Counted from the first letter of the stretch, positions 1 to 64,000 are shown. The stretch: 64,000 nucleotides of DNA from an uncultured Fimbriimonadaceae bacterium (GCA_964531735.1 CAZHGD010000010.1:9673-73672); one strand, 5' to 3'. The notes: generated by a model not told the origin, from the sequence alone. Numbers and translations are program-made.

Positions 1-1299
1 CGGACCCGCGTGCGTGCTGAGTTGCAGGGCCTTGGCCACCTGCTCCGTGGCCGCGGCCGCGCCTGAGCCGGTGGCATAGACGCGCGTCCGGCCGCTCTGG
101 GCCACCGTGGCTGTCGGCGCGGTCACGGCGGCGTAGCCCAAGCGCCGCAGGCGCTGCGTGACCACGCGATCCAGGCCGACGCGGTCGCTGCCGTTGTAGA
201 CCGTCACCTCGGGCAGGGCCGCCGGACCGGCCGGCTGGCCGGGCGCCGGGGCTGCCGTGGCTCGCGGCGGAGCCGCCAGCGACTGCTTGAGCCGAGCGAC
301 GGCCGCCGGTGCGTCGCCGGCCGCCACGAAGTAGCTGCTGCCGTCGATGGTCTGGGCGGCGCCGGGCAGTTGGATGGCCGGCACGGCCGCCAGGTCCAGT
401 TGTCGCACCAAGCGCAGCAGGCAGCCGGTCTGCAGTGTGCCCATGGTCGAGTCCACATGCTTCGAGAGGCTGCGTATCACGCCCGGCAGGCGGAACACGT
501 GTTGCGGATCGGCGGCCGCCTTGGCCAGCGCGCGCAAGAACACCTGTTGGCGGCGCATCCGGCCAAGGTCGCCTTCGGCGTCCTTGCGGAAGCGCACGAA
601 CTGCATGGCGTGCTGCCCGTCGAGCAACTGCTCCCCGGGCTGCAGGTCGATGTGCAGGTTCTGCGCGTGATCATCGTAGCGCATCCGCTTCTCGACCTTC
701 AGTCGTACGCCGCCCAGCGCATCGACCACCTGCTGGAAGCCGGCCAGGTCGCAGCGGACCACATGGTCAATCGGTTGCTCGGTCACATCGGCCACGGCCT
801 GGGCGAGCAGTTGGCGGCCGCCGTAGCGGTAGGCGGCATTGAGCTTGTGCCAACCGCGCCCCGCCAGGCGCACGCGCGTGTCGCGCGGGAGGCTGATGAC
901 GCCGAGGTGGTTGGTGGGCAGGTCGAGACAGACCATGATCACCGTGTCGGTGCGGCCTGTGGCATCACCGGCATCGGTGCCGACCAGCAGGAGGTTGACC
1001 TGGTCGGCGCCAAACGGGTTGCCCGAGTTGGCCTCGGCCGAAGCGGTGGCCAGCCGCGGCCCGTCCGTCCGAGGGCGCGTCAGCCCCGCGCGGTAGCCGC
1101 TGATGAGACCGGCGGCCACCAAGACGAGGAGCAGCAGGGCCGGGCCAGGTCGCAGACGCCGCCGCGTCCGGACAACGCGTCCTGACGGGCGCCCCGACGC
1201 TCGCTGTGCCGACCGGCCGGACCGGCCTCGCTGACGCTCGCGCTGCTGCCTCACAACGACACCGCTCTGTCCCCGTCCCGCCTGCCGTGGCAAGGTCAC
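1..1299 (-). CDS. LCP (LytR-CpsA-Psr) family cell-envelope phosphotransferase; gene runs off the window start (C-terminal part missing)
   Basis: Manual minus-strand translation gives an Arg-rich cytoplasmic N-terminus, a TM helix (ALLLLVLVAAGLISGY) and a classic LCP domain (LLVGTDAGD...GRTDTVIMV...ISLPRDTRV...NAAYRYGG...MRYDDHAQNLHIDLQPGEQLLDGQHAMQFVRFRKD). Not in the ORF track, consistent with a gene that runs off the window edge. The listed + ORFs 370..1185 and 309..842 are antisense shadows. Start uncertain: GTG 1297-1299, TTG 1291-1293 (AGGTGA SD) or GTG 1252-1254. Confidence 0.75.
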   Translation of the reverse strand, partial: MTLPRQAGRGQSGVVVRQQRERQRGRSGRSAQRASGRPSGRVVRTRRRLRPGPALLLLVLVAAGLISGYRAGLTRPRTDGPRLATASAEANSGNPFGADQVNLLLVGTDAGDATGRTDTVIMVCLDLPTNHLGVISLPRDTRVRLAGRGWHKLNAAYRYGGRQLLAQAVADVTEQPIDHVVRCDLAGFQQVVDALGGVRLKVEKRMRYDDHAQNLHIDLQPGEQLLDGQHAMQFVRFRKDAEGDLGRMRRQQVFLRALAKAAADPQHVFRLPGVIRSLSKHVDSTMGTLQTGCLLRLVRQLDLAAVPAIQLPGAAQTIDGSSYFVAAGDAPAAVARLKQSLAAPPRATAAPAPGQPAGPAALPEVTVYNGSDRVGLDRVVTQRLRRLGYAAVTAPTATVAQSGRTRVYATGSGAAAATEQVAKALQLSTHAGP

Positions 1300-1308
1300 C
1301 TGTGATAC

Positions 1309-1911
1309 TTAGGCACCGGCGTAGAGGCCGAGTTTCCCGATCTGGGCCAACACGCGATCGGGAACCAGATAGCGCACCGAGCGACCGGCCGCGAGGTCGC
1401 CACGCAGGTCACGAGAGGCGATCTGCAGTGGCGGCATGACGAACCGGTCGACCCGTGGCTGCAGCCACTCCGGCAGCTCCGGCAGCAACTGCTCGAGCGG
1501 CGAGCCGGGCCGGTCAGCGACGCCGAGCCGGGCGACCTCAGCGATCTGTCGCGGCGCTCGCCACCGCGGGAAGTCGGCCAACGCATCGCCGCCCAGCAGC
1601 AGCCAGAGCTGTGCCTGAGGGTACTGCTCGCCGAACCAGGCGACGGTGTCGACAGTGAAGCTGACGCCGCCGCGGCCCAGCTCAACGTCGGAGACACGGA
1701 ACTCAGGGCGGTCGGCCACCAGCAGGCGGGTCAGCGCCAGCCGCTGTGGCCCGGGGACGCAGCACGTGCCCTTGAGCGGCTGGCTGGCGCACGGCACGAA
1801 CACCACCTCGTCCAGCGCCAGCTCCTGGCGGGCTCGGTCGGCCAGCACGAGATGAGCCAGGTGTGGCGGGTCGAAGGCGCCGCCGTAGATCCCGATGCGG
1901 TGTCCGCTCAC
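1309..1911 (-). CDS. nadD: nicotinate-nucleotide adenylyltransferase NadD
   Basis: C-terminal 200 aa of ORF 1309..2232 carry IGIYGGAFDPPHLAHL (the (H/T)xGH nucleotidyltransferase motif). Trimmed to GTG 1909-1911, which has a GAGGAGG SD 7 nt upstream. The upstream 107 aa are Arg-rich with no homology signal. Confidence 0.85.
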   Translation of the reverse strand: MSGHRIGIYGGAFDPPHLAHLVLADRARQELALDEVVFVPCASQPLKGTCCVPGPQRLALTRLLVADRPEFRVSDVELGRGGVSFTVDTVAWFGEQYPQAQLWLLLGGDALADFPRWRAPRQIAEVARLGVADRPGSPLEQLLPELPEWLQPRVDRFVMPPLQIASRDLRGDLAAGRSVRYLVPDRVLAQIGKLGLYAGA

Positions 1912-2294
1912 CGCGGCGCCTCCTCGGCCGGCAGGGCCGGCAGTGCGAGCGGGTCGGGCCACCACCGTGTCTCCGGCAGCGCGGCCAGTTCGCGTCCGCG
2001 CCGGACCACCGCTCGCACGGCGGCCAGTTCGCGGGTCGGGCCGCACAACATGCACAACCACTCGATCTGGGCCAAGGCCTCGGCGGCCTCGCCGCGTCCG
2101 ATGGCCGCGCAGATGGCCTCCTGGCGCGCCTGGGCCTCGCGCAGGACGTCGGCGAGCAGGCCCAGATCGGCACCGCAGCGGGCGCAGACGTTCTCGACCG
2201 GCGGCTGCTGCCAGCGGCACACCGGGCAACACATCACCGCGTCGCCGGGCGGCGCGGTGGAGGAGGTGGCCAACGGATCGATGAGGTCGCTCAT
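1908..2294 (-). CDS. small zinc-ribbon/coiled-coil hypothetical protein
   Basis: ATG start; strong GC3 codon bias; CPVCR...CARCG and LCMLCG Cys pairs. Its stop TGA 1908-1910 overlaps the nadD GTG start (GTGA). Confidence 0.5.
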   Translation of the reverse strand: MSDLIDPLATSSTAPPGDAVMCCPVCRWQQPPVENVCARCGADLGLLADVLREAQARQEAICAAIGRGEAAEALAQIEWLCMLCGPTRELAAVRAVVRRGRELAALPETRWWPDPLALPALPAEEAPR

Positions 2295-2325
2295 GTCAGC
2301 AGATTATACGCCGGGGTCCGGTGGC

Positions 2326-3474
2326 TCAGGGCAGGACAGACGCGACTTGGTCCATGTCGTCGGGACTGTTGTAGAAGTGCGGCGACAGCCGGACGCAGGC
2401 GCCCCGCTGGATGGCGACGATCTGTGCGGCGCGGAGCCGCTGGAGCAAGTCCGCCGGGCTGTACTCGGGATGGCGCAGCGCGATGATGCCGGAGCGCTCG
2501 CCAGGCCGCAGCGAGCTGCCGAGGAGGTAACCGCGGCCGGCCAGTCGCTCGAGCAGGTGATCGAGCAGGCCGAGCAGGCGCGACTCGATCGCGGCCGGGC
2601 CGATCTCGCCGAGCATCCGCACCGCCTCGGTCAGCATCAGGTTGCCGAGGCAGTTCGGCGTGCCCTCCTCGAAGCGTTCGGCCGTCGGCTTGAGGGCCGG
2701 CAGGCCATCTTCGGTGTCCACCTCCGCGCCGGGAATGCTGAGGTCGTCGGCCACGCTGTGCCAACTGACGTTGAACGGTTGCAGTCGCTCCAGCAGGCGG
2801 GGTGCGAGGTAGAGGAAGCCGGCGCCCTCGGCGCCGCACAGCCACTTGTGCCCGCCGACGGCCAGCGCATCGCAGGCCGCGATGGGGACGGGCAGCGCGC
2901 CGACGCCCTGCACGCCGTCGACGACGAGGTAGGCGCCAGACCGGGCACAGACCTCGGCCAGCGCCGGCAGGTCGATCCGGAAGCCGTTCAGGTACTGCAC
3001 CCAACTGACCGCGACGACTCGCGTCGAGGCATCGATGGCCGCGGCGACGCGGTCGATGGGGAAGCGCCCCTCGGCGTCGGGCTGGACGACCCGCACCGTG
3101 GCGCCGAGGCGCGCGGCGGCGCGCCAGGGAAGCCGATTGGCCGGGTACTCGCCGGCCAAGGTGACGATGGTGTCGCCGGCTTGGTAGGGCAGGCTCTCGG
3201 CCACGAAGATGAGGCCCTGGCTGGTGTTCTTGACCAGCGCGATACGATCAGGCGAGACTGTGAGGAACGACGCGACCGCGGCGCGAGCGCCTTCGTTGGC
3301 GGCGGACCACAGGCGCGGGTAGCTGAGGCCCGGCTCGGCCGAGAAAGCGGCCATGGCCTCGGTGGCGGCGCGGATGACCCGCTGGCAGAGCGGTGTGACG
3401 CCGGCGTGTTGCAGCCAGATGGTGCCGTTGGCCAGGTAGGGCCACTGTTCGCGGTAGCGGTGCCAGTCGGTCAT
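2326..3474 (-). CDS. class V aminotransferase / cysteine desulfurase-like PLP enzyme
   Basis: ORF 2326..3921 trimmed to ATG 3472-3474 (MTDWHRYREQW; the upstream 149 aa are His/Arg-rich). Has the GHKW PLP-lysine motif (AVGGHKWLCGAEGAGFLY), typical of SufS/CsdA/isopenicillin-N-epimerase-like enzymes. Confidence 0.8.
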   Translation of the reverse strand: MTDWHRYREQWPYLANGTIWLQHAGVTPLCQRVIRAATEAMAAFSAEPGLSYPRLWSAANEGARAAVASFLTVSPDRIALVKNTSQGLIFVAESLPYQAGDTIVTLAGEYPANRLPWRAAARLGATVRVVQPDAEGRFPIDRVAAAIDASTRVVAVSWVQYLNGFRIDLPALAEVCARSGAYLVVDGVQGVGALPVPIAACDALAVGGHKWLCGAEGAGFLYLAPRLLERLQPFNVSWHSVADDLSIPGAEVDTEDGLPALKPTAERFEEGTPNCLGNLMLTEAVRMLGEIGPAAIESRLLGLLDHLLERLAGRGYLLGSSLRPGERSGIIALRHPEYSPADLLQRLRAAQIVAIQRGACVRLSPHFYNSPDDMDQVASVLP

Positions 3475-3558
3475 CGGGTGATCCTCGCGCGCGTCGGCCG
3501 GCCGGCCGAAGTGATCATGATACCACCGGCGGCGGGGGCGGAACAGGAGGAGCGGCGG

Positions 3559-4359
3559 ATGCGGTTTCGGACACTGTTTGGCCAGATCCGGCCGGTGATC
3601 GGCCAAGTGAGCCTGTCGCCGCTGCCTGGCGCTGAAGGCTACGCGGGCGACCTGCCGGCGGTGCGGCGGCGCGCGGTGGAGGACGCACAGCGCCTGGTCT
3701 CGGGCGGCTGTGACGCGGTACTGGTCGAGAACAGCCTGGATGGTCCGTTCGGGCAGGACCAGGTGCCGATGGAGACGGTGGCGGCGCTGGTGCTGGTGGT
3801 GGCCGCCGTGGTCGACGCGGTGGTGGTGCCCGTGGGCGTGAGCGTACTGCGCAACGATGCCGCGGCGGCCGTGGCTGTGGCCACGGTGGCCGAAGCCCGG
3901 TTCGTGCGGGTCCGCGTGCATGTCGGCACGGTGGCCGATCGGTCGGGTGTGATCGAGGGCCGGGCCGCCGACACGTTGCGCCTGCGGGCCAGTCTACGGT
4001 CGGACGTGGCGATCTTCGCCGACGTGATGGTCGGCCGTGGCGGGGCGTTGGGGCAGGCTGACCGACTGCGGAATGCCCACGATGTCTACTACCGGGGCTT
4101 GGCCGACGCGCTGGTGCTGAGCAGCGGCGCGCGAGGCGACGGGCCGGATGTGGCGGAGGCGGCCGAGTTGCGCGCGGCGCTGTCCGAGGCCCCCCTGCTC
4201 TGCGGCGGCGGAGTCGTCCCCGAGCGGGCCAGTCTGCTCCTGAGCCAGAGCGACGGCCTGATCGTGGACCGCTGGTGTCGCGACCAGGGCGACCAGGGCC
4301 GACCGGTCGATGTGACGAGAGTGCGCGAACTGGTGGCGGCGGTGGAGGCGACGCCGTAG
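3559..4359 (+). CDS. BtpA/SgcQ family TIM-barrel protein
   Basis: C-terminal 266 aa of the 835-aa ORF 1852..4359, from ATG 3559 with a GGAGGAG SD. Sequence MRFRTLFGQIRPVIGQVSLSPLPG...GGCDAVLVEN is typical of the BtpA family. The N-terminal 570 aa of the long ORF are antisense to the aminotransferase and rejected. Confidence 0.75.
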   Translation: MRFRTLFGQIRPVIGQVSLSPLPGAEGYAGDLPAVRRRAVEDAQRLVSGGCDAVLVENSLDGPFGQDQVPMETVAALVLVVAAVVDAVVVPVGVSVLRNDAAAAVAVATVAEARFVRVRVHVGTVADRSGVIEGRAADTLRLRASLRSDVAIFADVMVGRGGALGQADRLRNAHDVYYRGLADALVLSSGARGDGPDVAEAAELRAALSEAPLLCGGGVVPERASLLLSQSDGLIVDRWCRDQGDQGRPVDVTRVRELVAAVEATP

Positions 4360-4473
4360 ACTGATCAGGGCCGGAGATGCGCTTAAGGCCGGGGGCGTTG
4401 CGGCCGACTTACCATTTGGCAGCGCTGGGCGGCGCGGGTTGCAGCGGCTTGGTGTCGGCGCGCCGGAGGGGAG

Positions 4474-7362
<2,889 letters not shown>

Positions 7363-7375
7363 GCCGGGGTCCCGC

Positions 7376-7630
7376 TCAGGTCACGTCGTAGCCGCCGTGA
7401 TCGTTGCGACGCAGCACTTTGAACCCAGCCTGCTTGAGGCGTTTGTCGCTGGGTGCCTTGCGAGCGAATCCGGAGCCCGCGTGGAAGCTGACCACGCGGC
7501 GCGCCACCGCGGCGCCGCACTGCGGACAGAACGGCAGCGGCGCGTCGGTCACCGACTGGCGAACCGTGAAGCCGTCGCGGCAGTGGTCGCAGGAGAACTC
7601 GTCGATGCAGCGGTAGTCGTAGCTGGGCAT
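7376..7630 (-). CDS. FmdB-family zinc-ribbon protein
   Basis: MPSYDYRC...CDHC...FCPQCG...SGF matches the FmdB_Zn_ribbon pattern (MPxYEYxC...CPxCG...GSGF). 84 aa. Confidence 0.75.
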   Translation of the reverse strand: MPSYDYRCIDEFSCDHCRDGFTVRQSVTDAPLPFCPQCGAAVARRVVSFHAGSGFARKAPSDKRLKQAGFKVLRRNDHGGYDVT

Positions 7631-7677
7631 GGCCGACTCGCATAGCGTCCTGAGGTCATTGTACCGCCAACCGCCGC

Positions 7678-8835
7678 CTAGACCGAGCGGTCACCCCGCG
7701 ACCAGCGCTCGAGCCGGGTCATCAGGCCCACCACCACGACCACCGCCGCGCAGAGACCGTATGGCGCGGACGGCCCGAGGTGCCAAGCCAGGCTGCCGCC
7801 GAGCCAGGGGCCCATCACACTGCCCAGGCCGACCACGGCTTCGTTGATGCCCGTCTGCCGGGCGGTGTCTTCACGGCCATGCAGGCTGTGGAACATGCTC
7901 GCGCTGTAGCTGACCGCCGTGTATAGGCCGAGCACGAGCAGCGCGGGCAGGGCCAGACGAGTGCAGCCGAGGGCAATGACCAGCAGGCCCACGACGGCCG
8001 CCCACTGGACCGGCTCGACCCAGCGACCGTCGGCGTCGCGCGGCCGCAGCAGACCGAGGTAGACGAACGCGAGCGTCTGCACGCCGTTGATGCCGGCCAC
8101 CCAGGTGCCGGTGGTCTCGGGGCTGAGGCCGAGCCGCTGCCGCGCGTAGATGGGGAACAGGTTGCGCACGCAGTTGATGACGAAGAACGCCGCGAAGCTC
8201 GCCAACCAGGCCTGCCGTCGGCGCCAGGCCGGGCTGGGTGGCCGGTCGTCGGCGCGCCGGGGCTCGCCGTTGGGCGCGCCCGGACCGCGCTGGAGCGAGA
8301 TGACCAGGCAGCCGACGCCCATCGCCGCGCCATAGGTGGCCCACGCGGCGGTGGGGCCGATGGCTTGGTAGAGCCGACCGGCCACGAAGGCGCCGAGCGC
8401 CGAGCCGGTACTCCAGCCGAGGTTGAAAGCGGCCATGCGTCGAGGCAGGGCGACGCTGTCGGCGCCACGGCTCAACCAGCCGGAGAGGCCCGGCCAGAAC
8501 ATCGCTGCGCCGACGCCCTTCACCGCCAAGGGCAGCAACGCGTCGGCGGGGGTTCTGACCAGGTAGAGGGCGCCGGTGCTGGCGGCCAGCAGGGCGGCGC
8601 CGAGCAAGGTGAACCGGCGCAGACCAAAGCGGTCGCCCCAGTGCCCCATGGGTATGGTGCAGATGATGTAGAGGGCGATGGGCACCGCCAGCAGGCGCCC
8701 GATGGTCTGCGGGTCGGTGTGGCAGACGCGGTCGAAGTAGAGCGTCAGCGTCATCGTCGCGGCGGTCGAGCAGGAGTCGCCCATCGCTCCGACGAAGAGA
8801 AACGCGAGGATCCCCAAGCCCTGCTGCTGGCGCAT
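7678..8835 (-). CDS. MFS transporter
   Basis: About 12 predicted TM helices and an MFS-like loop (GHWGDRFGLRR). Confidence 0.8.
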   Translation of the reverse strand: MRQQQGLGILAFLFVGAMGDSCSTAATMTLTLYFDRVCHTDPQTIGRLLAVPIALYIICTIPMGHWGDRFGLRRFTLLGAALLAASTGALYLVRTPADALLPLAVKGVGAAMFWPGLSGWLSRGADSVALPRRMAAFNLGWSTGSALGAFVAGRLYQAIGPTAAWATYGAAMGVGCLVISLQRGPGAPNGEPRRADDRPPSPAWRRRQAWLASFAAFFVINCVRNLFPIYARQRLGLSPETTGTWVAGINGVQTLAFVYLGLLRPRDADGRWVEPVQWAAVVGLLVIALGCTRLALPALLVLGLYTAVSYSASMFHSLHGREDTARQTGINEAVVGLGSVMGPWLGGSLAWHLGPSAPYGLCAAVVVVVGLMTRLERWSRGDRSV

Positions 8836-9064
8836 CGCGCTGAGACCTCCGATTGTCTAGTACAATGGACTCAGCGCTGAATCACCGGCGTCGGAGCCTG
8901 CCCGGAGCTCGCTGGACGGAGCAGATGGGCATAGGTGAGAAAGACGGCGAGCAGAGCGACGAGGATGGCAACAAAGGCGGTCGTGGGGCTGATCTCTTTA
9001 GGTGGCGTCTTGGACACTGTCCGGTCCGTTTCTCGCTAACCAGCGCTAGCGGTGAGTGTAGCGA

Positions 9065-11665
9065 ATGCCCATGCCAAAGTCAAATCGTCTCGCCGGCAAC
9101 TTCGCGGCGATGGTTGTGGCACGGCGGTGGTTGGGCGCTGCCAGCCTGCTTGTCATGGCGGCCGGTGCCATGGCGGCGACGCCGACCCAGATCCAGGGCG
9201 ACCGGTTCCGCGACGCTGACGGTCGGGCGGTGGCCGTCCGATGGGCCTTCGGGCTGACCGACGCGGCCGAGCTGCCGGCCTACCAGGAGGCGGGCCTGAA
9301 TGTGGTCTACCTCGACCTGCCCGCGGTCGACGCCGCCGCGACCAAGCAGGCGGCCGAACTGGCGATGGCGGCCGGACGCGAGGGCCTGGCGGTGGTCGTC
9401 GGCCTGAACCCGATCGTGGCGACCAGTACCGACGAGCCCCTCGACCTGGCCAGTCCGGAGGCCGTGCGCCGCACCTGCACGTGGTTGGCCGATACGGTGT
9501 CCGTCTGGAAGGACGTGCCCGGTCTGCTCGCCTACGCGCTGGAGGAAGACGTCGAGGAGCGCCTGCGGTGGACCGACCGCGGCTTTGGGCAGTACCTGCA
9601 GTGGCTCTACGGCGGGCGCATCGAGGCGCTGAACGAGCACTGGCGGGCTAAGCTCCGCTCGTTCCCGGAGATCGGCACGGCGCTGGCCACCACGCTCGAC
9701 GCCGGTCGGGTGGGGCAGGTGGGCCGCGCCTCGCTCGACCTGGCCAAGTGGCGAGCCGATGGGGTGCAGTCGCTCCTGCGGCGGTGGAGCACGGCGGTGG
9801 CCGCCGTCGATCCGGCGCACCCGGTGATCGGCGGACGCATGGCACGGTACCGCACGCTCCTGGCTGCGCCGCCCGAACTGAGCGCGCTGCAGCCGGCCAT
9901 GCTCGAGCGGACCGGCTGGCCCGATCTGGCCCTGCACGAGGCCGCGGCCGTGGCCGTGGCCAACCAGTCCGGCCGCTTCGCCGTCGTGCCGGTGCTGGAA
10001 ACCCACACCGACCCGGTGAGTGTGCTCCGCTGGACCCGGGTGATGTTCGGCCGCGGTGCTGCGGGGGTGTCGCTGGCCAGTTGGCGCGAGCTGGCCGCCA
10101 GTACCGAACTGCGGCGCGCGGTGCGTCTGGCGACCGACGAAGCCGATCACCTGGCCCTGGCGTCGTTCGTGCCGCAGCCAAGCGCGGCGGTGCTGCTCCA
10201 GCCGTTGGCGCGGGGGCCGCTCCGTGGTGACCAGCAGCGCTACGGATACGGCACCATGGCTGGCGACGAGCCGGCTGGCCTGTACGCGATGTTGCGCCGC
10301 AGCACGCGGCACGGCCCGTTGGGCGTGCTGACGCCGCGCGACCTGGACCGGGTGCCGCTGGGCCAGGTCGGGTGTCTGTTTGCGCCGGCCGCCTTCGAGC
10401 TGTCGAGCGACGCAGTGCAGGCGCTGAAGAGCTACGTGGCCGGCGGCGGCGTGCTGGTGGCGGACCTCGGCCTCGGCTGCTACGAGCCGCGGGGCCATCT
10501 GGCGCAGATGCCCGCGGCGCTCCAGAACGTGTTCGGCATCGGCATCGCCGACGTGCGGCTGGTGATGGACGTCGTGTTGGCCGAACGGCAGCGCGAACGG
10601 GTGCGCATGTCGCCACCGGGCGAGGTGGCCTTCCCGGAGTTGCGACCCGAGCTCGCGCATCCGGGCAGTCTGGTGGTGACCCACGTCAACGCGCTGTTCC
10701 CCGAGGCGCCGCTGAACGGCTTTACGCCACCGCGTCTGGCGGGCACGTTGCTGCGGTCGCCGGCGGCCTTCATCTACCCGACTGACGACACGACGCGCAT
10801 CGTGGTCGAGCAGGCTTCCATCGGCGGCCGACCGCCGCTACAGCCGGCCCTCTCGGGCATCTCGGTGCATCCTTACGGCCAGGGCGTGGCGGCCTTCGTC
10901 AGCACGTTCATCTGGCAGGAGTGGTTCCCCGACGATGCCCTCTTCGACCAGGTCCACGACGGCATGATGGGCCAGCGACCGCAGCTCACCGAGGTGGCCG
11001 CGCGCCGGTTGTGTGATGAGCGCAGCTACCTGGCGCGCCATGAACGGTGGCTGTGGCTGCACCGCCTGGACAATCAGCCGGCAATCGCCCAGGTGGACCT
11101 GCCGAGCCTGGACGGCGAGCTCTATGTCGGGGGCCTGAACGCGGTTAGGCGCCCGTTGCAGCGCGGGCGCGCCGCGCCGGTGCAACTCGGCACCGCGCCG
11201 TTGGTCAACCGGCGCGTCGTGCGGCTGGCCGGCGGCGAGTTGCGGCTGGAGGAAACGGTGCCGGTGGCGCTGTGGCCGCAGCACGAGCAGGCTTCGGCCG
11301 ATGTCATTCACTACACGCCCTCGCGCGTCGAGGTGCAGTTGTTCGGGGCCGGCGATGAGGCCGAGGTCGACCACTTCGGTCGTTGGATCGTGCTCGCGCC
11401 GCGGCCGGAGCAAGTGGTGTTGACGATCCGCGACGGCGGCTACCCGATCGCCGCCGGCTCGCAGCACCGGGTCGAGTGGTGGACCGCGACCGTCGGTGCG
11501 TCAGGCACGCTGGGCTCGCGGGCTGGTCTGGTGCACAGCGAATCCACCATGACGGCGGGCGCCGACCAGCGACTGGTGATCCGCGAGACCGTTCGAGCCG
11601 CCCGCCTGGCGGTAACGCCGGCTACGACGCCGGTGGCGCCGGCTCCGCCGGCACCCACAAGCTGA
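9065..11665 (+). CDS. large secreted hypothetical protein, possibly GH42-like (TIM barrel plus GATase1-like middle domain)
   Basis: Signal peptide (AASLLVMAAGAMAATP); middle domain LKSYVAGGGVLVADLGLG resembles the beta-galactosidase trimerisation fold. No catalytic motif verified. 3' end overlaps the convergent HK by 44 nt. Confidence 0.55.
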   Translation: MPMPKSNRLAGNFAAMVVARRWLGAASLLVMAAGAMAATPTQIQGDRFRDADGRAVAVRWAFGLTDAAELPAYQEAGLNVVYLDLPAVDAAATKQAAELAMAAGREGLAVVVGLNPIVATSTDEPLDLASPEAVRRTCTWLADTVSVWKDVPGLLAYALEEDVEERLRWTDRGFGQYLQWLYGGRIEALNEHWRAKLRSFPEIGTALATTLDAGRVGQVGRASLDLAKWRADGVQSLLRRWSTAVAAVDPAHPVIGGRMARYRTLLAAPPELSALQPAMLERTGWPDLALHEAAAVAVANQSGRFAVVPVLETHTDPVSVLRWTRVMFGRGAAGVSLASWRELAASTELRRAVRLATDEADHLALASFVPQPSAAVLLQPLARGPLRGDQQRYGYGTMAGDEPAGLYAMLRRSTRHGPLGVLTPRDLDRVPLGQVGCLFAPAAFELSSDAVQALKSYVAGGGVLVADLGLGCYEPRGHLAQMPAALQNVFGIGIADVRLVMDVVLAERQRERVRMSPPGEVAFPELRPELAHPGSLVVTHVNALFPEAPLNGFTPPRLAGTLLRSPAAFIYPTDDTTRIVVEQASIGGRPPLQPALSGISVHPYGQGVAAFVSTFIWQEWFPDDALFDQVHDGMMGQRPQLTEVAARRLCDERSYLARHERWLWLHRLDNQPAIAQVDLPSLDGELYVGGLNAVRRPLQRGRAAPVQLGTAPLVNRRVVRLAGGELRLEETVPVALWPQHEQASADVIHYTPSRVEVQLFGAGDEAEVDHFGRWIVLAPRPEQVVLTIRDGGYPIAAGSQHRVEWWTATVGASGTLGSRAGLVHSESTMTAGADQRLVIRETVRAARLAVTPATTPVAPAPPAPTS

Positions 11666-12458
11666 AGCAGGAACCGACGCCGACCTGGCTCTGGACGGTC
11701 AAGCGCACGTGCAACAGGTCCGCCAGCCGCTGGCTGATGGCCAAGCCGAGACCCGTGCTGGCGGTGCCGCGAGCGCGTTCCGGATCCACCTGCACGTAGG
11801 GCTCGAAGATGCGCTCCAGCTCGGCGGGCGGGATGCCCACGCCGGTGTCCTGCACGGTGATGTGTACGCCGTCGTGGGTCGCGGCCGTGGCCACCACCAC
11901 GCCACCCCGGTCGGTGTAGCGGACTGCGTTGGACAGCAGGTTGATGATGATCTGCTTGAGCTTCAGCCGGTCGGTGACCACCGACAGCCCCGCCTCGAGC
12001 TGCGTGGTCAGTGCCAGCTCCTTCTCCCAGGTCTGTGGCTCGATGGTCTCGACGGCCTCATTGACGACCAGGGTCAGGTCGACCTGCTCGCGGCTGACCG
12101 AGACCGACCCATGCTGCATCCGCGCGAGATCGAGCACGTTGTTGAGCAGCAGCAGCAGTACGGAGGCGTTCTTGAGGACCTTCTGCACGTACGAACGCTG
12201 CGCGGGCGCCAGGTCGCCGCTGTAGTGCAGGAGCATGTGGCAGAAGCCGATGATGGACGTGAGCGGCGTGCGTAGCTCGTGGCTGACGCGCGCCAGCATC
12301 TCGTCCTTGGCCCGGAGCCGCTCCTCCATCTCGAGGCGAACCGCCTCGACCGCCTCGTGGAGACGGTCCTCCCACAGCTCCGGCGTCGCCATTGCGCTCG
12401 GCGCGACCAAGACTGGACTGGCGTCTTCTGTTTCCACTACTCGAGCCTCACCCAACAA
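11622..12458 (-). CDS. soluble histidine kinase (HisKA + HATPase, no sensor domain)
   Basis: H-box SHELRTPLTSIIGF; N-box LLSNAVRYT; G-boxes DTGVGI...GLGLAI. True start may be downstream (MATPEL). Confidence 0.8.
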   Translation of the reverse strand: MLGEARVVETEDASPVLVAPSAMATPELWEDRLHEAVEAVRLEMEERLRAKDEMLARVSHELRTPLTSIIGFCHMLLHYSGDLAPAQRSYVQKVLKNASVLLLLLNNVLDLARMQHGSVSVSREQVDLTLVVNEAVETIEPQTWEKELALTTQLEAGLSVVTDRLKLKQIIINLLSNAVRYTDRGGVVVATAATHDGVHITVQDTGVGIPPAELERIFEPYVQVDPERARGTASTGLGLAISQRLADLLHVRLTVQSQVGVGSCFSLWVPAEPAPPAS

Positions 12459-12620
12459 CCGGCCGGTGCTCGAGCTCCGACCTCAACCCCTGCGGGTTGG
12501 CAACGGTTCGCAGCAGGAGTATAGTGTGCCGGCAACAGCGCGTCAACGGATGGGCAACATCCTGCTGAGCCACGCTCCGGTCAGCGCCCGTCGACCCGAC
12601 GCGCCGGAGGAATACACGCC

Positions 12621-14450
12621 ATGACGACACTCTCACGGGACGACTATCGCCGCAGGGTGCATGGTTGCTGGGTAGGGAAGAACGTCGGCGGAACGCTCGG
12701 TGCCCCGCACGAGGGCAACATGTCCGTTCTGGACCTGACATACTACGATCCGGTGCCCACGGGCGCTATACCCAATGATGATCTGGAGCTCCAGTTGGTC
12801 TGGTTGGCGGCGCTGCGCGAGCACGGGCCGGCCACCGACGAGCGCACGCTGACCGACGCCTGGCGGCGCTGGCTGCGCTACCCCTGGGACGAGTACGGCA
12901 TGGCGTTGTGGAACGTCAACCGCGGCCTCGTGGCGCCGGTGTCGGGCCAGTTTGCCAACCACTTCGGTGACTGCATGGGGGCGCCGATCCGCTCGGAGAT
13001 CTGGGCCTGCATCGCGCCGGGCTGCCCCGACCTGGCGGCCGAGTACGCCTACTGCGACGGCTGCGTCGACCATAGCCGCGAAGGCATCTGGGGTGAGGTG
13101 TTCTTCGCCTCGCTGCAGAGCGCGGCGTTTGTGGAACCCGACCGCGACCGCCTGCTGGACATCGGCCTGGCGATGATCCCTGTCGATTCGCGGGTGGCCC
13201 AGGCGGTCAGGCTGACCCGCCGGCTCCACGCCGACGGGCTGGACTGGCGCGCCGCGCGCGAGGGCATCCTGGCCGAGTGCGGCCACCACAACTTCACCGA
13301 CGCGCCGCAGAACATCGCCTTCACGGTGCTCGGCTGGCTGTGGGGCGAGAACGCTTCCGACGCCATGTGCAAGGCGGTCAACTGCGGGTATGACACCGAC
13401 TGCACCGGCGCGACGCTCGGCGCCATCCTGGGCCTGCTGCACGGACCCGAAGTGTTCGAGCAGCGCTGGATTGACCCGGTCGGTGACGACGTCGTGTGCG
13501 GCTGGGGCGTGGTCGACTGCGAGACGCCGAAGACCATCGCGGAGCTGACCGAGTGGACGCTCGAGGTCGCCGACGCCGTGATCGCCTATCACCACGCGCC
13601 GATCAAGTTCGGCGCCAAGGCGGCGGCCGGGCAGCTCAAGGCCGAGCGGACGCCGTCGCTGTCGGCCCGCCTGGCGCACCACGACTGGACGCTGCGGTTC
13701 CCCGCGCGCATCGGCGAGGAAGCCGTGACGGCGTGGGTGGATCTGGCCGGCCCGCCGGCGCTGGCGCCCGACGAGGAGCGCGTCATCCGCGTGACGCTGG
13801 ACCCGCCGATCGGCAAGCTGTCGGTCGACCGCCTGGGGCCGGGCTGGACCGCGCGCGACCTGGGCGAGGGGCAGTTCGCCATCAAGGCGCCGGCCCGCAT
13901 CCAGGAAGCGGCCTGGCACACGATGTCGATGGTCCTGCGGCCCGGCCGCAGCGCCGTCTGCGATATCGGCTGGGTGCCGGCCAGCGGCTGGCAGGTCAGC
14001 GGGCCGCACGTGGTCGATTCGGCGGCCGACGAGCTCTACCGCCTGGTCGAAGCTGACGACTGGCGCGCGGTCTGGACGCCCGACCACCGGCTGAAGCTGG
14101 ATGACGGGGCGGACCACGACCGCGTCTATCGCATCCGCACGCACCTCAACGTGCCCGACGCGCGTGAGGCGCGCCTGGTGGCGGCGACCGGCGAACTCCA
14201 GCGCGTGATGCTCGACGGCGCAGAGGCCTTCATCAAGACCGAGCCGACCGCGTTCATTCCGGCCGCGCACCGGTCGGGTCCGGGCACGACCACGGTGGCG
14301 GCGCGCTGGTCGGCCGGCGACCACCTACTCGACATACTGCTCGCGGCGCGGGCCGGGCAGCCGGCCGAGGTCCATGTCTACCTGACGCGCTCGCGCGAAG
14401 ATGAGGCGCGGATGGTGCCCTGGGAGGATGTCGTCCTCCGCATGCCCTGA
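12621..14450 (+). CDS. ADP-ribosylglycohydrolase family protein with a ~270-aa C-terminal extension
   Basis: GCWVGKNVGGTLGAPHEG and NCGYDTDCTGATLGAILG are ARH/DraG family signatures. GGAGGAA SD 8 nt upstream of the ATG. Confidence 0.8.
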   Translation: MTTLSRDDYRRRVHGCWVGKNVGGTLGAPHEGNMSVLDLTYYDPVPTGAIPNDDLELQLVWLAALREHGPATDERTLTDAWRRWLRYPWDEYGMALWNVNRGLVAPVSGQFANHFGDCMGAPIRSEIWACIAPGCPDLAAEYAYCDGCVDHSREGIWGEVFFASLQSAAFVEPDRDRLLDIGLAMIPVDSRVAQAVRLTRRLHADGLDWRAAREGILAECGHHNFTDAPQNIAFTVLGWLWGENASDAMCKAVNCGYDTDCTGATLGAILGLLHGPEVFEQRWIDPVGDDVVCGWGVVDCETPKTIAELTEWTLEVADAVIAYHHAPIKFGAKAAAGQLKAERTPSLSARLAHHDWTLRFPARIGEEAVTAWVDLAGPPALAPDEERVIRVTLDPPIGKLSVDRLGPGWTARDLGEGQFAIKAPARIQEAAWHTMSMVLRPGRSAVCDIGWVPASGWQVSGPHVVDSAADELYRLVEADDWRAVWTPDHRLKLDDGADHDRVYRIRTHLNVPDAREARLVAATGELQRVMLDGAEAFIKTEPTAFIPAAHRSGPGTTTVAARWSAGDHLLDILLAARAGQPAEVHVYLTRSREDEARMVPWEDVVLRMP

Positions 14451-14464
14451 GGCGTTGACCGTAG

Positions 14465-14513
14465 AACCAGCCCCGGCCCACGACGCCTCGCGCGTCGTGG
14501 GCCGGGGCTGGTT
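14465..14513. terminator. bidirectional intrinsic terminator hairpin between convergent genes
   Basis: Perfect 21-bp stem (AACCAGCCCCGGCCCACGACG / CGTCGTGGGCCGGGGCTGGTT) with a 7-nt loop, lying between the ARH stop (14450) and the SBP stop (14528). No U-tract, which is common in high-GC genomes. Confidence 0.5.
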
Positions 14514-14527
14514 GGGAACTGAGGGCG

Positions 14528-15523
14528 CTACTTGGTGCCGCCGGGGTTGAGCAGCTTCTGCACCTCGGGCGACTCCAGATTGGCCTTGGTGACCACCACC
14601 ACGCCGGTGTCGACCCGCTTCTCGACCGGCTTGCCGGCCGCCGCCTGCAGCGCCTGGCGCACGCCTTCGTGACCCATCTTGTACGGGTCCTGAATCACCA
14701 GGGCCTGAATGACGCCTTGCTTGAGCAGCTCGATCTCATCGGGCGAGCCGTCGAAGCCGACTAGTTTGACCTTGCCGGCCTTGCCCATCTCCTTGAGCGC
14801 GTTGGCGGCACCGACCGCGCCGCCCTCGTTGGCCGCGAAGATGCCGGCCAGGTCAGGCTGGCTGGTCAGAATGTCCTGCGTCACGCTCTTGCCCTTGCCG
14901 ACGTCGCTCTCGGAGTAGCGAGTGGCGACCAGCTCGATGCCCTTGGCCTCCTTCAGCGCGGCCTTGAAGCCCTCCTCGCGCTGCTCGGAACTGGCCGCGC
15001 CCTTGACGAACGGGATCAGCGCCACTGGGCCGTGCCCGCCGATCAGTTCGACCAGCGTCTCGCCGGCCTTCTTTGCGCCGGCGACGTTGTCCGTGGCCAC
15101 CAGTGAGCGCACCTCGTCCCACTTGACGCCGCTGTCGATGGTGATCACCGGTACACCGGCCGCCTCGGCCTTCTTGATCGTCTCCACCAGCGCGTCGGCG
15201 TCGCACGCGGCCAGCACGATGGCACTCACCTTCTGCGTGATGAAGTCCTCCACGATGCTCTTCTGCCCGGCGATGTCGGTCTCGCTGCTGGGGCCCTTCC
15301 AGATGATCTGTGCGTTGCCCTCCTGGCCCATCGCGTCGGCGCCCATGCGGACCGTGGTCCAGAACTGCTGTGAGACGGCCTTGGGGATGACGGCGATGGT
15401 CAGCTTGCCGCCCTTGGCCGGCGGAGCTTCGGTTGGCGGCGCTGGCTTGGGCGCGGTGGCGGGCTGACAGGCCGCCAGCAGCAGCGGGACGAATGCAGCG
15501 AGGACCAGACGCGTGCGGAACAT
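14528..15523 (-). CDS. sugar ABC transporter substrate-binding lipoprotein (RbsB/PBP1-like)
   Basis: Lipobox LLLAAC; periplasmic-binding-protein type I sequence throughout; AGGAGATG SD. No permease or ATPase genes adjacent. Confidence 0.85.
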   Translation of the reverse strand: MFRTRLVLAAFVPLLLAACQPATAPKPAPPTEAPPAKGGKLTIAVIPKAVSQQFWTTVRMGADAMGQEGNAQIIWKGPSSETDIAGQKSIVEDFITQKVSAIVLAACDADALVETIKKAEAAGVPVITIDSGVKWDEVRSLVATDNVAGAKKAGETLVELIGGHGPVALIPFVKGAASSEQREEGFKAALKEAKGIELVATRYSESDVGKGKSVTQDILTSQPDLAGIFAANEGGAVGAANALKEMGKAGKVKLVGFDGSPDEIELLKQGVIQALVIQDPYKMGHEGVRQALQAAAGKPVEKRVDTGVVVVTKANLESPEVQKLLNPGGTK

Positions 15524-15604
15524 GCGGTCATCTCCTGGGCGCAGGCAGGTCGGTTCACCCGCGTGTTCGCCGCCCCAGGCGGGCCTCCTGCCGGTGGTCG
15601 GCGC

Positions 15605-16675
15605 TCAGCCGGCCTTCAGCGCCGAACCGGTCAGGACCACTACGAGGTCGCGTTCGGTCCGCGGGTCGAGGAGCCGCAGGGCGGCCACGGCCGCCGCGGA
15701 CGTGGGCTCGACATACCAGCCGGCGCGGTGCAGTCGGAGCGTGGCGGCGCGGAGGTCGTCCTCGTCGACGGTTACGACGCGCCCGCCGGTCCGGCGCAGC
15801 GCCGACAGGATGGCTTGGGCCCGTAGCGGCCGCGCGACCGCAATGCCCTCGGCCAACGTCGGACGGGCCGCTGCCGGCTCGGCGCGTGTCCACAGGGCGG
15901 CCAACGGCGCACAGGCGGCAGCCTGGACGGCCACCAGTCGGGGCACGTGCGGCACGACGCCGGCCTCGGCCAAGTGCCGGAAGCCAAACTCCAGGCCGAG
16001 CAGCAGCGAGCCGTTACCGACGGGCACCACCAGCGTCTCCGGTGGCCTCCAGCGGCGCTGTTCGGCGATCTCGTAGGCGAGCGTAGCGGTGCCCAACAGG
16101 TAGCTGGGATCCCAGACGTGGCTGGCGTAGAACCGCTCGCGAGCCAGGTCGAGCGCCGCTGCGGCACTCGCTTCGCGCGGTCCGGGCACGGGCACGACGC
16201 GGGCGCCGACCGCCTCGATCAGCGCCATCTTGCCCGGCGAAGCGGTGGCGGGGCAGACGATGGTGCAGGACAACCCGGCCCGGGCGCAGTACGTGGCCAG
16301 GGCGGCGCCGGCGTTGCCGGAGCTGTCTTCGACCACCTGGGTGACGCCGCTGGCGGCGAGGCGGCTGACCTGGACCGTGGCGCCGCGGTCCTTGAACGAC
16401 GCGGTCGGGTTCACGTAATCGAGCTTGAGTTGCAGCGCATGCCCGTCGATGGTGGCCGGCAAGAGCGGTGTCCAGCCTTCGCCGCAAGTGACCGGCGCCA
16501 CCGGTGGCAGGATGTGCCGGTAGCGCCACAGCGAGCCGTCGGTCGGGTCAATCGCCGACGGGTCGAACGGTGGCAGCGCACCGGGCGAGAGCAGCCCGCC
16601 ACAGGTGCAGCACCACCGTGGCTCAGGCCAGGCCGTGGCCGCGCCACAGCGCTCGCACACGAAGGTGATGTCCAT
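15605..16675 (-). CDS. threonine synthase-like fold-type II PLP enzyme with N-terminal zinc ribbon
   Basis: ORF 15605..17530 trimmed to ATG 16673-16675 (MDITFVCERCG...CCTCGG zinc ribbon). PTASFKDRG PLP-lysine motif. The upstream 285 aa are junk. Confidence 0.75.
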   Translation of the reverse strand: MDITFVCERCGAATAWPEPRWCCTCGGLLSPGALPPFDPSAIDPTDGSLWRYRHILPPVAPVTCGEGWTPLLPATIDGHALQLKLDYVNPTASFKDRGATVQVSRLAASGVTQVVEDSSGNAGAALATYCARAGLSCTIVCPATASPGKMALIEAVGARVVPVPGPREASAAAALDLARERFYASHVWDPSYLLGTATLAYEIAEQRRWRPPETLVVPVGNGSLLLGLEFGFRHLAEAGVVPHVPRLVAVQAAACAPLAALWTRAEPAAARPTLAEGIAVARPLRAQAILSALRRTGGRVVTVDEDDLRAATLRLHRAGWYVEPTSAAAVAALRLLDPRTERDLVVVLTGSALKAG

Positions 16676-16732
16676 GCGGAGGAGTATAGAGGCCCCGTGG
16701 GCCGCGCTCAACTCGGCCCGGCGGAGACGTCC

Positions 16733-17875
16733 ATGGGCCTGGAAGCTGACCTCGGTGTGCCGTACGCGAATGCCTGCGACGTGGCCATCGAGGACGGCCC
16801 GCCGGCGGTGGTGCGATTCACCGCCGACCCGCATGGCGGACCCGAGGCGATGTGGTTCTGCCTGGGCTTGCGCTGCGGGCCCGGCGAGGCCGGTCCGGTG
16901 AAGCTGGTCCTGACCAATCCGGACAATCTGCTGGGCGGCGGCGGGCCGGCGGCGGCGATGCGGCCGGTGTGGCGCGGGCCGCAGCACGACTGGGAGCGTC
17001 TGCCGGGCGGCACCGAGGTGGCCCTGCCCGACGGGCGTCGCGAGGTGCATTGGTGGCTCGAGCGGCTGACGGACTGGTGCGAGGTGGCTTGGTGCTACCC
17101 TTACGGTCCGCGCGAGGTGGGCGACCTGGTGACCTCGCTGGGCGGGCCGTGGCGGTGTGACACCATCGGCGTCAGCCAGGGCGGCCGACCGCTGCAGCGC
17201 GTGAGCAACGGCCCTGGTGAGCCGGGCGACAGCCGGCCGGGCATCTACTGCCTGGCGCGCCAGCACGCCGGCGAGACGCCGGGCTCGTGGGCGCTGGACG
17301 GCTTCCTGCGCCGCATCGCGGAGGCGGGCGAGGCGGCGCCGCTGATCTGGTGTGTGCCGTTGAGCAACGTCGACGGCGTGGTCCAGGGCGACTACGGCAA
17401 GGACAACTTCCCCTACGACCTGAACCGGGCTTGGGGTGTGGTGCCGATGCGGCACGAGACGCTGGTGATCGGGCGCGATGTACTGCGGTTCGCGCGCCGT
17501 TGCCGGCCCGTGCTGACTCTCGACTGGCACGCGCCCGGCGCGTGCGAGACGGCGGGCGTCTACACGTATCAGCCGTCACCGACCTTGGCGCCCGGAGCCG
17601 CTGCCTTGGCGCAGCCCTGGGTCGAGGCCTGCGATCACGCGCTGGATGAGCTGGCGCATCCGGTGTTCGGGCAGGTGGTCAACTATCCCTCACGCTGGGA
17701 GACGCCGACGTTCACCCGCTGGGCTGGCGATGAGCTGAAGGTGGCTTCGCTGTCCTTCGAGGTGCCGTACGGGCTGGTCGGCAGCCGCGTACTGACGCGC
17801 GAGACCTACTGCGAGGTCGGGGCGCGCCTCGCCGAAGGGGTGCTGACAGGGCTCCGCCAGGACGCCGCCGGCTGA
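16733..17875 (+). CDS. M14-family zinc carboxypeptidase-like protein
   Basis: ORF 15947..17875 trimmed to ATG 16733 (GGAG SD 7 nt upstream). HxxE zinc motif (ARQHAGETPGSW) and a distal His (DWHAPG). The upstream 262 aa are antisense to the ThrC-like gene. Confidence 0.7.
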   Translation: MGLEADLGVPYANACDVAIEDGPPAVVRFTADPHGGPEAMWFCLGLRCGPGEAGPVKLVLTNPDNLLGGGGPAAAMRPVWRGPQHDWERLPGGTEVALPDGRREVHWWLERLTDWCEVAWCYPYGPREVGDLVTSLGGPWRCDTIGVSQGGRPLQRVSNGPGEPGDSRPGIYCLARQHAGETPGSWALDGFLRRIAEAGEAAPLIWCVPLSNVDGVVQGDYGKDNFPYDLNRAWGVVPMRHETLVIGRDVLRFARRCRPVLTLDWHAPGACETAGVYTYQPSPTLAPGAAALAQPWVEACDHALDELAHPVFGQVVNYPSRWETPTFTRWAGDELKVASLSFEVPYGLVGSRVLTRETYCEVGARLAEGVLTGLRQDAAG

Positions 17876-17910
17876 GCACCAGGAGCGAACTACCGTGAAG
17901 GTGGGATGGA

Positions 17911-17982
17911 TGGGCGTGGGTGGTTTCGAACCACCGACCTCTTGAATGTGAGTCAAGCGCTCTCCCACTGAGCTACACGCCC
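17911..17982 (-). tRNA. tRNA-Val (anticodon CAC)
   Basis: Minus strand: GGGCGTG TA GCTC AGTGGGA GAGC G CTTGA CTCACAT TCAAG AGGTC GGTGG TTCGAAA CCACC CACGCCC A. Cloverleaf complete; CCA not encoded. Spurious ORF 17690..18127 is a translation of it. Confidence 0.9.
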
Positions 17983-17992
17983 GACGCCCGCC

Positions 17993-18021
17993 AGTATAGG
18001 CGAGAGGCGGTTTGGCGTCAA
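17993..18021 (-). promoter_or_regulatory. sigma70-like promoter for tRNA-Val
   Basis: Minus strand: TTGACG (18016-18021), 17-nt spacer, TATACT (17993-17998), about 10 nt before the tRNA 5' end. Confidence 0.45.
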
Positions 18022-18107
18022 GCGCGATCCGGTGGCCAGGCCGGTCGGCGCTCGCGCCAGACGGTCGCTGCGGGCCGCTGCCGAACGCAGTTGGGAGACG
18101 CCACCGA

Positions 18108-19724
18108 ATGGCCGAAGTGCTGTACAACGGGATTGTCCTGCCGGACGTGTGGCCGCCGCGCGAGGCCGTGTCGCCGGGCGACGCGCCGCTGGTGGTGCCT
18201 TACCTGGACCGGCCGCCCGCGGTCATTCCGCTGACCATTGGCCGACAGCTCTTCGTCGACGACTTCCTCGTCGAAGCGTCGAGCCTGCATCGCGTGTACG
18301 GCAAGCCCCGAGTCTGTTCGGCGAGCCCGGTCCTGGTGCCGGAGACGGCCGAAGAGCTGGACGACGGTCTGTGCCCCATGGCGGCGCCGTTCAACGACGG
18401 GCTCTGGTACGACCCGGCCGACCGACTCTACAAGCTGTGGTACCTGCCGGGCTGGTTCCACAGCACCGCGCTGGCCACCAGCGTCGATGGGCTGCACTGG
18501 ACACGGCCGGTGCTGGACGTGGTGCCGGGCACCAACCTGGTCTGGCCGCACCACGCCGGCTGCGCTCGCGACGGCTGTCTGGTCTGGCTCGATCACGACG
18601 GCGGCCCGGCCGCCCGCTACAAGATGTTCCAGTACTACCGGCACGATGGCGGGGCCGAGGCCGGCTGGCTGCAGACCTCACCCGATGGCATCCACTGGAG
18701 CGACCCGGCCATCACCGCTCCCGTCGGCGACAACACGTCGCTGTTCTACAACCCGTTCCGCCGGCGGTGGTGCCTGAGCATCCGCCGGAACGACCGGCAC
18801 AGCGGGCTACGGGCGCGGGCCTACCGTGAGACTGCCGAGTTCGGCGACCTGGCCCAATGGGACCCGGCTGTCGGCGAGGTGCCATGGCTGCGTTGCGACC
18901 GGTTCGACCTGCCGCACCCTGAGGTGCCGGACCATCCCGTGGCGCTCTACGACGTGAACGTAGCCCCTTACGAGAGCCTGCTGGTGGGACTGCTGGCCGT
19001 CTTCCGCGGGCCCGAGAACGACATTTGCGCGCGCGAGGGCGTGCCGAAGCACCTCGACCTGGAGGTGGCCTTCAGCCGCGATGGCTTCCACTTCAGCCGG
19101 CCGGACCGCACGCCGTTCCTGGCGGCGACGCGCGGGGTGGGCGACTGGAACCGCGCCTACCTCCACGCGGTGGGTGGCGTCTGCCTGGTGGTGGGCGACG
19201 AGCTGCGCTTCTATTTCACCGGCTTCTCGGGCCTCTCGCCGCGGCTGAGCGGTGGCGCCGCAGGCCCCGGCCGCGAGCGGCGCGCCATGTATGCCGGTGG
19301 CACGACCGGCCTGGCCACCTTGCGCCGCGACGGCTTCGCCGCCATGGCCGCCGGACACGCCGGGGGCGATCTGCTCACGCGGCCGGTGACCTTCGGCGGA
19401 CGCTACCTGTTCGCCAACGTCCAGGCCGACCGTGGCGAACTGCGCGCGGCGGTGCTGGACGCCGACGGCCAGCCGCTGGCCGGCTACGGCGAGGCGGACT
19501 GCGAGCCGGTGCGCGCGAACCGCACGGCGGCGCCGGTGCGGTGGCGTGGCGGACCGGAACTGCCGGCGCCCGACGGCCGGCCCGTGCGGCTGCGGTTCAG
19601 CCTGCGGAACGGCGAGTTGTACTCGTTCTGGGTGACCGACGACCCAGGCGGCGCGAGCCACGGCTACCTGGCCGCCGGCGGACCCGAAGCCACCGCGGGC
19701 CGGGATCTGCCGCGGCCGTCGTAG
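18108..19724 (+). CDS. hypothetical protein, beta-propeller/glycosidase-like
   Basis: ORF 18012..19724 trimmed to ATG 18108 (MAEVLYNGIV; GGGAGA SD). No signal peptide; W/Y-rich repeats. Function not established. Confidence 0.55.
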   Translation: MAEVLYNGIVLPDVWPPREAVSPGDAPLVVPYLDRPPAVIPLTIGRQLFVDDFLVEASSLHRVYGKPRVCSASPVLVPETAEELDDGLCPMAAPFNDGLWYDPADRLYKLWYLPGWFHSTALATSVDGLHWTRPVLDVVPGTNLVWPHHAGCARDGCLVWLDHDGGPAARYKMFQYYRHDGGAEAGWLQTSPDGIHWSDPAITAPVGDNTSLFYNPFRRRWCLSIRRNDRHSGLRARAYRETAEFGDLAQWDPAVGEVPWLRCDRFDLPHPEVPDHPVALYDVNVAPYESLLVGLLAVFRGPENDICAREGVPKHLDLEVAFSRDGFHFSRPDRTPFLAATRGVGDWNRAYLHAVGGVCLVVGDELRFYFTGFSGLSPRLSGGAAGPGRERRAMYAGGTTGLATLRRDGFAAMAAGHAGGDLLTRPVTFGGRYLFANVQADRGELRAAVLDADGQPLAGYGEADCEPVRANRTAAPVRWRGGPELPAPDGRPVRLRFSLRNGELYSFWVTDDPGGASHGYLAAGGPEATAGRDLPRPS

Positions 19725-19727
19725 CGC

Positions 19728-22700
19728 TCAGCGGGCCGGCCGGTCGAGCCCGGTGGCGGCGAAGGCCGTCTGGCCGAGGCGCACGGGCACTGTGCTCTGC
19801 ACCTGCCACTGGCCGTCGGCGCCGCGGCGGGCCCAGACGGTAGTCGGGATGCGCACCTGGTCGCCTGGCCCGAGGTCGATATAGCGCAGCACGTCGTTGG
19901 CGCGCAGCCCGTTGACCGAGTCGACCTGCAACGGCATCGGTTGGCCGAAGGCGACCTCGCGGAGCCGCGTCTCCGCGCCGCTGGAGCTGATGACCCGCTT
20001 GCCGGTGAAGAAGCCGGAGCTGTGTTGGTCGACGACGCTGCGCACGTAGTCGTGCGGTATGTCGGAGACCACCGTGTGGTCGTCGGTGATGGCCATGACG
20101 CGACCCTGGCCCAGGAGCAGCGACTGCGCGCCGAAGTGCAACCGGCAGCCCTGGCCGCGCGGCTCGACCGCGACGATATGGTAGCCGCTGGTGCGGTTCC
20201 ATTCGCGCCGACTGAAAATGGCGGCCTCGCCGAGCAGGTTCGCACCGGTCAGCGGCACGTCCAGGTCCACGGTGTTGCGGTCGGCGTCGACGCCGGTGAC
20301 GCGGCCGGAGTAGGCGCCGGTCTCCGGTGTGATGGTCACGTCGCCGGCCGTCAGCCCGGCGCAGCCGGCCAGCGCCACCGCGGCGAGTTGGCCGCCGCTG
20401 AACGACAGCCAGGCGGTGCCGCCGCGCCAACGGACCTCGCCCTGCGGCGTGGTCACCCGGCAGTCGGCCTCGCCGATAGCCGAGAGCAGCAGTTCGTCGG
20501 CGTCACCGCGGCGATAGCGCACGGCCGCGGGCACCGCCGCGGCGTCGCCGGTCACGGCCAGGCGTTGCGCCGCGGTCACGACCGGGCTGGCCACCGGGGT
20601 GGCGGTGCCGGCGCGTTGCAGCGACAGCCGCTGCAAGCCGGCCAGCGTCCGGTCCACGAGTTGGACACGCAGGCGGTGCGGGCCGGCCGTCAGGTGGTGC
20701 CGGCCCAGCTCGAACCGCGTCAACGGCTTGGCCTCGCCCGCTTGCAGGTTGAGCGGCTGGCCCAGACGCGTCCCGTCCAGACTGAGCTGGATCCGACCGT
20801 ACGACGGATAGAGCAGGCAGTCGAGCCGCACGTCGTAGTCGCCGGCCTCGGCCACTTCCAGGCCGAAGGTCGCCTGCTGCCCGGGCTGTCCCTTGAGCAG
20901 CAGGTAGCCTGGTCCGAAGCCGCTACCGAGGATGGTCTGGGCGTCGTTCTCCAGCACCCGCTCCGCCAACTCGGCGGGGCCGAACACCCCGGCCTCGGGC
21001 GGCCGGGCGTACGGGGCGGCCACCGCGGCGAAGGTGCTGCGCAGGCCGTCGGCGCCACGGCGGCGGACCAGGGCATAGCTGGCGTTCGGCTGGTTGCGGT
21101 AGAGACCGGGCGCCTTGGCCACAATGGCCTCGCTGTCGGCCTCGGGCAGGCAGTGGACCTGGAAGTGGGCGTCGTTGCCGCCACCCAGCGGCCAGTCGAC
21201 CACGAACGGTTGCCCGGCCGGCGCGCGTTGGGGCGCCCAGAAGAAGCCGTAGCCGTTGCCGGGCGGCGGGTTCCAGTAGGGCTTGTTCGGCTGCCCGATG
21301 ACATCACCGTCGTGGCCGAGCCGGCGGCCCCAGCTCTCGCCGCCGGCCGCCAACGAGCCGTCACCGGCGGTGCCGAGCGTGACGCCGGTCACGGTCGGCT
21401 GCTCGCCTTGGGCACCAATGACGTAGTCGTGCTGCCGGCCGCCGGCCACGCGGAACAGGTCGACCAGCACCTGATCGCGCCCTTCGCCGACCAGGGCGAC
21501 GGTGCGCCGGTACAGCGAGACGCCTTCGCGGCCGTACGACAGCGGCGAGTCGGCCTCGATGAGCTTCAGGCCCGGCAGCCGGGCAAACAGGTGCAGGCTG
21601 CCGCCGGAGCCCGGACCGCTCTGGGGATGCTCGTTGACGGTGACCATGGCGTGGCTGACGGTCTGTCGGGCCCAGCCCACTTGGGTGTGCGTCGAGCCGA
21701 GGCCGTAGCCGATGTCGTAGGTGCACTGCCAGCCTTTGGCGTAGTAGATGAGGCCGAGGTCGTCCAGATGCCCGTGGTTGAGTGACGGCCCCCAGCGCAG
21801 GAAGGCCACCTGCTGGTCGCCGCCGGCGCCGTCGCGCAGGAACGCCATGCCCTTCTGGCCGAGGAACCACGAGGCGAACACCTGCCGGTGCAGATCCGGC
21901 GGCAGCGCGGCCGGGCCGGCGGCGATCGGGTCGGAGTGGTACAAGTTCCACCGTCCGGCGCTGGTCTCGCGCAGTCGCTCGATGTGGCCCTTGCCGAGCC
22001 AGCGCAGGATGGCGGCGAACTCCTCCTTGGCGGCGCCGGTGGTGCCGGCGTAGACCTCCTCGGCCATGGCGTAGTCGCCACGGTCGAAGGGGTGCGATGG
22101 CGGCCGGATCTGGCCCGTGTTCGGTCCGGTATCGCCGTAGTTGGTCTCGTGGCCCGCGGAGCGGAAGACCAGCGAAGGCAAGCGGTAGTAGCTGCGGAAG
22201 CGCGCGTCGGCCAGCAACTCGACGCCGCGCGGGTACTGCTCATCGCGCCAGTTGAGCAGCGGGGCCACGAAGGTCAGGTAGAGCGACCGCGCGTGGAGCG
22301 AGTACATCAGCGACGTCTCGTAGTAGCGCCCATCGCGATCGCAGTTGTTGGCCACCATGGCCCAGAACGAGTACGGGCTGTCGATGGCGTTACGCACCAT
22401 GGCCGGGATGCCCAGCAATGCGCCGGCCGCCAGCGCGCCGCGCATGTAGTCGGCGTGGCCGTTGTGCAACATGCCGCTGAAGGTGTGCTCGTAGCAGTAG
22501 TAGCCGCCGTCGAGTACCAGGTTGAGGTCGATGTTCTGGCGCCGTGTCAGGCCCGGCCGCGTGACGCCGCGGCGGTCGGCGGTGCCCACGGCCGTCTGCT
22601 GCGCGCGCGGGCCGGCCGGCCAGGTCTGTTCCAGTGCTGGACGCGCCGACGGCTTGTCCAGCACCCCGCTGGCGTAGATCAGGTCGTAAGCTTCCACGTA

Positions 22701-23831
22701 GCGCACCAGCGTGCGGGCCACCTGGTACCACGGTCGCGCGAAGCGGCCACTGGGCGGCTTGCTCGGGTAGTCCCAGGAGCCGGCCGACGACTCGGGGTAG
22801 ATGCTGGCCAGCAGGTCGAGGAAGCAGGCGGCACGGTCGGCGTACCGCTCGTCGCCGGTCACCGCATAGGCGTCGGCCAACTGGTCAATCGCGTCGGTCC
22901 ACTGTTCGGTGACCCAGGCGTTCCACGAGCCCACGAAGTAGTGGACGCGGCCATCGGGGCCACGGTAGCCGGTGCCGCCGTCCGGGTACTGCTCGTTGGG
23001 CAGGACGAGGCCGTCACCGCTACGCACCCGGCCGGGCTCATCCCACGAACAGCGGGCGCCACCCCAGGTGCCCCACGAGGCACCGCTCTTGGGCGAGCCG
23101 GTGAACCCGTAGGCGTAACACGCGCCGGGCGCCGGCAGGAAGCGGCGCCATTCGGCCTCCGAACGGGCGAGCCAACGGTCGGCGCTCTTGACCACGCCGT
23201 CGGCCACGCGTCGGCCCCAAGCGGTCTCCTTCGCGTTGCGGCGCGCGCGGGCCACGTCGGCGGGGGTGTTGTACACGCACGGGTACTCCGCCCGGCGCTT
23301 TGGTGTCAACGAGGCCAACGGGCGCGGGTGTGGCGTCGATGGCGGCAGTTGGACCTGCCGTTGCGGGTCGAGGTAGACGCGGACCTCGCGGATGCCCACA
23401 TACGTGCGGGGCTCGACGACGGCGCTGATGCGGATGACCAGGCTGTCGGCGGTGACTGGCGCCGTGAAGCGGAGCACCTGCGCTTCAGTGGACGTGTCGT
23501 CCACTCGGCTCGCCACCACTTGCCCGCCGGCCTCGACCTCGCAGGCCTGCCAGGCGGCATAGATGCTGGGTTCACTAACCCAGGCGCCGGTGACCTGTAC
23601 GGTGTCGAAGCGCTGTGGCTGCGGCCAGGTCAGCGTCAGCGTCTGGGGCAGTGGGGCGTCGGCGGCGCACGCCCAGCGCGTCTGCAGGTCGCCGTCCAGA
23701 GCGGCGGGCGGGACGTACTTGCCGCCCGCCGACGTGCTGGCCGAGGCCTTGGCTGACGGCGCCAGGTCCATGGGCAGCGCGGCCAGCAGCGAGACGGTCA
23801 GCAGCGACGGGCAGACCAGGAGTGGCATCAT
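19728..23831 (-). CDS. secreted heparinase II/III-like polysaccharide lyase family protein with N-terminal F5/8-type-C (discoidin) domain
   Basis: ORF trimmed to ATG 23829-23831 (MMPLLVCPSLLTVSLLAALP signal peptide; GGAG SD). Hepar_II_III-like motifs NGHADYMRG, WGPSLNHGHLDDLGLIYY, HAMVTVNEH. N-terminal DGDLQTRW...LTLTWPQPQRFDTVQV is discoidin-like. Confidence 0.8.
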   Translation of the reverse strand: MMPLLVCPSLLTVSLLAALPMDLAPSAKASASTSAGGKYVPPAALDGDLQTRWACAADAPLPQTLTLTWPQPQRFDTVQVTGAWVSEPSIYAAWQACEVEAGGQVVASRVDDTSTEAQVLRFTAPVTADSLVIRISAVVEPRTYVGIREVRVYLDPQRQVQLPPSTPHPRPLASLTPKRRAEYPCVYNTPADVARARRNAKETAWGRRVADGVVKSADRWLARSEAEWRRFLPAPGACYAYGFTGSPKSGASWGTWGGARCSWDEPGRVRSGDGLVLPNEQYPDGGTGYRGPDGRVHYFVGSWNAWVTEQWTDAIDQLADAYAVTGDERYADRAACFLDLLASIYPESSAGSWDYPSKPPSGRFARPWYQVARTLVRYVEAYDLIYASGVLDKPSARPALEQTWPAGPRAQQTAVGTADRRGVTRPGLTRRQNIDLNLVLDGGYYCYEHTFSGMLHNGHADYMRGALAAGALLGIPAMVRNAIDSPYSFWAMVANNCDRDGRYYETSLMYSLHARSLYLTFVAPLLNWRDEQYPRGVELLADARFRSYYRLPSLVFRSAGHETNYGDTGPNTGQIRPPSHPFDRGDYAMAEEVYAGTTGAAKEEFAAILRWLGKGHIERLRETSAGRWNLYHSDPIAAGPAALPPDLHRQVFASWFLGQKGMAFLRDGAGGDQQVAFLRWGPSLNHGHLDDLGLIYYAKGWQCTYDIGYGLGSTHTQVGWARQTVSHAMVTVNEHPQSGPGSGGSLHLFARLPGLKLIEADSPLSYGREGVSLYRRTVALVGEGRDQVLVDLFRVAGGRQHDYVIGAQGEQPTVTGVTLGTAGDGSLAAGGESWGRRLGHDGDVIGQPNKPYWNPPPGNGYGFFWAPQRAPAGQPFVVDWPLGGGNDAHFQVHCLPEADSEAIVAKAPGLYRNQPNASYALVRRRGADGLRSTFAAVAAPYARPPEAGVFGPAELAERVLENDAQTILGSGFGPGYLLLKGQPGQQATFGLEVAEAGDYDVRLDCLLYPSYGRIQLSLDGTRLGQPLNLQAGEAKPLTRFELGRHHLTAGPHRLRVQLVDRTLAGLQRLSLQRAGTATPVASPVVTAAQRLAVTGDAAAVPAAVRYRRGDADELLLSAIGEADCRVTTPQGEVRWRGGTAWLSFSGGQLAAVALAGCAGLTAGDVTITPETGAYSGRVTGVDADRNTVDLDVPLTGANLLGEAAIFSRREWNRTSGYHIVAVEPRGQGCRLHFGAQSLLLGQGRVMAITDDHTVVSDIPHDYVRSVVDQHSSGFFTGKRVISSSGAETRLREVAFGQPMPLQVDSVNGLRANDVLRYIDLGPGDQVRIPTTVWARRGADGQWQVQSTVPVRLGQTAFAATGLDRPAR

Positions 23832-23938
23832 CGTGGACTCCGCTTGTCGCGGGGGTTGGCCGACCGGCCGGCGAGTCCTGTCGCCCGATCGCAACCGAGT
23901 GGGCCACCGCGGTGCGATGGGTTTGGGTCGGCGCCGTA

Positions 23939-23967
23939 TTGCCCGTGATACGCGCCTATGCTATACT
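23939..23967 (+). promoter_or_regulatory. sigma70-like promoter upstream of secG
   Basis: TTGCCC (23939-23944), 17 nt, TATACT (23962-23967), 24 nt upstream of ATG 23991. Confidence 0.35.
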
Positions 23968-23990
23968 CGCCGCGTTGGACGGGACAGCCC

Positions 23991-24242
23991 ATGCGTTCGA
24001 TTTTGCCCTACCTGGGCTATGTGTGCCAGGCGCTCGGCATCGTTGCCGGCATCGGATTGACCGTGGTCGTGGCGATGCAGACCTCCCGGTCTGAGGGCCT
24101 CAGCGGCATCCTTGCCGGCGGTGGCGGCGGCGGTGGCAAGGTCGGTAAGGATCGCGAGTTGGAGAACTGGAGCTTGCGGTTGGCGTATGGCTGGCTCATC
24201 CTCACGGCGCTGTCGGCCTGGATCCGCCACGCGGCGGTCTAG
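23991..24242 (+). CDS. secG: preprotein translocase subunit SecG
   Basis: Two TM helices separated by a Gln/Ser then poly-Gly segment (MQTSRSEGLSGILAGGGGGGGKVG), as in SecG. tRNA-Leu follows immediately, as in E. coli secG-leuU. Start taken at the second ATG of ORF 23958..24242. Confidence 0.6.
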   Translation: MRSILPYLGYVCQALGIVAGIGLTVVVAMQTSRSEGLSGILAGGGGGGGKVGKDRELENWSLRLAYGWLILTALSAWIRHAAV

Positions 24243-24256
24243 GTGGCGCGCACTCA

Positions 24257-24340
24257 GCCGAGGTGGCGGAATAGGTAGACGCGCCAGTTTGAGGGACTGG
24301 TAACTCTAGGGTTGTGCGGGTTCGAGTCCCGCCCTCGGCA
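24257..24340 (+). tRNA. tRNA-Leu (anticodon GAG), type II with long variable arm
   Basis: GCCGAGG TG GCGG AATAGGTAGA CGC G CCAGT TTGAGGG ACTGG + long variable arm + GCGGG TTCGAGT CCCGC CCTCGGC A. 84 nt. Confidence 0.9.
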
Positions 24341-24361
24341 TCGCTTCCACCAGTACGCAAG

Positions 24362-24401
24362 ATCAGCACGCCGCCGGAGGTCACTCCGGCGGCGTGCTGA
24401 T
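24362..24401. terminator. intrinsic terminator hairpin shared by tRNA-Leu (+) and the PL11 lyase gene (-)
   Basis: Perfect 18-bp stem (ATCAGCACGCCGCCGGAG / CTCCGGCGGCGTGCTGAT) with loop GTCA, 21 nt after the tRNA and 22 nt after the PL11 stop. Confidence 0.5.
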
Positions 24402-24423
24402 TCGGTCGGCCCCCTGCCGGCGC

Positions 24424-27400
24424 CTACGGCACCGGCACCAGGGCCAGGTAGTCCAGGTTGACCGGCTTGTCGTCCGTGTTCTGCAGGCGGATGACGTGCT
24501 TGCCGGCCGCCAGTTCGAGCGGCTTGGGCCAGGTGGCGTGGGCCCAGTCATCGGCACTGGAGCCCATGCCACTCGTACCGCTGAAGGTCATCGTGCCCAG
24601 GGCTTGCCCATCGACCGTGACCGCGCGCGAGGCCGCCTCGTTGGTGCAGTAGCGCACGGTGAGCTGGTAGCGACCGGCGCGGGGCACCACGAGCGACCAT
24701 TCCAGCCAGTGGCCGGCCTTGTCCCAGTGTGAGGTGGCCTTGCCGACCATGCCGACCTTGTCGGTGCGGATCTGCACCGACCCGCCGCCCTGGCCGGCGA
24801 AGTCCTCGGCCTGCGCCAGGGGCACCCCGGCCAACGGCCGGCTGGGCACGGTGATGGGCACCGCGTTGCGCAGGTCGACATCGCCGGCCTGCAAGTGCGC
24901 GGTGACCTGCGACGACCCGGCGCGCGCGCCGGCCGGCAAGGCCACCATCTGCACGCTGCGAGCGCCCGGCGCCAGGTCGACCGCGAAGCGGGCCGGGCTC
25001 AGCTCACCGGCCGAGCTGGCCAGGCTGACCTGACCGCGCACGGCCCGGTCGAGCGGTGCCGAGACGACCACGCGGACCTTCGGGCCATCTTCGCCCTTGG
25101 CGGGCACGGCGGTGAGGTTGAGGTTCGGCGCGGTGGCCTCCAGGCAGTACGACGTGGTGGCGTTCTGCGTGTAGCCCATCGCGTTCATCGCGGTGTCGAG
25201 CCGGTAGATCGGGTCCTGCAGCAGACAGACCCGCCGGTCAAAGGCCGGGATGGTGGTGCTGTAGATGCGCAGTTCGCCTGGCCGCGACGTGATCACTTCT
25301 TCGCGCCAGTCGCCCAGCACGTCGGCGACCAGCACCTGGCTGCCGTCGATGGTGCCCGGCTGTGGCCCGCCGTCGAAGTCGATGACCCGCGAACCCCGCA
25401 CCAGTTCGTGTTGCAGATCGGCGTCCCAGTAGGCGTAGCGGGTGCCAAACCCGAGGTCGAGGTCGCGGCTGAACACCTTCCCTGCGGGCAGGTTCCAGAA
25501 CCAGCGGTCACCGTTCGGCTTATGGTCGATGCAGTCGGCGCTGTAGGCTTCGCAGCCCGGCTGGGTCGCGTCGAAGTCGCCGCACATGCCGGTGGCGTGG
25601 ATGTGGATGGTCGGCTTGTCCCAGCCCCAGAGGATGCGGCCGGTCTTGGCGTCGACCAGGCACATGCCGTTGCCCTTGCTCTGGCGCGTCTCGATGCCGT
25701 AGTAGATCTCGAGGCCGGGATGGCTGGGGTCCAGGTCGCCGACGTAGCAGTGGTCCGGATGGCCCAGCCCGGTGCTCCACAGCGCCGTGCCGTTGTCGTC
25801 CAGCACGGCACTGCCCAGCACGACCTCGTCGCGGCCGTCACCGTCCACGTCGGCGGCGTGCGTGAAGTGCGCGCCCTGACCGCGGAACTCGGCGCCGCCC
25901 TCCTTGCTGGTGTACTTCCAGGCGGGCTTCAGCTCAGTGCCGGTCAACTCGTAGGCGTCGACCTTCATCAGCGTGTAAGTGCCCTTCTGGACAATCAGAT
26001 AGGGCGTGCGCCCGTCGAGGTAGGCCACGGCGAGCAGGTTGCGGCTGGCGAGGTTGTAGCCGCTCAAGCCGGTGCCCAGCCCCTCGCGGTTCGGCCACGG
26101 CGCGCGGGCCCGCTCCTTGCCGGTCAGACCGTCGAAGACCACCACCCACTCGCGCCCCGTCTGCACGCGGCCGTCCGGGTCGCGCGGGTCACCTTCGCCC
26201 ATCTTGGCGGCCACCTCGGCGCGGCCGTCACCGTCGAAGTCGTAGACCAGGTAAGGCGAGTACCAGATGCCGCGCTCGATGCCCCAGCCCAGATCGACGC
26301 GCCACATGAAGCGGCCGTCGTTGTGGTAGGCTTCCAGCTTGTAGGTGTCGGGCGACTTGTACCAGTACTTGTCCCAGGGGTCGATGTTCTCGTGCGGCTG
26401 CTTGATGACGTAGTCGAGCTTGCCGTCGCCATCGAGATCGCCGAGGCCGACCTTCTGCGCCTGGTAGTTGCCCTGCAGCTTGATGGCGGTGTAGCCGTCG
26501 TTCGGTACGGCCGTGGCGCCGACGGCCTGCTCCTGGCCGCCGAGCACCGCGCGCACCTGGTAGGTGGCCTTGCCGTCGCCGGGCTGCGCATCCAGGTAGT
26601 CGGTGGTCCAGCGCAGCGGCTGCGCGTTGAGCCGCTGTGCCGCGCCGCCGGTGGCCACGCGGTAGACATTGAAGGCGGTGTCGGCCGGATCGCCCTTCAG
26701 CAACCGCCAGCTCAGGTAGACACCGCGGTCGGTCCGCGTCGCCACCAGGCCGCGGTCGAGCTGCTCGGTGACGCGGGTCTTGGCGTGCCCTTCCAGCTTG
26801 GGCTTGGTCACCACCGGCCGGGCGCCCGGCAGCAGCGAGACGTCGTCGACCCAAGCCTGGCAGGCGCCGGAGCCGACGAAGCGGACCTGCACGGCGTCGA
26901 CGCCGTCAGGCACGCGAACATCGCCGACCAGTTCCTTCCAGTCGTGCGTGCCGTCGGTGGACTCGCTGCCGATGTCCCAGCGGACGGTCTTGCCGCCGGC
27001 GAGTGCCACCACGGTGATGGCGATGCTGTTGGTGCCCTGACTGCGGACCCAGGCGCGGACGGTCAGCCGGTCGCCTGGTTTGACGGGCAACTGCTCGCTA
27101 CAGGTGAAGGCCCAGTCCTGGTCGCCGTCATGGGTGAGCAGCACGCTGCGTTGACCACCGTGCTTGACGTCGCCGACTGGCACCGCGCGGCCCTTGTTCT
27201 GGCGCGACCAGAAGTTCCAGCCCGTGATCTGCGTGCCCTCGCCCGACTCGAAGCCGGGGTTGACCAGGCCCATCGAGCGGGCCACCGTGGGGCGGAAGAC
27301 GACGCAGTCGTAGTAACAGGGGCCGGGGTTTTCTTTGCGGACGAAGCGGTCGTCGACCCACAACTCGAACACACCGTCCTTGATCTCCACCGCCCGAGCC

Positions 27401-27774
27401 AGAATGCCGCCGCGGTAGGGTATCCAGGTCTTGTTGTCGAGCGAGACACCGACGCCCCGTCCGACGTTCGGCAGCACCACGTCGTAGGTGCCGGCCGGAA
27501 TGCCGGTGATCCGCGTGTGCAGCGCCGGCGCGCCGTCCTCGGTCTTCGCCCGGTCGGCGGTCACCGCCGGGCTGCGGAAGACCACGCCACCCGACCACTT
27601 CTTGTCGGCGTCCTTGTCTTTGCTCCACAGGTTCCAGTGGTCGGGAGATTCCTTGTCGACCAGCCAGGCCGACTTCGGCTCCGACCAGTCCTCGGCCTCG
27701 TAACGCAGTTCCTTCGGCTGTGCCGCGGCCAAAGCCAGAGCGGCCGGCAGCAGCAGTAGCCAGCGCGTCGTCAT
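24424..27774 (-). CDS. secreted PL11-family rhamnogalacturonan lyase with N- and C-terminal carbohydrate-binding modules
   Basis: Signal peptide MTTRWLLLLPAALALAAAQP (GGAGGTG SD). Repeated Ca-binding propeller motifs (GDLDGDGKLDYV, YDFDGDGRAEV, ADVDGDGRDEVV) typical of YesW/YesX PL11. C-terminal CBM6/35-like module (WLEWSLVVPRAGRYQLTVRY...VNLDYLALVP). Confidence 0.8.
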   Translation of the reverse strand: MTTRWLLLLPAALALAAAQPKELRYEAEDWSEPKSAWLVDKESPDHWNLWSKDKDADKKWSGGVVFRSPAVTADRAKTEDGAPALHTRITGIPAGTYDVVLPNVGRGVGVSLDNKTWIPYRGGILARAVEIKDGVFELWVDDRFVRKENPGPCYYDCVVFRPTVARSMGLVNPGFESGEGTQITGWNFWSRQNKGRAVPVGDVKHGGQRSVLLTHDGDQDWAFTCSEQLPVKPGDRLTVRAWVRSQGTNSIAITVVALAGGKTVRWDIGSESTDGTHDWKELVGDVRVPDGVDAVQVRFVGSGACQAWVDDVSLLPGARPVVTKPKLEGHAKTRVTEQLDRGLVATRTDRGVYLSWRLLKGDPADTAFNVYRVATGGAAQRLNAQPLRWTTDYLDAQPGDGKATYQVRAVLGGQEQAVGATAVPNDGYTAIKLQGNYQAQKVGLGDLDGDGKLDYVIKQPHENIDPWDKYWYKSPDTYKLEAYHNDGRFMWRVDLGWGIERGIWYSPYLVYDFDGDGRAEVAAKMGEGDPRDPDGRVQTGREWVVVFDGLTGKERARAPWPNREGLGTGLSGYNLASRNLLAVAYLDGRTPYLIVQKGTYTLMKVDAYELTGTELKPAWKYTSKEGGAEFRGQGAHFTHAADVDGDGRDEVVLGSAVLDDNGTALWSTGLGHPDHCYVGDLDPSHPGLEIYYGIETRQSKGNGMCLVDAKTGRILWGWDKPTIHIHATGMCGDFDATQPGCEAYSADCIDHKPNGDRWFWNLPAGKVFSRDLDLGFGTRYAYWDADLQHELVRGSRVIDFDGGPQPGTIDGSQVLVADVLGDWREEVITSRPGELRIYSTTIPAFDRRVCLLQDPIYRLDTAMNAMGYTQNATTSYCLEATAPNLNLTAVPAKGEDGPKVRVVVSAPLDRAVRGQVSLASSAGELSPARFAVDLAPGARSVQMVALPAGARAGSSQVTAHLQAGDVDLRNAVPITVPSRPLAGVPLAQAEDFAGQGGGSVQIRTDKVGMVGKATSHWDKAGHWLEWSLVVPRAGRYQLTVRYCTNEAASRAVTVDGQALGTMTFSGTSGMGSSADDWAHATWPKPLELAAGKHVIRLQNTDDKPVNLDYLALVPVP

Positions 27775-27861
27775 CGCACACCTCCGGCGGGCAGACTGTC
27801 GCCCGCCGCGGTAGCCCTTCGCCTCGTGGCGGCCTGGTCCTGCCCCTCGCCGGGGCGCCGG

Positions 27862-30351
27862 TCACCGCCGGGGGGTCTCCAGCAAGTCGGTCTCGACCAC
27901 CTGGAGCCCGCCCAGATCGATGCGCAGGGTCTTGATCTCGAACGCGCCGAGCGACACGGGCCCGACGACCCCGATCGGCGGCACTTCGATGGTCGTCTGC
28001 CGCGGTGTGCCGGTCGGCTCGAACAGGCGGATGACCAGCTCACGGCCGGTCTCCGCCGCCTTGATGGCGGTCACCTGCGTGACGTCGTCCAGGACGCGCA
28101 CCAAGGGCAGCGGCGGGGTGCCTTGGCCTGAGGGGAAGAACGAGAGCGCCATGGGAGCCTGGTTGTGGGCCAGCGCCTCGCGGTCGAGCCGGGCCAACCG
28201 CTCGGCAGCGGGGCCGGCGTTGAGCCAGCAGCGGTAGAGCCGTTCGCCCTGGTCGATGCGCGCGGTGAACCGGTCCTGGCGGACGATGCTGCGCTCACCG
28301 ATGGGATGGCCGGTGTAGGCAGGTGACCGCAGCAGCGTCAGCCGCAGGCCGTCGGCCGAGAGGTCCGAGCCGTAGACGCCATCGTTGATGCAGGTCAGCG
28401 CGCGCTCGCCGTCGGCCACGGCGGCCACCCACTGCTGCGCCACCGCTTCGTCGCCGTTGGCCGGCAGCTCGCCGACGCCGTAGGCAACCTGTCCCTGGTA
28501 GGTCAGCGCGTTGCCGGCCAGCGGGAAGGCCAGCTTCAACATCTGGTCCTTCTCGGCCCACTGCACGCGGACGCCCAGTTCCAGTTCGGTGCCGCGCTTG
28601 GGCAGCTTGTAGTGCAGGCAGAGGGCGGAGCGGCCGAAACAGAACACCGCTTCGATCACCGTGCGGACCTCGCCGTCCTCGATGATCCGCACCGCGGGCA
28701 GTTCGGCCGCCCGCACGCCTGAGAACCGGGCGCTGTCCGCCGGCGACATCAGCTCGAAGCGCCCGACGACCTGGTCGAACCGGCGGACCCTCATGCCCCA
28801 GGGGTCCTCGTCGTCGGCCAGCACGAGCGCCGCGGCGCCGGGGGCCTTCAGGTACTCGACGCCGTGCACGCGGAAGCTGTCGAGCAGTCCGGTGGTTAGG
28901 TTGACGACGGCTTGCAGGTCGCCGTTGTCGAACGCGAACACGCCGGCCGATGGGTCGAGCGGTGCCAACGGGGGCCGCTCGGGCAGCACCTCCAGCCGGC
29001 AGTCGTAGCGGTTCATCTGCGACGGTTGCAGGTCGGCCGAGAAGACCACGCGTTTGCGCCAGTCGAGCGGCAGGTTGCCCAGTTCCTTCTCAATCTGGGC
29101 CGGCAGGCGCTGCTCGCCTTGGTAGACGCGGGCGGTGGTGAAGGTGTCGGACCAGTTCTGATCGGCCAACTGGAACTCGCACTCGACGATGGCGCGCACC
29201 GGGTAGGGGTGCGGGTTGTAGACCAGGACCGGGATCTCGCGCGGCGCCGCCGGCACTTGGCCGGCGGCCAGGGCGAAGAAGGCGCGTGCCTTGACGCGCG
29301 AGACGGTTTCGAGGCCATGGTCGAGGACGCGCAGCGACATCTCCTCCACCGGCTGGATGGACGAGCCGGGGAGGATGTCGTGGAACTGGCTGGTCAGCAG
29401 GTCGCGGAGCGCGGCCGACAGCTCCTCAGCGGGGTAGGGCAGCAGCCAGTGAGCCCAGGCGGCAGCCGCCATCTTCTCGGTGGCGTAGTACTCGTTCTCG
29501 AGGGCGCGGTGCTTCTGCTTGATGCGCACCTGCGAGGTGTAACAACCCACGGCCCACGGGTTCAGGTCGCCGTGGTGGTGCGGTAGGTCCGCACCGCTGT
29601 CACGGACCTCCTCCCAGAACCGTTCGAGCGTCGAGTGCTTGATGGCCGGGTCACGGGTGCCAACCATCAGCTCGCGCAGGTCCTGGAGGTCCTGGCGCGA
29701 GGGGCCGCCGCCGTGGTTGCCGACGCCCCACAGCAGCGCGTCGCAGGCGTTCGGTGCGCGGTTGGCCAGCCACTGCTCGACCTTCTCTCGCGCGTGCCCG
29801 AGCGGCGAGTTGTAGCCGCCGAAGCGCTGGGCCAGCACTGTCGAGCCATCGTAGCCGACCCAGACGAAGCGGTCGTTCGGCAGCGGGCAGTCGTGCTGGG
29901 CCGGGCGGCAGAAGACATAGGAGTCATAGCCGCACTTGGCCAGGATCTGCACCAGCCCGCGGCTGTGCCCGAAAGGATCGAAGTTGATGGCGGTGGTCGG
30001 CTGCACGCCGAACCTGTCCGCGAAGTAGGCGCGACCGACCAGCGCCTGTCGCACGAACGATTCGCCGCTCGGCAAGTTGCAGTCGGGCTGCAGGTACCAG
30101 CCACCCATGATGTGCCAGCGCCCGTCGGCGACCAGCTTCTGGATGCGGGCGAAGAGCGCTGGCTCCAACTCCTCGACCCACTGGTAGAGGATGGCCTCGT
30201 TGTGGCAGAAGACGAACTCCGGGAACTCGTCGCACAGGTCCGCCGCAGTGCGGAAGGTGGCGATGGCTTCGGCGGCGCCCTCCTCCCATTCCCACTGCCA
30301 GACCGGGTCCAGATGGGCGTTGCAGATGAGGTGCACGGTGGAACAGGGCAT
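27862..30351 (-). CDS. GH38 alpha-mannosidase (cytoplasmic)
   Basis: ORF trimmed to ATG 30349-30351 (MPCSTVHLICNAHLDPVWQWEWEEG). GH38 N-terminal signatures HLDPVW, GGWYLQPDCNLPSGESFVRQ, FDPFGHS. No signal peptide. Confidence 0.8.
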   Translation of the reverse strand: MPCSTVHLICNAHLDPVWQWEWEEGAAEAIATFRTAADLCDEFPEFVFCHNEAILYQWVEELEPALFARIQKLVADGRWHIMGGWYLQPDCNLPSGESFVRQALVGRAYFADRFGVQPTTAINFDPFGHSRGLVQILAKCGYDSYVFCRPAQHDCPLPNDRFVWVGYDGSTVLAQRFGGYNSPLGHAREKVEQWLANRAPNACDALLWGVGNHGGGPSRQDLQDLRELMVGTRDPAIKHSTLERFWEEVRDSGADLPHHHGDLNPWAVGCYTSQVRIKQKHRALENEYYATEKMAAAAWAHWLLPYPAEELSAALRDLLTSQFHDILPGSSIQPVEEMSLRVLDHGLETVSRVKARAFFALAAGQVPAAPREIPVLVYNPHPYPVRAIVECEFQLADQNWSDTFTTARVYQGEQRLPAQIEKELGNLPLDWRKRVVFSADLQPSQMNRYDCRLEVLPERPPLAPLDPSAGVFAFDNGDLQAVVNLTTGLLDSFRVHGVEYLKAPGAAALVLADDEDPWGMRVRRFDQVVGRFELMSPADSARFSGVRAAELPAVRIIEDGEVRTVIEAVFCFGRSALCLHYKLPKRGTELELGVRVQWAEKDQMLKLAFPLAGNALTYQGQVAYGVGELPANGDEAVAQQWVAAVADGERALTCINDGVYGSDLSADGLRLTLLRSPAYTGHPIGERSIVRQDRFTARIDQGERLYRCWLNAGPAAERLARLDREALAHNQAPMALSFFPSGQGTPPLPLVRVLDDVTQVTAIKAAETGRELVIRLFEPTGTPRQTTIEVPPIGVVGPVSLGAFEIKTLRIDLGGLQVVETDLLETPRR

Positions 30352-30506
30352 GGCCGAGGTAGCTCCAGGCGAGGCATGGTCGATCGCGTGCGTTGGCCTC
30401 ATCGAGCGCGCTTCCTCCGTGGCCGCGACCGCCGGCGGCGGTGCTGGTTGCCTTGACACCTGTCGGGCCTGCTCCTAGACTCGTGAATGATCAGCAGGAG
30501 TGGCTC

Positions 30507-31430
30507 TTGAAGATTGCGATCGTTGGCGGCGCCGGCCGCGTTGGTTCGAATGCCGCCTTTGCTTTGCAGATGCGTGGCCTGGGGCGCGAGATCGCGCTGG
30601 TCGACGTCAACGCCGAGGTGGCTGCCGGTGAGGCCCTCGACCTTCTGCACGGGTCGGCGCTGTGCGCTTCGCAGCGGTTCGTCAGCGGCGGCTACGAGGT
30701 TGTCGAAGGCGCCGACCTGGTGGTGGTGACCGCGGGCCTGCGGCGGAAGCCCGACGAGAGCCGCCTCGACCTGATCAATCGCAACGTCGAGCTGTTCCGC
30801 GGCATCCTCGGCGAACTGGCCAAGGTAGAGCTGGCGCCGGCGGCGCACCTGTTCGTGGTCGCCAATCCGGTGGACATTCTGACCTATCTGGCCTGTCGCG
30901 AGACGCGCTTCGACCCGCAGCGCATCTACGGTCTGGGCACGGTGCTCGACACGCTGCGGTTCCGCTCGCACCTGGCCGACGCCCTGCACTGCGACCCCAC
31001 GCAGGTGCAGGCGCTGATGCTCGGCGAGCACGGTGACAGCATGGTGCCGATCTGGTCGACGGCGGTGGTCAACGGCACGCCCATCGACTCGCTCCCTGGC
31101 GTCGATCAGCGCTTGCTCGAAGAGGTACTGCAGCAGACGCGAACCAGCGGTGCCCGGGTCATCAAGCTGAAGGGCGGGGCCGGCTACGCCGTGGGCGTGG
31201 CGATGGCCGAGGTCGTGGCGGCCGTGGTCGGTGACACCGGCGCGCTGCTGCCCATCTCCACCATGCAGAACGGCCTGCTGGGCGTGAAGGACGTCTGCTA
31301 CAGCGTGCCGACGGTGCTCGGCCGCAGCGGCTGGAGCACGCAGGTGGCGCCGCGGCTGTGGCCAAAGGAAGAGCAAGCGCTGGTCAGCTCAGCGCGTGTG
31401 CTGCGAGAGACCATCGACCAGGTGCGCTAG
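30507..31430 (+). CDS. L-lactate/malate dehydrogenase family; Arg at the substrate-specificity position suggests malate dehydrogenase
   Basis: ORF 30393..31430 trimmed to TTG 30507 (AGGAG SD 6 nt upstream), giving MKIAIVGGAGRVGS. TAGLRRKPDESRLDL has Arg at the Q102 (LDH numbering) position. Catalytic His in EHGDS. Confidence 0.8.
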   Translation: MKIAIVGGAGRVGSNAAFALQMRGLGREIALVDVNAEVAAGEALDLLHGSALCASQRFVSGGYEVVEGADLVVVTAGLRRKPDESRLDLINRNVELFRGILGELAKVELAPAAHLFVVANPVDILTYLACRETRFDPQRIYGLGTVLDTLRFRSHLADALHCDPTQVQALMLGEHGDSMVPIWSTAVVNGTPIDSLPGVDQRLLEEVLQQTRTSGARVIKLKGGAGYAVGVAMAEVVAAVVGDTGALLPISTMQNGLLGVKDVCYSVPTVLGRSGWSTQVAPRLWPKEEQALVSSARVLRETIDQVR

Positions 31431-31475
31431 ACGCCGGTGGTTGGCGCGGACCGGCTGAGGCCGACGGGGAGTGGC

Positions 31476-32750
31476 ATGAAGAAGCTCGACGAGGTGCTGG
31501 CGCGCCTGGCGACGATCGGTCCGGAGGCCGAGGCCGCCGGGCAGGAGGTGGTCGACCATTACGAGACGGAGCTCGATCAGGTCACCCAGCACCTGAGCCA
31601 GGTCTACGAGGAACTGATGCTGCTCTACGATGTGGGCAGCGAAATCGGCGCCAGTCTCGACCCGAACGACATTGCCGACCGGGCGATCGCGCGGATGCAC
31701 GACCTGTTCGAGGGCTCGCACGGCGTGGTCGTGTTGGTCAGTCCGCCCGACCAGCCGCTGGTGCTCGGCTCCGAGGCGTATGCGGCCGACGGCCTGGCCT
31801 TGGTGCAGTGGGCCACCGAGCAGGCCATGACCAAGGATCGGTCGGTGATCGCCAACGATCTGGCGGATGTCGGCGCGCCGGCCACGCCGGGCGTCCACGC
31901 GCTGCTCAGTTCGCCGCTGCGGGCCCGGGGTCGGCTCATCGGCGCCGTGCTGGTGGTGGGCACCGGTGCGGGCAGCGACTATAGCACTCAGGACCAGATG
32001 CTCCTGGAGACCATCGCCTCGCAGATCGGCGTCTCGATTGAGAACAGCCGCCTGTTCCAGCGCGAGCAGCAGCACGCCCGGCACCTGACCGAGGCGCTCG
32101 ACGAGCTGCGCAGCACCTACGACGACACACTGGCCGCGCTGAGCGGCGCGCTGGACCTGCGCGACAACGAGACCGAGGGCCACGCTCGGCGGGTGACGCG
32201 GTTCGCCGTGTGCATTGCGCGGCAGCTCGGTTGCGACGCGGAGGCGCAGCTCGACATCGAGCGCGGCGCGCTGATGCACGACATCGGCAAGATCGGCGTG
32301 CCGGACGCCATTCTGCTCAAGCCGGGCAAGCTGACCGACGAGGAATGGGCCGTGATGCGCACGCATCCGGTGCTCGGCTGGCAGATGATCCGCAACATCC
32401 GCTTCCTGGCCGGGGCCGCCCCGGTGGTGCTCCATCACCACGAGCGTTACGACGGCAAGGGCTATCCGGCCCAGTTGGCCGGTGCCGACATACCGCTCGG
32501 GGCCCGCATCTTCGCGATCGCCGACACCTTCGACGCGATGACCAGCGATCGACCGTACCGCAAGGCGCTGGGCTACGAGGAGACGTACGCAGAGGTCATC
32601 AAGTGCGCGGGCTCGCAGTTCGACCCGGACGTCGTGGCGGCCTTCGCCAGCGTGGCCGAGGGCGAATGGGCCGAGGTCCGCACGACGGTCGAGACCGAGC
32701 TGGCACTCAAGCGGCGTGACGCCATGCCGCCGCTGCGGGATATGTCGTGA
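31476..32750 (+). CDS. GAF + HD-GYP domain protein (putative c-di-GMP phosphodiesterase)
   Basis: HD...GYP signature: ALMHDIGKIGVPD...HHERYDGKGYP...ADTFDAMTSDRPYR. ATG 31476 with a GGGGAG SD. Confidence 0.8.
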   Translation: MKKLDEVLARLATIGPEAEAAGQEVVDHYETELDQVTQHLSQVYEELMLLYDVGSEIGASLDPNDIADRAIARMHDLFEGSHGVVVLVSPPDQPLVLGSEAYAADGLALVQWATEQAMTKDRSVIANDLADVGAPATPGVHALLSSPLRARGRLIGAVLVVGTGAGSDYSTQDQMLLETIASQIGVSIENSRLFQREQQHARHLTEALDELRSTYDDTLAALSGALDLRDNETEGHARRVTRFAVCIARQLGCDAEAQLDIERGALMHDIGKIGVPDAILLKPGKLTDEEWAVMRTHPVLGWQMIRNIRFLAGAAPVVLHHHERYDGKGYPAQLAGADIPLGARIFAIADTFDAMTSDRPYRKALGYEETYAEVIKCAGSQFDPDVVAAFASVAEGEWAEVRTTVETELALKRRDAMPPLRDMS

Positions 32751-33439
32751 GCCTCGGCGCCGCGGCGGTCTGCTTCGACGCCTACGATACGCTGGTGACG
32801 CTCGACGACCCGGTTGGCCGCCTGATGGGCGTGTTGCAGGGGCACGGCGTCGAGGTGACCTGGGCGACCGCCGCCGCCGCGTTTGCGGCCGAGGCGGCCT
32901 ACTACCGGGTGCACTCGCTGGAGGGCGCCGACGAGGCGCGCCTGGAGGCGCTGCGCCACGAGTGTGGCCGCCGGCTGGCCGAGGTCGTGGCTCGTGAGCA
33001 GCCGCAGGTGCCCGGCGGTCTGTGCTGGCGCGACGTGCTGATGGCGGCGCTCAGCTTCCGGCTCCAGCCGGGCGTGTTGGCGTGTCTGCAGACGCTGAAG
33101 TCCTGGCGTGTGCCCATGGCCGTGGTCAGCAACTGGGACTGCTGCCTGACCGAGGTGTTGGCGAGCGTCGGGCTGACCGGCTACTTCGTGAGCATCACCG
33201 CCTCGGCGCTGGTCGGCTGCGAGAAGCCCGATCCGCGGACGTGGGCGCCGGCGCTGGCCGCGCTGAACGGCCGCGCCGAACGGATCTGGCACGTGGGCGA
33301 CGAGCCGGTGGCCGACGGCCAGGGCGCGCTCGCGGCCGGCCTGCGACCGGTCTTGGTCGGCGGGCCACCGCCGGCGGACGGCCTGACGCACCTTGCCGAC
33401 CTGTCGGAGCTGCCCAGGCTGCTGCAGTCGGCGGCGTGA
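32747..33439 (+). CDS. HAD-superfamily hydrolase
   Basis: Motif I VCFDAYDTLV; motif IV WHVGDEP. GTG start overlaps the HD-GYP TGA stop (GTGA). Confidence 0.7.
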   Translation: MSLGAAAVCFDAYDTLVTLDDPVGRLMGVLQGHGVEVTWATAAAAFAAEAAYYRVHSLEGADEARLEALRHECGRRLAEVVAREQPQVPGGLCWRDVLMAALSFRLQPGVLACLQTLKSWRVPMAVVSNWDCCLTEVLASVGLTGYFVSITASALVGCEKPDPRTWAPALAALNGRAERIWHVGDEPVADGQGALAAGLRPVLVGGPPPADGLTHLADLSELPRLLQSAA

Positions 33440-33463
33440 CGCGGACCGCCGTTGGAGGCTGCT

Positions 33464-34525
33464 GTGGCGAGCTATGTTCTGGGTATCGAAACCAGTTGCG
33501 ACGAGACCGCGGCCGCCGTCTACGGTGACGACGGCCTGTGCGCGAACGTGGTGTCATCACAGTTGGCCGCCCACGAGGTGTTCGGCGGCGTGGTACCCGA
33601 GCTGGCCTCGCGGATGCACATCGAGGCGGTCCATCCGGTCATCGACGGGGCGCTGCGCGAGGCCGGGCTGACGCCGGCCGGCCTGACCGCGGTGGCGGTG
33701 AGCCACGGGCCGGGTTTGGTCGGGTCGCTGCTCGTCGGCGTCTGCGCCGCCAAGGGCTTCTGCTGGGGCGCGGGGCTCCCGCTGATGGGCCTCAACCACC
33801 TCGAAGGCCACCTGTACAGCAACTTCGTCGAGCCACCGTTGCCCAGCTTTCCGTTCCTGGCGCTGATTGCGTCGGGCGGGCACAGCGACCTGTTGCTGGT
33901 GCGCGACCATGGCTGCTATGAAGTGCTCGGGCGAGCGCGTGACGACGCCGCGGGCGAGGCGTTCGACAAGGTGGGTCGGCGCCTCGGCCTGGAGTATCCC
34001 GGCGGCCCACGGCTGGACCAACTGGCCGAGGACGGCGACCCGACCGCATTCGACCTGCCGCGAGCCTGGCTGGACGGGGCCGACGAGTTCAGTTTCTCCG
34101 GCCTCAAGACGGCGGTGGTGCGACTGTGTGAGGAACTCGGCGCCGATCGCGTGGCCCAGCGGCTGCCCGATCTCTGCGCCTCGTTCCGGCAGGCCGTGGT
34201 CGACGTCCTGGTGCGCAAGACGTTCGCCGCCGCCGCACGGCATGGCGTATCGCAGGTCACGTTGTGCGGCGGCGTGGCGGCCAACCGCGGGCTGCGGCGC
34301 GAGATGCAGGCCGCGGCGGACCGTCTGGGCCTGACCCTGGCGGTGCCCGCGTTCCGCTACTGCACCGACAACGCCGCGATGGTGGCCTGTGCCGGTTGGC
34401 ATCGCTGGCGGCACGGCGGTGCCGACGGGCTGGCGCTGGATGTGTCCTCGGGCCTGCCCTTGCCGTTGCCGGGTCAATGGGCCGGGCTGACGTCGGGTGG
34501 AGAACGGCGATGCTGCGGTGGCTGA
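33464..34525 (+). CDS. tsaD: tRNA N6-adenosine threonylcarbamoyltransferase TsaD
   Basis: YVLGIETSCDETAAAV, HLEGHLY, GGVAAN Kae1/TsaD signatures. ORF trimmed to GTG 33464 with a GGAGG SD 5 nt upstream. Confidence 0.85.
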   Translation: MASYVLGIETSCDETAAAVYGDDGLCANVVSSQLAAHEVFGGVVPELASRMHIEAVHPVIDGALREAGLTPAGLTAVAVSHGPGLVGSLLVGVCAAKGFCWGAGLPLMGLNHLEGHLYSNFVEPPLPSFPFLALIASGGHSDLLLVRDHGCYEVLGRARDDAAGEAFDKVGRRLGLEYPGGPRLDQLAEDGDPTAFDLPRAWLDGADEFSFSGLKTAVVRLCEELGADRVAQRLPDLCASFRQAVVDVLVRKTFAAAARHGVSQVTLCGGVAANRGLRREMQAAADRLGLTLAVPAFRYCTDNAAMVACAGWHRWRHGGADGLALDVSSGLPLPLPGQWAGLTSGGERRCCGG

Positions 34526-36912
34526 TGGCGCTACGGCGGGCCCGTGGCGAACTGCTCAGCGCGGCGTACGACAAGCTGGCGCAGACGGGCAGCCCGCTGG
34601 AGCGCCACGAGGCGGAGTACCTGGTGCGCACGGCCGTCAACGCCTACCTGGTGGCGCTGACACAGGGCGACGCCGAGCATCTGGCCGAGTCCATGGCCTT
34701 GCTGGCCGAGCGCGAGGCGCGGGCCGGCAACGCGTTGCGCGTGGAGGCCGTGGTCGTGGGTCTCGACCTGCTGGCTCAGCAGGTGCGTGAGCTGGCCGAC
34801 GATGGTCGGCCGACCGGCTCGCTCGATCCACTGGCCCTGCTCGACCTGGGTCGGGAGCGGTTCGTGAGCGTCTACCTGCGCGCCAAGGCGACCGAGGATG
34901 AACGCCGCGCCCGGGCCTTGGAGAGCTACGCCGAGGCGGCCGAGGAGATGCCGCACATCGTCTACAGCACCGACGCCGATGGCCGGATCACCGACATCAA
35001 CCACCTGGCCGCCGAGCTGCTGGGTTACCGCAAAGAGGACCTACTGGGCCGCCATCACAGTGTCCTGATGCGTCCCGAGGACGCGGTGCGCTACCGCCAC
35101 TTCGTGCAGGAGCGGCGCACCGAGGCGCGGGCGACGCGCCGCGAGCGAGTGCTGTTGCGCACGGCCGAGGGCGCGGTGCGCGAGTTCGAGGTCAGTTCGA
35201 CCGGCGTCTACGGCGCCGATGGGGTCTACCTGGGCAGCGACGGCCTGGCCCGGGCCGTCAGCGGCGAGGTGCTGCAGTTGGAGTACCAACTGGATCCCGA
35301 TGGCCGCTTCCAGGCGATCAGTGATGCCGCGGCGGCGGCCTTGGGCTATCTGGCCGACGAGCTGCTGGGCCAGCACTTCTCGGCCCTGATGGATGAGCGC
35401 GAGCGCGAGCGGGTGGGCCACATGTTCGGCGAACGCCGCGCCGATGACCGCGCCGCCAGCGGCATTCGGGTGGTGCTGACCGGGCGAGACGGAGCCCGGC
35501 GCGAATTCGAGATCAGTGCCGCCGGCCGGTACGATGCCGGCGGCCAGTTCGTCGGTACCGTCGGCCTGGGCAGCGATCTGTCGGAGCGTAGCGAGCTGGA
35601 ACGTGACGTGGCCGAGAGCCGCCGCCGGTACCACGCGGTGTTCGACCACGTGGGCGTGGGCTTGAGCGTGATCACCCCCGATCACACCGTCCGCGAGGCG
35701 AACGCCTGGCACCACCGCCGGCGGCGCCGTCCGGTGGCCGGTGGGCAGTGCTACCTCGGTCTGTATGGTGAGTCCGAGCCCTGCGAGTGGTGCGGCTTGC
35801 GCGAAGCGCTGTCAACCGGACAGGCGGTGGTCCGCGACAGTGTGGTCAGCGCGCTCGACGGCCGCTCGTACACGGTGGTGTTCACGCCGCTGCTCAGTCG
35901 TGGCGGTGAGACCATTGCGGTGATCGAGGTGACGCTGGATGCCACCAGCGAGCACGAGCGCCGCGAACGTGAGTTGGCCGGCGACAAGCACGGCGCTCTA
36001 CAACGTCTGTGCGCCGGGCTGTGTGAGCGGGCGGGTGGGGCCCTCACCGCCGCCGCGCTGCTGGCCGCCATGGTGCCGGCCGGCGACGCCATGGGCGAGG
36101 CCGTCGGCGCGGTGACCCAAGCGCTGGCGCCGCTGGCGCGCCTCGGTGGCCACCGGCTGCCGGTCCCGGGCGCCGGCCTTGACCTGAACGCCGCGGTGCG
36201 CGCCGCGCTGGCGTCGGTGGCGCTCAGTGACGGCGTCGACCTGGAGACCGACCTGCTGCCGACACTGCCACCGGTGGCTCTGGCGGCCGCCGACGCCGAG
36301 GAGTTGGTGGCCCAGTTGCTGGTCAACGCCAGGGAAGCGATGCCCACTGGTGGCACGCTGACCGTGGAGACCGGCCTCGACCGCGAGGGTCAGGTCGTGC
36401 TGCGGGTGAGCGACACCGGCGAAGGCATGTCGGAGACGGTGGCGCGGCAGGCCCGCGACCCGTTCTTCACCACCCGCGGTGCCGAGCGGGTCGGGTTGGG
36501 CTTGGCGCAGGTCGAGGCGCTGGCCCGGGCCGCCGATGGGAGCCTGGAACTGCACACCATGCCGGGTCTGGGCACGCAGGTCGAACTGCGCGTGCCTGCC
36601 CGCCAGCCGGTGCGCGCACGGGACACGGCGGCGAAGGCGGCGGCCGGGCGCCCGGCGGTCCGGGTGGCGGTGGCCGACCCGCTGCTGCAGCGAGCGCTGG
36701 AGCAGTACCTGGCCGCGAGCCCGACGTCACCGGATGGGCCGCCGGTGTGGGTGGTCGATCCGGCGAACCGGCCGCGGGCCGGCGGCGCCCGCGGCGTCGT
36801 GGTGCTGGCCACAGCGGCGGCGGATGAGCCGTCGCCGCAGCCGGAGGTGTACCTCGCGCTGCCGTTCGGCGTGGCCGCCCTGGAGCAGGCGATTGCGGAG
36901 GTGTCCGTCTGA
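34510..36912 (+). CDS. multi-PAS sensor protein with C-terminal HATPase_c (atypical histidine kinase)
   Basis: ORF 34264..36912 trimmed to ATG 34510 (GGTGGAG SD), overlapping the tsaD 3' end by 16 nt. At least three PAS-like segments; G1/G2 boxes (RVSDTGEGM...GLGLAQV). No canonical H-box seen. Confidence 0.75.
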   Translation: MLRWLMALRRARGELLSAAYDKLAQTGSPLERHEAEYLVRTAVNAYLVALTQGDAEHLAESMALLAEREARAGNALRVEAVVVGLDLLAQQVRELADDGRPTGSLDPLALLDLGRERFVSVYLRAKATEDERRARALESYAEAAEEMPHIVYSTDADGRITDINHLAAELLGYRKEDLLGRHHSVLMRPEDAVRYRHFVQERRTEARATRRERVLLRTAEGAVREFEVSSTGVYGADGVYLGSDGLARAVSGEVLQLEYQLDPDGRFQAISDAAAAALGYLADELLGQHFSALMDERERERVGHMFGERRADDRAASGIRVVLTGRDGARREFEISAAGRYDAGGQFVGTVGLGSDLSERSELERDVAESRRRYHAVFDHVGVGLSVITPDHTVREANAWHHRRRRRPVAGGQCYLGLYGESEPCEWCGLREALSTGQAVVRDSVVSALDGRSYTVVFTPLLSRGGETIAVIEVTLDATSEHERRERELAGDKHGALQRLCAGLCERAGGALTAAALLAAMVPAGDAMGEAVGAVTQALAPLARLGGHRLPVPGAGLDLNAAVRAALASVALSDGVDLETDLLPTLPPVALAAADAEELVAQLLVNAREAMPTGGTLTVETGLDREGQVVLRVSDTGEGMSETVARQARDPFFTTRGAERVGLGLAQVEALARAADGSLELHTMPGLGTQVELRVPARQPVRARDTAAKAAAGRPAVRVAVADPLLQRALEQYLAASPTSPDGPPVWVVDPANRPRAGGARGVVVLATAAADEPSPQPEVYLALPFGVAALEQAIAEVSV

Positions 36913-38132
36913 TGCGGAGCGACCAACGTGGCCCCGACTTCGCCGCCGTGCGACAGCAGGCGGCCGACCTGCTCGAAGCCATCGGCCGTGGCGAGGTGGC
37001 GCCGGTGTACCTGTTCAGCGGCGAGGACGACTTCCAGCGCCAGGCGATGGTGCGGCGAGTGGTGGCGCGGTTGGTGCCGGAGGAGCAGCGCGACACGCAG
37101 TTGCAGGTGCTGGACGGCGGCGACGCGACGGGCCGGCAGGTGGCCGGCGAGCTGGAGTCGGCCGGCTTCCGGTTTGGCGACGAGCCGCGGCGAGTGGTCC
37201 TGGTGCGCGACGCGCCGTTCTTCCAGAGCGGCAAGGCCGAGCTCGGCGAACCCCTGAAGGCGCGCCTGGAGAGCGGCCTGCTCGAAGACGTGGTGCTGGT
37301 GATGGAGGTCCGCGGCAACGTGGACAAGCGGCTCGGCGTGACCAAGGCGGTGGCCGCGGTGGGCATCTGCCTGGAGTTCCCGAAGCTGGCCAACGAGCGT
37401 GATGTCGAGCAGTTCCTGCAGGCTCGGCTGCGACGAGCGGAGAAGACGATGTCGCGGTCGGCGAACGCCGAACTGGTGGTCCGCTGCGGTACCGACGCGC
37501 AGATCCTCGCCAACGAGGCGGACAAGCTGATCAGCTACGTGGGTGACCGCGGCAGCATCGAGTTGGCCGATGTGCAGGCGATGGTCGCGCCCACGGCGGC
37601 GCTCAGCGTGTTCGATCTGGTCGACGCGGTGGCCGAACGGAAGACGCAGGCGGCGCTGGACCAACTGGAGGGACTGCTCGGCCAGCAGGCCGAGCCGTTC
37701 ATGATCCTGGCGATGCTCATTCGGCAGTTCCGGCTGCTGTTGCAGGCGCGCTACCTGATCGACGAGGGCTTGGTGGACAACCGGCTGCTCAACCAGCGTC
37801 CATACGACTTCGGGGGCACGGTGAACACCAAAAAGGCGGGCCGGTCACTCCTGGACGAGTGGAAGGAACAGGTGGCCGGCGTGCTGCCCACCGAGGGCAA
37901 GCAGAGCCTGTTCACGCAGCACTACTTCCCGCTCTACCGGTCGCTCGCGACGGCCCGGCGCCTGCCGGCCGGTCTGCTCGAAGGGGCCATGGAGCGGCTG
38001 CTCCAGACCGATCTCGGACTCAAGTCGTCGCACCTCGATCCGCGGCTCGAGATGGAGACGCTGGTCGTCGACCTCTGCACCAGAATGGAGGCGGGTGCCA
38101 CGGTGGCGTACGACACGCTGCTGGACATCTAG
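36912..38132 (+). CDS. holA: DNA polymerase III subunit delta (HolA)
   Basis: Delta-subunit-like N-terminus (VYLFSGEDDFQRQ...RRVVLVRDAPFF) and length. ATG overlaps the preceding TGA (TGATG). Confidence 0.7.
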   Translation: MRSDQRGPDFAAVRQQAADLLEAIGRGEVAPVYLFSGEDDFQRQAMVRRVVARLVPEEQRDTQLQVLDGGDATGRQVAGELESAGFRFGDEPRRVVLVRDAPFFQSGKAELGEPLKARLESGLLEDVVLVMEVRGNVDKRLGVTKAVAAVGICLEFPKLANERDVEQFLQARLRRAEKTMSRSANAELVVRCGTDAQILANEADKLISYVGDRGSIELADVQAMVAPTAALSVFDLVDAVAERKTQAALDQLEGLLGQQAEPFMILAMLIRQFRLLLQARYLIDEGLVDNRLLNQRPYDFGGTVNTKKAGRSLLDEWKEQVAGVLPTEGKQSLFTQHYFPLYRSLATARRLPAGLLEGAMERLLQTDLGLKSSHLDPRLEMETLVVDLCTRMEAGATVAYDTLLDI

Positions 38133-38144
38133 CCGGGAGACGCC

Positions 38145-39206
38145 ATGCGCGCGGTCGAGCCGACGGCGGGCGAGGCAGTTCCGCTCGACGAGCTGGACAG
38201 GCAGCTTCTGAACGCGCTGCAGAGCGCGTTCCCTCTGGTCGCCCGGCCGTTCGACGCCGTGGGCGCAGCGCTCGGACTGCCGGGCGCTGAGGTGCTGGCC
38301 CGAGTGGCGCGTCTGAAGTCCACGCGGCTAGTCCGGCAGATCAGCGCCATCTTCGACAGTGGCCGGCTCGGGTACCATTCGTCACTGGTGGCGATGCGCT
38401 TTGACCCGCGCGACATCGACGCCGGCGCGGCGGTGATCAGCGCCCATCCGGGCGTCAGCCACAACTACCAGCGCAACCACGCCTTCAATCTGTGGTTCAC
38501 CCTCGCCGTGCCGCCGGAGCGGACCATCGCGGCCGAAGTGGCGGCGCTGGCCGACCGGGCGCGGCCCGAGCAGACCTGGCTGCTGCCGACCATCCGGCTG
38601 TTCAAGATCGGCGTGAACCTGGACCTGACCGGCGAGGCGCCGGTGACCGCGGTGGACGACCGGCCCGCGCCGAGCAGCGCGCCGGCGGCGCCGCCGGTGA
38701 CGCTGACCACCGCCGAGCTGGCCGCGGTCCGCGCGCTGCAACGCGACCTGCCGCTGACCGCCGAGCCCTTTGCCGACCTGGCGGTGTCGGCCGGGCTGAG
38801 CCCTGAGCGGTTACTGGCACTGGCGCTGGCGATGCGCGAGCGGGGCGTGCTCCGGCGGTTCGCCGCGGTGCTCCACCACCGGCGGGCCGGCTTCCAGGCC
38901 AACGGCATGGGGGTGTGGGCGGTGCCGCCCGCCGACATCGACACCGTGGCGCCGCGGATGGCGGCTTACCAGGCGGTCAGCCACTGCTACCAGCGACCCA
39001 CCGGACCGGGTTGGCCCTACTCGGTGTTCACCATGATCCACGGCCGGCAGGCCGGCGATTGCGAAGCGGTGGTCGAGGCCATCGCCGCCGCGACGGGGGT
39101 GCTGGAGCATGCGTTGCTGTACAGCACCAAGGAGTACAAGAAGACCCGGGTGCGGTACTTCCTCGACGACGACGCCTTCGACGTGGCCAGCATCCCGGCT
39201 CGCTGA
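38145..39206 (+). CDS. tandem Lrp/AsnC-like NirD/NirL/AhbA-AhbB family protein (putative siroheme decarboxylase-type fusion)
   Basis: Two repeats of LxELDRQLLNALQSAFPL...PF / LTAELAAVRALQRDLPLTAEPF, each followed by a ligand-binding half (HPGVSHNYQR / YQAVSHCYQRP). This architecture matches AhbA/AhbB and NirDL. No other heme d1 or alternative-heme genes in the window. Confidence 0.55.
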   Translation: MRAVEPTAGEAVPLDELDRQLLNALQSAFPLVARPFDAVGAALGLPGAEVLARVARLKSTRLVRQISAIFDSGRLGYHSSLVAMRFDPRDIDAGAAVISAHPGVSHNYQRNHAFNLWFTLAVPPERTIAAEVAALADRARPEQTWLLPTIRLFKIGVNLDLTGEAPVTAVDDRPAPSSAPAAPPVTLTTAELAAVRALQRDLPLTAEPFADLAVSAGLSPERLLALALAMRERGVLRRFAAVLHHRRAGFQANGMGVWAVPPADIDTVAPRMAAYQAVSHCYQRPTGPGWPYSVFTMIHGRQAGDCEAVVEAIAAATGVLEHALLYSTKEYKKTRVRYFLDDDAFDVASIPAR

Positions 39207-39253
39207 CCGGTGCCCGAGCCCGCCGCCGACCGGATCAGGCGCCGGTGCGAGGC

Positions 39254-39283
39254 TTGACGGCGAGGTTTCGGTTCGGCGATAAT
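39254..39283 (+). promoter_or_regulatory. sigma70-like promoter upstream of the HIT gene
   Basis: TTGACG (39254-39259), 18 nt, GATAAT (39278-39283), 26 nt before ATG 39310. Confidence 0.35.
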
Positions 39284-39309
39284 GGCCCACCAAAGAGTAG
39301 GGACGTCAG

Positions 39310-39810
39310 ATGGAGCGGCTGTGGGCGCCGTGGCGGATGCGGTATGTTGAGGGTCCGAAGGTGCCGCGCGACGAGTGTGTGTTCTGTGTGGCCGGCGCCG
39401 CCGCCGACGATGCACAGACGCACGTGCTCCAGCGCGGCGAGCACAGTTTCTCGATTCTGAACCGCTATCCATACAACAACGGGCATCTGATGGTGGTCCC
39501 TTATGTACACGCCAGTGCGTTGGCCGAGGTAACGGATGCAGCGCTGGCGGAGATGATGCAGACCGCGGCGCGGTGGACGGCGGTGATGACTCAGGTGTTC
39601 CGCACCGACGGCTTCAACGCGGGACTGAACCTGGGCTCGGCCGCGGGCGCGGGCATCAAGGACCATCTGCACCTGCACCTGGTGCCGCGCTGGAACGGTG
39701 ATACGAATTTCATGCCGGTGGTGGGTGACGTGAAGGTGCTCCCTGAGGAGCTACCGGTCACCTGGCAGCGGCTCCGCGATGGCTGGCGTGAGTTGGTGGA
39801 CGGTGGTTAG
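39310..39810 (+). CDS. HIT-family (histidine triad) nucleotide hydrolase/transferase
   Basis: HLHLHLVPRW histidine triad; length 166 aa. Confidence 0.8.
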   Translation: MERLWAPWRMRYVEGPKVPRDECVFCVAGAAADDAQTHVLQRGEHSFSILNRYPYNNGHLMVVPYVHASALAEVTDAALAEMMQTAARWTAVMTQVFRTDGFNAGLNLGSAAGAGIKDHLHLHLVPRWNGDTNFMPVVGDVKVLPEELPVTWQRLRDGWRELVDGG

Positions 39811-39819
39811 GAGACAGCC

Positions 39820-41334
39820 ATGAAGCGCTGGTGGACAGTGGGCTGCGCGCTGGCGGTGGTGCTGGCGCACGCCGGTGGCGCGAGCGCCCAGGAGTTGCAG
39901 TTCGTCGAGCCGACCACGGGCGCCGTGCGCGGCGTGGTCAACGTGCGCGTCGACATGGGCGCCGGCTACCGACAGGGCTTCGTGGTCTTCTACCTGGGTG
40001 AGCCCGGCAAGGCCCTGCGGTTCCGCATCGCCACCATTGCCGACGCCGGCGGCCTGTTCGGCTTCGACTGGGACACCCAGAGCCGCACCAGCAAGGTGGC
40101 CGACGGCGAGTACCGCATCATGGCCATCGGCTACACCCAGACCGGCGAGGTGATCGGCCAGAAGGCGATCACGGTCGAGGTGCAGAACGAGGTACCGGCC
40201 TCGTCGCTGCCATCCAAGGGCATTCTGCTGGCGCACAACCTGACGATGGGCCGCGAATCGCGCTATGTGGCGCGCGTGCGGGTGCAGGTGATGCCCGGCG
40301 AAGGGGCCAAGGGCAACGACGTCAGCATGTTCAACGGCGGCGTGAACGCCTGGTGGCAGCAGCGCGTGCTGTGGTCGCAGCCCGACGGCCGAGCGCAGGT
40401 CCGCAGCAGCGTGTTCCACCTCTCCGAGCGGGGCGCGCGCGGGCGCAGCAACGCGATGCCGGACGCCAACGGCCGGTTCGTGTCGATGATGATGCGGTCG
40501 AACGGCGAGTTGGTGCGTCGGACCGAGCAGGCCAACATCAAGTTCCCGTTCGCCGAGATGGGCATCGACTTCCCGAAGAAGGAAACCAAGATCGGCGACA
40601 AGTGGCGCTCGCCCTTGCGGTTCATCCTCGACGGGCGGACCTACCGCATGGACACCGTGATGGCCGACCACACGTTGTCGACGGTCGAATGGCACGCCGG
40701 CTACCGCGCCGCGGTGGTCGACTCCGAGTTCACGGCCGGGCCGTACCGTCTGACGCTGAAGGGCGAGGACAAGGACAACGAGGAGTGGCTGGCCGAGGTG
40801 CTGATCACGGTGAAGGGCAAGCGGCGCACGTACTTCGCCTACCAGCCGGAGGTCGGGCGCGTGCTGCGCATCGATGAGCAGCAGGAGCAGCTCTGCTCGC
40901 TCGATCTGGAGGAAGAGCCGCCGCAACAGGCCGGTGGCATGGGTGGCCCCGGTGGCCCCGGCGGCCCCGGCGGCCCGGGTATGCCTGGGCCCGGTGGCCC
41001 CGGTATGCCTGGTCCTGGTGGCCCGGGTGTGGCGCCGGGAGCACCGAACCTGCCCGGCGGCGCCGCGCCGCCCGGAGCGGGTGCGCCGGGCTTGCCGGGC
41101 GCGGGCGCGGGCCTGGGTCAGCAGCAGCAGGCCGAGAAGCCGGCCGGGTTCGAGAAGGCCAGCACGTCGTTCCGACGGGCCAAGCCGAAGGACACGGCCA
41201 CGGCGGGCGTCGCGGCCCCGGGCTCGATGGGCGGCGCCGCCGCGCAGCCGCAGGAGCCACCGAAGGTCGACATTCTACGCTTCCGCCGCGAAGTGCAGAT
41301 GAACATCTCGCAGGATTTCCTCGACCCGCTCTGA
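39820..41334 (+). CDS. secreted hypothetical protein with C-terminal Gly/Pro-rich low-complexity tail
   Basis: Signal peptide MKRWWTVGCALAVVLAHAGGASAQE (AGGAGA SD). About 360-aa globular region, then GGMGGPGGPGGPGGPGMPGPGGPGMPGPGGPG... Confidence 0.6.
   Translation: MKRWWTVGCALAVVLAHAGGASAQELQFVEPTTGAVRGVVNVRVDMGAGYRQGFVVFYLGEPGKALRFRIATIADAGGLFGFDWDTQSRTSKVADGEYRIMAIGYTQTGEVIGQKAITVEVQNEVPASSLPSKGILLAHNLTMGRESRYVARVRVQVMPGEGAKGNDVSMFNGGVNAWWQQRVLWSQPDGRAQVRSSVFHLSERGARGRSNAMPDANGRFVSMMMRSNGELVRRTEQANIKFPFAEMGIDFPKKETKIGDKWRSPLRFILDGRTYRMDTVMADHTLSTVEWHAGYRAAVVDSEFTAGPYRLTLKGEDKDNEEWLAEVLITVKGKRRTYFAYQPEVGRVLRIDEQQEQLCSLDLEEEPPQQAGGMGGPGGPGGPGGPGMPGPGGPGMPGPGGPGVAPGAPNLPGGAAPPGAGAPGLPGAGAGLGQQQQAEKPAGFEKASTSFRRAKPKDTATAGVAAPGSMGGAAAQPQEPPKVDILRFRREVQMNISQDFLDPL
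40933..41120 (+). repeat. tandem GGN/CCN nucleotide repeats encoding a (G-G-P / G-M-P) low-complexity tail
   Basis: Visible as repeated ggtggccccggcggccccggcggcccgggtatgcctgggcccggtggccccggtatgcct... Confidence 0.6.
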
Positions 41335-41346
41335 GCGGGCACCGGC

Positions 41347-43191
41347 TCACTCGGGGTCGGTGTCCGGCGCGTCTTCGCCGCTGAGGTAGCGCTTGACCTT
41401 CTCGGCGGCCGGGCGGTTCATGCCCGGCAGCGCGGCCATCTCCGCGACGCTGGCGGCGCGGATCGCGTCGGTGCTCCGGAAGTGCGTCAACAGCAACGTG
41501 CGCCGCGCCGGCCCGATGCCCGGGATATCGTCCAGCACGCTCCGCAGGCTGTCACCTCGGCGGAGCCGCTGATGCAGCGTATTCGCGACGCGGTGGGCTT
41601 CGTCGCGCAAGGCGCGCAGCGCACGCAGCGCCGGTGACCGCGGTTCCAGCACAATCGGCTCGCTACGGTCGGGGCGGAACAGATGCTCGTGCTGCTTGGC
41701 CAAGGCGGCCAAGGGCAACTGCTGGCAGCCCAATGCGGCACAGACCGCCACCGCCACCGAGAGCTGTCCCTTGCCGCCGTCGACCACCAGCAGGTCGGGC
41801 AGCGGCAGGAACTTCGGATCGCCGGCCGCGGCCCGTTCCAGCCGACGCGTCAGCACCTCCTGCATCATGGCGTAGTCGTTCGGCGCGTCGTGCGGGTTGC
41901 GGATGCGGAACTGCCGGTAGGCCTTGCGCGCGGGCTTGCCGTCTTCCAGGACCACCATCGAGCCAACGCTGTGGCTGCCTTGCAGCGTGGCGATGTCGTA
42001 GCACTCGATGCGGAACGGGGTGCGTGGCAGGCCGAGCTGCTCGCGCAGGTCGACCACGGCCGCTTCGGCTCGCTGGCGCTGCTGATCCTGGTCGGTGAGG
42101 TAGCGGCGCAGCGATTCGGCGGCGTTCTCGCGAGCCAGGTCGACCAGGCGCCGGCGTTCGCCGCGCTCGCCAATCTCCACGTTGAGACGGCGGCCGGCCC
42201 GCTCGGAGAGCCACTCGGCAATGGCCTCAAGATCCTCGATGGGCGAGGAGATCAGCACTCGGCGAGGCAGCGAGTCGGCACCGGCGTACCAAGCCGTCAG
42301 GAAGGCGCGGAGCGGCACGCCGGCCAGGTCGTGGGCGGTGCCTTCGTAGACCGAGCGTTGGTCACCGATGACGCGGCCGCCGCGCACCTGGAACATCTGC
42401 ACGCAGCTCAGGTCGTCGTGCTGCGCGACGGCGAACACGTCGAGGTCGAGCGGTCGGGTGGAGACGACGCGCTGGTCGGCGCTGACACGCTGGATATCGT
42501 CAATCAGGTCGCGCAGCTTCGCGGCCTGTTCGAACTCTAATGATTCAGCCGCCTCCTGCATCTGCTCGGTCAGACCGGCCAGGATGCCGGCGGTGTCGCC
42601 GCGGAGGAAGGCGGCGGCGCGCTGCGCCTGCAGCGCATAGTCGGCGGCGCTGATCAGACCCGCGCACGGGGCTTGGCAGAGACCGATATGGTGGTCGAGG
42701 CAGGGCCGCATCAGCGGCTCGCCGGTCAGGTTGAGCGTGCACGAGCGCAGGTTGAACAGCCGGCGCAGCAGCTTGTCGGTGCGCCGCATCGCGCCGGCGT
42801 CGGTGTAGGGCCCGAAGTAACTGGCGCCATCGCGCTCCACGGCTCGGCACTCGACCAACTGGGGAAAGGCCTCGGCGGTCAGCTTGAGGAAGGGGAACTG
42901 CTTGTCGTCGCGCAGGCGGACGTTGTAGCGCGGCTGATGCTCCTTGACCAGGTTGGCCTCGAGCACCAGGGCTTCGACTTCGCTGGCGGTAACCTTGAAG
43001 TCGACTTCGGCGACTTTGGTGACGAGCAGGCGAATGCGGGGCGAGTGGTCGGCGCCGGGCTGGAAGTAGGAGCGGACTCGCGGGCGCAGCGAGGCGGCCT
43101 TGCCGACATAGAGGACGTGCCCCTGACGGTCCTTCATCAGGTAGACACCGGGCAAGGCCGGAACCGCGCTCAGATCGTCCGCCAGAGCCAT
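41347..43191 (-). CDS. uvrC: excinuclease ABC subunit C (UvrC)
   Basis: ORF 41347..43566 trimmed to ATG 43189-43191 (MALADDLSAVPALPGVYLMKDRQGHVLYVGKA, a GIY-YIG domain). UvrC homology throughout, including the C-terminal HhH. The upstream 125 aa are junk. Confidence 0.9.
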   Translation of the reverse strand: MALADDLSAVPALPGVYLMKDRQGHVLYVGKAASLRPRVRSYFQPGADHSPRIRLLVTKVAEVDFKVTASEVEALVLEANLVKEHQPRYNVRLRDDKQFPFLKLTAEAFPQLVECRAVERDGASYFGPYTDAGAMRRTDKLLRRLFNLRSCTLNLTGEPLMRPCLDHHIGLCQAPCAGLISAADYALQAQRAAAFLRGDTAGILAGLTEQMQEAAESLEFEQAAKLRDLIDDIQRVSADQRVVSTRPLDLDVFAVAQHDDLSCVQMFQVRGGRVIGDQRSVYEGTAHDLAGVPLRAFLTAWYAGADSLPRRVLISSPIEDLEAIAEWLSERAGRRLNVEIGERGERRRLVDLARENAAESLRRYLTDQDQQRQRAEAAVVDLREQLGLPRTPFRIECYDIATLQGSHSVGSMVVLEDGKPARKAYRQFRIRNPHDAPNDYAMMQEVLTRRLERAAAGDPKFLPLPDLLVVDGGKGQLSVAVAVCAALGCQQLPLAALAKQHEHLFRPDRSEPIVLEPRSPALRALRALRDEAHRVANTLHQRLRRGDSLRSVLDDIPGIGPARRTLLLTHFRSTDAIRAASVAEMAALPGMNRPAAEKVKRYLSGEDAPDTDPE

Positions 43192-43468
43192 GTTGCTGAT
43201 GCCTCGACCGTTGCTGCAACGGCCCTCCAGAGAGCGATTATGGCACGCTGGGACGACGCCCGGGGCGACTTGGAGGAAATGGAATCCTGTGCTAACCTGT
43301 GGCGTTGATCCCAGTAGGCAGCCGGCCTCGGGCGACCGAGGCGGCGAATCTGGTCGACGGCGCGGCAGGGGAACGGGCCGCCACAGCGAAGGGGGCGGGC
43401 GGCGCGGATGGTGACGGACCGGACGCGGCGGGTCGACGGACTCGCCGGAGCCGAAGGAGCGCGTGAGC

Positions 43469-44569
43469 ATGGCGATTAGGATGCTGGACGTCCCGGCGCA
43501 GTTGGCGCCGATACAGGACCAGCTCGAGGCGGCGGCAACGCGCGTCCTGCGCAAAGGCAATTTCATCCTGGGTGAGGAGGTCGAGGCGCTCGAGAATGAG
43601 CTGGCCTCCTTCTGCAGTGTCCGTTACGGGGTCGGGGTGGCCTCCGGCACCGATGCCTTGCTCCTGGCGCTGGCCGCCGCCGGCGTTGGCCCTGGCACCG
43701 ACGTCATCACCACGCCGTTCACCTACGTCGCCACCGTGCAGGCCATCACGCACCTGTCGGCGCGCCCGATCTTCGTGGACATCGACCCGCGCACGTTCAA
43801 CCTGGACCCGGAGCAGGTGAAGCGCGCGGTGACGCGTCGGACGCAGGCCATTGTGCCGGTGCATCTGTTCGGCCAGAGCGCCGAGATGGACCCGCTGACC
43901 GACCTGGCCGCTCGACGCGGGATCGCGGTCATCGAGGATGCAGCCCAGGCGGTCGGCGCCACGTATCATGGTCGCCGCGCGTGCAGCCTGGGGCACATGG
44001 GCTGTCTGAGCTTCTATCCGACCAAGAACCTCGGCGCCTGTGGCGACGGCGGCATGGTGTTGACCAACGACGAGGAACTGTATCAGCGGCTGCGTCTGCT
44101 GCGGGTCCATGGTCGCGCGAATGGGTACTTCTACCTGATTGACGGGTTCAACAGCCGTCTGGACGAGATCCAGGCCGCTTTCCTACGGGTCAAGATGCGC
44201 GGGCTGGCCGAGTACACCGTGGCTCGGCAGCGCAACGCGCGGCTGTACGACGCACTGCTCGGCAACCTGCCGCAAGTGCGTACGCCGTATGTCGAGCCGT
44301 ACAACGAGCACGTCTACCATCAGTACTGCGTCGTGGCCGAGCGCCGCGACGATCTCCGCGAGCACCTCAAGACGCACGGCATCGACTCGGCGGTCTACTA
44401 CCCGCTGCCTCTGCACCAACAGGACATCTACCGGCGGTACCGGCGGCGTCTGCCGGTGGCCGAGGAGACCTGCCAGCGCATTCTGGCCCTGCCGATTGCG
44501 CCCGAGGTGGTCAACGAGGACGGGGTGCGGACGGTCGCCGAGGCAGTGCGCGCGTTCTACAAGCAGTAA
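43469..44569 (+). CDS. DegT/DnrJ/EryC1/StrS family sugar aminotransferase
   Basis: Family signatures (GNFILGEEV, DVITTPFTYVAT, SFYPTKNLGACGDGG). Start ambiguous: GTG 43463, ATG 43469 (AAGGAG SD 9 nt upstream) or ATG 43481. Confidence 0.8.
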   Translation: MAIRMLDVPAQLAPIQDQLEAAATRVLRKGNFILGEEVEALENELASFCSVRYGVGVASGTDALLLALAAAGVGPGTDVITTPFTYVATVQAITHLSARPIFVDIDPRTFNLDPEQVKRAVTRRTQAIVPVHLFGQSAEMDPLTDLAARRGIAVIEDAAQAVGATYHGRRACSLGHMGCLSFYPTKNLGACGDGGMVLTNDEELYQRLRLLRVHGRANGYFYLIDGFNSRLDEIQAAFLRVKMRGLAEYTVARQRNARLYDALLGNLPQVRTPYVEPYNEHVYHQYCVVAERRDDLREHLKTHGIDSAVYYPLPLHQQDIYRRYRRRLPVAEETCQRILALPIAPEVVNEDGVRTVAEAVRAFYKQ

Positions 44570-44601
44570 CCGAGGCACGCCGAGGTGCCTGCCACACTTG
44601 A

Positions 44602-45945
<1,344 letters not shown>

Positions 45946-45966
45946 ACCGGTCCAGCCCGTCTGTTG

Positions 45967-46007
45967 CCGCCCCCACGACTGCCGTCGCGGGGGCGGTGTG
46001 CTTTGGG
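45967..46007 (+). terminator. intrinsic terminator after ahcY
   Basis: 13-bp GC stem with one A-C mismatch (CCGCCCCCACGAC tgcc GTCGCGGGGGCGG) followed by TGTGCTTTGGG, 22 nt after the stop. Confidence 0.5.
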
Positions 46008-46107
46008 ACGGCAGGATTCCGCTGCGGATGGCGAACCATCCATCCGCCCGTTGGCGGAACTTGGCGCGGGGAGCGGATTCACAATAGAGACAGGTGATAC
46101 GGCGGCT

Positions 46108-47991
46108 ATGCACAAGGGCTCTTCGCCAGTGGTGTTGGTGATTGAGGACGACAAGGCGCTCGGTCAGGCGCTGAGCAACCATCTGCGGTTCCGCGGCGAT
46201 GCGGTGGAGTCCGTTGGCACGGGTGGCGAAGGCCTGTCGCGCCTGCAGGCGGGCGGCGTGGACGTGGTCCTGTGCGACATCGGCCTGCCGGACATGTCCG
46301 GGCACGACGTTGTCAGACAGGCTCTGTCGGGTGCCGAGGCGAGCGCCGAGGGGCGGCCCGAGTTCGTCATGATGACGGCCAATCCGACGCTCGACAACGC
46401 CATCGCGTCACTCGAGCTCGGGGCCTTCCAGTTCGTCACCAAGCCACTGTCGATGCCGTTCCTGGAGGTCGTGATCGACCGCGCCCTGAGCTTCCGGGCG
46501 GCCCGGCGCGAATCGCGGCGGCTCCAGGAGGAGCAGGAAGCGCTGGTGCTCAGTGCGCTGGCCGATGTGACCGGCAACCTCGGTTTGGTGGGGGCGTTGG
46601 AATCGGTGCTGCGAGCGCTGCATGTGCTGCTGCGGCCGGCCCATGCGGCCATCTGGCTGGCCGACCCCGACGAAGGCAGTCTGCGCTGCGTCACCAGCCG
46701 CGACGACGCATCCGAGGCCCTGTCCAACGAGCACGAGATCATCGCGCGCGAGTGCTTCGGCGCCGAATGCCTGGTCTGCCGCGAGATCGACCGGATGCAC
46801 TACGGCGCCGCGCCGATCCAGGTGGACGACGCGACCGAAGGCGCCATCAGCATCGATTTCGACGACGAATGCCCCATTGACGACGGCAGTCGTGCGGAGC
46901 TGCTGACCACGCTGGCCCGGTTCGCCGGTAACGCCGTGCGCAAAGAGCGGCTCTACGCCGGCCTCGAACAGTCATCGATGCAGATCTCCTCGCTTTTCGA
47001 GGTGGGCCTGGCGATGAGTTCCGAGGTGTCGCTGCAGCGCCTGTTCGAGGTCATTGTGGACAGCGCGGCCCGGATCAGCGGCGCGGATCGTTGCAGCCTG
47101 ATGCTGATCGACCCCGGTCAGGAGACACTGCGGATGCGCGCGGCGGTGGGCATCCCGCCCGAAGTGGTGGCCAAGGCCGAAGCCCGGGTCGGCGAGGGCA
47201 TCGCCGGTACCGTGGCCAAGACCGGTGAGCCGCTGTTCATCTCGAACATCGAGCAGTCCGGCCGCTTCCAGCGCAAGAACGCCTCGGAGCGCTACAACAA
47301 CACGTCGCTGGTCTGCGTGCCGATCCGCATGCACAACCGCGTGGTCGGCGTGCTCAACGTCAACAACAAGCGCGATGGTACCAGCTTCAACGAGAACGAC
47401 CTCAACCTGCTCACGCTGCTGGCCAGCCAGGCCGCGGTGGCGCTCGACAACGCGCACCGCTACCAGGATCTGAGTGAGAAGGCCATCACCGACGGACTGA
47501 CCGGCGTCTACCTGCGCCGGTACTTCGACGAGTGCCTGGAACGCGCCGACCGCAACGCGCGCAGCACCGGGCGCGCGTTCTCGCTGCTGATGGTCGACAT
47601 CGACCACTTCAAGCGGGTCAACGACAACTACGGCCACCAGACTGGTGACGAGGCCCTGAAGGTCGTGGCCAACATCCTCAAGGGCCTCGTGCGCGACGAC
47701 GACCTGGTCTGCCGCTACGGCGGCGAGGAGTTCGTGATCATCCTGGCGCGCGCCGGCCGGGACGCGGCCCAGCGCGTGGCCGAACGCGTCCGCGCCACGG
47801 TCGAGGGCCACGAAGTGCGCACCACCGAGCACGCGCTGCGGATCACCGTCAGTATCGGCGTCGCCTCTTTCCGCAACGAGTTGCGCGCTCCCGAGGACCT
47901 GGTCAAGGCGGCCGACGAGGCGCTGTACGCGGCCAAGGAGACCGGGCGGAACCGGGTGGTGGTGGCGCCTGAGCCGTCCGAGGTCAGTTGA
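46108..47991 (+). CDS. response regulator REC - GAF - GGDEF diguanylate cyclase
   Basis: ORF trimmed to ATG 46108. REC domain (VLVIEDDKALG...VLCDIGLPDMSG); GAF-like segments; GGDEF active site (RYGGEEFVIIL) with I-site-compatible context. Confidence 0.8.
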   Translation: MHKGSSPVVLVIEDDKALGQALSNHLRFRGDAVESVGTGGEGLSRLQAGGVDVVLCDIGLPDMSGHDVVRQALSGAEASAEGRPEFVMMTANPTLDNAIASLELGAFQFVTKPLSMPFLEVVIDRALSFRAARRESRRLQEEQEALVLSALADVTGNLGLVGALESVLRALHVLLRPAHAAIWLADPDEGSLRCVTSRDDASEALSNEHEIIARECFGAECLVCREIDRMHYGAAPIQVDDATEGAISIDFDDECPIDDGSRAELLTTLARFAGNAVRKERLYAGLEQSSMQISSLFEVGLAMSSEVSLQRLFEVIVDSAARISGADRCSLMLIDPGQETLRMRAAVGIPPEVVAKAEARVGEGIAGTVAKTGEPLFISNIEQSGRFQRKNASERYNNTSLVCVPIRMHNRVVGVLNVNNKRDGTSFNENDLNLLTLLASQAAVALDNAHRYQDLSEKAITDGLTGVYLRRYFDECLERADRNARSTGRAFSLLMVDIDHFKRVNDNYGHQTGDEALKVVANILKGLVRDDDLVCRYGGEEFVIILARAGRDAAQRVAERVRATVEGHEVRTTEHALRITVSIGVASFRNELRAPEDLVKAADEALYAAKETGRNRVVVAPEPSEVS

Positions 47992-48017
47992 CAACCGGGT
48001 CTGCTTTGTCCTAGGAT
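47988..48017 (+). promoter_or_regulatory. sigma70-like promoter for the sigma-54 activator gene, overlapping the upstream stop codon
   Basis: TTGACA (47988-47993, overlapping stop TGA 47989-47991), 18 nt, TAGGAT (48012-48017). Confidence 0.3.
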
Positions 48018-48054
48018 CGCCAGCGTCTGGACCGCTACCAACGGGGCCCGCCGC

Positions 48055-49497
48055 ATGTCCGAGACCACCAGTGTCCGGTTGGACGGAGTTCGTGTCCTGA
48101 TCGTGGACGACGAACCCAACATGCTGCGGGTCACCCGCCGCATCCTGCACCGTCGCGGCGCCAGCGTGGAGAGCGCCACCAACGGCCTCGAGGCGCTGGA
48201 CGTGCTCACCCAGTACCCGGCGGACATCATCCTGACCGACCTGATGATGCCGGTCATGGATGGTCTCGAGTTGCTCAAGCAGGTGCGGGCTCGCGACCTG
48301 GATGCCGTGGTGCTGGTACTGACCGGCCATGGCACCATGGAGACCGCCATCGAGGCGATGCGGTTGGGCGCGCGTGACTACCTGCTCAAACCCTACGATC
48401 CGGAAGCGTTTATCCTGGTCTGCCACCGCGAGATCGAAGCCGAGCGCGTGCGGCGCGAGAACCTGCGCCTGAAGGCGGCGGTGTCCAGCCTGTCGCAGCG
48501 GCTGGAGCGCTTGGAGAGCTTCGGCGAGATGGTGGGCGACAGCCGGCCGATGCAGGCGGTCTACCAGCAGATCCAGCGCCTGTGCCGGTTCCACGACATG
48601 ACCGTGCTGATCACCGGGGAGACCGGCACCGGCAAGGAGCTGGTCGCCCGGGCGCTGCACCGCGGCAGCCCGCGCGCGGCACACCCGTTCGTGGCCCTCA
48701 ACTGCGCGGCCATCCCCGAGGACCTGCAGGAGTCGCAGCTCTTCGGCCACAAGAAGGGCTCGTTCACCGGCGCCACCGAGGACTACGTGGGGGCGTTTGA
48801 GGCGGCGCACCAGGGCACGCTGCTGCTGGACGAAGTGGGCGAGATGCGGCCCGAGTTGCAGGCCAAGCTGCTCCGCGCGCTGGAAGAGAAGGCCATCACG
48901 CCGCTGGGCAAGCACCAGCCGGTCACCGTCGACGTGCGCGTGGTGGCGGCGACCAACCGCGACCTGGCGCAGGCGGTGACGGCCGGCGAGTTCCGAGCCG
49001 ACCTGTACAACCGGCTGGAAGGGGCGGTCATCGAGCTGCCGCCGCTCCGCGTGCGGCCCGACGACATTGCGGCGCTGGCCCGGCACTTCCTCGACCGGAT
49101 CGCCACCGACTACGGCATGGAACCGCGCACCCTCAGTGACGATGCCGTCGCGGTGCTCCGGGCCCACCGCTGGCCGGGCAATGTCCGCGAGTTGCAGAAC
49201 GTCATCCGCCGGGCGTTCGTCTTCTCCGATGCCGACATCGTCACGGCCGAAGACATCCGGATCGTCACGCCGACGGCGACGGCGCCAGTGGTGTCGGCGC
49301 CGGCGGCCATGGCCGCGCCCGATCCGGCCGCGCTGCTGGCCAGTGACGGCGATCTGGGCGTCTACGACGAGCGCGAGCGCGACCTGATCGCCCAGGCGCT
49401 CCGCCAGGCCGGCGGCAACAAGTCCCGTGCCGCCGAGTTGCTGGGCATCGACCGCAAGCGCCTCTACCGGCGCCTGGCCAAGTACGGGCTGGGCTGA
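48055..49497 (+). CDS. sigma-54-dependent NtrC-family response regulator (REC - AAA+ - Fis HTH)
   Basis: Walker A GETGTGKE; [15 protein letters not shown] (GAFTGA-type motif); C-terminal HTH ([20 protein letters not shown]). Confidence 0.85.
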
Positions 49498-49507
49498 GCC
49501 GCCACGG

Positions 49508-51310
49508 CTACGGCGCGCCTGCGGGCGCGTCGCCAAGTCGGTAGAGCGCACAGGTGTCGAAATCCTTGGCCAAGGCGTGGTGGCCCAGGTACACGCAGTG
49601 CAGCCGGTGCGCGCCCGTCGCGGCGAGCGCGGCGGCGAACGGTTCGCTGGCGAAGGCGCAGCCCGGCGTGCCCACCTGCTCGATTCGGGCGGCCCGTGTG
49701 ACGTGGCGCCCGAAGTAGTTGGTCCGGCCCAGCACGGGATCCCACTGGGCGTAGACCGGGCCGGCGTGCAGCCCGATGCGCAGCCCGGCCGGCGTCGGCA
49801 GGCCATGGCCCGACCAGTCGGTGCCGCGCAGGCGAGCCAGCAGCGCCGTGGCGCACTCGGCGCACTCGACCACGTCATCGAAGACGAGGAACAGGCCGTC
49901 GCCCCAAGTGTTCGCGAACCGCGGCGGCACGGACCGCTCGGACAGCGCCGCCGCCACTTGGTCGAGGAACGCGCTGACGAAAGCGGGCGTGCCTTCCTCA
50001 CACAGGCGACCGAAGCCGTGGACGTCGGCGAACAGCATGGCTTTGAGTTCGCGCCCGGCCACCGCGGGTGCCGGCGCCAGATGCGGGCTGACCGGCGGCG
50101 GGCCGGCGGGCGAGCCGCGCAGCGCGGCCAGGTCGAGTCGCTCGATCGGGCGGCCGAGCGATTGCCAATGGCGGGCGAACGCGGCGGTGCCCGTGTCGTT
50201 CGCGGCCGAGGCTGGGTCGAGCAGCACCAGTGCCGTCGGCTCGACGTGCCAGGCTTGCGCGCCGCAGATGGCCAGTCCCTGCGTCACGCGGTCACAGAAG
50301 CCGAACAGGTGGCGATCGCCCAGGTAGCGTTCGGTAGTGGCCTGGTGTACCTGCGTGGCGCGGTTGAGCACCTGCTCGAAGCGCTGTCGCCAGCCCGACC
50401 GTGCCGGCGCGCCATAGTCGACGCTGGTGCGGACGAAGTCCTCACGGTCGAACGGCAGGACGATGTGCAGCTCGCCACCGCGCGCGAGCACGGCTTCGGC
50501 GAACAGCAGATCCGCGCCGCAGGCGCCGGAGCAGAAGCCGAGGCTGACCTGCCGACGGTCGAGGGCGGCGGCCAGAGCCGCGGCGGCGGCCTCAATGACT
50601 GTGGCGTCGTCGGGGAAGCGGGGCTGGCTCGCCCCCGGCTGGTCGATCAGGTGCCCACTGAAGGCCACCACGCCGCCCGGGTTGACGACGGCCAGCAGGT
50701 CGCTCACGTCGAGGGCGCGCGCCAGCAGCAGGAGCTGGCGCCGCATGCTGGCCACGTCACCACGCCGCCAGCCGGCTTGCGCGACCGCGGCGGCGTAGGC
50801 GGCGCCGGCCTCGTCGCGGCGTCCCAGCAGGAGCAGCGCCTCGGCGCGAGTGGCCGTGGCCCAGTGGTCGGCGGCGGGTCCGGCCAACTGGCACAGCAGC
50901 GCGGCCGCCAGCGTCCGGGCCTCTTCGTGGCGGCCGCCAAGCCAGGCCAGGCTGGCGGCATTGATGCCGGGATAGGGCTCGCCCACCGTCTGGTACGCCT
51001 CGCGGTACCGCAGGGCGGCCAGGGCCAACGCCTCCGGATCGCCGTTGCGTTCGAAATCGTCTTTGGCCAGGCGAGCGCGCAGACAAGCGGCCTCGGTCCA
51101 TAGCGCCGTGGGCAGCGACTCGGCCAGCAGCCGATCGAGCAGGACGCTGGCGCCTGGGCCGTTGCCGCCTCGCGCCAGCGCCAGTGCGGCCAGGTAGCGC
51201 AACGCCGGGTCGTCGCGGCGCGTGCGGTCGGCCGAGGCCGCCAGGTCATAGGCCTGACCGGGACAGCCGGCCGCGATCTGGGCACGGACCTGTTCGAGGA
51301 TCTCAGTCAC
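49508..51310 (-). CDS. TPR-repeat - caspase-like (CHAT/orthocaspase-like) - class III nucleotidyl cyclase fusion protein
   Basis: N-terminal about 200 aa helical and TPR-like. Middle has a His-Cys dyad in caspase-like context (VVAFSGHLID, then a helix, then LGFCSGACGADLL; compare metacaspase HYSGHG and DSCHSG). C-terminal cyclase motifs FADVHGFG, TWGDGLFLVF, RIGLHAGPV, VTRAARIE. GTG start 51308-51310 overlaps the upstream gene's TGA. Confidence 0.7.
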   Translation of the reverse strand: MTEILEQVRAQIAAGCPGQAYDLAASADRTRRDDPALRYLAALALARGGNGPGASVLLDRLLAESLPTALWTEAACLRARLAKDDFERNGDPEALALAALRYREAYQTVGEPYPGINAASLAWLGGRHEEARTLAAALLCQLAGPAADHWATATRAEALLLLGRRDEAGAAYAAAVAQAGWRRGDVASMRRQLLLLARALDVSDLLAVVNPGGVVAFSGHLIDQPGASQPRFPDDATVIEAAAAALAAALDRRQVSLGFCSGACGADLLFAEAVLARGGELHIVLPFDREDFVRTSVDYGAPARSGWRQRFEQVLNRATQVHQATTERYLGDRHLFGFCDRVTQGLAICGAQAWHVEPTALVLLDPASAANDTGTAAFARHWQSLGRPIERLDLAALRGSPAGPPPVSPHLAPAPAVAGRELKAMLFADVHGFGRLCEEGTPAFVSAFLDQVAAALSERSVPPRFANTWGDGLFLVFDDVVECAECATALLARLRGTDWSGHGLPTPAGLRIGLHAGPVYAQWDPVLGRTNYFGRHVTRAARIEQVGTPGCAFASEPFAAALAATGAHRLHCVYLGHHALAKDFDTCALYRLGDAPAGAP

Positions 51311-54300
51311 TTCGGGTCTCGGGCTGGGCGGTTGTGGGCGCGGCCCGCTGGGCCGCTGCGCGGGCCTGCATCAGTTGGTCGTACTCCGGCCTGGTCATCG
51401 CGCTGAACGGTGAGATGGTCCGGGTGTCGCGGTCAGCGAGGAACCAGCGCCCCCAGCGCACCCAAGGGTCGGTGGGGGGGCTATTGGCTAGTCGCGCGCG
51501 GACGGTGTCCAGCAGGCCGGCGGCGCCGTGCTTGCCGTAGAGGAGGTCACGGGCGTCACGCTCGTCGCGGGCCCAGCGTCGGGCTGCCGGTGACAGCCGT
51601 GCCCAGACCGTCAGATCCGGTGACCTGCTGTAGGAATCGTCGCGCACCAGGGCCGTGGCCAAGAGGACCAGCCACGACGGTGGCGGACCGAGCTGCAGGC
51701 CGACATCGGTGGCGGAGTCCGAAGCCGGCCAGGCCACCGCTCGTCCGTCGCGGCCGAAGGCGATGCCGGGCACCAACAACGGCGCGCAGACCTCGGTCGC
51801 CGTGGCGAGACTCCAGTACCGGGCCGCACCGGTCCTGGTGTGGGCCGCGAGCAGGCGCCCGTCGGGCGAGAAGCCCACCTGGTCCACCGGCAGGCCCAGT
51901 TGCAGCACCGGCCCAACCCGCTGGCCGTCGTGGGCGCGCACCAGCCGGACCGTCCCATCGCCAAAGCCCAGCCCCAGCAACGTGCTGTCCGGACTGAACG
52001 CGGCACACGGGACGTCGGCGTGGCCGGCCGAGGGTGTGGACCACTGCCGCCGCCAGCCGTCGGTGGCGTAGACCTGAACCTGCTCGGCGGCCGTCACCGC
52101 CAGCCACCGACCGTCCGGGCTCCTGGTGGCGCAGTCGGCATAGCAGCCGCGCCGCCGCAACTCGGGATCGGTCTCGTCGGCCCCGGTTGCGAACAAAACG
52201 TCGCCGGCCCGTTGCGGGCCGCCGGCGAGGGCGCGCCCGGTGGCCACGTCCCAGAGCCGGACCGCTTGGTTCGCGTCCACACCGGCGGTGAGCAGGACCT
52301 TGTCGTCGCTGCTCAGTTCAGCGTAGTTGACCCGCGTCTGGAGGTCGATGGGCGGTGATACGGCGGCACCGGTCTGCGTGTCCCAGACCTGGCATCGGCC
52401 GCCGCTGGCGACGGTCACCAGCCGGCGGCCGTCGCGGCTGAGGGTGATCCACTTCGGACAGCGGTTGTGGGCGACGGTGACGGGCGAGCCAGCGGCAGTG
52501 GACACGTCGTAGACCAGCACATGCGGCTCGGTCCAGCGCGTCACCGCGCCGTGCGAGCCGTCGGCGCTGACGGTGAGCTGCTTGCTCAGATCGCGCCTGA
52601 CCTCCAGCGGGTAGGCCACCGAGGCGGCGTTGTGCGCGTCCCACACTTGCAGGCCGCCGTCGGCGACGGTTACCAGGCGGTGGTACCGCGATTGGTAACG
52701 GGCGGCAGCGACCTGGCCACGGTGGGCCACCGGCAGGACCGGGGCCAGCCGACCGGTGCCGACGTCCCAGAACCGTGCCGTGCGGTCGCTGCCGCCGGTG
52801 AACAGGTACCGGTCGCCGCCGGCGAACTCCAGGCTCTGGATCTGCGTGGCCGCCGAACTGGCGAACTGCGCGACGAGCGCCTGCTTGGCGGGGTCCCAGA
52901 CTCGGATGTCGTCGCTCGCTCTGGCCAGCCACCCGCGCTGGGGGCTGAAGGCCAGCGCCTGTATGGGCGTAGCCTGCGGGCCTGGCCGGTAGGTCAGTTG
53001 GTGCGCGCCGGTGTCCGGCGACCAGAGACGCACTTCACCGCCCCAGGTGCCGGTTGCCAGGCGAGCCGAGTCGTGGCTGAAGGCCAGGCAGATGACGACG
53101 GCGAGATGGTCCTGATCGTCGTGCGGCAGACGGGCCGCCAGGCTGCCGGAGCCGGCCATCCAGATGGTGGCGTGCCGCTCGCCACCGGTGGCGATGAAGC
53201 GCCCGTCCGGGCTGGTGGCGATGGCGCGCACGCCTTGGTCGTGCGCCTGCCAGTCGCGCAGCACGGCCCCGTCGGCCACGCGCCAGATGCGCACCAGGCC
53301 ACGGTCGGTGCCCGCCAGATAGCGCTTGCCGTCCGGGCTGAAGCAGCCGCACCAGAGCTGGTGCCCCGGCGGCGCCACCAGGGGCGCCCCGCTGGCTTGC
53401 CAGGTCTGGGCGTCCCACACCTGCACGCCGCGGCCCAACACCCCGGCCAGGCGAGTCCCGTCGGGTGCGAACTGCGCATCGCGGCAGGCGCCCAGCGACT
53501 TCGGCCAGGCCAACTGGCCCAACGGCAGGGCCACGCCGTTCTGGGTCAGCGCGGCCGCCAATCGCCGCCCGGCAGTCGGCTCCTCGGGCCGGAGCCGGAT
53601 CGCCTCGACCAGATGCCGGATGGCCTCGGGCTCACCGTTGCGGTCGAGTAGATCCTGGGCTTGCTGACAGTGCAGCCGGTAAGTGCCGCGCTGGGCCTCC
53701 TGCGTCGCCAGGACGGCCCAACAGGCCACGGCGGCGAACAGGCAGGCGACCACGAGCATCAGCGTCGCCAGGCCGATCAGGCGCCGCACTCGGCGCTCGT
53801 GATCTCGGCGCGCGAGGTCGTCCAGACGAACGCCCAGCAAGCCGGCCAGCAGCTTCAGGAACCCGTACGCCCGGCCGTCCTTGCCCGGCCGGAGGTCGGC
53901 CGCGATGGGCTCGGCCCGTTCCTCGGTCAGCTCGCCATCGGGGCCGACGGCGTACCGGAGGGCCGGCACGAAGCACTCGCTGGCCTCGGCTCCCGGATGG
54001 TCGGACGCGTTGGGTTCGCCGTCTACCACCAGGCACAGGATACGGTCCGTACCGCCCATGGCCTTGAACTGCCGCACCTCTTCGTTGACGAAGCGCGACT
54101 GCGCCGAGTGGGGAGAGCAGACCACGATCAGGTGCCGTGACTGGGCCAACGCGGTCTCGATCTGGTGGCCCAGGTCAGGCGAGACCGGCAGTTCGTCGCG
54201 ATCCTTGAAGATCGGGTACAGCCGCCGAGGCAGCCCTTCGCCCTTGAGCCGGCGCGGCACGCGGTACAACTCCAGTGCCCGGTGGAGCCAGTTGGCCCAG

Positions 54301-54383
54301 CGTTGGTCACGGTGGCTGTAGCTCACGAAGGCCCAGTAGTGGTACGGGGCTGGCGGTGCCAGGCTGGTCGGCACGGAGTCCAT
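51303..54383 (-). CDS. TIR domain - transmembrane helix - WD40 beta-propeller protein
   Basis: N-terminal bacterial TIR (WAFVSYSHRD...IFKDRDELPVSPDLGHQIETALAQSRHLIVVCSPHSAQSRFVNEEV) with a candidate catalytic Glu. Positively charged segment then TM helix (RRVRRLIGLATLMLVVACLFAAVACWAVLA). At least 10 WD40-like repeats. ATG 54381-54383. Confidence 0.8.
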   Translation of the reverse strand: MDSVPTSLAPPAPYHYWAFVSYSHRDQRWANWLHRALELYRVPRRLKGEGLPRRLYPIFKDRDELPVSPDLGHQIETALAQSRHLIVVCSPHSAQSRFVNEEVRQFKAMGGTDRILCLVVDGEPNASDHPGAEASECFVPALRYAVGPDGELTEERAEPIAADLRPGKDGRAYGFLKLLAGLLGVRLDDLARRDHERRVRRLIGLATLMLVVACLFAAVACWAVLATQEAQRGTYRLHCQQAQDLLDRNGEPEAIRHLVEAIRLRPEEPTAGRRLAAALTQNGVALPLGQLAWPKSLGACRDAQFAPDGTRLAGVLGRGVQVWDAQTWQASGAPLVAPPGHQLWCGCFSPDGKRYLAGTDRGLVRIWRVADGAVLRDWQAHDQGVRAIATSPDGRFIATGGERHATIWMAGSGSLAARLPHDDQDHLAVVICLAFSHDSARLATGTWGGEVRLWSPDTGAHQLTYRPGPQATPIQALAFSPQRGWLARASDDIRVWDPAKQALVAQFASSAATQIQSLEFAGGDRYLFTGGSDRTARFWDVGTGRLAPVLPVAHRGQVAAARYQSRYHRLVTVADGGLQVWDAHNAASVAYPLEVRRDLSKQLTVSADGSHGAVTRWTEPHVLVYDVSTAAGSPVTVAHNRCPKWITLSRDGRRLVTVASGGRCQVWDTQTGAAVSPPIDLQTRVNYAELSSDDKVLLTAGVDANQAVRLWDVATGRALAGGPQRAGDVLFATGADETDPELRRRGCYADCATRSPDGRWLAVTAAEQVQVYATDGWRRQWSTPSAGHADVPCAAFSPDSTLLGLGFGDGTVRLVRAHDGQRVGPVLQLGLPVDQVGFSPDGRLLAAHTRTGAARYWSLATATEVCAPLLVPGIAFGRDGRAVAWPASDSATDVGLQLGPPPSWLVLLATALVRDDSYSRSPDLTVWARLSPAARRWARDERDARDLLYGKHGAAGLLDTVRARLANSPPTDPWVRWGRWFLADRDTRTISPFSAMTRPEYDQLMQARAAAQRAAPTTAQPETRSD

Positions 54384-54553
54384 CTACCTACTCGTTGCTG
54401 GCCTGAACGGCGACGCCGGCACTGGCGCCGCTGGGCGATGGTACCACTAGATACTGACGGTGGTTCCTCAGGCTGCCGGTCGCTCCTTCACCAGCGCCGT
54501 CGACGGGCGGGTGGGCAACCGACGGTCCAGGGCCGGGCGCGCCGCGTGGCGGC

Positions 54554-56383
54554 TCAGCCGCCGGCCCGTCCGCGCTCGGCCTCCAGCTTGCGCAGGAGGT
54601 GGCCGGGCACCTCATCGGTGAAGCGGGTGCCGTCGGGGAACTGACCGTTGCTCAGGTTCAGTCCGCATTCGGGGCAGTGCGGCTCGCCTGGTCCGTCGAT
54701 GGACGACCCGCACGCCGCGCACGAGATAGCCCAGCCGCCGACGATCAGGTCGAGCTTGACCCGGCCGGTGACATAGGCCCGCGCGTTGAAGCCACAGCGC
54801 GGGCAGCGGGGCCCGTCGTTCTCGCGGGGTGCATTGCAGAACGGACATCGCGTCAGCACGCCGAGGGCCTTGTCGTAGAGGCTGACCACCAGCGGCCCGC
54901 CCTCGCCGAGCACGTGTGCGGAGCGCGTCTGGCCCACCGGCGGCAGGTCCGAGTAGACCATGCCGCAGGTCGGGCACCGCCCTGTGTCGGGCCCGACGGT
55001 GGCGCCGCACGTGCCGCAGGCCAGCATCGTGCGCCCCTCGATCGGCACCGCGAGCACCTGGCCGTCGGTGTACCGGAAGATGTTCTGCGGGCAGTGCGAG
55101 CAGCGTAGCGCATGCTCGATCGGTGCGCCGCAGAACGGGCAGGCGGTCAGCGGCTGGGGGTTCGGTCCCTGCGCGCCCACCGGCAGCAACTGCACCAGTC
55201 GCCGGTCGTGCAGTGTGTCGACCATCTCGCGAGCGGTGGTGAAGCGCCGGTTCGGGCTCTTCTGCAGGCACTTGTACACGACGCCGCGCAGGTGCGGAGC
55301 GACCTCGTCAGGCAGCGGCTCGGGGCAGCTCTGGCAGACCTGCGTGAGCACCGTGCGCACGTCGGCGCCGGGGAACGGCCGGCGGCCGCCGATCAGCTCA
55401 TAGAGGACGGCGCCGAGCGACCATACGTCCGACCGCATGTCGGCGTCGAGGCCCTGGGTCTGTTCGGGCGGCATGTAGGCCGGCGTCCCGACCTGCCGGC
55501 CGACGCGGATGATGGTGGAGAACTCGGGCGGATCCAACTCCTCGAGGTGCAGGGCGCCCAGCTTCTGCGCCAACCCGAAGTCGGCGAGGCAGACGTGCCG
55601 ATCCTCGCCGACGAGCATGACGTTGGCCGGCTTGAGGTCGCGGTGGATGACCCCGGCATCATGCACGCCGGCGACCGCGCTGCACAACTGGAACATGATG
55701 CGCTCGATGCGCTCGACGCTCGGTCGGCCGGTGACCAGGTGCTCGCGGAGGTTCAGCCCGTGCATCAGCTCCATGGCGATCCACGGGACGCCGTCGTGCT
55801 CGCCGGCCCCGTAGCAGCGGACCACGTTCGGGTGCTGCACGGCCTGCATCGACTCCACCTCGCGCTGGAACAGCGCGCGGCGGTGCTCCTCCTCGCGCGG
55901 CTCCCAGTCGAGACGCAGCCGCAAGGTCTTCAGCGCCACGGTGAGCCCGTCCCGGTCGCGGGCCTCGAAGACCCGTCCGACCGATCCGCTGCCCAACTCG
56001 GCCATCAGGCGGTACGGGCCCACCTGGTCGCCGGCGTGGAAGCGCCGTTCGTTGCCGCTGGTCAGGACGCGCAGAATGAGCTGATACGGCCCGATGCCGA
56101 CCTGGTCGCCGACGCGCAGCAACTGCGCCTGCTTGAGCAACTGCCCATTGACCAAGGTCGGCGAGGTGATGCCGCCGGGCGCGATGATCACCTGGTCGGT
56201 GCGCACCCGCAGCCCGCAGTGGTTCGGCGCCACTTCGTTGTGGGGCAACCGGATGCCACGCTGGGGGCTTCGCCCGATCACGAAGTCGCCCGGACGGAGG
56301 GGGATCGTGGCGCCTTGCTGCGGCCCGGCCACCACTTCCAGGATGAACTGCGCGGCGCTATCACTGGGATTGGGCGCGGGCAT
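54554..56383 (-). CDS. FHA domain - Ser/Thr protein kinase - multiple C-terminal zinc ribbons
   Basis: ORF 54554..56629 trimmed to ATG 56381-56383 (GGTGGAG SD). FHA domain (FVIGRSPQRGIRL...SPTLVNGQ). Kinase motifs GSGSVGRVF, VALK, HRDLKPANVML, DFGLA, APE-like PPE. Five CxxC...CxxCG zinc ribbons. Confidence 0.85.
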   Translation of the reverse strand: MPAPNPSDSAAQFILEVVAGPQQGATIPLRPGDFVIGRSPQRGIRLPHNEVAPNHCGLRVRTDQVIIAPGGITSPTLVNGQLLKQAQLLRVGDQVGIGPYQLILRVLTSGNERRFHAGDQVGPYRLMAELGSGSVGRVFEARDRDGLTVALKTLRLRLDWEPREEEHRRALFQREVESMQAVQHPNVVRCYGAGEHDGVPWIAMELMHGLNLREHLVTGRPSVERIERIMFQLCSAVAGVHDAGVIHRDLKPANVMLVGEDRHVCLADFGLAQKLGALHLEELDPPEFSTIIRVGRQVGTPAYMPPEQTQGLDADMRSDVWSLGAVLYELIGGRRPFPGADVRTVLTQVCQSCPEPLPDEVAPHLRGVVYKCLQKSPNRRFTTAREMVDTLHDRRLVQLLPVGAQGPNPQPLTACPFCGAPIEHALRCSHCPQNIFRYTDGQVLAVPIEGRTMLACGTCGATVGPDTGRCPTCGMVYSDLPPVGQTRSAHVLGEGGPLVVSLYDKALGVLTRCPFCNAPRENDGPRCPRCGFNARAYVTGRVKLDLIVGGWAISCAACGSSIDGPGEPHCPECGLNLSNGQFPDGTRFTDEVPGHLLRKLEAERGRAGG

Positions 56384-56503
56384 ACCAACTCCACCCCTGC
56401 CGGTACGACTGCCATGTCTGGCGATACGATGCCATGCGCGCGAACCCGTGTCAAGCCACTTGGCCGTGGTGGGCAGGGACCGGTTGTCGGTTATACTGCG
56501 TTG

Positions 56504-57637
56504 GTGCAAGCGACCAATGCCCCCCAACCGCAGAGCGCCGGCCGACGTGTGCCGTTGCTGGACGCACTCCGCAGTCTGGCCGTCCTGGGCGTCGTCGTCA
56601 TTCACGTGGTGGCCGGCCCACTGCTGCACCCCTCACGCCACTCCGCCGCGGAGTTGCGCGGCTTGGTGTTGCTGGACGCGCTGGCACGGGTGAGCGTGCC
56701 GGCGCTACTGGTCATCAGCGGCGTGGTGCTCATGCGCGGATGGTGCGAGCGGCCGCAGCCGGTGATCGTCTTCTGGCGGCGTCGCTTCGCCCGGGTGCTG
56801 CCTGCGTACGCGGTCTGGTCGGCCGTCTACACGGCCGGCAGCAGTGCGGCTGGCGCCGGCGCCTACGCGCGCCACCTGCTCTGCGGCGACGCCAGTTTCC
56901 ACACCTGGTATGTGCCGCTCATCCTGCACCTGTACCTGCTGTTCCCCGCGCTGGCCGCAGCGGTGCGGCGGTGCCATCGGGCGCGGTGGACCACCGCCGC
57001 GCTGCTCGCGGCGGCCGTGGCCTGGGCCGTCGTGCGGCCGGTGGTGCCATGGGCGCTCCCAGCGCCGTCGGGTCCGGGCTGGCTGGCTGGTTACTTCGCC
57101 GCGGGTCCGCTGGCGGTCTGGCAGTGGCTGCCCTACTTCCTGCTCGGGCTGGCGCTGGGCGGGCCCGCCGCGACGCAGCCGCAGTTGCCGCGGCGGTGGT
57201 GGCCGGTGCTGCTCAGCGTCGGCGCCGTGCTGGTCGCTGGGCTGGTGGCAGCGCGCGTGGCCGGCCTGCGGCTGAGTGCCGACGGCGACCATGCGCGCCA
57301 GCAGGCGCTGTTCGGTTGGCAGACCATCGGCACGCCGGTCTTCGCGGCGGTGACCGCCGGCTGGCTCGTGCTGTGGTTGCAGCGCCCGGCCGCGGCGCGG
57401 CTCGTCGAGCGGCTGGCCCGGTTGGCGCCGGCCACCTTCGGCGTCTACCTGGCCCACGTGTTCGTGATGCAGCGGTTGCAGCACTGGTTCGGCTACGCCT
57501 TGCTGACCTACTTCGCGGGCACGGTACCGGTGGCCGTGCTGCTGGTGGCTGCGCTCACCTGGCTGTTGATCAACGGGCTGGGGCGCGTGCCGCACCTGGC
57601 CCGCTGGGTTGGTCTGGAAGCCCGGCCGGTCACCTGA
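56504..57637 (+). CDS. membrane acyltransferase family 3 (O-acyltransferase) protein
   Basis: C-terminal part of ORF 55112..57637. LDALRSLAVLGVVVIHV start-of-domain signature and about 10 TM helices. Start uncertain (GTG 56504, TTG 56501 or ATG 56414); no clear SD. The Arg-rich ORF 56434..57654 is the wrong frame. Confidence 0.65.
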   Translation: MQATNAPQPQSAGRRVPLLDALRSLAVLGVVVIHVVAGPLLHPSRHSAAELRGLVLLDALARVSVPALLVISGVVLMRGWCERPQPVIVFWRRRFARVLPAYAVWSAVYTAGSSAAGAGAYARHLLCGDASFHTWYVPLILHLYLLFPALAAAVRRCHRARWTTAALLAAAVAWAVVRPVVPWALPAPSGPGWLAGYFAAGPLAVWQWLPYFLLGLALGGPAATQPQLPRRWWPVLLSVGAVLVAGLVAARVAGLRLSADGDHARQQALFGWQTIGTPVFAAVTAGWLVLWLQRPAAARLVERLARLAPATFGVYLAHVFVMQRLQHWFGYALLTYFAGTVPVAVLLVAALTWLLINGLGRVPHLARWVGLEARPVT

Positions 57638-60377
57638 GCGCGCGCACGAGGTAGCGCACGGCCACCTGTTGGCCACGTTGCAGGCGAGGCGGCAGCACCA
57701 CCTCGACCCGGCCGATCTGGTAGGCGCGCCAGTTGCCGGCCTTGAGGCCGTTCGGCACCAGGTTGAGTTGCGCCGGCTCGTCGAACATCACCTCGATGCC
57801 GCGGCCCTGCTGGTCGGTGATGGTGAACCGATCGGCCCGGGCCGGCCCACTGCTGGTGGCGCCGACGCGGGCGTCGGCCCCGCGCGCTTTCCATGGTCCG
57901 CGGACATACGGCAGGTTCTCCACCAGGCTGGTCAGCGCGACGTCCGCGGTGGCGGTCAGCTCCAGGTCCACCTCGAGCGTCTGGTCGCCGAAGTGGTACT
58001 GCCGGCGGTAGTCCACCGGCACCTGCTCCAGGTGGCCCTCGATCACCAACCGCGAGCCTGCGGCGTCGAGCCGGAACCGATGCCGGAAGTAGTCCTCCCA
58101 GTAGCGGCGTCCATCTGTGGCGGTGGCCACCAGGCCGTGGTGGCAGGTCGGCGACCAGGCCGTGGCCATCAGGCTATGGCCGTAGTCCGGCGTCCAGAAG
58201 CCGGTCAGCCCGCCACCGAGGAACGGCGTGATCTTGCGGGCATTGGGCAGGTCGCCGCCGTCGGTCTCGCGGTCGCCGGCGACCGGTTGGCGCAGGTCCT
58301 CGCGCCCGCGGATGTAGTGGTCGCCCGCCGCCGGCTTGCCGACGTAGACGACGGTGTAGTAGCCGGCGCGCTTGACCGCGATCATCTCGTCGGCGAAGTT
58401 GCGCAGGAACGGCTCCGGCTCGGCCGCCGGCCAAGTGCCGCGCTGCGGTGCGGCAAAGTGCAGGTAGCGCGGCGTGGTGATATCGGCATAGAGCGGCAGT
58501 TCGGGCTTCGCCAGGAAGCGCTCAATCTGCGCGGTGGCCTCGGCCTTGGTGCGGGGTGGCTCGGCCCAGACGCCCACCTCGGGCAGCACTTCATCGAGGA
58601 TGCCTTTGGCGCCGCTCCACTGCTCCTGCGCAAAACTGTCGCCGACGCGGTGGTTGAAATTGAACCCGCCCAGCGGCCGGCCGTCGGGCTCGGGCGCGAC
58701 GGTGTGGTTGAAGAAGCGATAGCCGCGCCGCAGGCCGTCGAGGACGGCCGCATCGCCGCTCATGCGGTAGTAGACTGCTTCGTGCCAGTGGGTCATGCCG
58801 ATGTAGCTGGCGCACGGGCCGGTGGCTTCCTGGTGGAAGCCGGCCGGGTGTTGCCCACGCACCCAGCGGCGGGCCCAGAGGTGAGCCAGGTCGCGGTAGA
58901 GCGGATCGCCCGCACCGTCGGCGTAGGCCTGGAAGGCGACCAGGTAGTGCGACGACTGATTGCGCGCCGAGACGAGGTAGTCGCCGTACGCGCGGTCGAC
59001 CAGATGCCGCAGGCCTTCGCTCCAGAGCCGGCGCACGTCGTCGGGCAGGTGCGGCGCCGCCAGCCCGAACCCGGTGAAGGTCTTCTGCCCGAAGGCAAAG
59101 GCGTGCATGCCGGGGTAGGGGTCGAGGTCGTTGAGGCCGGGGAACACCTCGGCTTCCTGAACCACCATCAGGTCGCGCAGCCCGGCCGCCGCGGCCCGCA
59201 CCAGCAACTCGCGCCGGCCCTGGTACGGGTTGGTCGGATCCTTGAGCAAGGCGGCGCGCGCCAAGTGCTCGGCGGCATTACCACAGTGGCTGGAGGCGCC
59301 CGCGTACAGGCCGTCCAGCGGCCGGAAGCGGTCCCAGCGCCGGCCCGGGCCAGCCTGACCCGCGTAGGGTTGCCAGCCGTCCATGGCGCCGCCCCACGGG
59401 CTGGCCGGGTCGACGTTCTGCCGGCTCAGCCAGTGCTCGACGGTGGCCAGGTACGACTCCCGGAGCACCGCGTTGCGGAGCGGATCGGCCAGCCAGGCGG
59501 CGCGTCGCGTCGCCAGCCGCTCGGTCAGCGCGCGGGCGTCGCCGACCTGGGCCGGCGCAAGCAGCCGCGGCAGCAGTTCGGCCAGCCGGCGTTGGAACTG
59601 CCAGCAGACCACCGTGCCGTCGGGCAGTTGCTCCACCGAGGCATGGATCGCGCGGGCCGCCGCCGCCGACGAGCAGAGGATGAGCGGGAAGCCGGCGGCG
59701 CGGAAGCGGACGTCTCCAGACGCCGGCGGGCGCACGGTGAACACCGTACCGGCGTCGGCGGCAGTCAGCGCCACCGTGTGCCGGCGCGGGCTGTCCGTGC
59801 GTGCCCGCGGGCGGTCGGTGGCGTCGCGCACTTCGAGCGGCGCGCCCTGGAGCGTCAGCTCGTCGGCGTGCGGCGGCACGAACACGTGCCAGGCGCCACC
59901 AGGCGGCCGTGCCGGCTGGTAGTCGCCGTTCTGCTGGCTGAACCCGTAAGGCAGCTCACGACTGACCTCGATCTCGGCCGTGCTGTTCCGCGCGCCGGCG
60001 AGCAGGCGGAGCTGGTAGACGCCGGAGCCGGTCAGTTCGACGGTGTGGTCGAAGATGACCTCGCCGGGCTGCGGTGGTGAGGACAGGTCGCGCAGCAGCA
60101 GCTCGTCGCGCCCCGGTCCGGTGGGCCGGTCGGCCGCCGGCAGCCACTCCACCCAGCGCCATAGGGCCAGTTGCTCGGCCGGGTCGAGCACGCGCACCAG
60201 CAAGCGCTCGGGCTCGCGCGCGGTGGTCTGACGCACGACGATGCGCGCGGCGGCCGGCCGGCCGTCGGCGACCAGGTACACGGCCAGGCTCGGCTCGAGC
60301 GGCAGCGGGCCCACCCGCATCGCCGACCAGGCCGGGGCGAGCAAGAGCAGTGACCAGCAGACTGACCAGCGGACCAT
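57630..60377 (-). CDS. large secreted hypothetical protein (possible polysaccharide-active enzyme)
   Basis: Signal peptide MVRWSVCWSLLLLAPAWSA. 915 aa with strong GC3 bias; no catalytic motif recognised. Confidence 0.55.
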   Translation of the reverse strand: MVRWSVCWSLLLLAPAWSAMRVGPLPLEPSLAVYLVADGRPAAARIVVRQTTAREPERLLVRVLDPAEQLALWRWVEWLPAADRPTGPGRDELLLRDLSSPPQPGEVIFDHTVELTGSGVYQLRLLAGARNSTAEIEVSRELPYGFSQQNGDYQPARPPGGAWHVFVPPHADELTLQGAPLEVRDATDRPRARTDSPRRHTVALTAADAGTVFTVRPPASGDVRFRAAGFPLILCSSAAAARAIHASVEQLPDGTVVCWQFQRRLAELLPRLLAPAQVGDARALTERLATRRAAWLADPLRNAVLRESYLATVEHWLSRQNVDPASPWGGAMDGWQPYAGQAGPGRRWDRFRPLDGLYAGASSHCGNAAEHLARAALLKDPTNPYQGRRELLVRAAAAGLRDLMVVQEAEVFPGLNDLDPYPGMHAFAFGQKTFTGFGLAAPHLPDDVRRLWSEGLRHLVDRAYGDYLVSARNQSSHYLVAFQAYADGAGDPLYRDLAHLWARRWVRGQHPAGFHQEATGPCASYIGMTHWHEAVYYRMSGDAAVLDGLRRGYRFFNHTVAPEPDGRPLGGFNFNHRVGDSFAQEQWSGAKGILDEVLPEVGVWAEPPRTKAEATAQIERFLAKPELPLYADITTPRYLHFAAPQRGTWPAAEPEPFLRNFADEMIAVKRAGYYTVVYVGKPAAGDHYIRGREDLRQPVAGDRETDGGDLPNARKITPFLGGGLTGFWTPDYGHSLMATAWSPTCHHGLVATATDGRRYWEDYFRHRFRLDAAGSRLVIEGHLEQVPVDYRRQYHFGDQTLEVDLELTATADVALTSLVENLPYVRGPWKARGADARVGATSSGPARADRFTITDQQGRGIEVMFDEPAQLNLVPNGLKAGNWRAYQIGRVEVVLPPRLQRGQQVAVRYLVRALR

Positions 60378-60496
60378 CAGTGGCTCCAGGTGTTGGTCGC
60401 AACCGTGACAGGCGGTGGCCGGCGCGTCAAGCGCCGGTGGGCCGCCTTGACAGGCGATCCGGGCGACCCTACCATGCCGGGAGTCAGGAGAGTCGG

Positions 60497-61795
60497 TTGA
60501 ACAGGCTGCGCATCATTGGTGGCACCATCGTCACGCTCGACCCGGAGCGCCGCGTCATCGAGGCCGGTGAGGTCGAGGTCAACGGCGGCTGGATCGAGTA
60601 TGTCGGGCCGGTTCGCGAGAGTGCCGGCGAGGCTGAGGTGATCGAGGCCAGCGGCAAGGCAGTGCTGCCGGGCCTGGTGAACGCGCACACGCACGCGGCG
60701 ATGACGCTGATGCGCTCGTATGCCGACGACATGCCGTTGCAGCCGTGGCTGGAGACGATGATCTGGCCGTTGGAGGCGCACCTGACCGGCGAGGATGTCT
60801 ACTGGGGCACCATGCTCGGCGCGGTGGAGATGATCCGCGGTGGGGTGACCTGCTTCCACGACATGTACTGGTACGCCGGTGAGGCGGCGCGCGCCGGCCT
60901 GACCGCCGGGATGCGGGTCGCGCCTTGCGGCGTGCTGATCGGCGTGCTCCCCAACGCCGACGATCTGCTGGCCGAGGCCATCGAGACCGTGGACGGCTGG
61001 TTGTCCGACGGGCACCCGCGGCTCCACGCCAGCTTCGGGCCGCACGCGCCCTACACTGTGCCGGACGCCTACCTGGAGCGCGTGATCGCCGCGGCGGCCG
61101 AACGGCACGTGCCGGTCCACATTCACCTCAGCGAGACCGCGCAGGAAGTGGCCGACAGCGTGGCGGCGCATGGCGAGACGCCGGCCCTGCACATGGACCG
61201 CGTCGGCCTGTTCGAGGTGCACGCCGCGGCGGCGCACTGCGTCCATCTGACGCCCGAAGAGATCGACCTCATGGCGGCCAAGGGCGCCGGTGTGCTGGTC
61301 AACCACACCAGCAACCTGAAGCTCGGCGGCGGCGTGCCGCCGGTGCCGGCGCTGCTCGACGCCGGGGCCACCGTTGGTCTGGGCACCGACGGCGCCGCGT
61401 CGAACAACAACCTCGACATCCTCGAGGAAGTGCGCCTGGCCGCGCTGCTGCACAAGGGCCTGTTGCGCGACGCCACCGTGGTCAGCGCCGTGGAGGCCCT
61501 GGAGATGGCCACCTGGGGCAGCGCGGCGGCGGTCGGCATCGACCGGCTCGGCCGGCTGCTGCCGGGCTGGCGAGCCGATGTGATCACCGTCGACCTCAGC
61601 GCGCCGCACCTCTGTCCCGGCGCGAACGTGGTGGCCGACCTGGTCTATGCCGCACAGTCATCGGATGTGACCGACGTGGTGATCGGCGGCGAAGTGGTGA
61701 TGCGCGACCGGCAGGTCACGAAGGTGGACCAGGCCGAAGTGGTGGCCAAGGCGCGCGAGACGGCGCAGCGGCTGTACAGCCGGGTGGGTGGCTGA
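60497..61795 (+). CDS. mtaD: amidohydrolase, 5-methylthioadenosine/S-adenosylhomocysteine deaminase-like (MtaD)
   Basis: ORF 60074 trimmed to TTG 60497 (AGGAGAG SD). PGLVNAHTHAAMTLMRSYADDMPLQPWLE and HIHLSET metal-binding motifs of the MtaD / cytosine deaminase-like amidohydrolases. Confidence 0.8.
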   Translation: MNRLRIIGGTIVTLDPERRVIEAGEVEVNGGWIEYVGPVRESAGEAEVIEASGKAVLPGLVNAHTHAAMTLMRSYADDMPLQPWLETMIWPLEAHLTGEDVYWGTMLGAVEMIRGGVTCFHDMYWYAGEAARAGLTAGMRVAPCGVLIGVLPNADDLLAEAIETVDGWLSDGHPRLHASFGPHAPYTVPDAYLERVIAAAAERHVPVHIHLSETAQEVADSVAAHGETPALHMDRVGLFEVHAAAAHCVHLTPEEIDLMAAKGAGVLVNHTSNLKLGGGVPPVPALLDAGATVGLGTDGAASNNNLDILEEVRLAALLHKGLLRDATVVSAVEALEMATWGSAAAVGIDRLGRLLPGWRADVITVDLSAPHLCPGANVVADLVYAAQSSDVTDVVIGGEVVMRDRQVTKVDQAEVVAKARETAQRLYSRVGG

Positions 61796-61852
61796 GTCGG
61801 CGGGCCCCATGGAATACTGCCCGGCTCGCCAGATCGGCCAAGCAGCAACCAC

Positions 61853-61881
61853 TTGACACAGACCCCGCTGACGGGTATATT
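61853..61881 (+). promoter_or_regulatory. near-consensus sigma70 promoter for tRNA-Asp, with an 8-bp inverted repeat bracketing the -10 element
   Basis: TTGACA (61853-61858), 17 nt, TATATT (61876-61881). Inverted repeat CCCGCTGA (61864-61871) / TCAGCGGG (61881-61888). Confidence 0.45.
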
Positions 61882-61905
61882 CAGCGGGTCGCCGACGTGC
61901 GACGT

Positions 61906-61979
<74 letters not shown>

Positions 61980-61983
61980 TTAG

Positions 61984-62892
61984 TCAACTCTCCTCCGTCG
62001 CACCAACCGCCTTCGCCAACTGCCGCACCCGGCGCCATCGCCATCGGCGGACCGGCGCGAGCAGGACCGCCAATAGGGCCCATCCGACAGCGGAGGCGGG
62101 CACGGGTGGTTCGCTCTGCCACTCAATCACCCGGTCGACGTAGCCGTCCAGCAGTTGCCAGGCCAGCCGCGGGCGTCGCCACAGCCAACCGCACCGCAAC
62201 CACCGCTGCAGCACGACCCGGCCCTGGCAGCGTTGGCCGACGGCTGCCAGGCGGCGCGGCAGCACGTCGTGGCGCAGGCGGTAGTCGGCCAGCGCATCGG
62301 GCAGGAGGACCACGGCCGCTGGGCCGTAGCGATCGGCCAGGCGCAGGAACAGCTCCCAGTCCTGTGAGCGCCGCAGGCTGGGGTCGAAACCGCCGACGGC
62401 CGCCAGCGCGGTGCGGCGGTACATCACCGAGCTGTGTACCAAGTGGTCGTCGGCGCGGGCCAGTGCTCCGAGCAGGTCGCGGGTCGGCTGCGGTGCGCGT
62501 GTGCCCAGCACCTGGCCGTCGCGTACCAGGCGCACGGCATGGGCGCTCCATTGGGCGTCGGCCCGGTCCGCCAGGGCGGCCAGTTGGCGCGCGAGCTTGT
62601 CGGGTGCCCAGGTGTCGTCCGCATCGAGGACGGCGATCCACTCGCCGCAGGCAGCGCGCCAGGCCGCATTGCGCGCCGCGCCCGAGCCCTGGTTGCGCGC
62701 GAACCGCAGCGCGCGCAGGCGCGGCTCGGTGCCGGCGAGGCGGCGCAGCAGGGCCGGCGTGTCATCGGTCGAGGCGTCGTCGACGACGATCAGCTCCCAG
62801 TCGTCGCAGGTCTGCGCGCGAACCGAGGCCACCGCGTCGGGCAACCACCGCGCACTGTTGTAGGCGGCGGTGATGACGGAGACGGTAGGCAT
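61984..62892 (-). CDS. family 2 glycosyltransferase
   Basis: VSVITAAYNSARWLPDAVASVRAQT...IVVDDASTDDT...VLDADD GT2 signature (DxD). Confidence 0.8.
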   Translation of the reverse strand: MPTVSVITAAYNSARWLPDAVASVRAQTCDDWELIVVDDASTDDTPALLRRLAGTEPRLRALRFARNQGSGAARNAAWRAACGEWIAVLDADDTWAPDKLARQLAALADRADAQWSAHAVRLVRDGQVLGTRAPQPTRDLLGALARADDHLVHSSVMYRRTALAAVGGFDPSLRRSQDWELFLRLADRYGPAAVVLLPDALADYRLRHDVLPRRLAAVGQRCQGRVVLQRWLRCGWLWRRPRLAWQLLDGYVDRVIEWQSEPPVPASAVGWALLAVLLAPVRRWRWRRVRQLAKAVGATEES

Positions 62893-62901
62893 GGCGTCCG
62901 C

Positions 62902-64000
62902 TCAGGTGGTAGGTGTCGGCGAGATGCCGTCGGCCGGTTCTTCGCCCACTTCGAGGAACCGCCCGCCCTTGAGCATCAGCACGCGGTCGACGCCGCGGAG
63001 CGCCGAGTGCTGGTGGGCGATGATCAGCGTGGTGCGGTCGGCCATCAGGCGCAGCAGCGCCTCCTGGACCAGGGCCTCGGTCTCAGGATCGATGTGTGAG
63101 GTGGCCTCATCAAGGATCAGCAGCCGCGGATTCCGGAGAATCGCGCGAGCGATGGCGATGCGCTGCTTCTGTCCGCCAGACAGCTTGACGCCCTGGTCTC
63201 CGATGAAGGTGTCGTACCCGTTGGACAGCCGGCTGATGAAGTCGTGCGCGTTGGCGGCCATGGCGGCGGCCTCGATCTCCTCGTCGGTGGCTTCGAGTCG
63301 CGCGTAGGCGATGTTCTCGCGAACCGTGCCGCTGAACAGCCCGACGTCCTGCGGCACGATGCTGACCTGCGTCAGGAGCACCTCCGGCGGAATGCTGGCG
63401 ACGTCGACGCCGTCCAGTTCGATACGGCCGCCTTGCGGGTGATAGAGGCCGAGCACCAAGCTGGCCAGGGTGGACTTGCCGACGCCGCTCGGGCCGAGCA
63501 GGGCCACTTTCTCGCCCGGCCGCAACTCGACGCTGGCGCCGTCGAAGACGATGGTGCCGTCGGGATACGAGAAGCGCAGGTCGGTGACCTTCAGGTGCCC
63601 GTGCCAGACGTGGCCGGGCGCGAAGGTGCGTGGCTGCGGGTCCTCGAGGGCCGGCTCGCGCAACAGATCGAGCAGGCGCTGCGCCGCGCCCACCGCCTGC
63701 TGGTAACGCGTGTAGGCCAGCGAGATGTTGGTCAGCGACGAGCGAATGGTCTGCAGGTAGGCGATGAGCGCGATCAGCGTGCCGATGTCGACCTGGTCAT
63801 GCGTCACGCGATAGCCGACGAACCCGAGCACCGCGGCGAACCCGAGCAAGGTGGTGACCTCGGTCGCGAACTCGATCCAGGCGTTGAGCCGGGCGTTGCG
63901 CAGCCGCAGCGCGAGGCTCTCGTCGTTGGTCACGTTGAAACGCGCGATCTCGTACTCCTGGCGCCGGAACGCGCGGACGATGCGGATGTTCCAGACGGCC
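62902..64000 (-). CDS. ABC exporter fused permease/ATPase (MsbA-like), N-terminal part beyond the window end
   Basis: Walker A GPSGVGKST; signature LSGGQKQR; Walker B LLILDEAT; H-loop IAHQ. The frame stays open upstream of the track's GTG 63933 to position 64000 (...AVWNIRIVRAFRRQEYEIARFN), so the true start lies outside the window. Confidence 0.8.
   Translation of the reverse strand, partial: AVWNIRIVRAFRRQEYEIARFNVTNDESLALRLRNARLNAWIEFATEVTTLLGFAAVLGFVGYRVTHDQVDIGTLIALIAYLQTIRSSLTNISLAYTRYQQAVGAAQRLLDLLREPALEDPQPRTFAPGHVWHGHLKVTDLRFSYPDGTIVFDGASVELRPGEKVALLGPSGVGKSTLASLVLGLYHPQGGRIELDGVDVASIPPEVLLTQVSIVPQDVGLFSGTVRENIAYARLEATDEEIEAAAMAANAHDFISRLSNGYDTFIGDQGVKLSGGQKQRIAIARAILRNPRLLILDEATSHIDPETEALVQEALLRLMADRTTLIIAHQHSALRGVDRVLMLKGGRFLEVGEEPADGISPTPTT

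What the first reader, a model, noticed from the sequence alone, without database searches (positions are those of the whole stretch)
53900..54383. TIR domain positioned like an inverted Toll-like receptor: cytoplasmic N-terminal TIR, one TM helix, extracytoplasmic WD40 propeller
The segment before the TM helix (RRDHERRVRRL) is strongly positive and the segment after it is neutral or acidic. By the positive-inside rule, the TIR domain is predicted cytoplasmic and the ~750-aa WD40 region outside. That would make the protein a receptor-like transducer: extracellular propeller sensor, intracellular TIR output. The TIR has the beta-A motif FVSYSHRD and a Glu in the SRFVNEEV context that matches the catalytic Glu of NADase-active bacterial TIRs.
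Basis: inference. Interest (0 to 1): 0.6.

Follow-up and report, generated by a model that had tools for sequence, protein, structure and literature searches.

The report
Membrane-spanning bacterial TIR sensor with SLOG partner
The gene encodes a real TIR enzyme domain tethered by one membrane helix to a double WD40 propeller that most likely faces the periplasm, and it belongs to a very large uncharacterised family that is usually paired with a nucleotide-sensing (SLOG) effector gene, much like a Thoeris immune system whose sensor looks outward.

Summary
ORF 51303..54383 (-) encodes 1026 aa: a TIR domain (aa 16-186), a basic stretch, one strongly hydrophobic helix (aa 202-227), a helical linker, 14 WD40 blades (aa ~299-898) and a conserved tail. 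Glu102 (SRFVNEEV) is invariant in the family. It aligns with the catalytic Glu position of plant L6/L7 TIRs and with ThsB E85.

All in-silico topology tests favour TIR inside and WD40 outside. No dedicated predictor or experiment was available.

The architecture is not unique. The TIR+TM module occurs in more than 584 species-level genomes, fused to TPR or WD40 repeats. The same TM-WD40-tail module also follows Ser/Thr kinases, nSTAND1 NTPases, and in one case a bare signal/lipobox-like peptide.

The downstream gene (49508..51310) overlaps the TIR gene by 8 nt and encodes TPR-S + YpsA-like SLOG + a class III cyclase-like domain. A homologous SLOG domain, fused to a cyclase or to 2xSLATT pore modules, lies next to 32 of 51 well-flanked family loci.

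Best reading: a Thoeris-like two-gene relay with a transmembrane, outward-facing TIR sensor. This is a new variant of a known kind, and it is untested.

The parts
51303..54383 (-). Whole gene: TIR - TM - linker - 14x WD40 - tail protein, 1026 aa
   Evidence: ORF list. GC3 0.88 in this frame. The identical protein is called on public contigs (P0121).
53826..54338 (-). TIR domain, aa 16-186: core aa 16-123 plus a family-specific insertion aa 124-186 with invariant C137, E158, P159, D163, R165
   Evidence: Pfam TIR_2/ThsB_TIR. Family alignment A1. AF2 model with pLDDT 92.8. Foldseek top PDB hits are all TIR domains: SPARTA TIR-APAZ, TLR1, AbTir, RPP1.
54078..54080 (-). Codon of Glu102, the predicted catalytic glutamate (motif SRFVNEEV)
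   Evidence: Translation. Invariant in A1. Aligned to the Glu of L6/L7 'WCLMEL' and of ThsB 'WVRYEI'.
53781..53825 (-). Basic juxtamembrane stretch, aa 187-201 (LDDLARRDHERRVRR); conserved 'RExxRRxRR' motif
   Evidence: In the AF2 model it is part of one continuous helix spanning aa 187-239.
53703..53780 (-). Single predicted transmembrane helix, aa 202-227
   Evidence: KD peak 2.72. Hessa sum -3.2 kcal/mol. A hydrophobic helix at the same position in 105/120 full-length homologs; 12 of the other 14 show a weaker hydrophobic peak at that position, and in two (P0222, P0238) none was located there.
53490..53702 (-). Helical (TPR-like) linker after the membrane helix, aa 228-298
   Evidence: Sequence. 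A similar 'LAyLxRsLxxnPxN' linker follows the TM helix in kinase-, nSTAND1- and signal-peptide-headed relatives.
51690..53489 (-). WD40 region, aa 299-898, about 14 blades (two propellers), predicted periplasmic
   Evidence: Pfam WD40 and many beta-propeller families. Repeat marks at ~42-aa spacing.
51306..51689 (-). C-terminal tail, aa 899-1026, with conserved motif WVRWGRWFLADRDTRTISPFS (nt 51408-51467)
   Evidence: phmmer against 1.84 billion representatives gave 239 hits at E<=1e-3, all on aa ~953-1004. The same motif ends many TIR-TM-WD40 homologs. No Pfam family.
49508..51310 (-). Partner gene (600 aa), GTG start overlapping the TIR gene stop by 8 nt. Domains: TPR-S (aa 21-121, nt 50948-51250), YpsA-like SLOG (aa ~205-395, nt 50126-50698), class III cyclase-like domain (aa 424-554, nt 49649-50041)
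   Evidence: Junction sequence AGTGACTGA. Pfam TPR-S, MAP3K_TRAF_bd, Guanylate_cyc. AF2 of aa 195-400 with pLDDT 94.4. Foldseek: YpsA 2nx2 at E 1e-7, then DprA, ShosA, LOG. Recurrent neighbour of family members.

Best explanation
The gene encodes the sensor half of a two-gene, Thoeris-like nucleotide relay that is built across the inner membrane.

The 200-aa N-terminal TIR domain stays in the cytoplasm, pressed against the membrane by a basic helix. One helix spans the membrane in the N-in/C-out orientation, as in a type II membrane protein or a receptor kinase. The linker, two WD40 propellers and the conserved tail lie in the periplasm.

Proposed sequence of events:
- Binding of an unknown periplasmic or extracellular ligand to the propellers clusters the receptors.
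- Clustering brings the TIR domains together. TIR NADase active sites form only between self-associated TIR domains (established for SARM1, AbTir, plant TNLs and TIR-STING).
- Using Glu102, the assembled TIRs convert NAD+ into an ADP-ribose-derived signal.
- That signal is read by the YpsA-like SLOG domain, and/or the TPR-S domain, of the translationally coupled downstream protein.
- The downstream protein's cyclase-like domain then produces, or stops producing, a cyclic nucleotide.

Shown here: domain identities, conservation of the Glu, the hydrophobic helix and its charge bias, and the genomic linkage to SLOG proteins.

Inferred: topology, enzymatic activity, direction of signalling, the ligand, and the biological role (immunity versus physiological signalling).
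For: TIR identity and Glu.

Topology:
- Unique hydrophobic helix and no signal peptide.
- K+R bias towards the N-flank in 88/88, 118/118 and 70/71 homologs.
- The post-TM module is shared with Ser/Thr kinase-TM-WD40-tail proteins, and with P0370, which has only a signal/lipobox-like N-terminus.
- BamB-like PQQ_2/FG-GAP and DUF4384 domains lie on the same side in relatives.
- Cys is depleted after the TM helix (0.47%/0.32%) relative to the TIR side (1.2-1.6%) across the family.
- All named hosts are diderm phyla.

Partner:
- 8-nt overlap of the two genes.
- The middle domain is a YpsA-like SLOG by fold.
- It is homologous to the N-terminal domain of the SLOG-2xSLATT proteins encoded next to the gammaproteobacterial TIR-TM-TPR genes (hhalign prob 97.3%, E 2.4e-11; SLATT Pfam hits).
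- A SLOG ORF is present in 41/80 family loci and in 32/51 loci with at least 3 kb on both sides. 32 of the 41 lie within about 1 kb and 30 of 41 are downstream on the same strand.
- The closest cyclase homologs, P0242 and P0243, sit divergently next to 1188-1190-aa TIR-WD40 genes.
- Only one SLOG ORF occurs in the 64-kb window, and it is the adjacent one.

Literature:
- SLOG is the receptor for TIR-made 3'cADPR in type I Thoeris.
- TIR+SLATT (type VII) and TIR+TPR effector (type VIII) systems use cADPR.
- A 'SLOG and 4TM' configuration is predicted (bioRxiv 10.64898/2025.12.03.692087).
- The YpsA-like SLOG clade is implicated in cADPR sensing (PMC9503650).
Against: - No topology predictor or experiment was run. 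The charge-bias counts come from related sequences that share a conserved basic motif.
- This particular protein has 11 Cys (1.4%) after the helix, unlike most relatives, and the family shows no even-number Cys bias.
- TPR_10/TPR_12-type repeats in the sister subfamily are typical of cytoplasmic STAND sensors.
- The same module also follows nSTAND1 NTPases. That is an odd arrangement if the repeats are really outside.
- Among WD40-type relatives the SLOG partner is present only in a minority: 2 of about 15 genome loci, plus L087, L090 and the window. Three of seven inspected cyclase homologs have no TIR neighbour.
- The cyclase domain lacks the usual Lys before the GD motif and the Asn of the VNxAxR motif, so cyclase activity is uncertain.
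- PADLOC finds no known ThsB/ThsA model. Neighbours of the family are not enriched in defence genes.
Confidence: 0.5

Rival explanations
1. Stand-alone suicide or dormancy effector. The membrane-anchored TIR simply depletes NAD+ when the ectodomain is engaged, as in abortive infection. The downstream TPR-S/SLOG/cyclase protein would be unrelated or only modulatory.
For: Most WD40-type relatives have no SLOG gene nearby. L002 shows two tandem TIR-TM-WD40 genes without one. Many bacterial TIRs are terminal NADases (background).
Against: 8-nt translational coupling in the window. SLOG partner in 63% of well-flanked family loci. Two different effector types share the same SLOG domain, which is the pattern expected when a diffusible signal is being read.
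Confidence: 0.2
2. Reverse, Pycsar/Pucsar-like order. The TPR-S/SLOG/cyclase protein is the sensor, its cyclic nucleotide activates the TIR protein, and the TIR protein is a membrane-tethered NADase effector.
For: Cyclase+TIR pairs are known defence systems (bioRxiv 10.64898/2026.08.12.744502). The cyclase gene is adjacent.
Against: PycTIR/PucTIR effectors carry a cyclic-nucleotide-binding domain. No such domain is detected in this protein. In the sister loci the SLOG protein carries SLATT pore modules, which are terminal effectors. The variable repeats sit on the TIR protein, as expected for a sensor.
Confidence: 0.1
3. The hydrophobic helix is not a true membrane span, or the protein is monotopic, so TIR and WD40 are both cytoplasmic. 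The protein would then be an ordinary TIR-repeat conflict protein that is merely membrane-associated.
For: WD40/TPR repeats attached to TIR and STAND domains are usually cytoplasmic sensors. The same module follows nSTAND1 NTPases. This protein's post-helix region is Cys-rich, with 11 Cys.
Against: A 26-residue uncharged helix with Hessa sum -3.2 kcal/mol, found at the same position in nearly all of several hundred relatives examined. Consistent positive-inside bias. A signal-peptide-only variant, P0370. Kinase-headed variants have receptor-kinase layout.
Confidence: 0.1
4. Non-enzymatic scaffold. The TIR domain acts as a protein-protein adaptor, as in animal TLRs, recruiting for example the upstream FHA-Ser/Thr kinase.
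For: An FHA-kinase gene lies 170 nt upstream on the same strand.
Against: The catalytic-position Glu and the surrounding motif are invariant. The FHA-kinase did not cluster with any neighbour of the 80 family loci.
Confidence: 0.05

Closest known systems
Thoeris systems (ThsB TIR sensor + effector with a signal-binding domain): type I ThsA SIR2-SLOG, type VII ThsH SLATT, type VIII ThsI TPR + hydrolase, and the predicted 'SLOG and 4TM' type (Ofir 2021 from my own knowledge; Yirmiya et al. bioRxiv 10.64898/2025.12.03.692087)
   Same: A TIR protein with the catalytic Glu lies next to a protein carrying a SLOG (and TPR-S) domain. The effector half is swappable (cyclase versus 2xSLATT) on a constant SLOG domain. 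The Pfam ThsB_TIR model is matched above its cutoff.
   Different: The TIR protein is membrane-spanning, with about 800 aa of repeats predicted to lie outside the cytoplasm; known ThsB proteins are soluble cytoplasmic sensors. The effector here is a class III cyclase-like domain, which is not among the listed Thoeris effectors. No PADLOC Thoeris model hits. There is no defence-island context and no phage-defence test.
Animal Toll-like receptors / IL-1 receptors
   Same: Single-pass membrane protein with a repeat-built ectodomain and a cytoplasmic TIR. Activation by ligand-induced association is the natural mechanism for such a layout.
   Different: Opposite domain order (type II, not type I). 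WD40 or TPR repeats instead of LRR or Ig domains. The TIR is predicted to be enzymatic rather than a scaffold. Only the TIR domain is homologous, so the architecture was assembled independently.
Bacterial receptor Ser/Thr kinases with extracytoplasmic beta-propellers (M. tuberculosis PknD with its NHL propeller, from my own knowledge) and the kinase-TM-WD40-tail proteins found here (P0379, P0391, P0408, P0420, P0431, P0460, P0481, P0488)
   Same: Cytoplasmic N-terminal enzyme, basic juxtamembrane stretch, one TM helix, then a propeller sensor. The kinase-headed proteins share the linker, WD40 and C-terminal tail motif with this protein.
   Different: The output domain is TIR, not a kinase. The periplasmic location of the WD40 module has not been shown experimentally for these kinases either.
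Pycsar / Pucsar (cyclase + CNBD-TIR effector)
   Same: A nucleotide cyclase-fold protein and a TIR protein are encoded together.
   Different: There is no cyclic-nucleotide-binding domain on the TIR protein. The cyclase carries TPR-S and SLOG input domains. The likely signal direction is TIR to cyclase, not cyclase to TIR.
TPR-S / 'Tpr-centred' assemblies (Burroughs & Aravind 2020, as cited; BcTir/Tpr, bioRxiv 10.1101/2023.05.26.542521)
   Same: The downstream protein has the TPR-S domain that was predicted to take part in TIR signalling. YpsA-Tpr combinations are listed in that survey.
   Different: Here TPR-S + YpsA-like SLOG is fused to a cyclase-like domain and paired with a transmembrane TIR-WD40 protein.

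Membership tests
TIR domain superfamily (Pfam TIR_2, PF13676) | Sequence match above the curated threshold, and a flavodoxin-like TIR fold | tested here: met
   49.1 bits against a cutoff of 28. AF2 model pLDDT 92.8, and all top Foldseek PDB hits are TIR domains.
Enzymatic (NADase/cyclase) TIR domains | Catalytic glutamate on the alpha-C helix (motif W-x-x-x-E) | tested here: met
   E102 is invariant in 52 relatives. It aligns with the Glu of 'WCLMEL' in L6/L7 and with E85 of B. cereus MSX-D12 ThsB (residue number counted from the sequence and my own knowledge of E85).
Enzymatic (NADase/cyclase) TIR domains | NAD+ cleavage or cyclisation activity that depends on self-association | not testable with these tools
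   Requires biochemistry.
Thoeris | ThsB-type TIR protein | tested here: inconclusive
   The Pfam ThsB_TIR model is matched (32.5 bits, cutoff 21.2). PADLOC gives no ThsB model, only a weak SAVED_TIR hit.
Thoeris | Adjacent effector gene with a domain that binds the TIR product (SLOG, Macro, etc.) | tested here: met
   The overlapping downstream gene has a YpsA-like SLOG fold. A SLOG partner is present in 32/51 well-flanked family loci.
Thoeris | Anti-phage protection; location in defence islands | tested here: not met
   The context test only: 140 neighbours from 67 loci gave almost no PADLOC hits, and the window context is carbohydrate-degradation and signalling genes. Phage protection itself is not testable here.
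Toll-like receptors | N-terminal LRR ectodomain, one TM helix, C-terminal TIR (type I) | tested here: not met
   No LRR. The domain order is TIR-TM-WD40.
Single-pass type II (N-in/C-out) membrane receptor | One TM helix, no signal peptide, positive-inside bias towards the N-terminal side | tested here: met
   This rests on simple scales only, not on a trained predictor.
Single-pass type II (N-in/C-out) membrane receptor | Experimentally demonstrated extracytoplasmic C-terminal domain | not testable with these tools
   Needs PhoA/LacZ or protease-accessibility mapping.
Pycsar/Pucsar TIR effectors | Cyclic-nucleotide-binding domain fused to the TIR | tested here: not met
   No CNBD family in the Pfam scan.
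Class III nucleotide cyclases (partner gene) | Two metal-binding Asp, substrate-specifying Lys/Asp (or Glu/Cys), and transition-state Asn and Arg | tested here: inconclusive
   Pfam Guanylate_cyc 32.8 bits against a cutoff of 21.9. Both Asp residues (FADVHGF, WGDG) and the Arg are present, but Lys is replaced by Asn and Asn by Thr (sequence, family consensus).

The most novel reading that the evidence does not exclude
Bacteria possess a widespread class of true transmembrane pattern-recognition receptors. A periplasmic WD40 (or TPR) ectodomain detects an external cue, such as phage or predator contact, kin, or an envelope-derived ligand. Receptor clustering switches on a cytoplasmic TIR enzyme. 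Its NAD+-derived product is read by a SLOG/TPR-S protein that, in this locus, converts it into a second, cyclic-nucleotide signal. That would be a two-tier nucleotide relay that starts outside the cell, and a functional bacterial counterpart of TLR signalling assembled independently of the animal one.
Probability: 0.3. Interest if true: 0.85.

Novelty: new variant of a known kind. Interest (0 to 1): 0.62.

Why it matters
All characterised bacterial TIR systems (Thoeris, CBASS/Pycsar effectors, SPARTA, Avs) sense and act inside the cytoplasm. A 2024 survey explicitly noted that the transmembrane/ectodomain features of TLRs seem absent from bacterial TIR systems (PMC11350192).

If the predicted topology is right, this family is a large pool of bacterial TIR proteins that read the outside of the cell. 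It spans more than 584 species-level genomes, including cultivable Rhodanobacter, Dyella and Aliiglaciecola strains.

It would also add a cyclase as a new read-out of TIR-derived signals. The cultivable hosts would make three questions directly testable: what a periplasmic WD40/TPR sensor recognises, how a single helix transmits that to a TIR enzyme, and whether TIR signalling serves purposes beyond phage defence.

Tried and rejected
- phmmer of the TIR domain alone against PDB sequences found nothing. A family profile was needed.
- The cysteine-parity test for periplasmic location was inconclusive. Cys is depleted after the helix across the family, but there is no even-number bias, and this protein is an outlier with 11 Cys.
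- The source organism could not be named. The contig is an 83.8-kb NCBI/Logan record without names, and it was not among the 80 GTDB loci returned.
- The upstream FHA-kinase was considered as a partner and rejected, because it is not conserved next to homologs.
- A Pycsar-like reading was considered and ranked low for lack of a CNBD.
- The promoter/terminator scan of 49300..54700 found nothing either way.
- PADLOC gave no system-level assignment.
- The Burroughs & Aravind 2020 and 2015 papers that define TPR-S, SLOG and SLATT are not held, so their content is cited only second-hand.
- A full-length structure of the 1026-aa protein was not predicted.
Full report
**What is in the sequence.**
The finding lies at the 5' end of a 1026-codon ORF on the minus strand, window 51303..54383, with an ATG start. 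It is the frame with GC3 0.88 in a 70% G+C region. The identical protein is called on a public 6.2-kb contig and on an 83.8-kb NCBI record. The quoted strings are all present:
- FVSYSHRD at aa 19-26
- SRFVNEEV at aa 96-103
- RRDHERRVRRL at aa 192-202

Pfam gives TIR_2 (aa 19-123, 49.1 bits against a cutoff of 28) and ThsB_TIR. A pile of WD40/beta-propeller families covers aa ~299-870. Fourteen 'SPDG-like' marks at about 42-aa spacing indicate two seven-bladed propellers. The hydrophobic helix is at 53703..53780 and the propellers at 51690..53489.

**The TIR domain and its glutamate.**
A search with aa 1-291 returned 476 relatives at 45-63% identity over the TIR and the helix. In an alignment of 52 of them, E102 is invariant and E101 nearly so, inside the family motif SxWVNEE(I/V).
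- A profile of this alignment hits plant and animal TIR structures. It places E102 on the Glu of 'SKWCLMEL' of flax L6 and L7, and of 'SEWCKYEL' of TLR2. That is the position of the catalytic glutamate of enzymatic TIRs (established knowledge for L6 E135, RUN1 E100 and SARM1 E642).
- A profile-sequence comparison with the B. cereus MSX-D12 ThsB TIR sequence (taken from the supplement read) aligns SRFVNEEV with RRWVRYEI, so E102 matches E85. The score is weak.
- An AlphaFold2 model of aa 1-240 is confident (pLDDT 92.8). Its best PDB matches are all TIR domains: SPARTA TIR-APAZ, TLR1, AbTir, RPP1, SARM1.
- The family has its own insertion at aa 124-186, with invariant C137, E158, P159, D163 and R165. 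Its role is unknown.

**Topology.**
The protein has one hydrophobic segment.
- The Kyte-Doolittle 19-mer peak is 2.72, with no other segment at or above 1.6.
- The summed Hessa scale is -3.2 kcal/mol, against +6.8 for the next best segment.
- The N-terminus is not signal-peptide-like.
- In the model, aa 187-239 form one continuous helix leaving the TIR domain.
- Six K/R precede the helix and two follow it.

The same bias (more K+R on the N-terminal flank) holds in 88/88 TIR-module relatives, 118/118 full-length WD40-type relatives and 70/71 genome loci. These counts are not independent, because the basic 'RExxRRxRR' stretch is itself conserved.

A 200-aa folded N-terminal domain without a signal peptide is not expected to cross the membrane. 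The only consistent single-span topology is therefore TIR inside and repeats outside. Four further lines point the same way.
1. The last ~50 aa motif of the protein (WxxWGxWFLxDxxxRxISPFS) recurs in 239 cluster representatives. Among the long ones are proteins with an N-terminal Ser/Thr kinase, a basic stretch, one TM helix, the same helical linker, WD40 repeats and the same tail. That is the layout of receptor kinases.
2. One relative, P0370, has nothing in front of the linker-WD40-tail module except MRAVVVPLTIAGLSVMTFTAC, a signal/lipobox-like peptide.
3. Other TIR-TM family members carry BamB-like PQQ_2/FG-GAP or DUF4384 domains on the C-terminal side.
4. Across the family, Cys is 0.3-0.5% after the helix and 1.2-1.6% before it.

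Three points count against this reading.
- This particular protein has 11 Cys after the helix, and the family has no even-number Cys bias.
- The TPR-type sister proteins use repeat types common in cytoplasmic STAND sensors.
- The module also follows nSTAND1 NTPases.

I could not run DeepTMHMM or Phobius. I rate the N-in/C-out topology at about 0.8.

**How common it is.**
The TIR + basic stretch + TM module is a conserved unit. Of 120 full-length relatives, 105 have exactly one strong hydrophobic peak at residues ~200-225. Of the other 14, 12 have a weaker peak at the same place; in two (P0222, P0238) no peak was located there.

The hosts are Gammaproteobacteria (Rhodanobacter, Dyella, Lysobacter, Steroidobacteraceae, Aliiglaciecola), Acidobacteriota, Verrucomicrobiota, Planctomycetota, Lentisphaerae, Elusimicrobia and Eremiobacterota, all diderm lineages. 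Beyond the helix, 46 of 72 complete genes carry TPR repeats and 15 carry WD40 repeats. Databases call these proteins 'TIR domain-containing protein' or 'WD40 repeat protein'. I found no paper describing them, and a 2024 survey states that TLR-like transmembrane features seem absent from bacterial TIR systems.

The TIR gene's stop overlaps the GTG start of the next gene by 8 nt (AGTGACTGA). That gene (49508..51310, 600 aa) has three parts.
- A TPR-S ('sensor') domain.
- A class III cyclase-like domain.
- A 200-aa middle domain without any Pfam hit. Its AlphaFold2 model (pLDDT 94.4) matches B. subtilis YpsA best (E 1e-7, TM 0.59/0.67), followed by DprA, ShosA and LOG. It is therefore a YpsA-like member of the SLOG superfamily.

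Clustering of ORFs around the 80 fetched family loci gave two dominant neighbour families.
- One is the same (RyR)-TPR-S-SLOG-cyclase protein, in 9 loci plus the window.
- The other, in 23 gammaproteobacterial loci, has an N-terminal domain followed by two SLATT 2-TM effector modules. That N-terminal domain is homologous to the window's SLOG domain (hhalign probability 97.3%, E 2.4e-11).

With HMMs of this SLOG domain, 41 of the 80 loci carry it, as do 32 of the 51 loci that have at least 3 kb on both sides. In 32 of the 41 cases it lies within about 1 kb, and in 30 of the 41 it is downstream on the same strand. The 64-kb window has exactly one such ORF, the adjacent one.

Seen from the cyclase side, seven loci were inspected.
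- P0242 and P0243, the closest relatives, sit head-to-head with 1188-1190-aa TIR-WD40 genes.
- P0321 sits beside other TIR genes.
- Three others have no TIR neighbour.

The linkage is thus strong for the family as a whole. It is weaker for the WD40 subfamily: 2 of about 15 genome loci, plus these cases.

**Mechanism.**
In type I Thoeris a SLOG domain is the receptor of the TIR-made 3'cADPR. TIR+SLATT (type VII) and TIR+TPR/hydrolase (type VIII) systems signal with cADPR. A 'SLOG and 4TM' configuration has been predicted but was not protective in E. coli tests. YpsA-like SLOG domains are the clade implicated in cADPR sensing. According to Yirmiya et al., the TPR of ThsI was predicted by Burroughs and Aravind to take part in TIR signalling.

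In this family the SLOG domain is constant, the effector (cyclase or SLATT pore) is swappable, and the variable repeats sit on the TIR protein. That is the signature of a sensor-TIR to signal to SLOG-effector relay.

I therefore propose that the periplasmic propellers act as the input. Clustering assembles the TIR active sites at the inner face of the membrane. The NAD+-derived product then gates the SLOG/TPR-S-cyclase protein. The cyclase domain keeps both metal-binding aspartates and the arginine. It has Asn for the usual Lys, and Thr for the usual Asn. Its product, and even its activity, are therefore open.

The rival readings are ranked lower for the reasons given in their entries:
- TIR as a terminal NAD+ depleter
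- a reversed Pycsar-like order
- a non-spanning helix
- a scaffold TIR

**Immune or physiological?**
The window holds polysaccharide-degrading enzymes, two-component regulators, uvrC and the like, not a defence island. PADLOC gives no system call. Among 140 randomly chosen neighbours from 67 family loci, almost none hit defence models. The role may therefore be defence, kin or predator sensing, or ordinary signal transduction. The data do not decide.

**Verdict.**

The protein is not a one-off. It belongs to a very large, uncharacterised family of membrane-spanning TIR proteins. Together with the overlapping TPR-S/SLOG/cyclase gene, it is best described as a new, outward-facing variant of Thoeris-like TIR signalling.

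Noticed in passing
P0407 (1277 aa) and P0445 (1309 aa), relatives found: An nSTAND1 NTPase is followed by a single strongly hydrophobic helix (aa 697-715 and 447-465), then WD40 repeats and the same C-terminal tail motif. A STAND ATPase separated from its repeat sensor by a predicted membrane span is unusual.
   Followed up: partly
P0370 (1001 aa), relative found: A signal/lipobox-like N-terminus (MRAVVVPLTIAGLSVMTFTAC) is followed directly by the linker-WD40-tail module shared with the TIR and kinase proteins. This looks like an exported, enzyme-less version of the ectodomain.
   Followed up: partly
window 54554..56629 (-): An FHA - Ser/Thr kinase - multiple zinc-ribbon protein (691 aa by first start; 609 aa as called in L001) lies 170 nt upstream of the TIR gene on the same strand. 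It gives strong generic kinase hits to PADLOC PD-T4-6/mad6 models. It is not conserved next to family members.
   Followed up: partly
window 49649..50041 (-), cyclase domain of the partner gene: Both metal-binding Asp residues are retained (FADVHGF, WGDG). The Lys before GD is Asn (NTWGDG), and the Asn of the VNxAxR motif is Thr (HVTRAARIE). NTWGDG is conserved across the family. The product is unknown.
   Followed up: no
L026:12202-12636 and 9 similar loci; L042:10605-13829 and 6 similar loci: In 10 gammaproteobacterial loci a small conserved ORF (129-206 aa, no Pfam hit) lies beside or overlapping the 3' end of the TIR-TM-TPR gene; in several of them it sits between that gene and the SLOG-SLATT gene. 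In 7 loci, mostly Steroidobacteraceae, a 990-1160-aa Ser/Thr/Ala-rich, secreted-looking protein follows the TIR gene.
   Followed up: no
L002:3935-7219 and 8001-11327: Two paralogous TIR-TM-WD40 genes lie in tandem, separated by a DUF4190 membrane protein gene, with no SLOG partner nearby.
   Followed up: no
window 12525..14447 (+): A 641-aa protein with an ADP-ribosylglycohydrolase domain lies about 37 kb from the TIR gene. A link to ADP-ribose signalling is possible but was not examined.
   Followed up: no
window 45946..49497 (+): A response regulator-GAF-GGDEF diguanylate cyclase and a sigma-54 activator response regulator are convergent on the end of the partner cyclase gene.
   Followed up: no
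window 57630..60377 (-): A 915-aa ORF with a signal-peptide-like N-terminus (MVRWSVCWSLLLLAPAWSAM) has no Pfam or NCBIfam hit.
   Followed up: no
window 53826..54014 (-), aa 124-186: A family-specific insertion in the TIR domain has invariant C137, E158, P159, D163 and R165 (motif ECF...EPIAADxRxGKDG). It is modelled confidently as extra strands packed on the TIR core. Its function is unknown.
   Followed up: no
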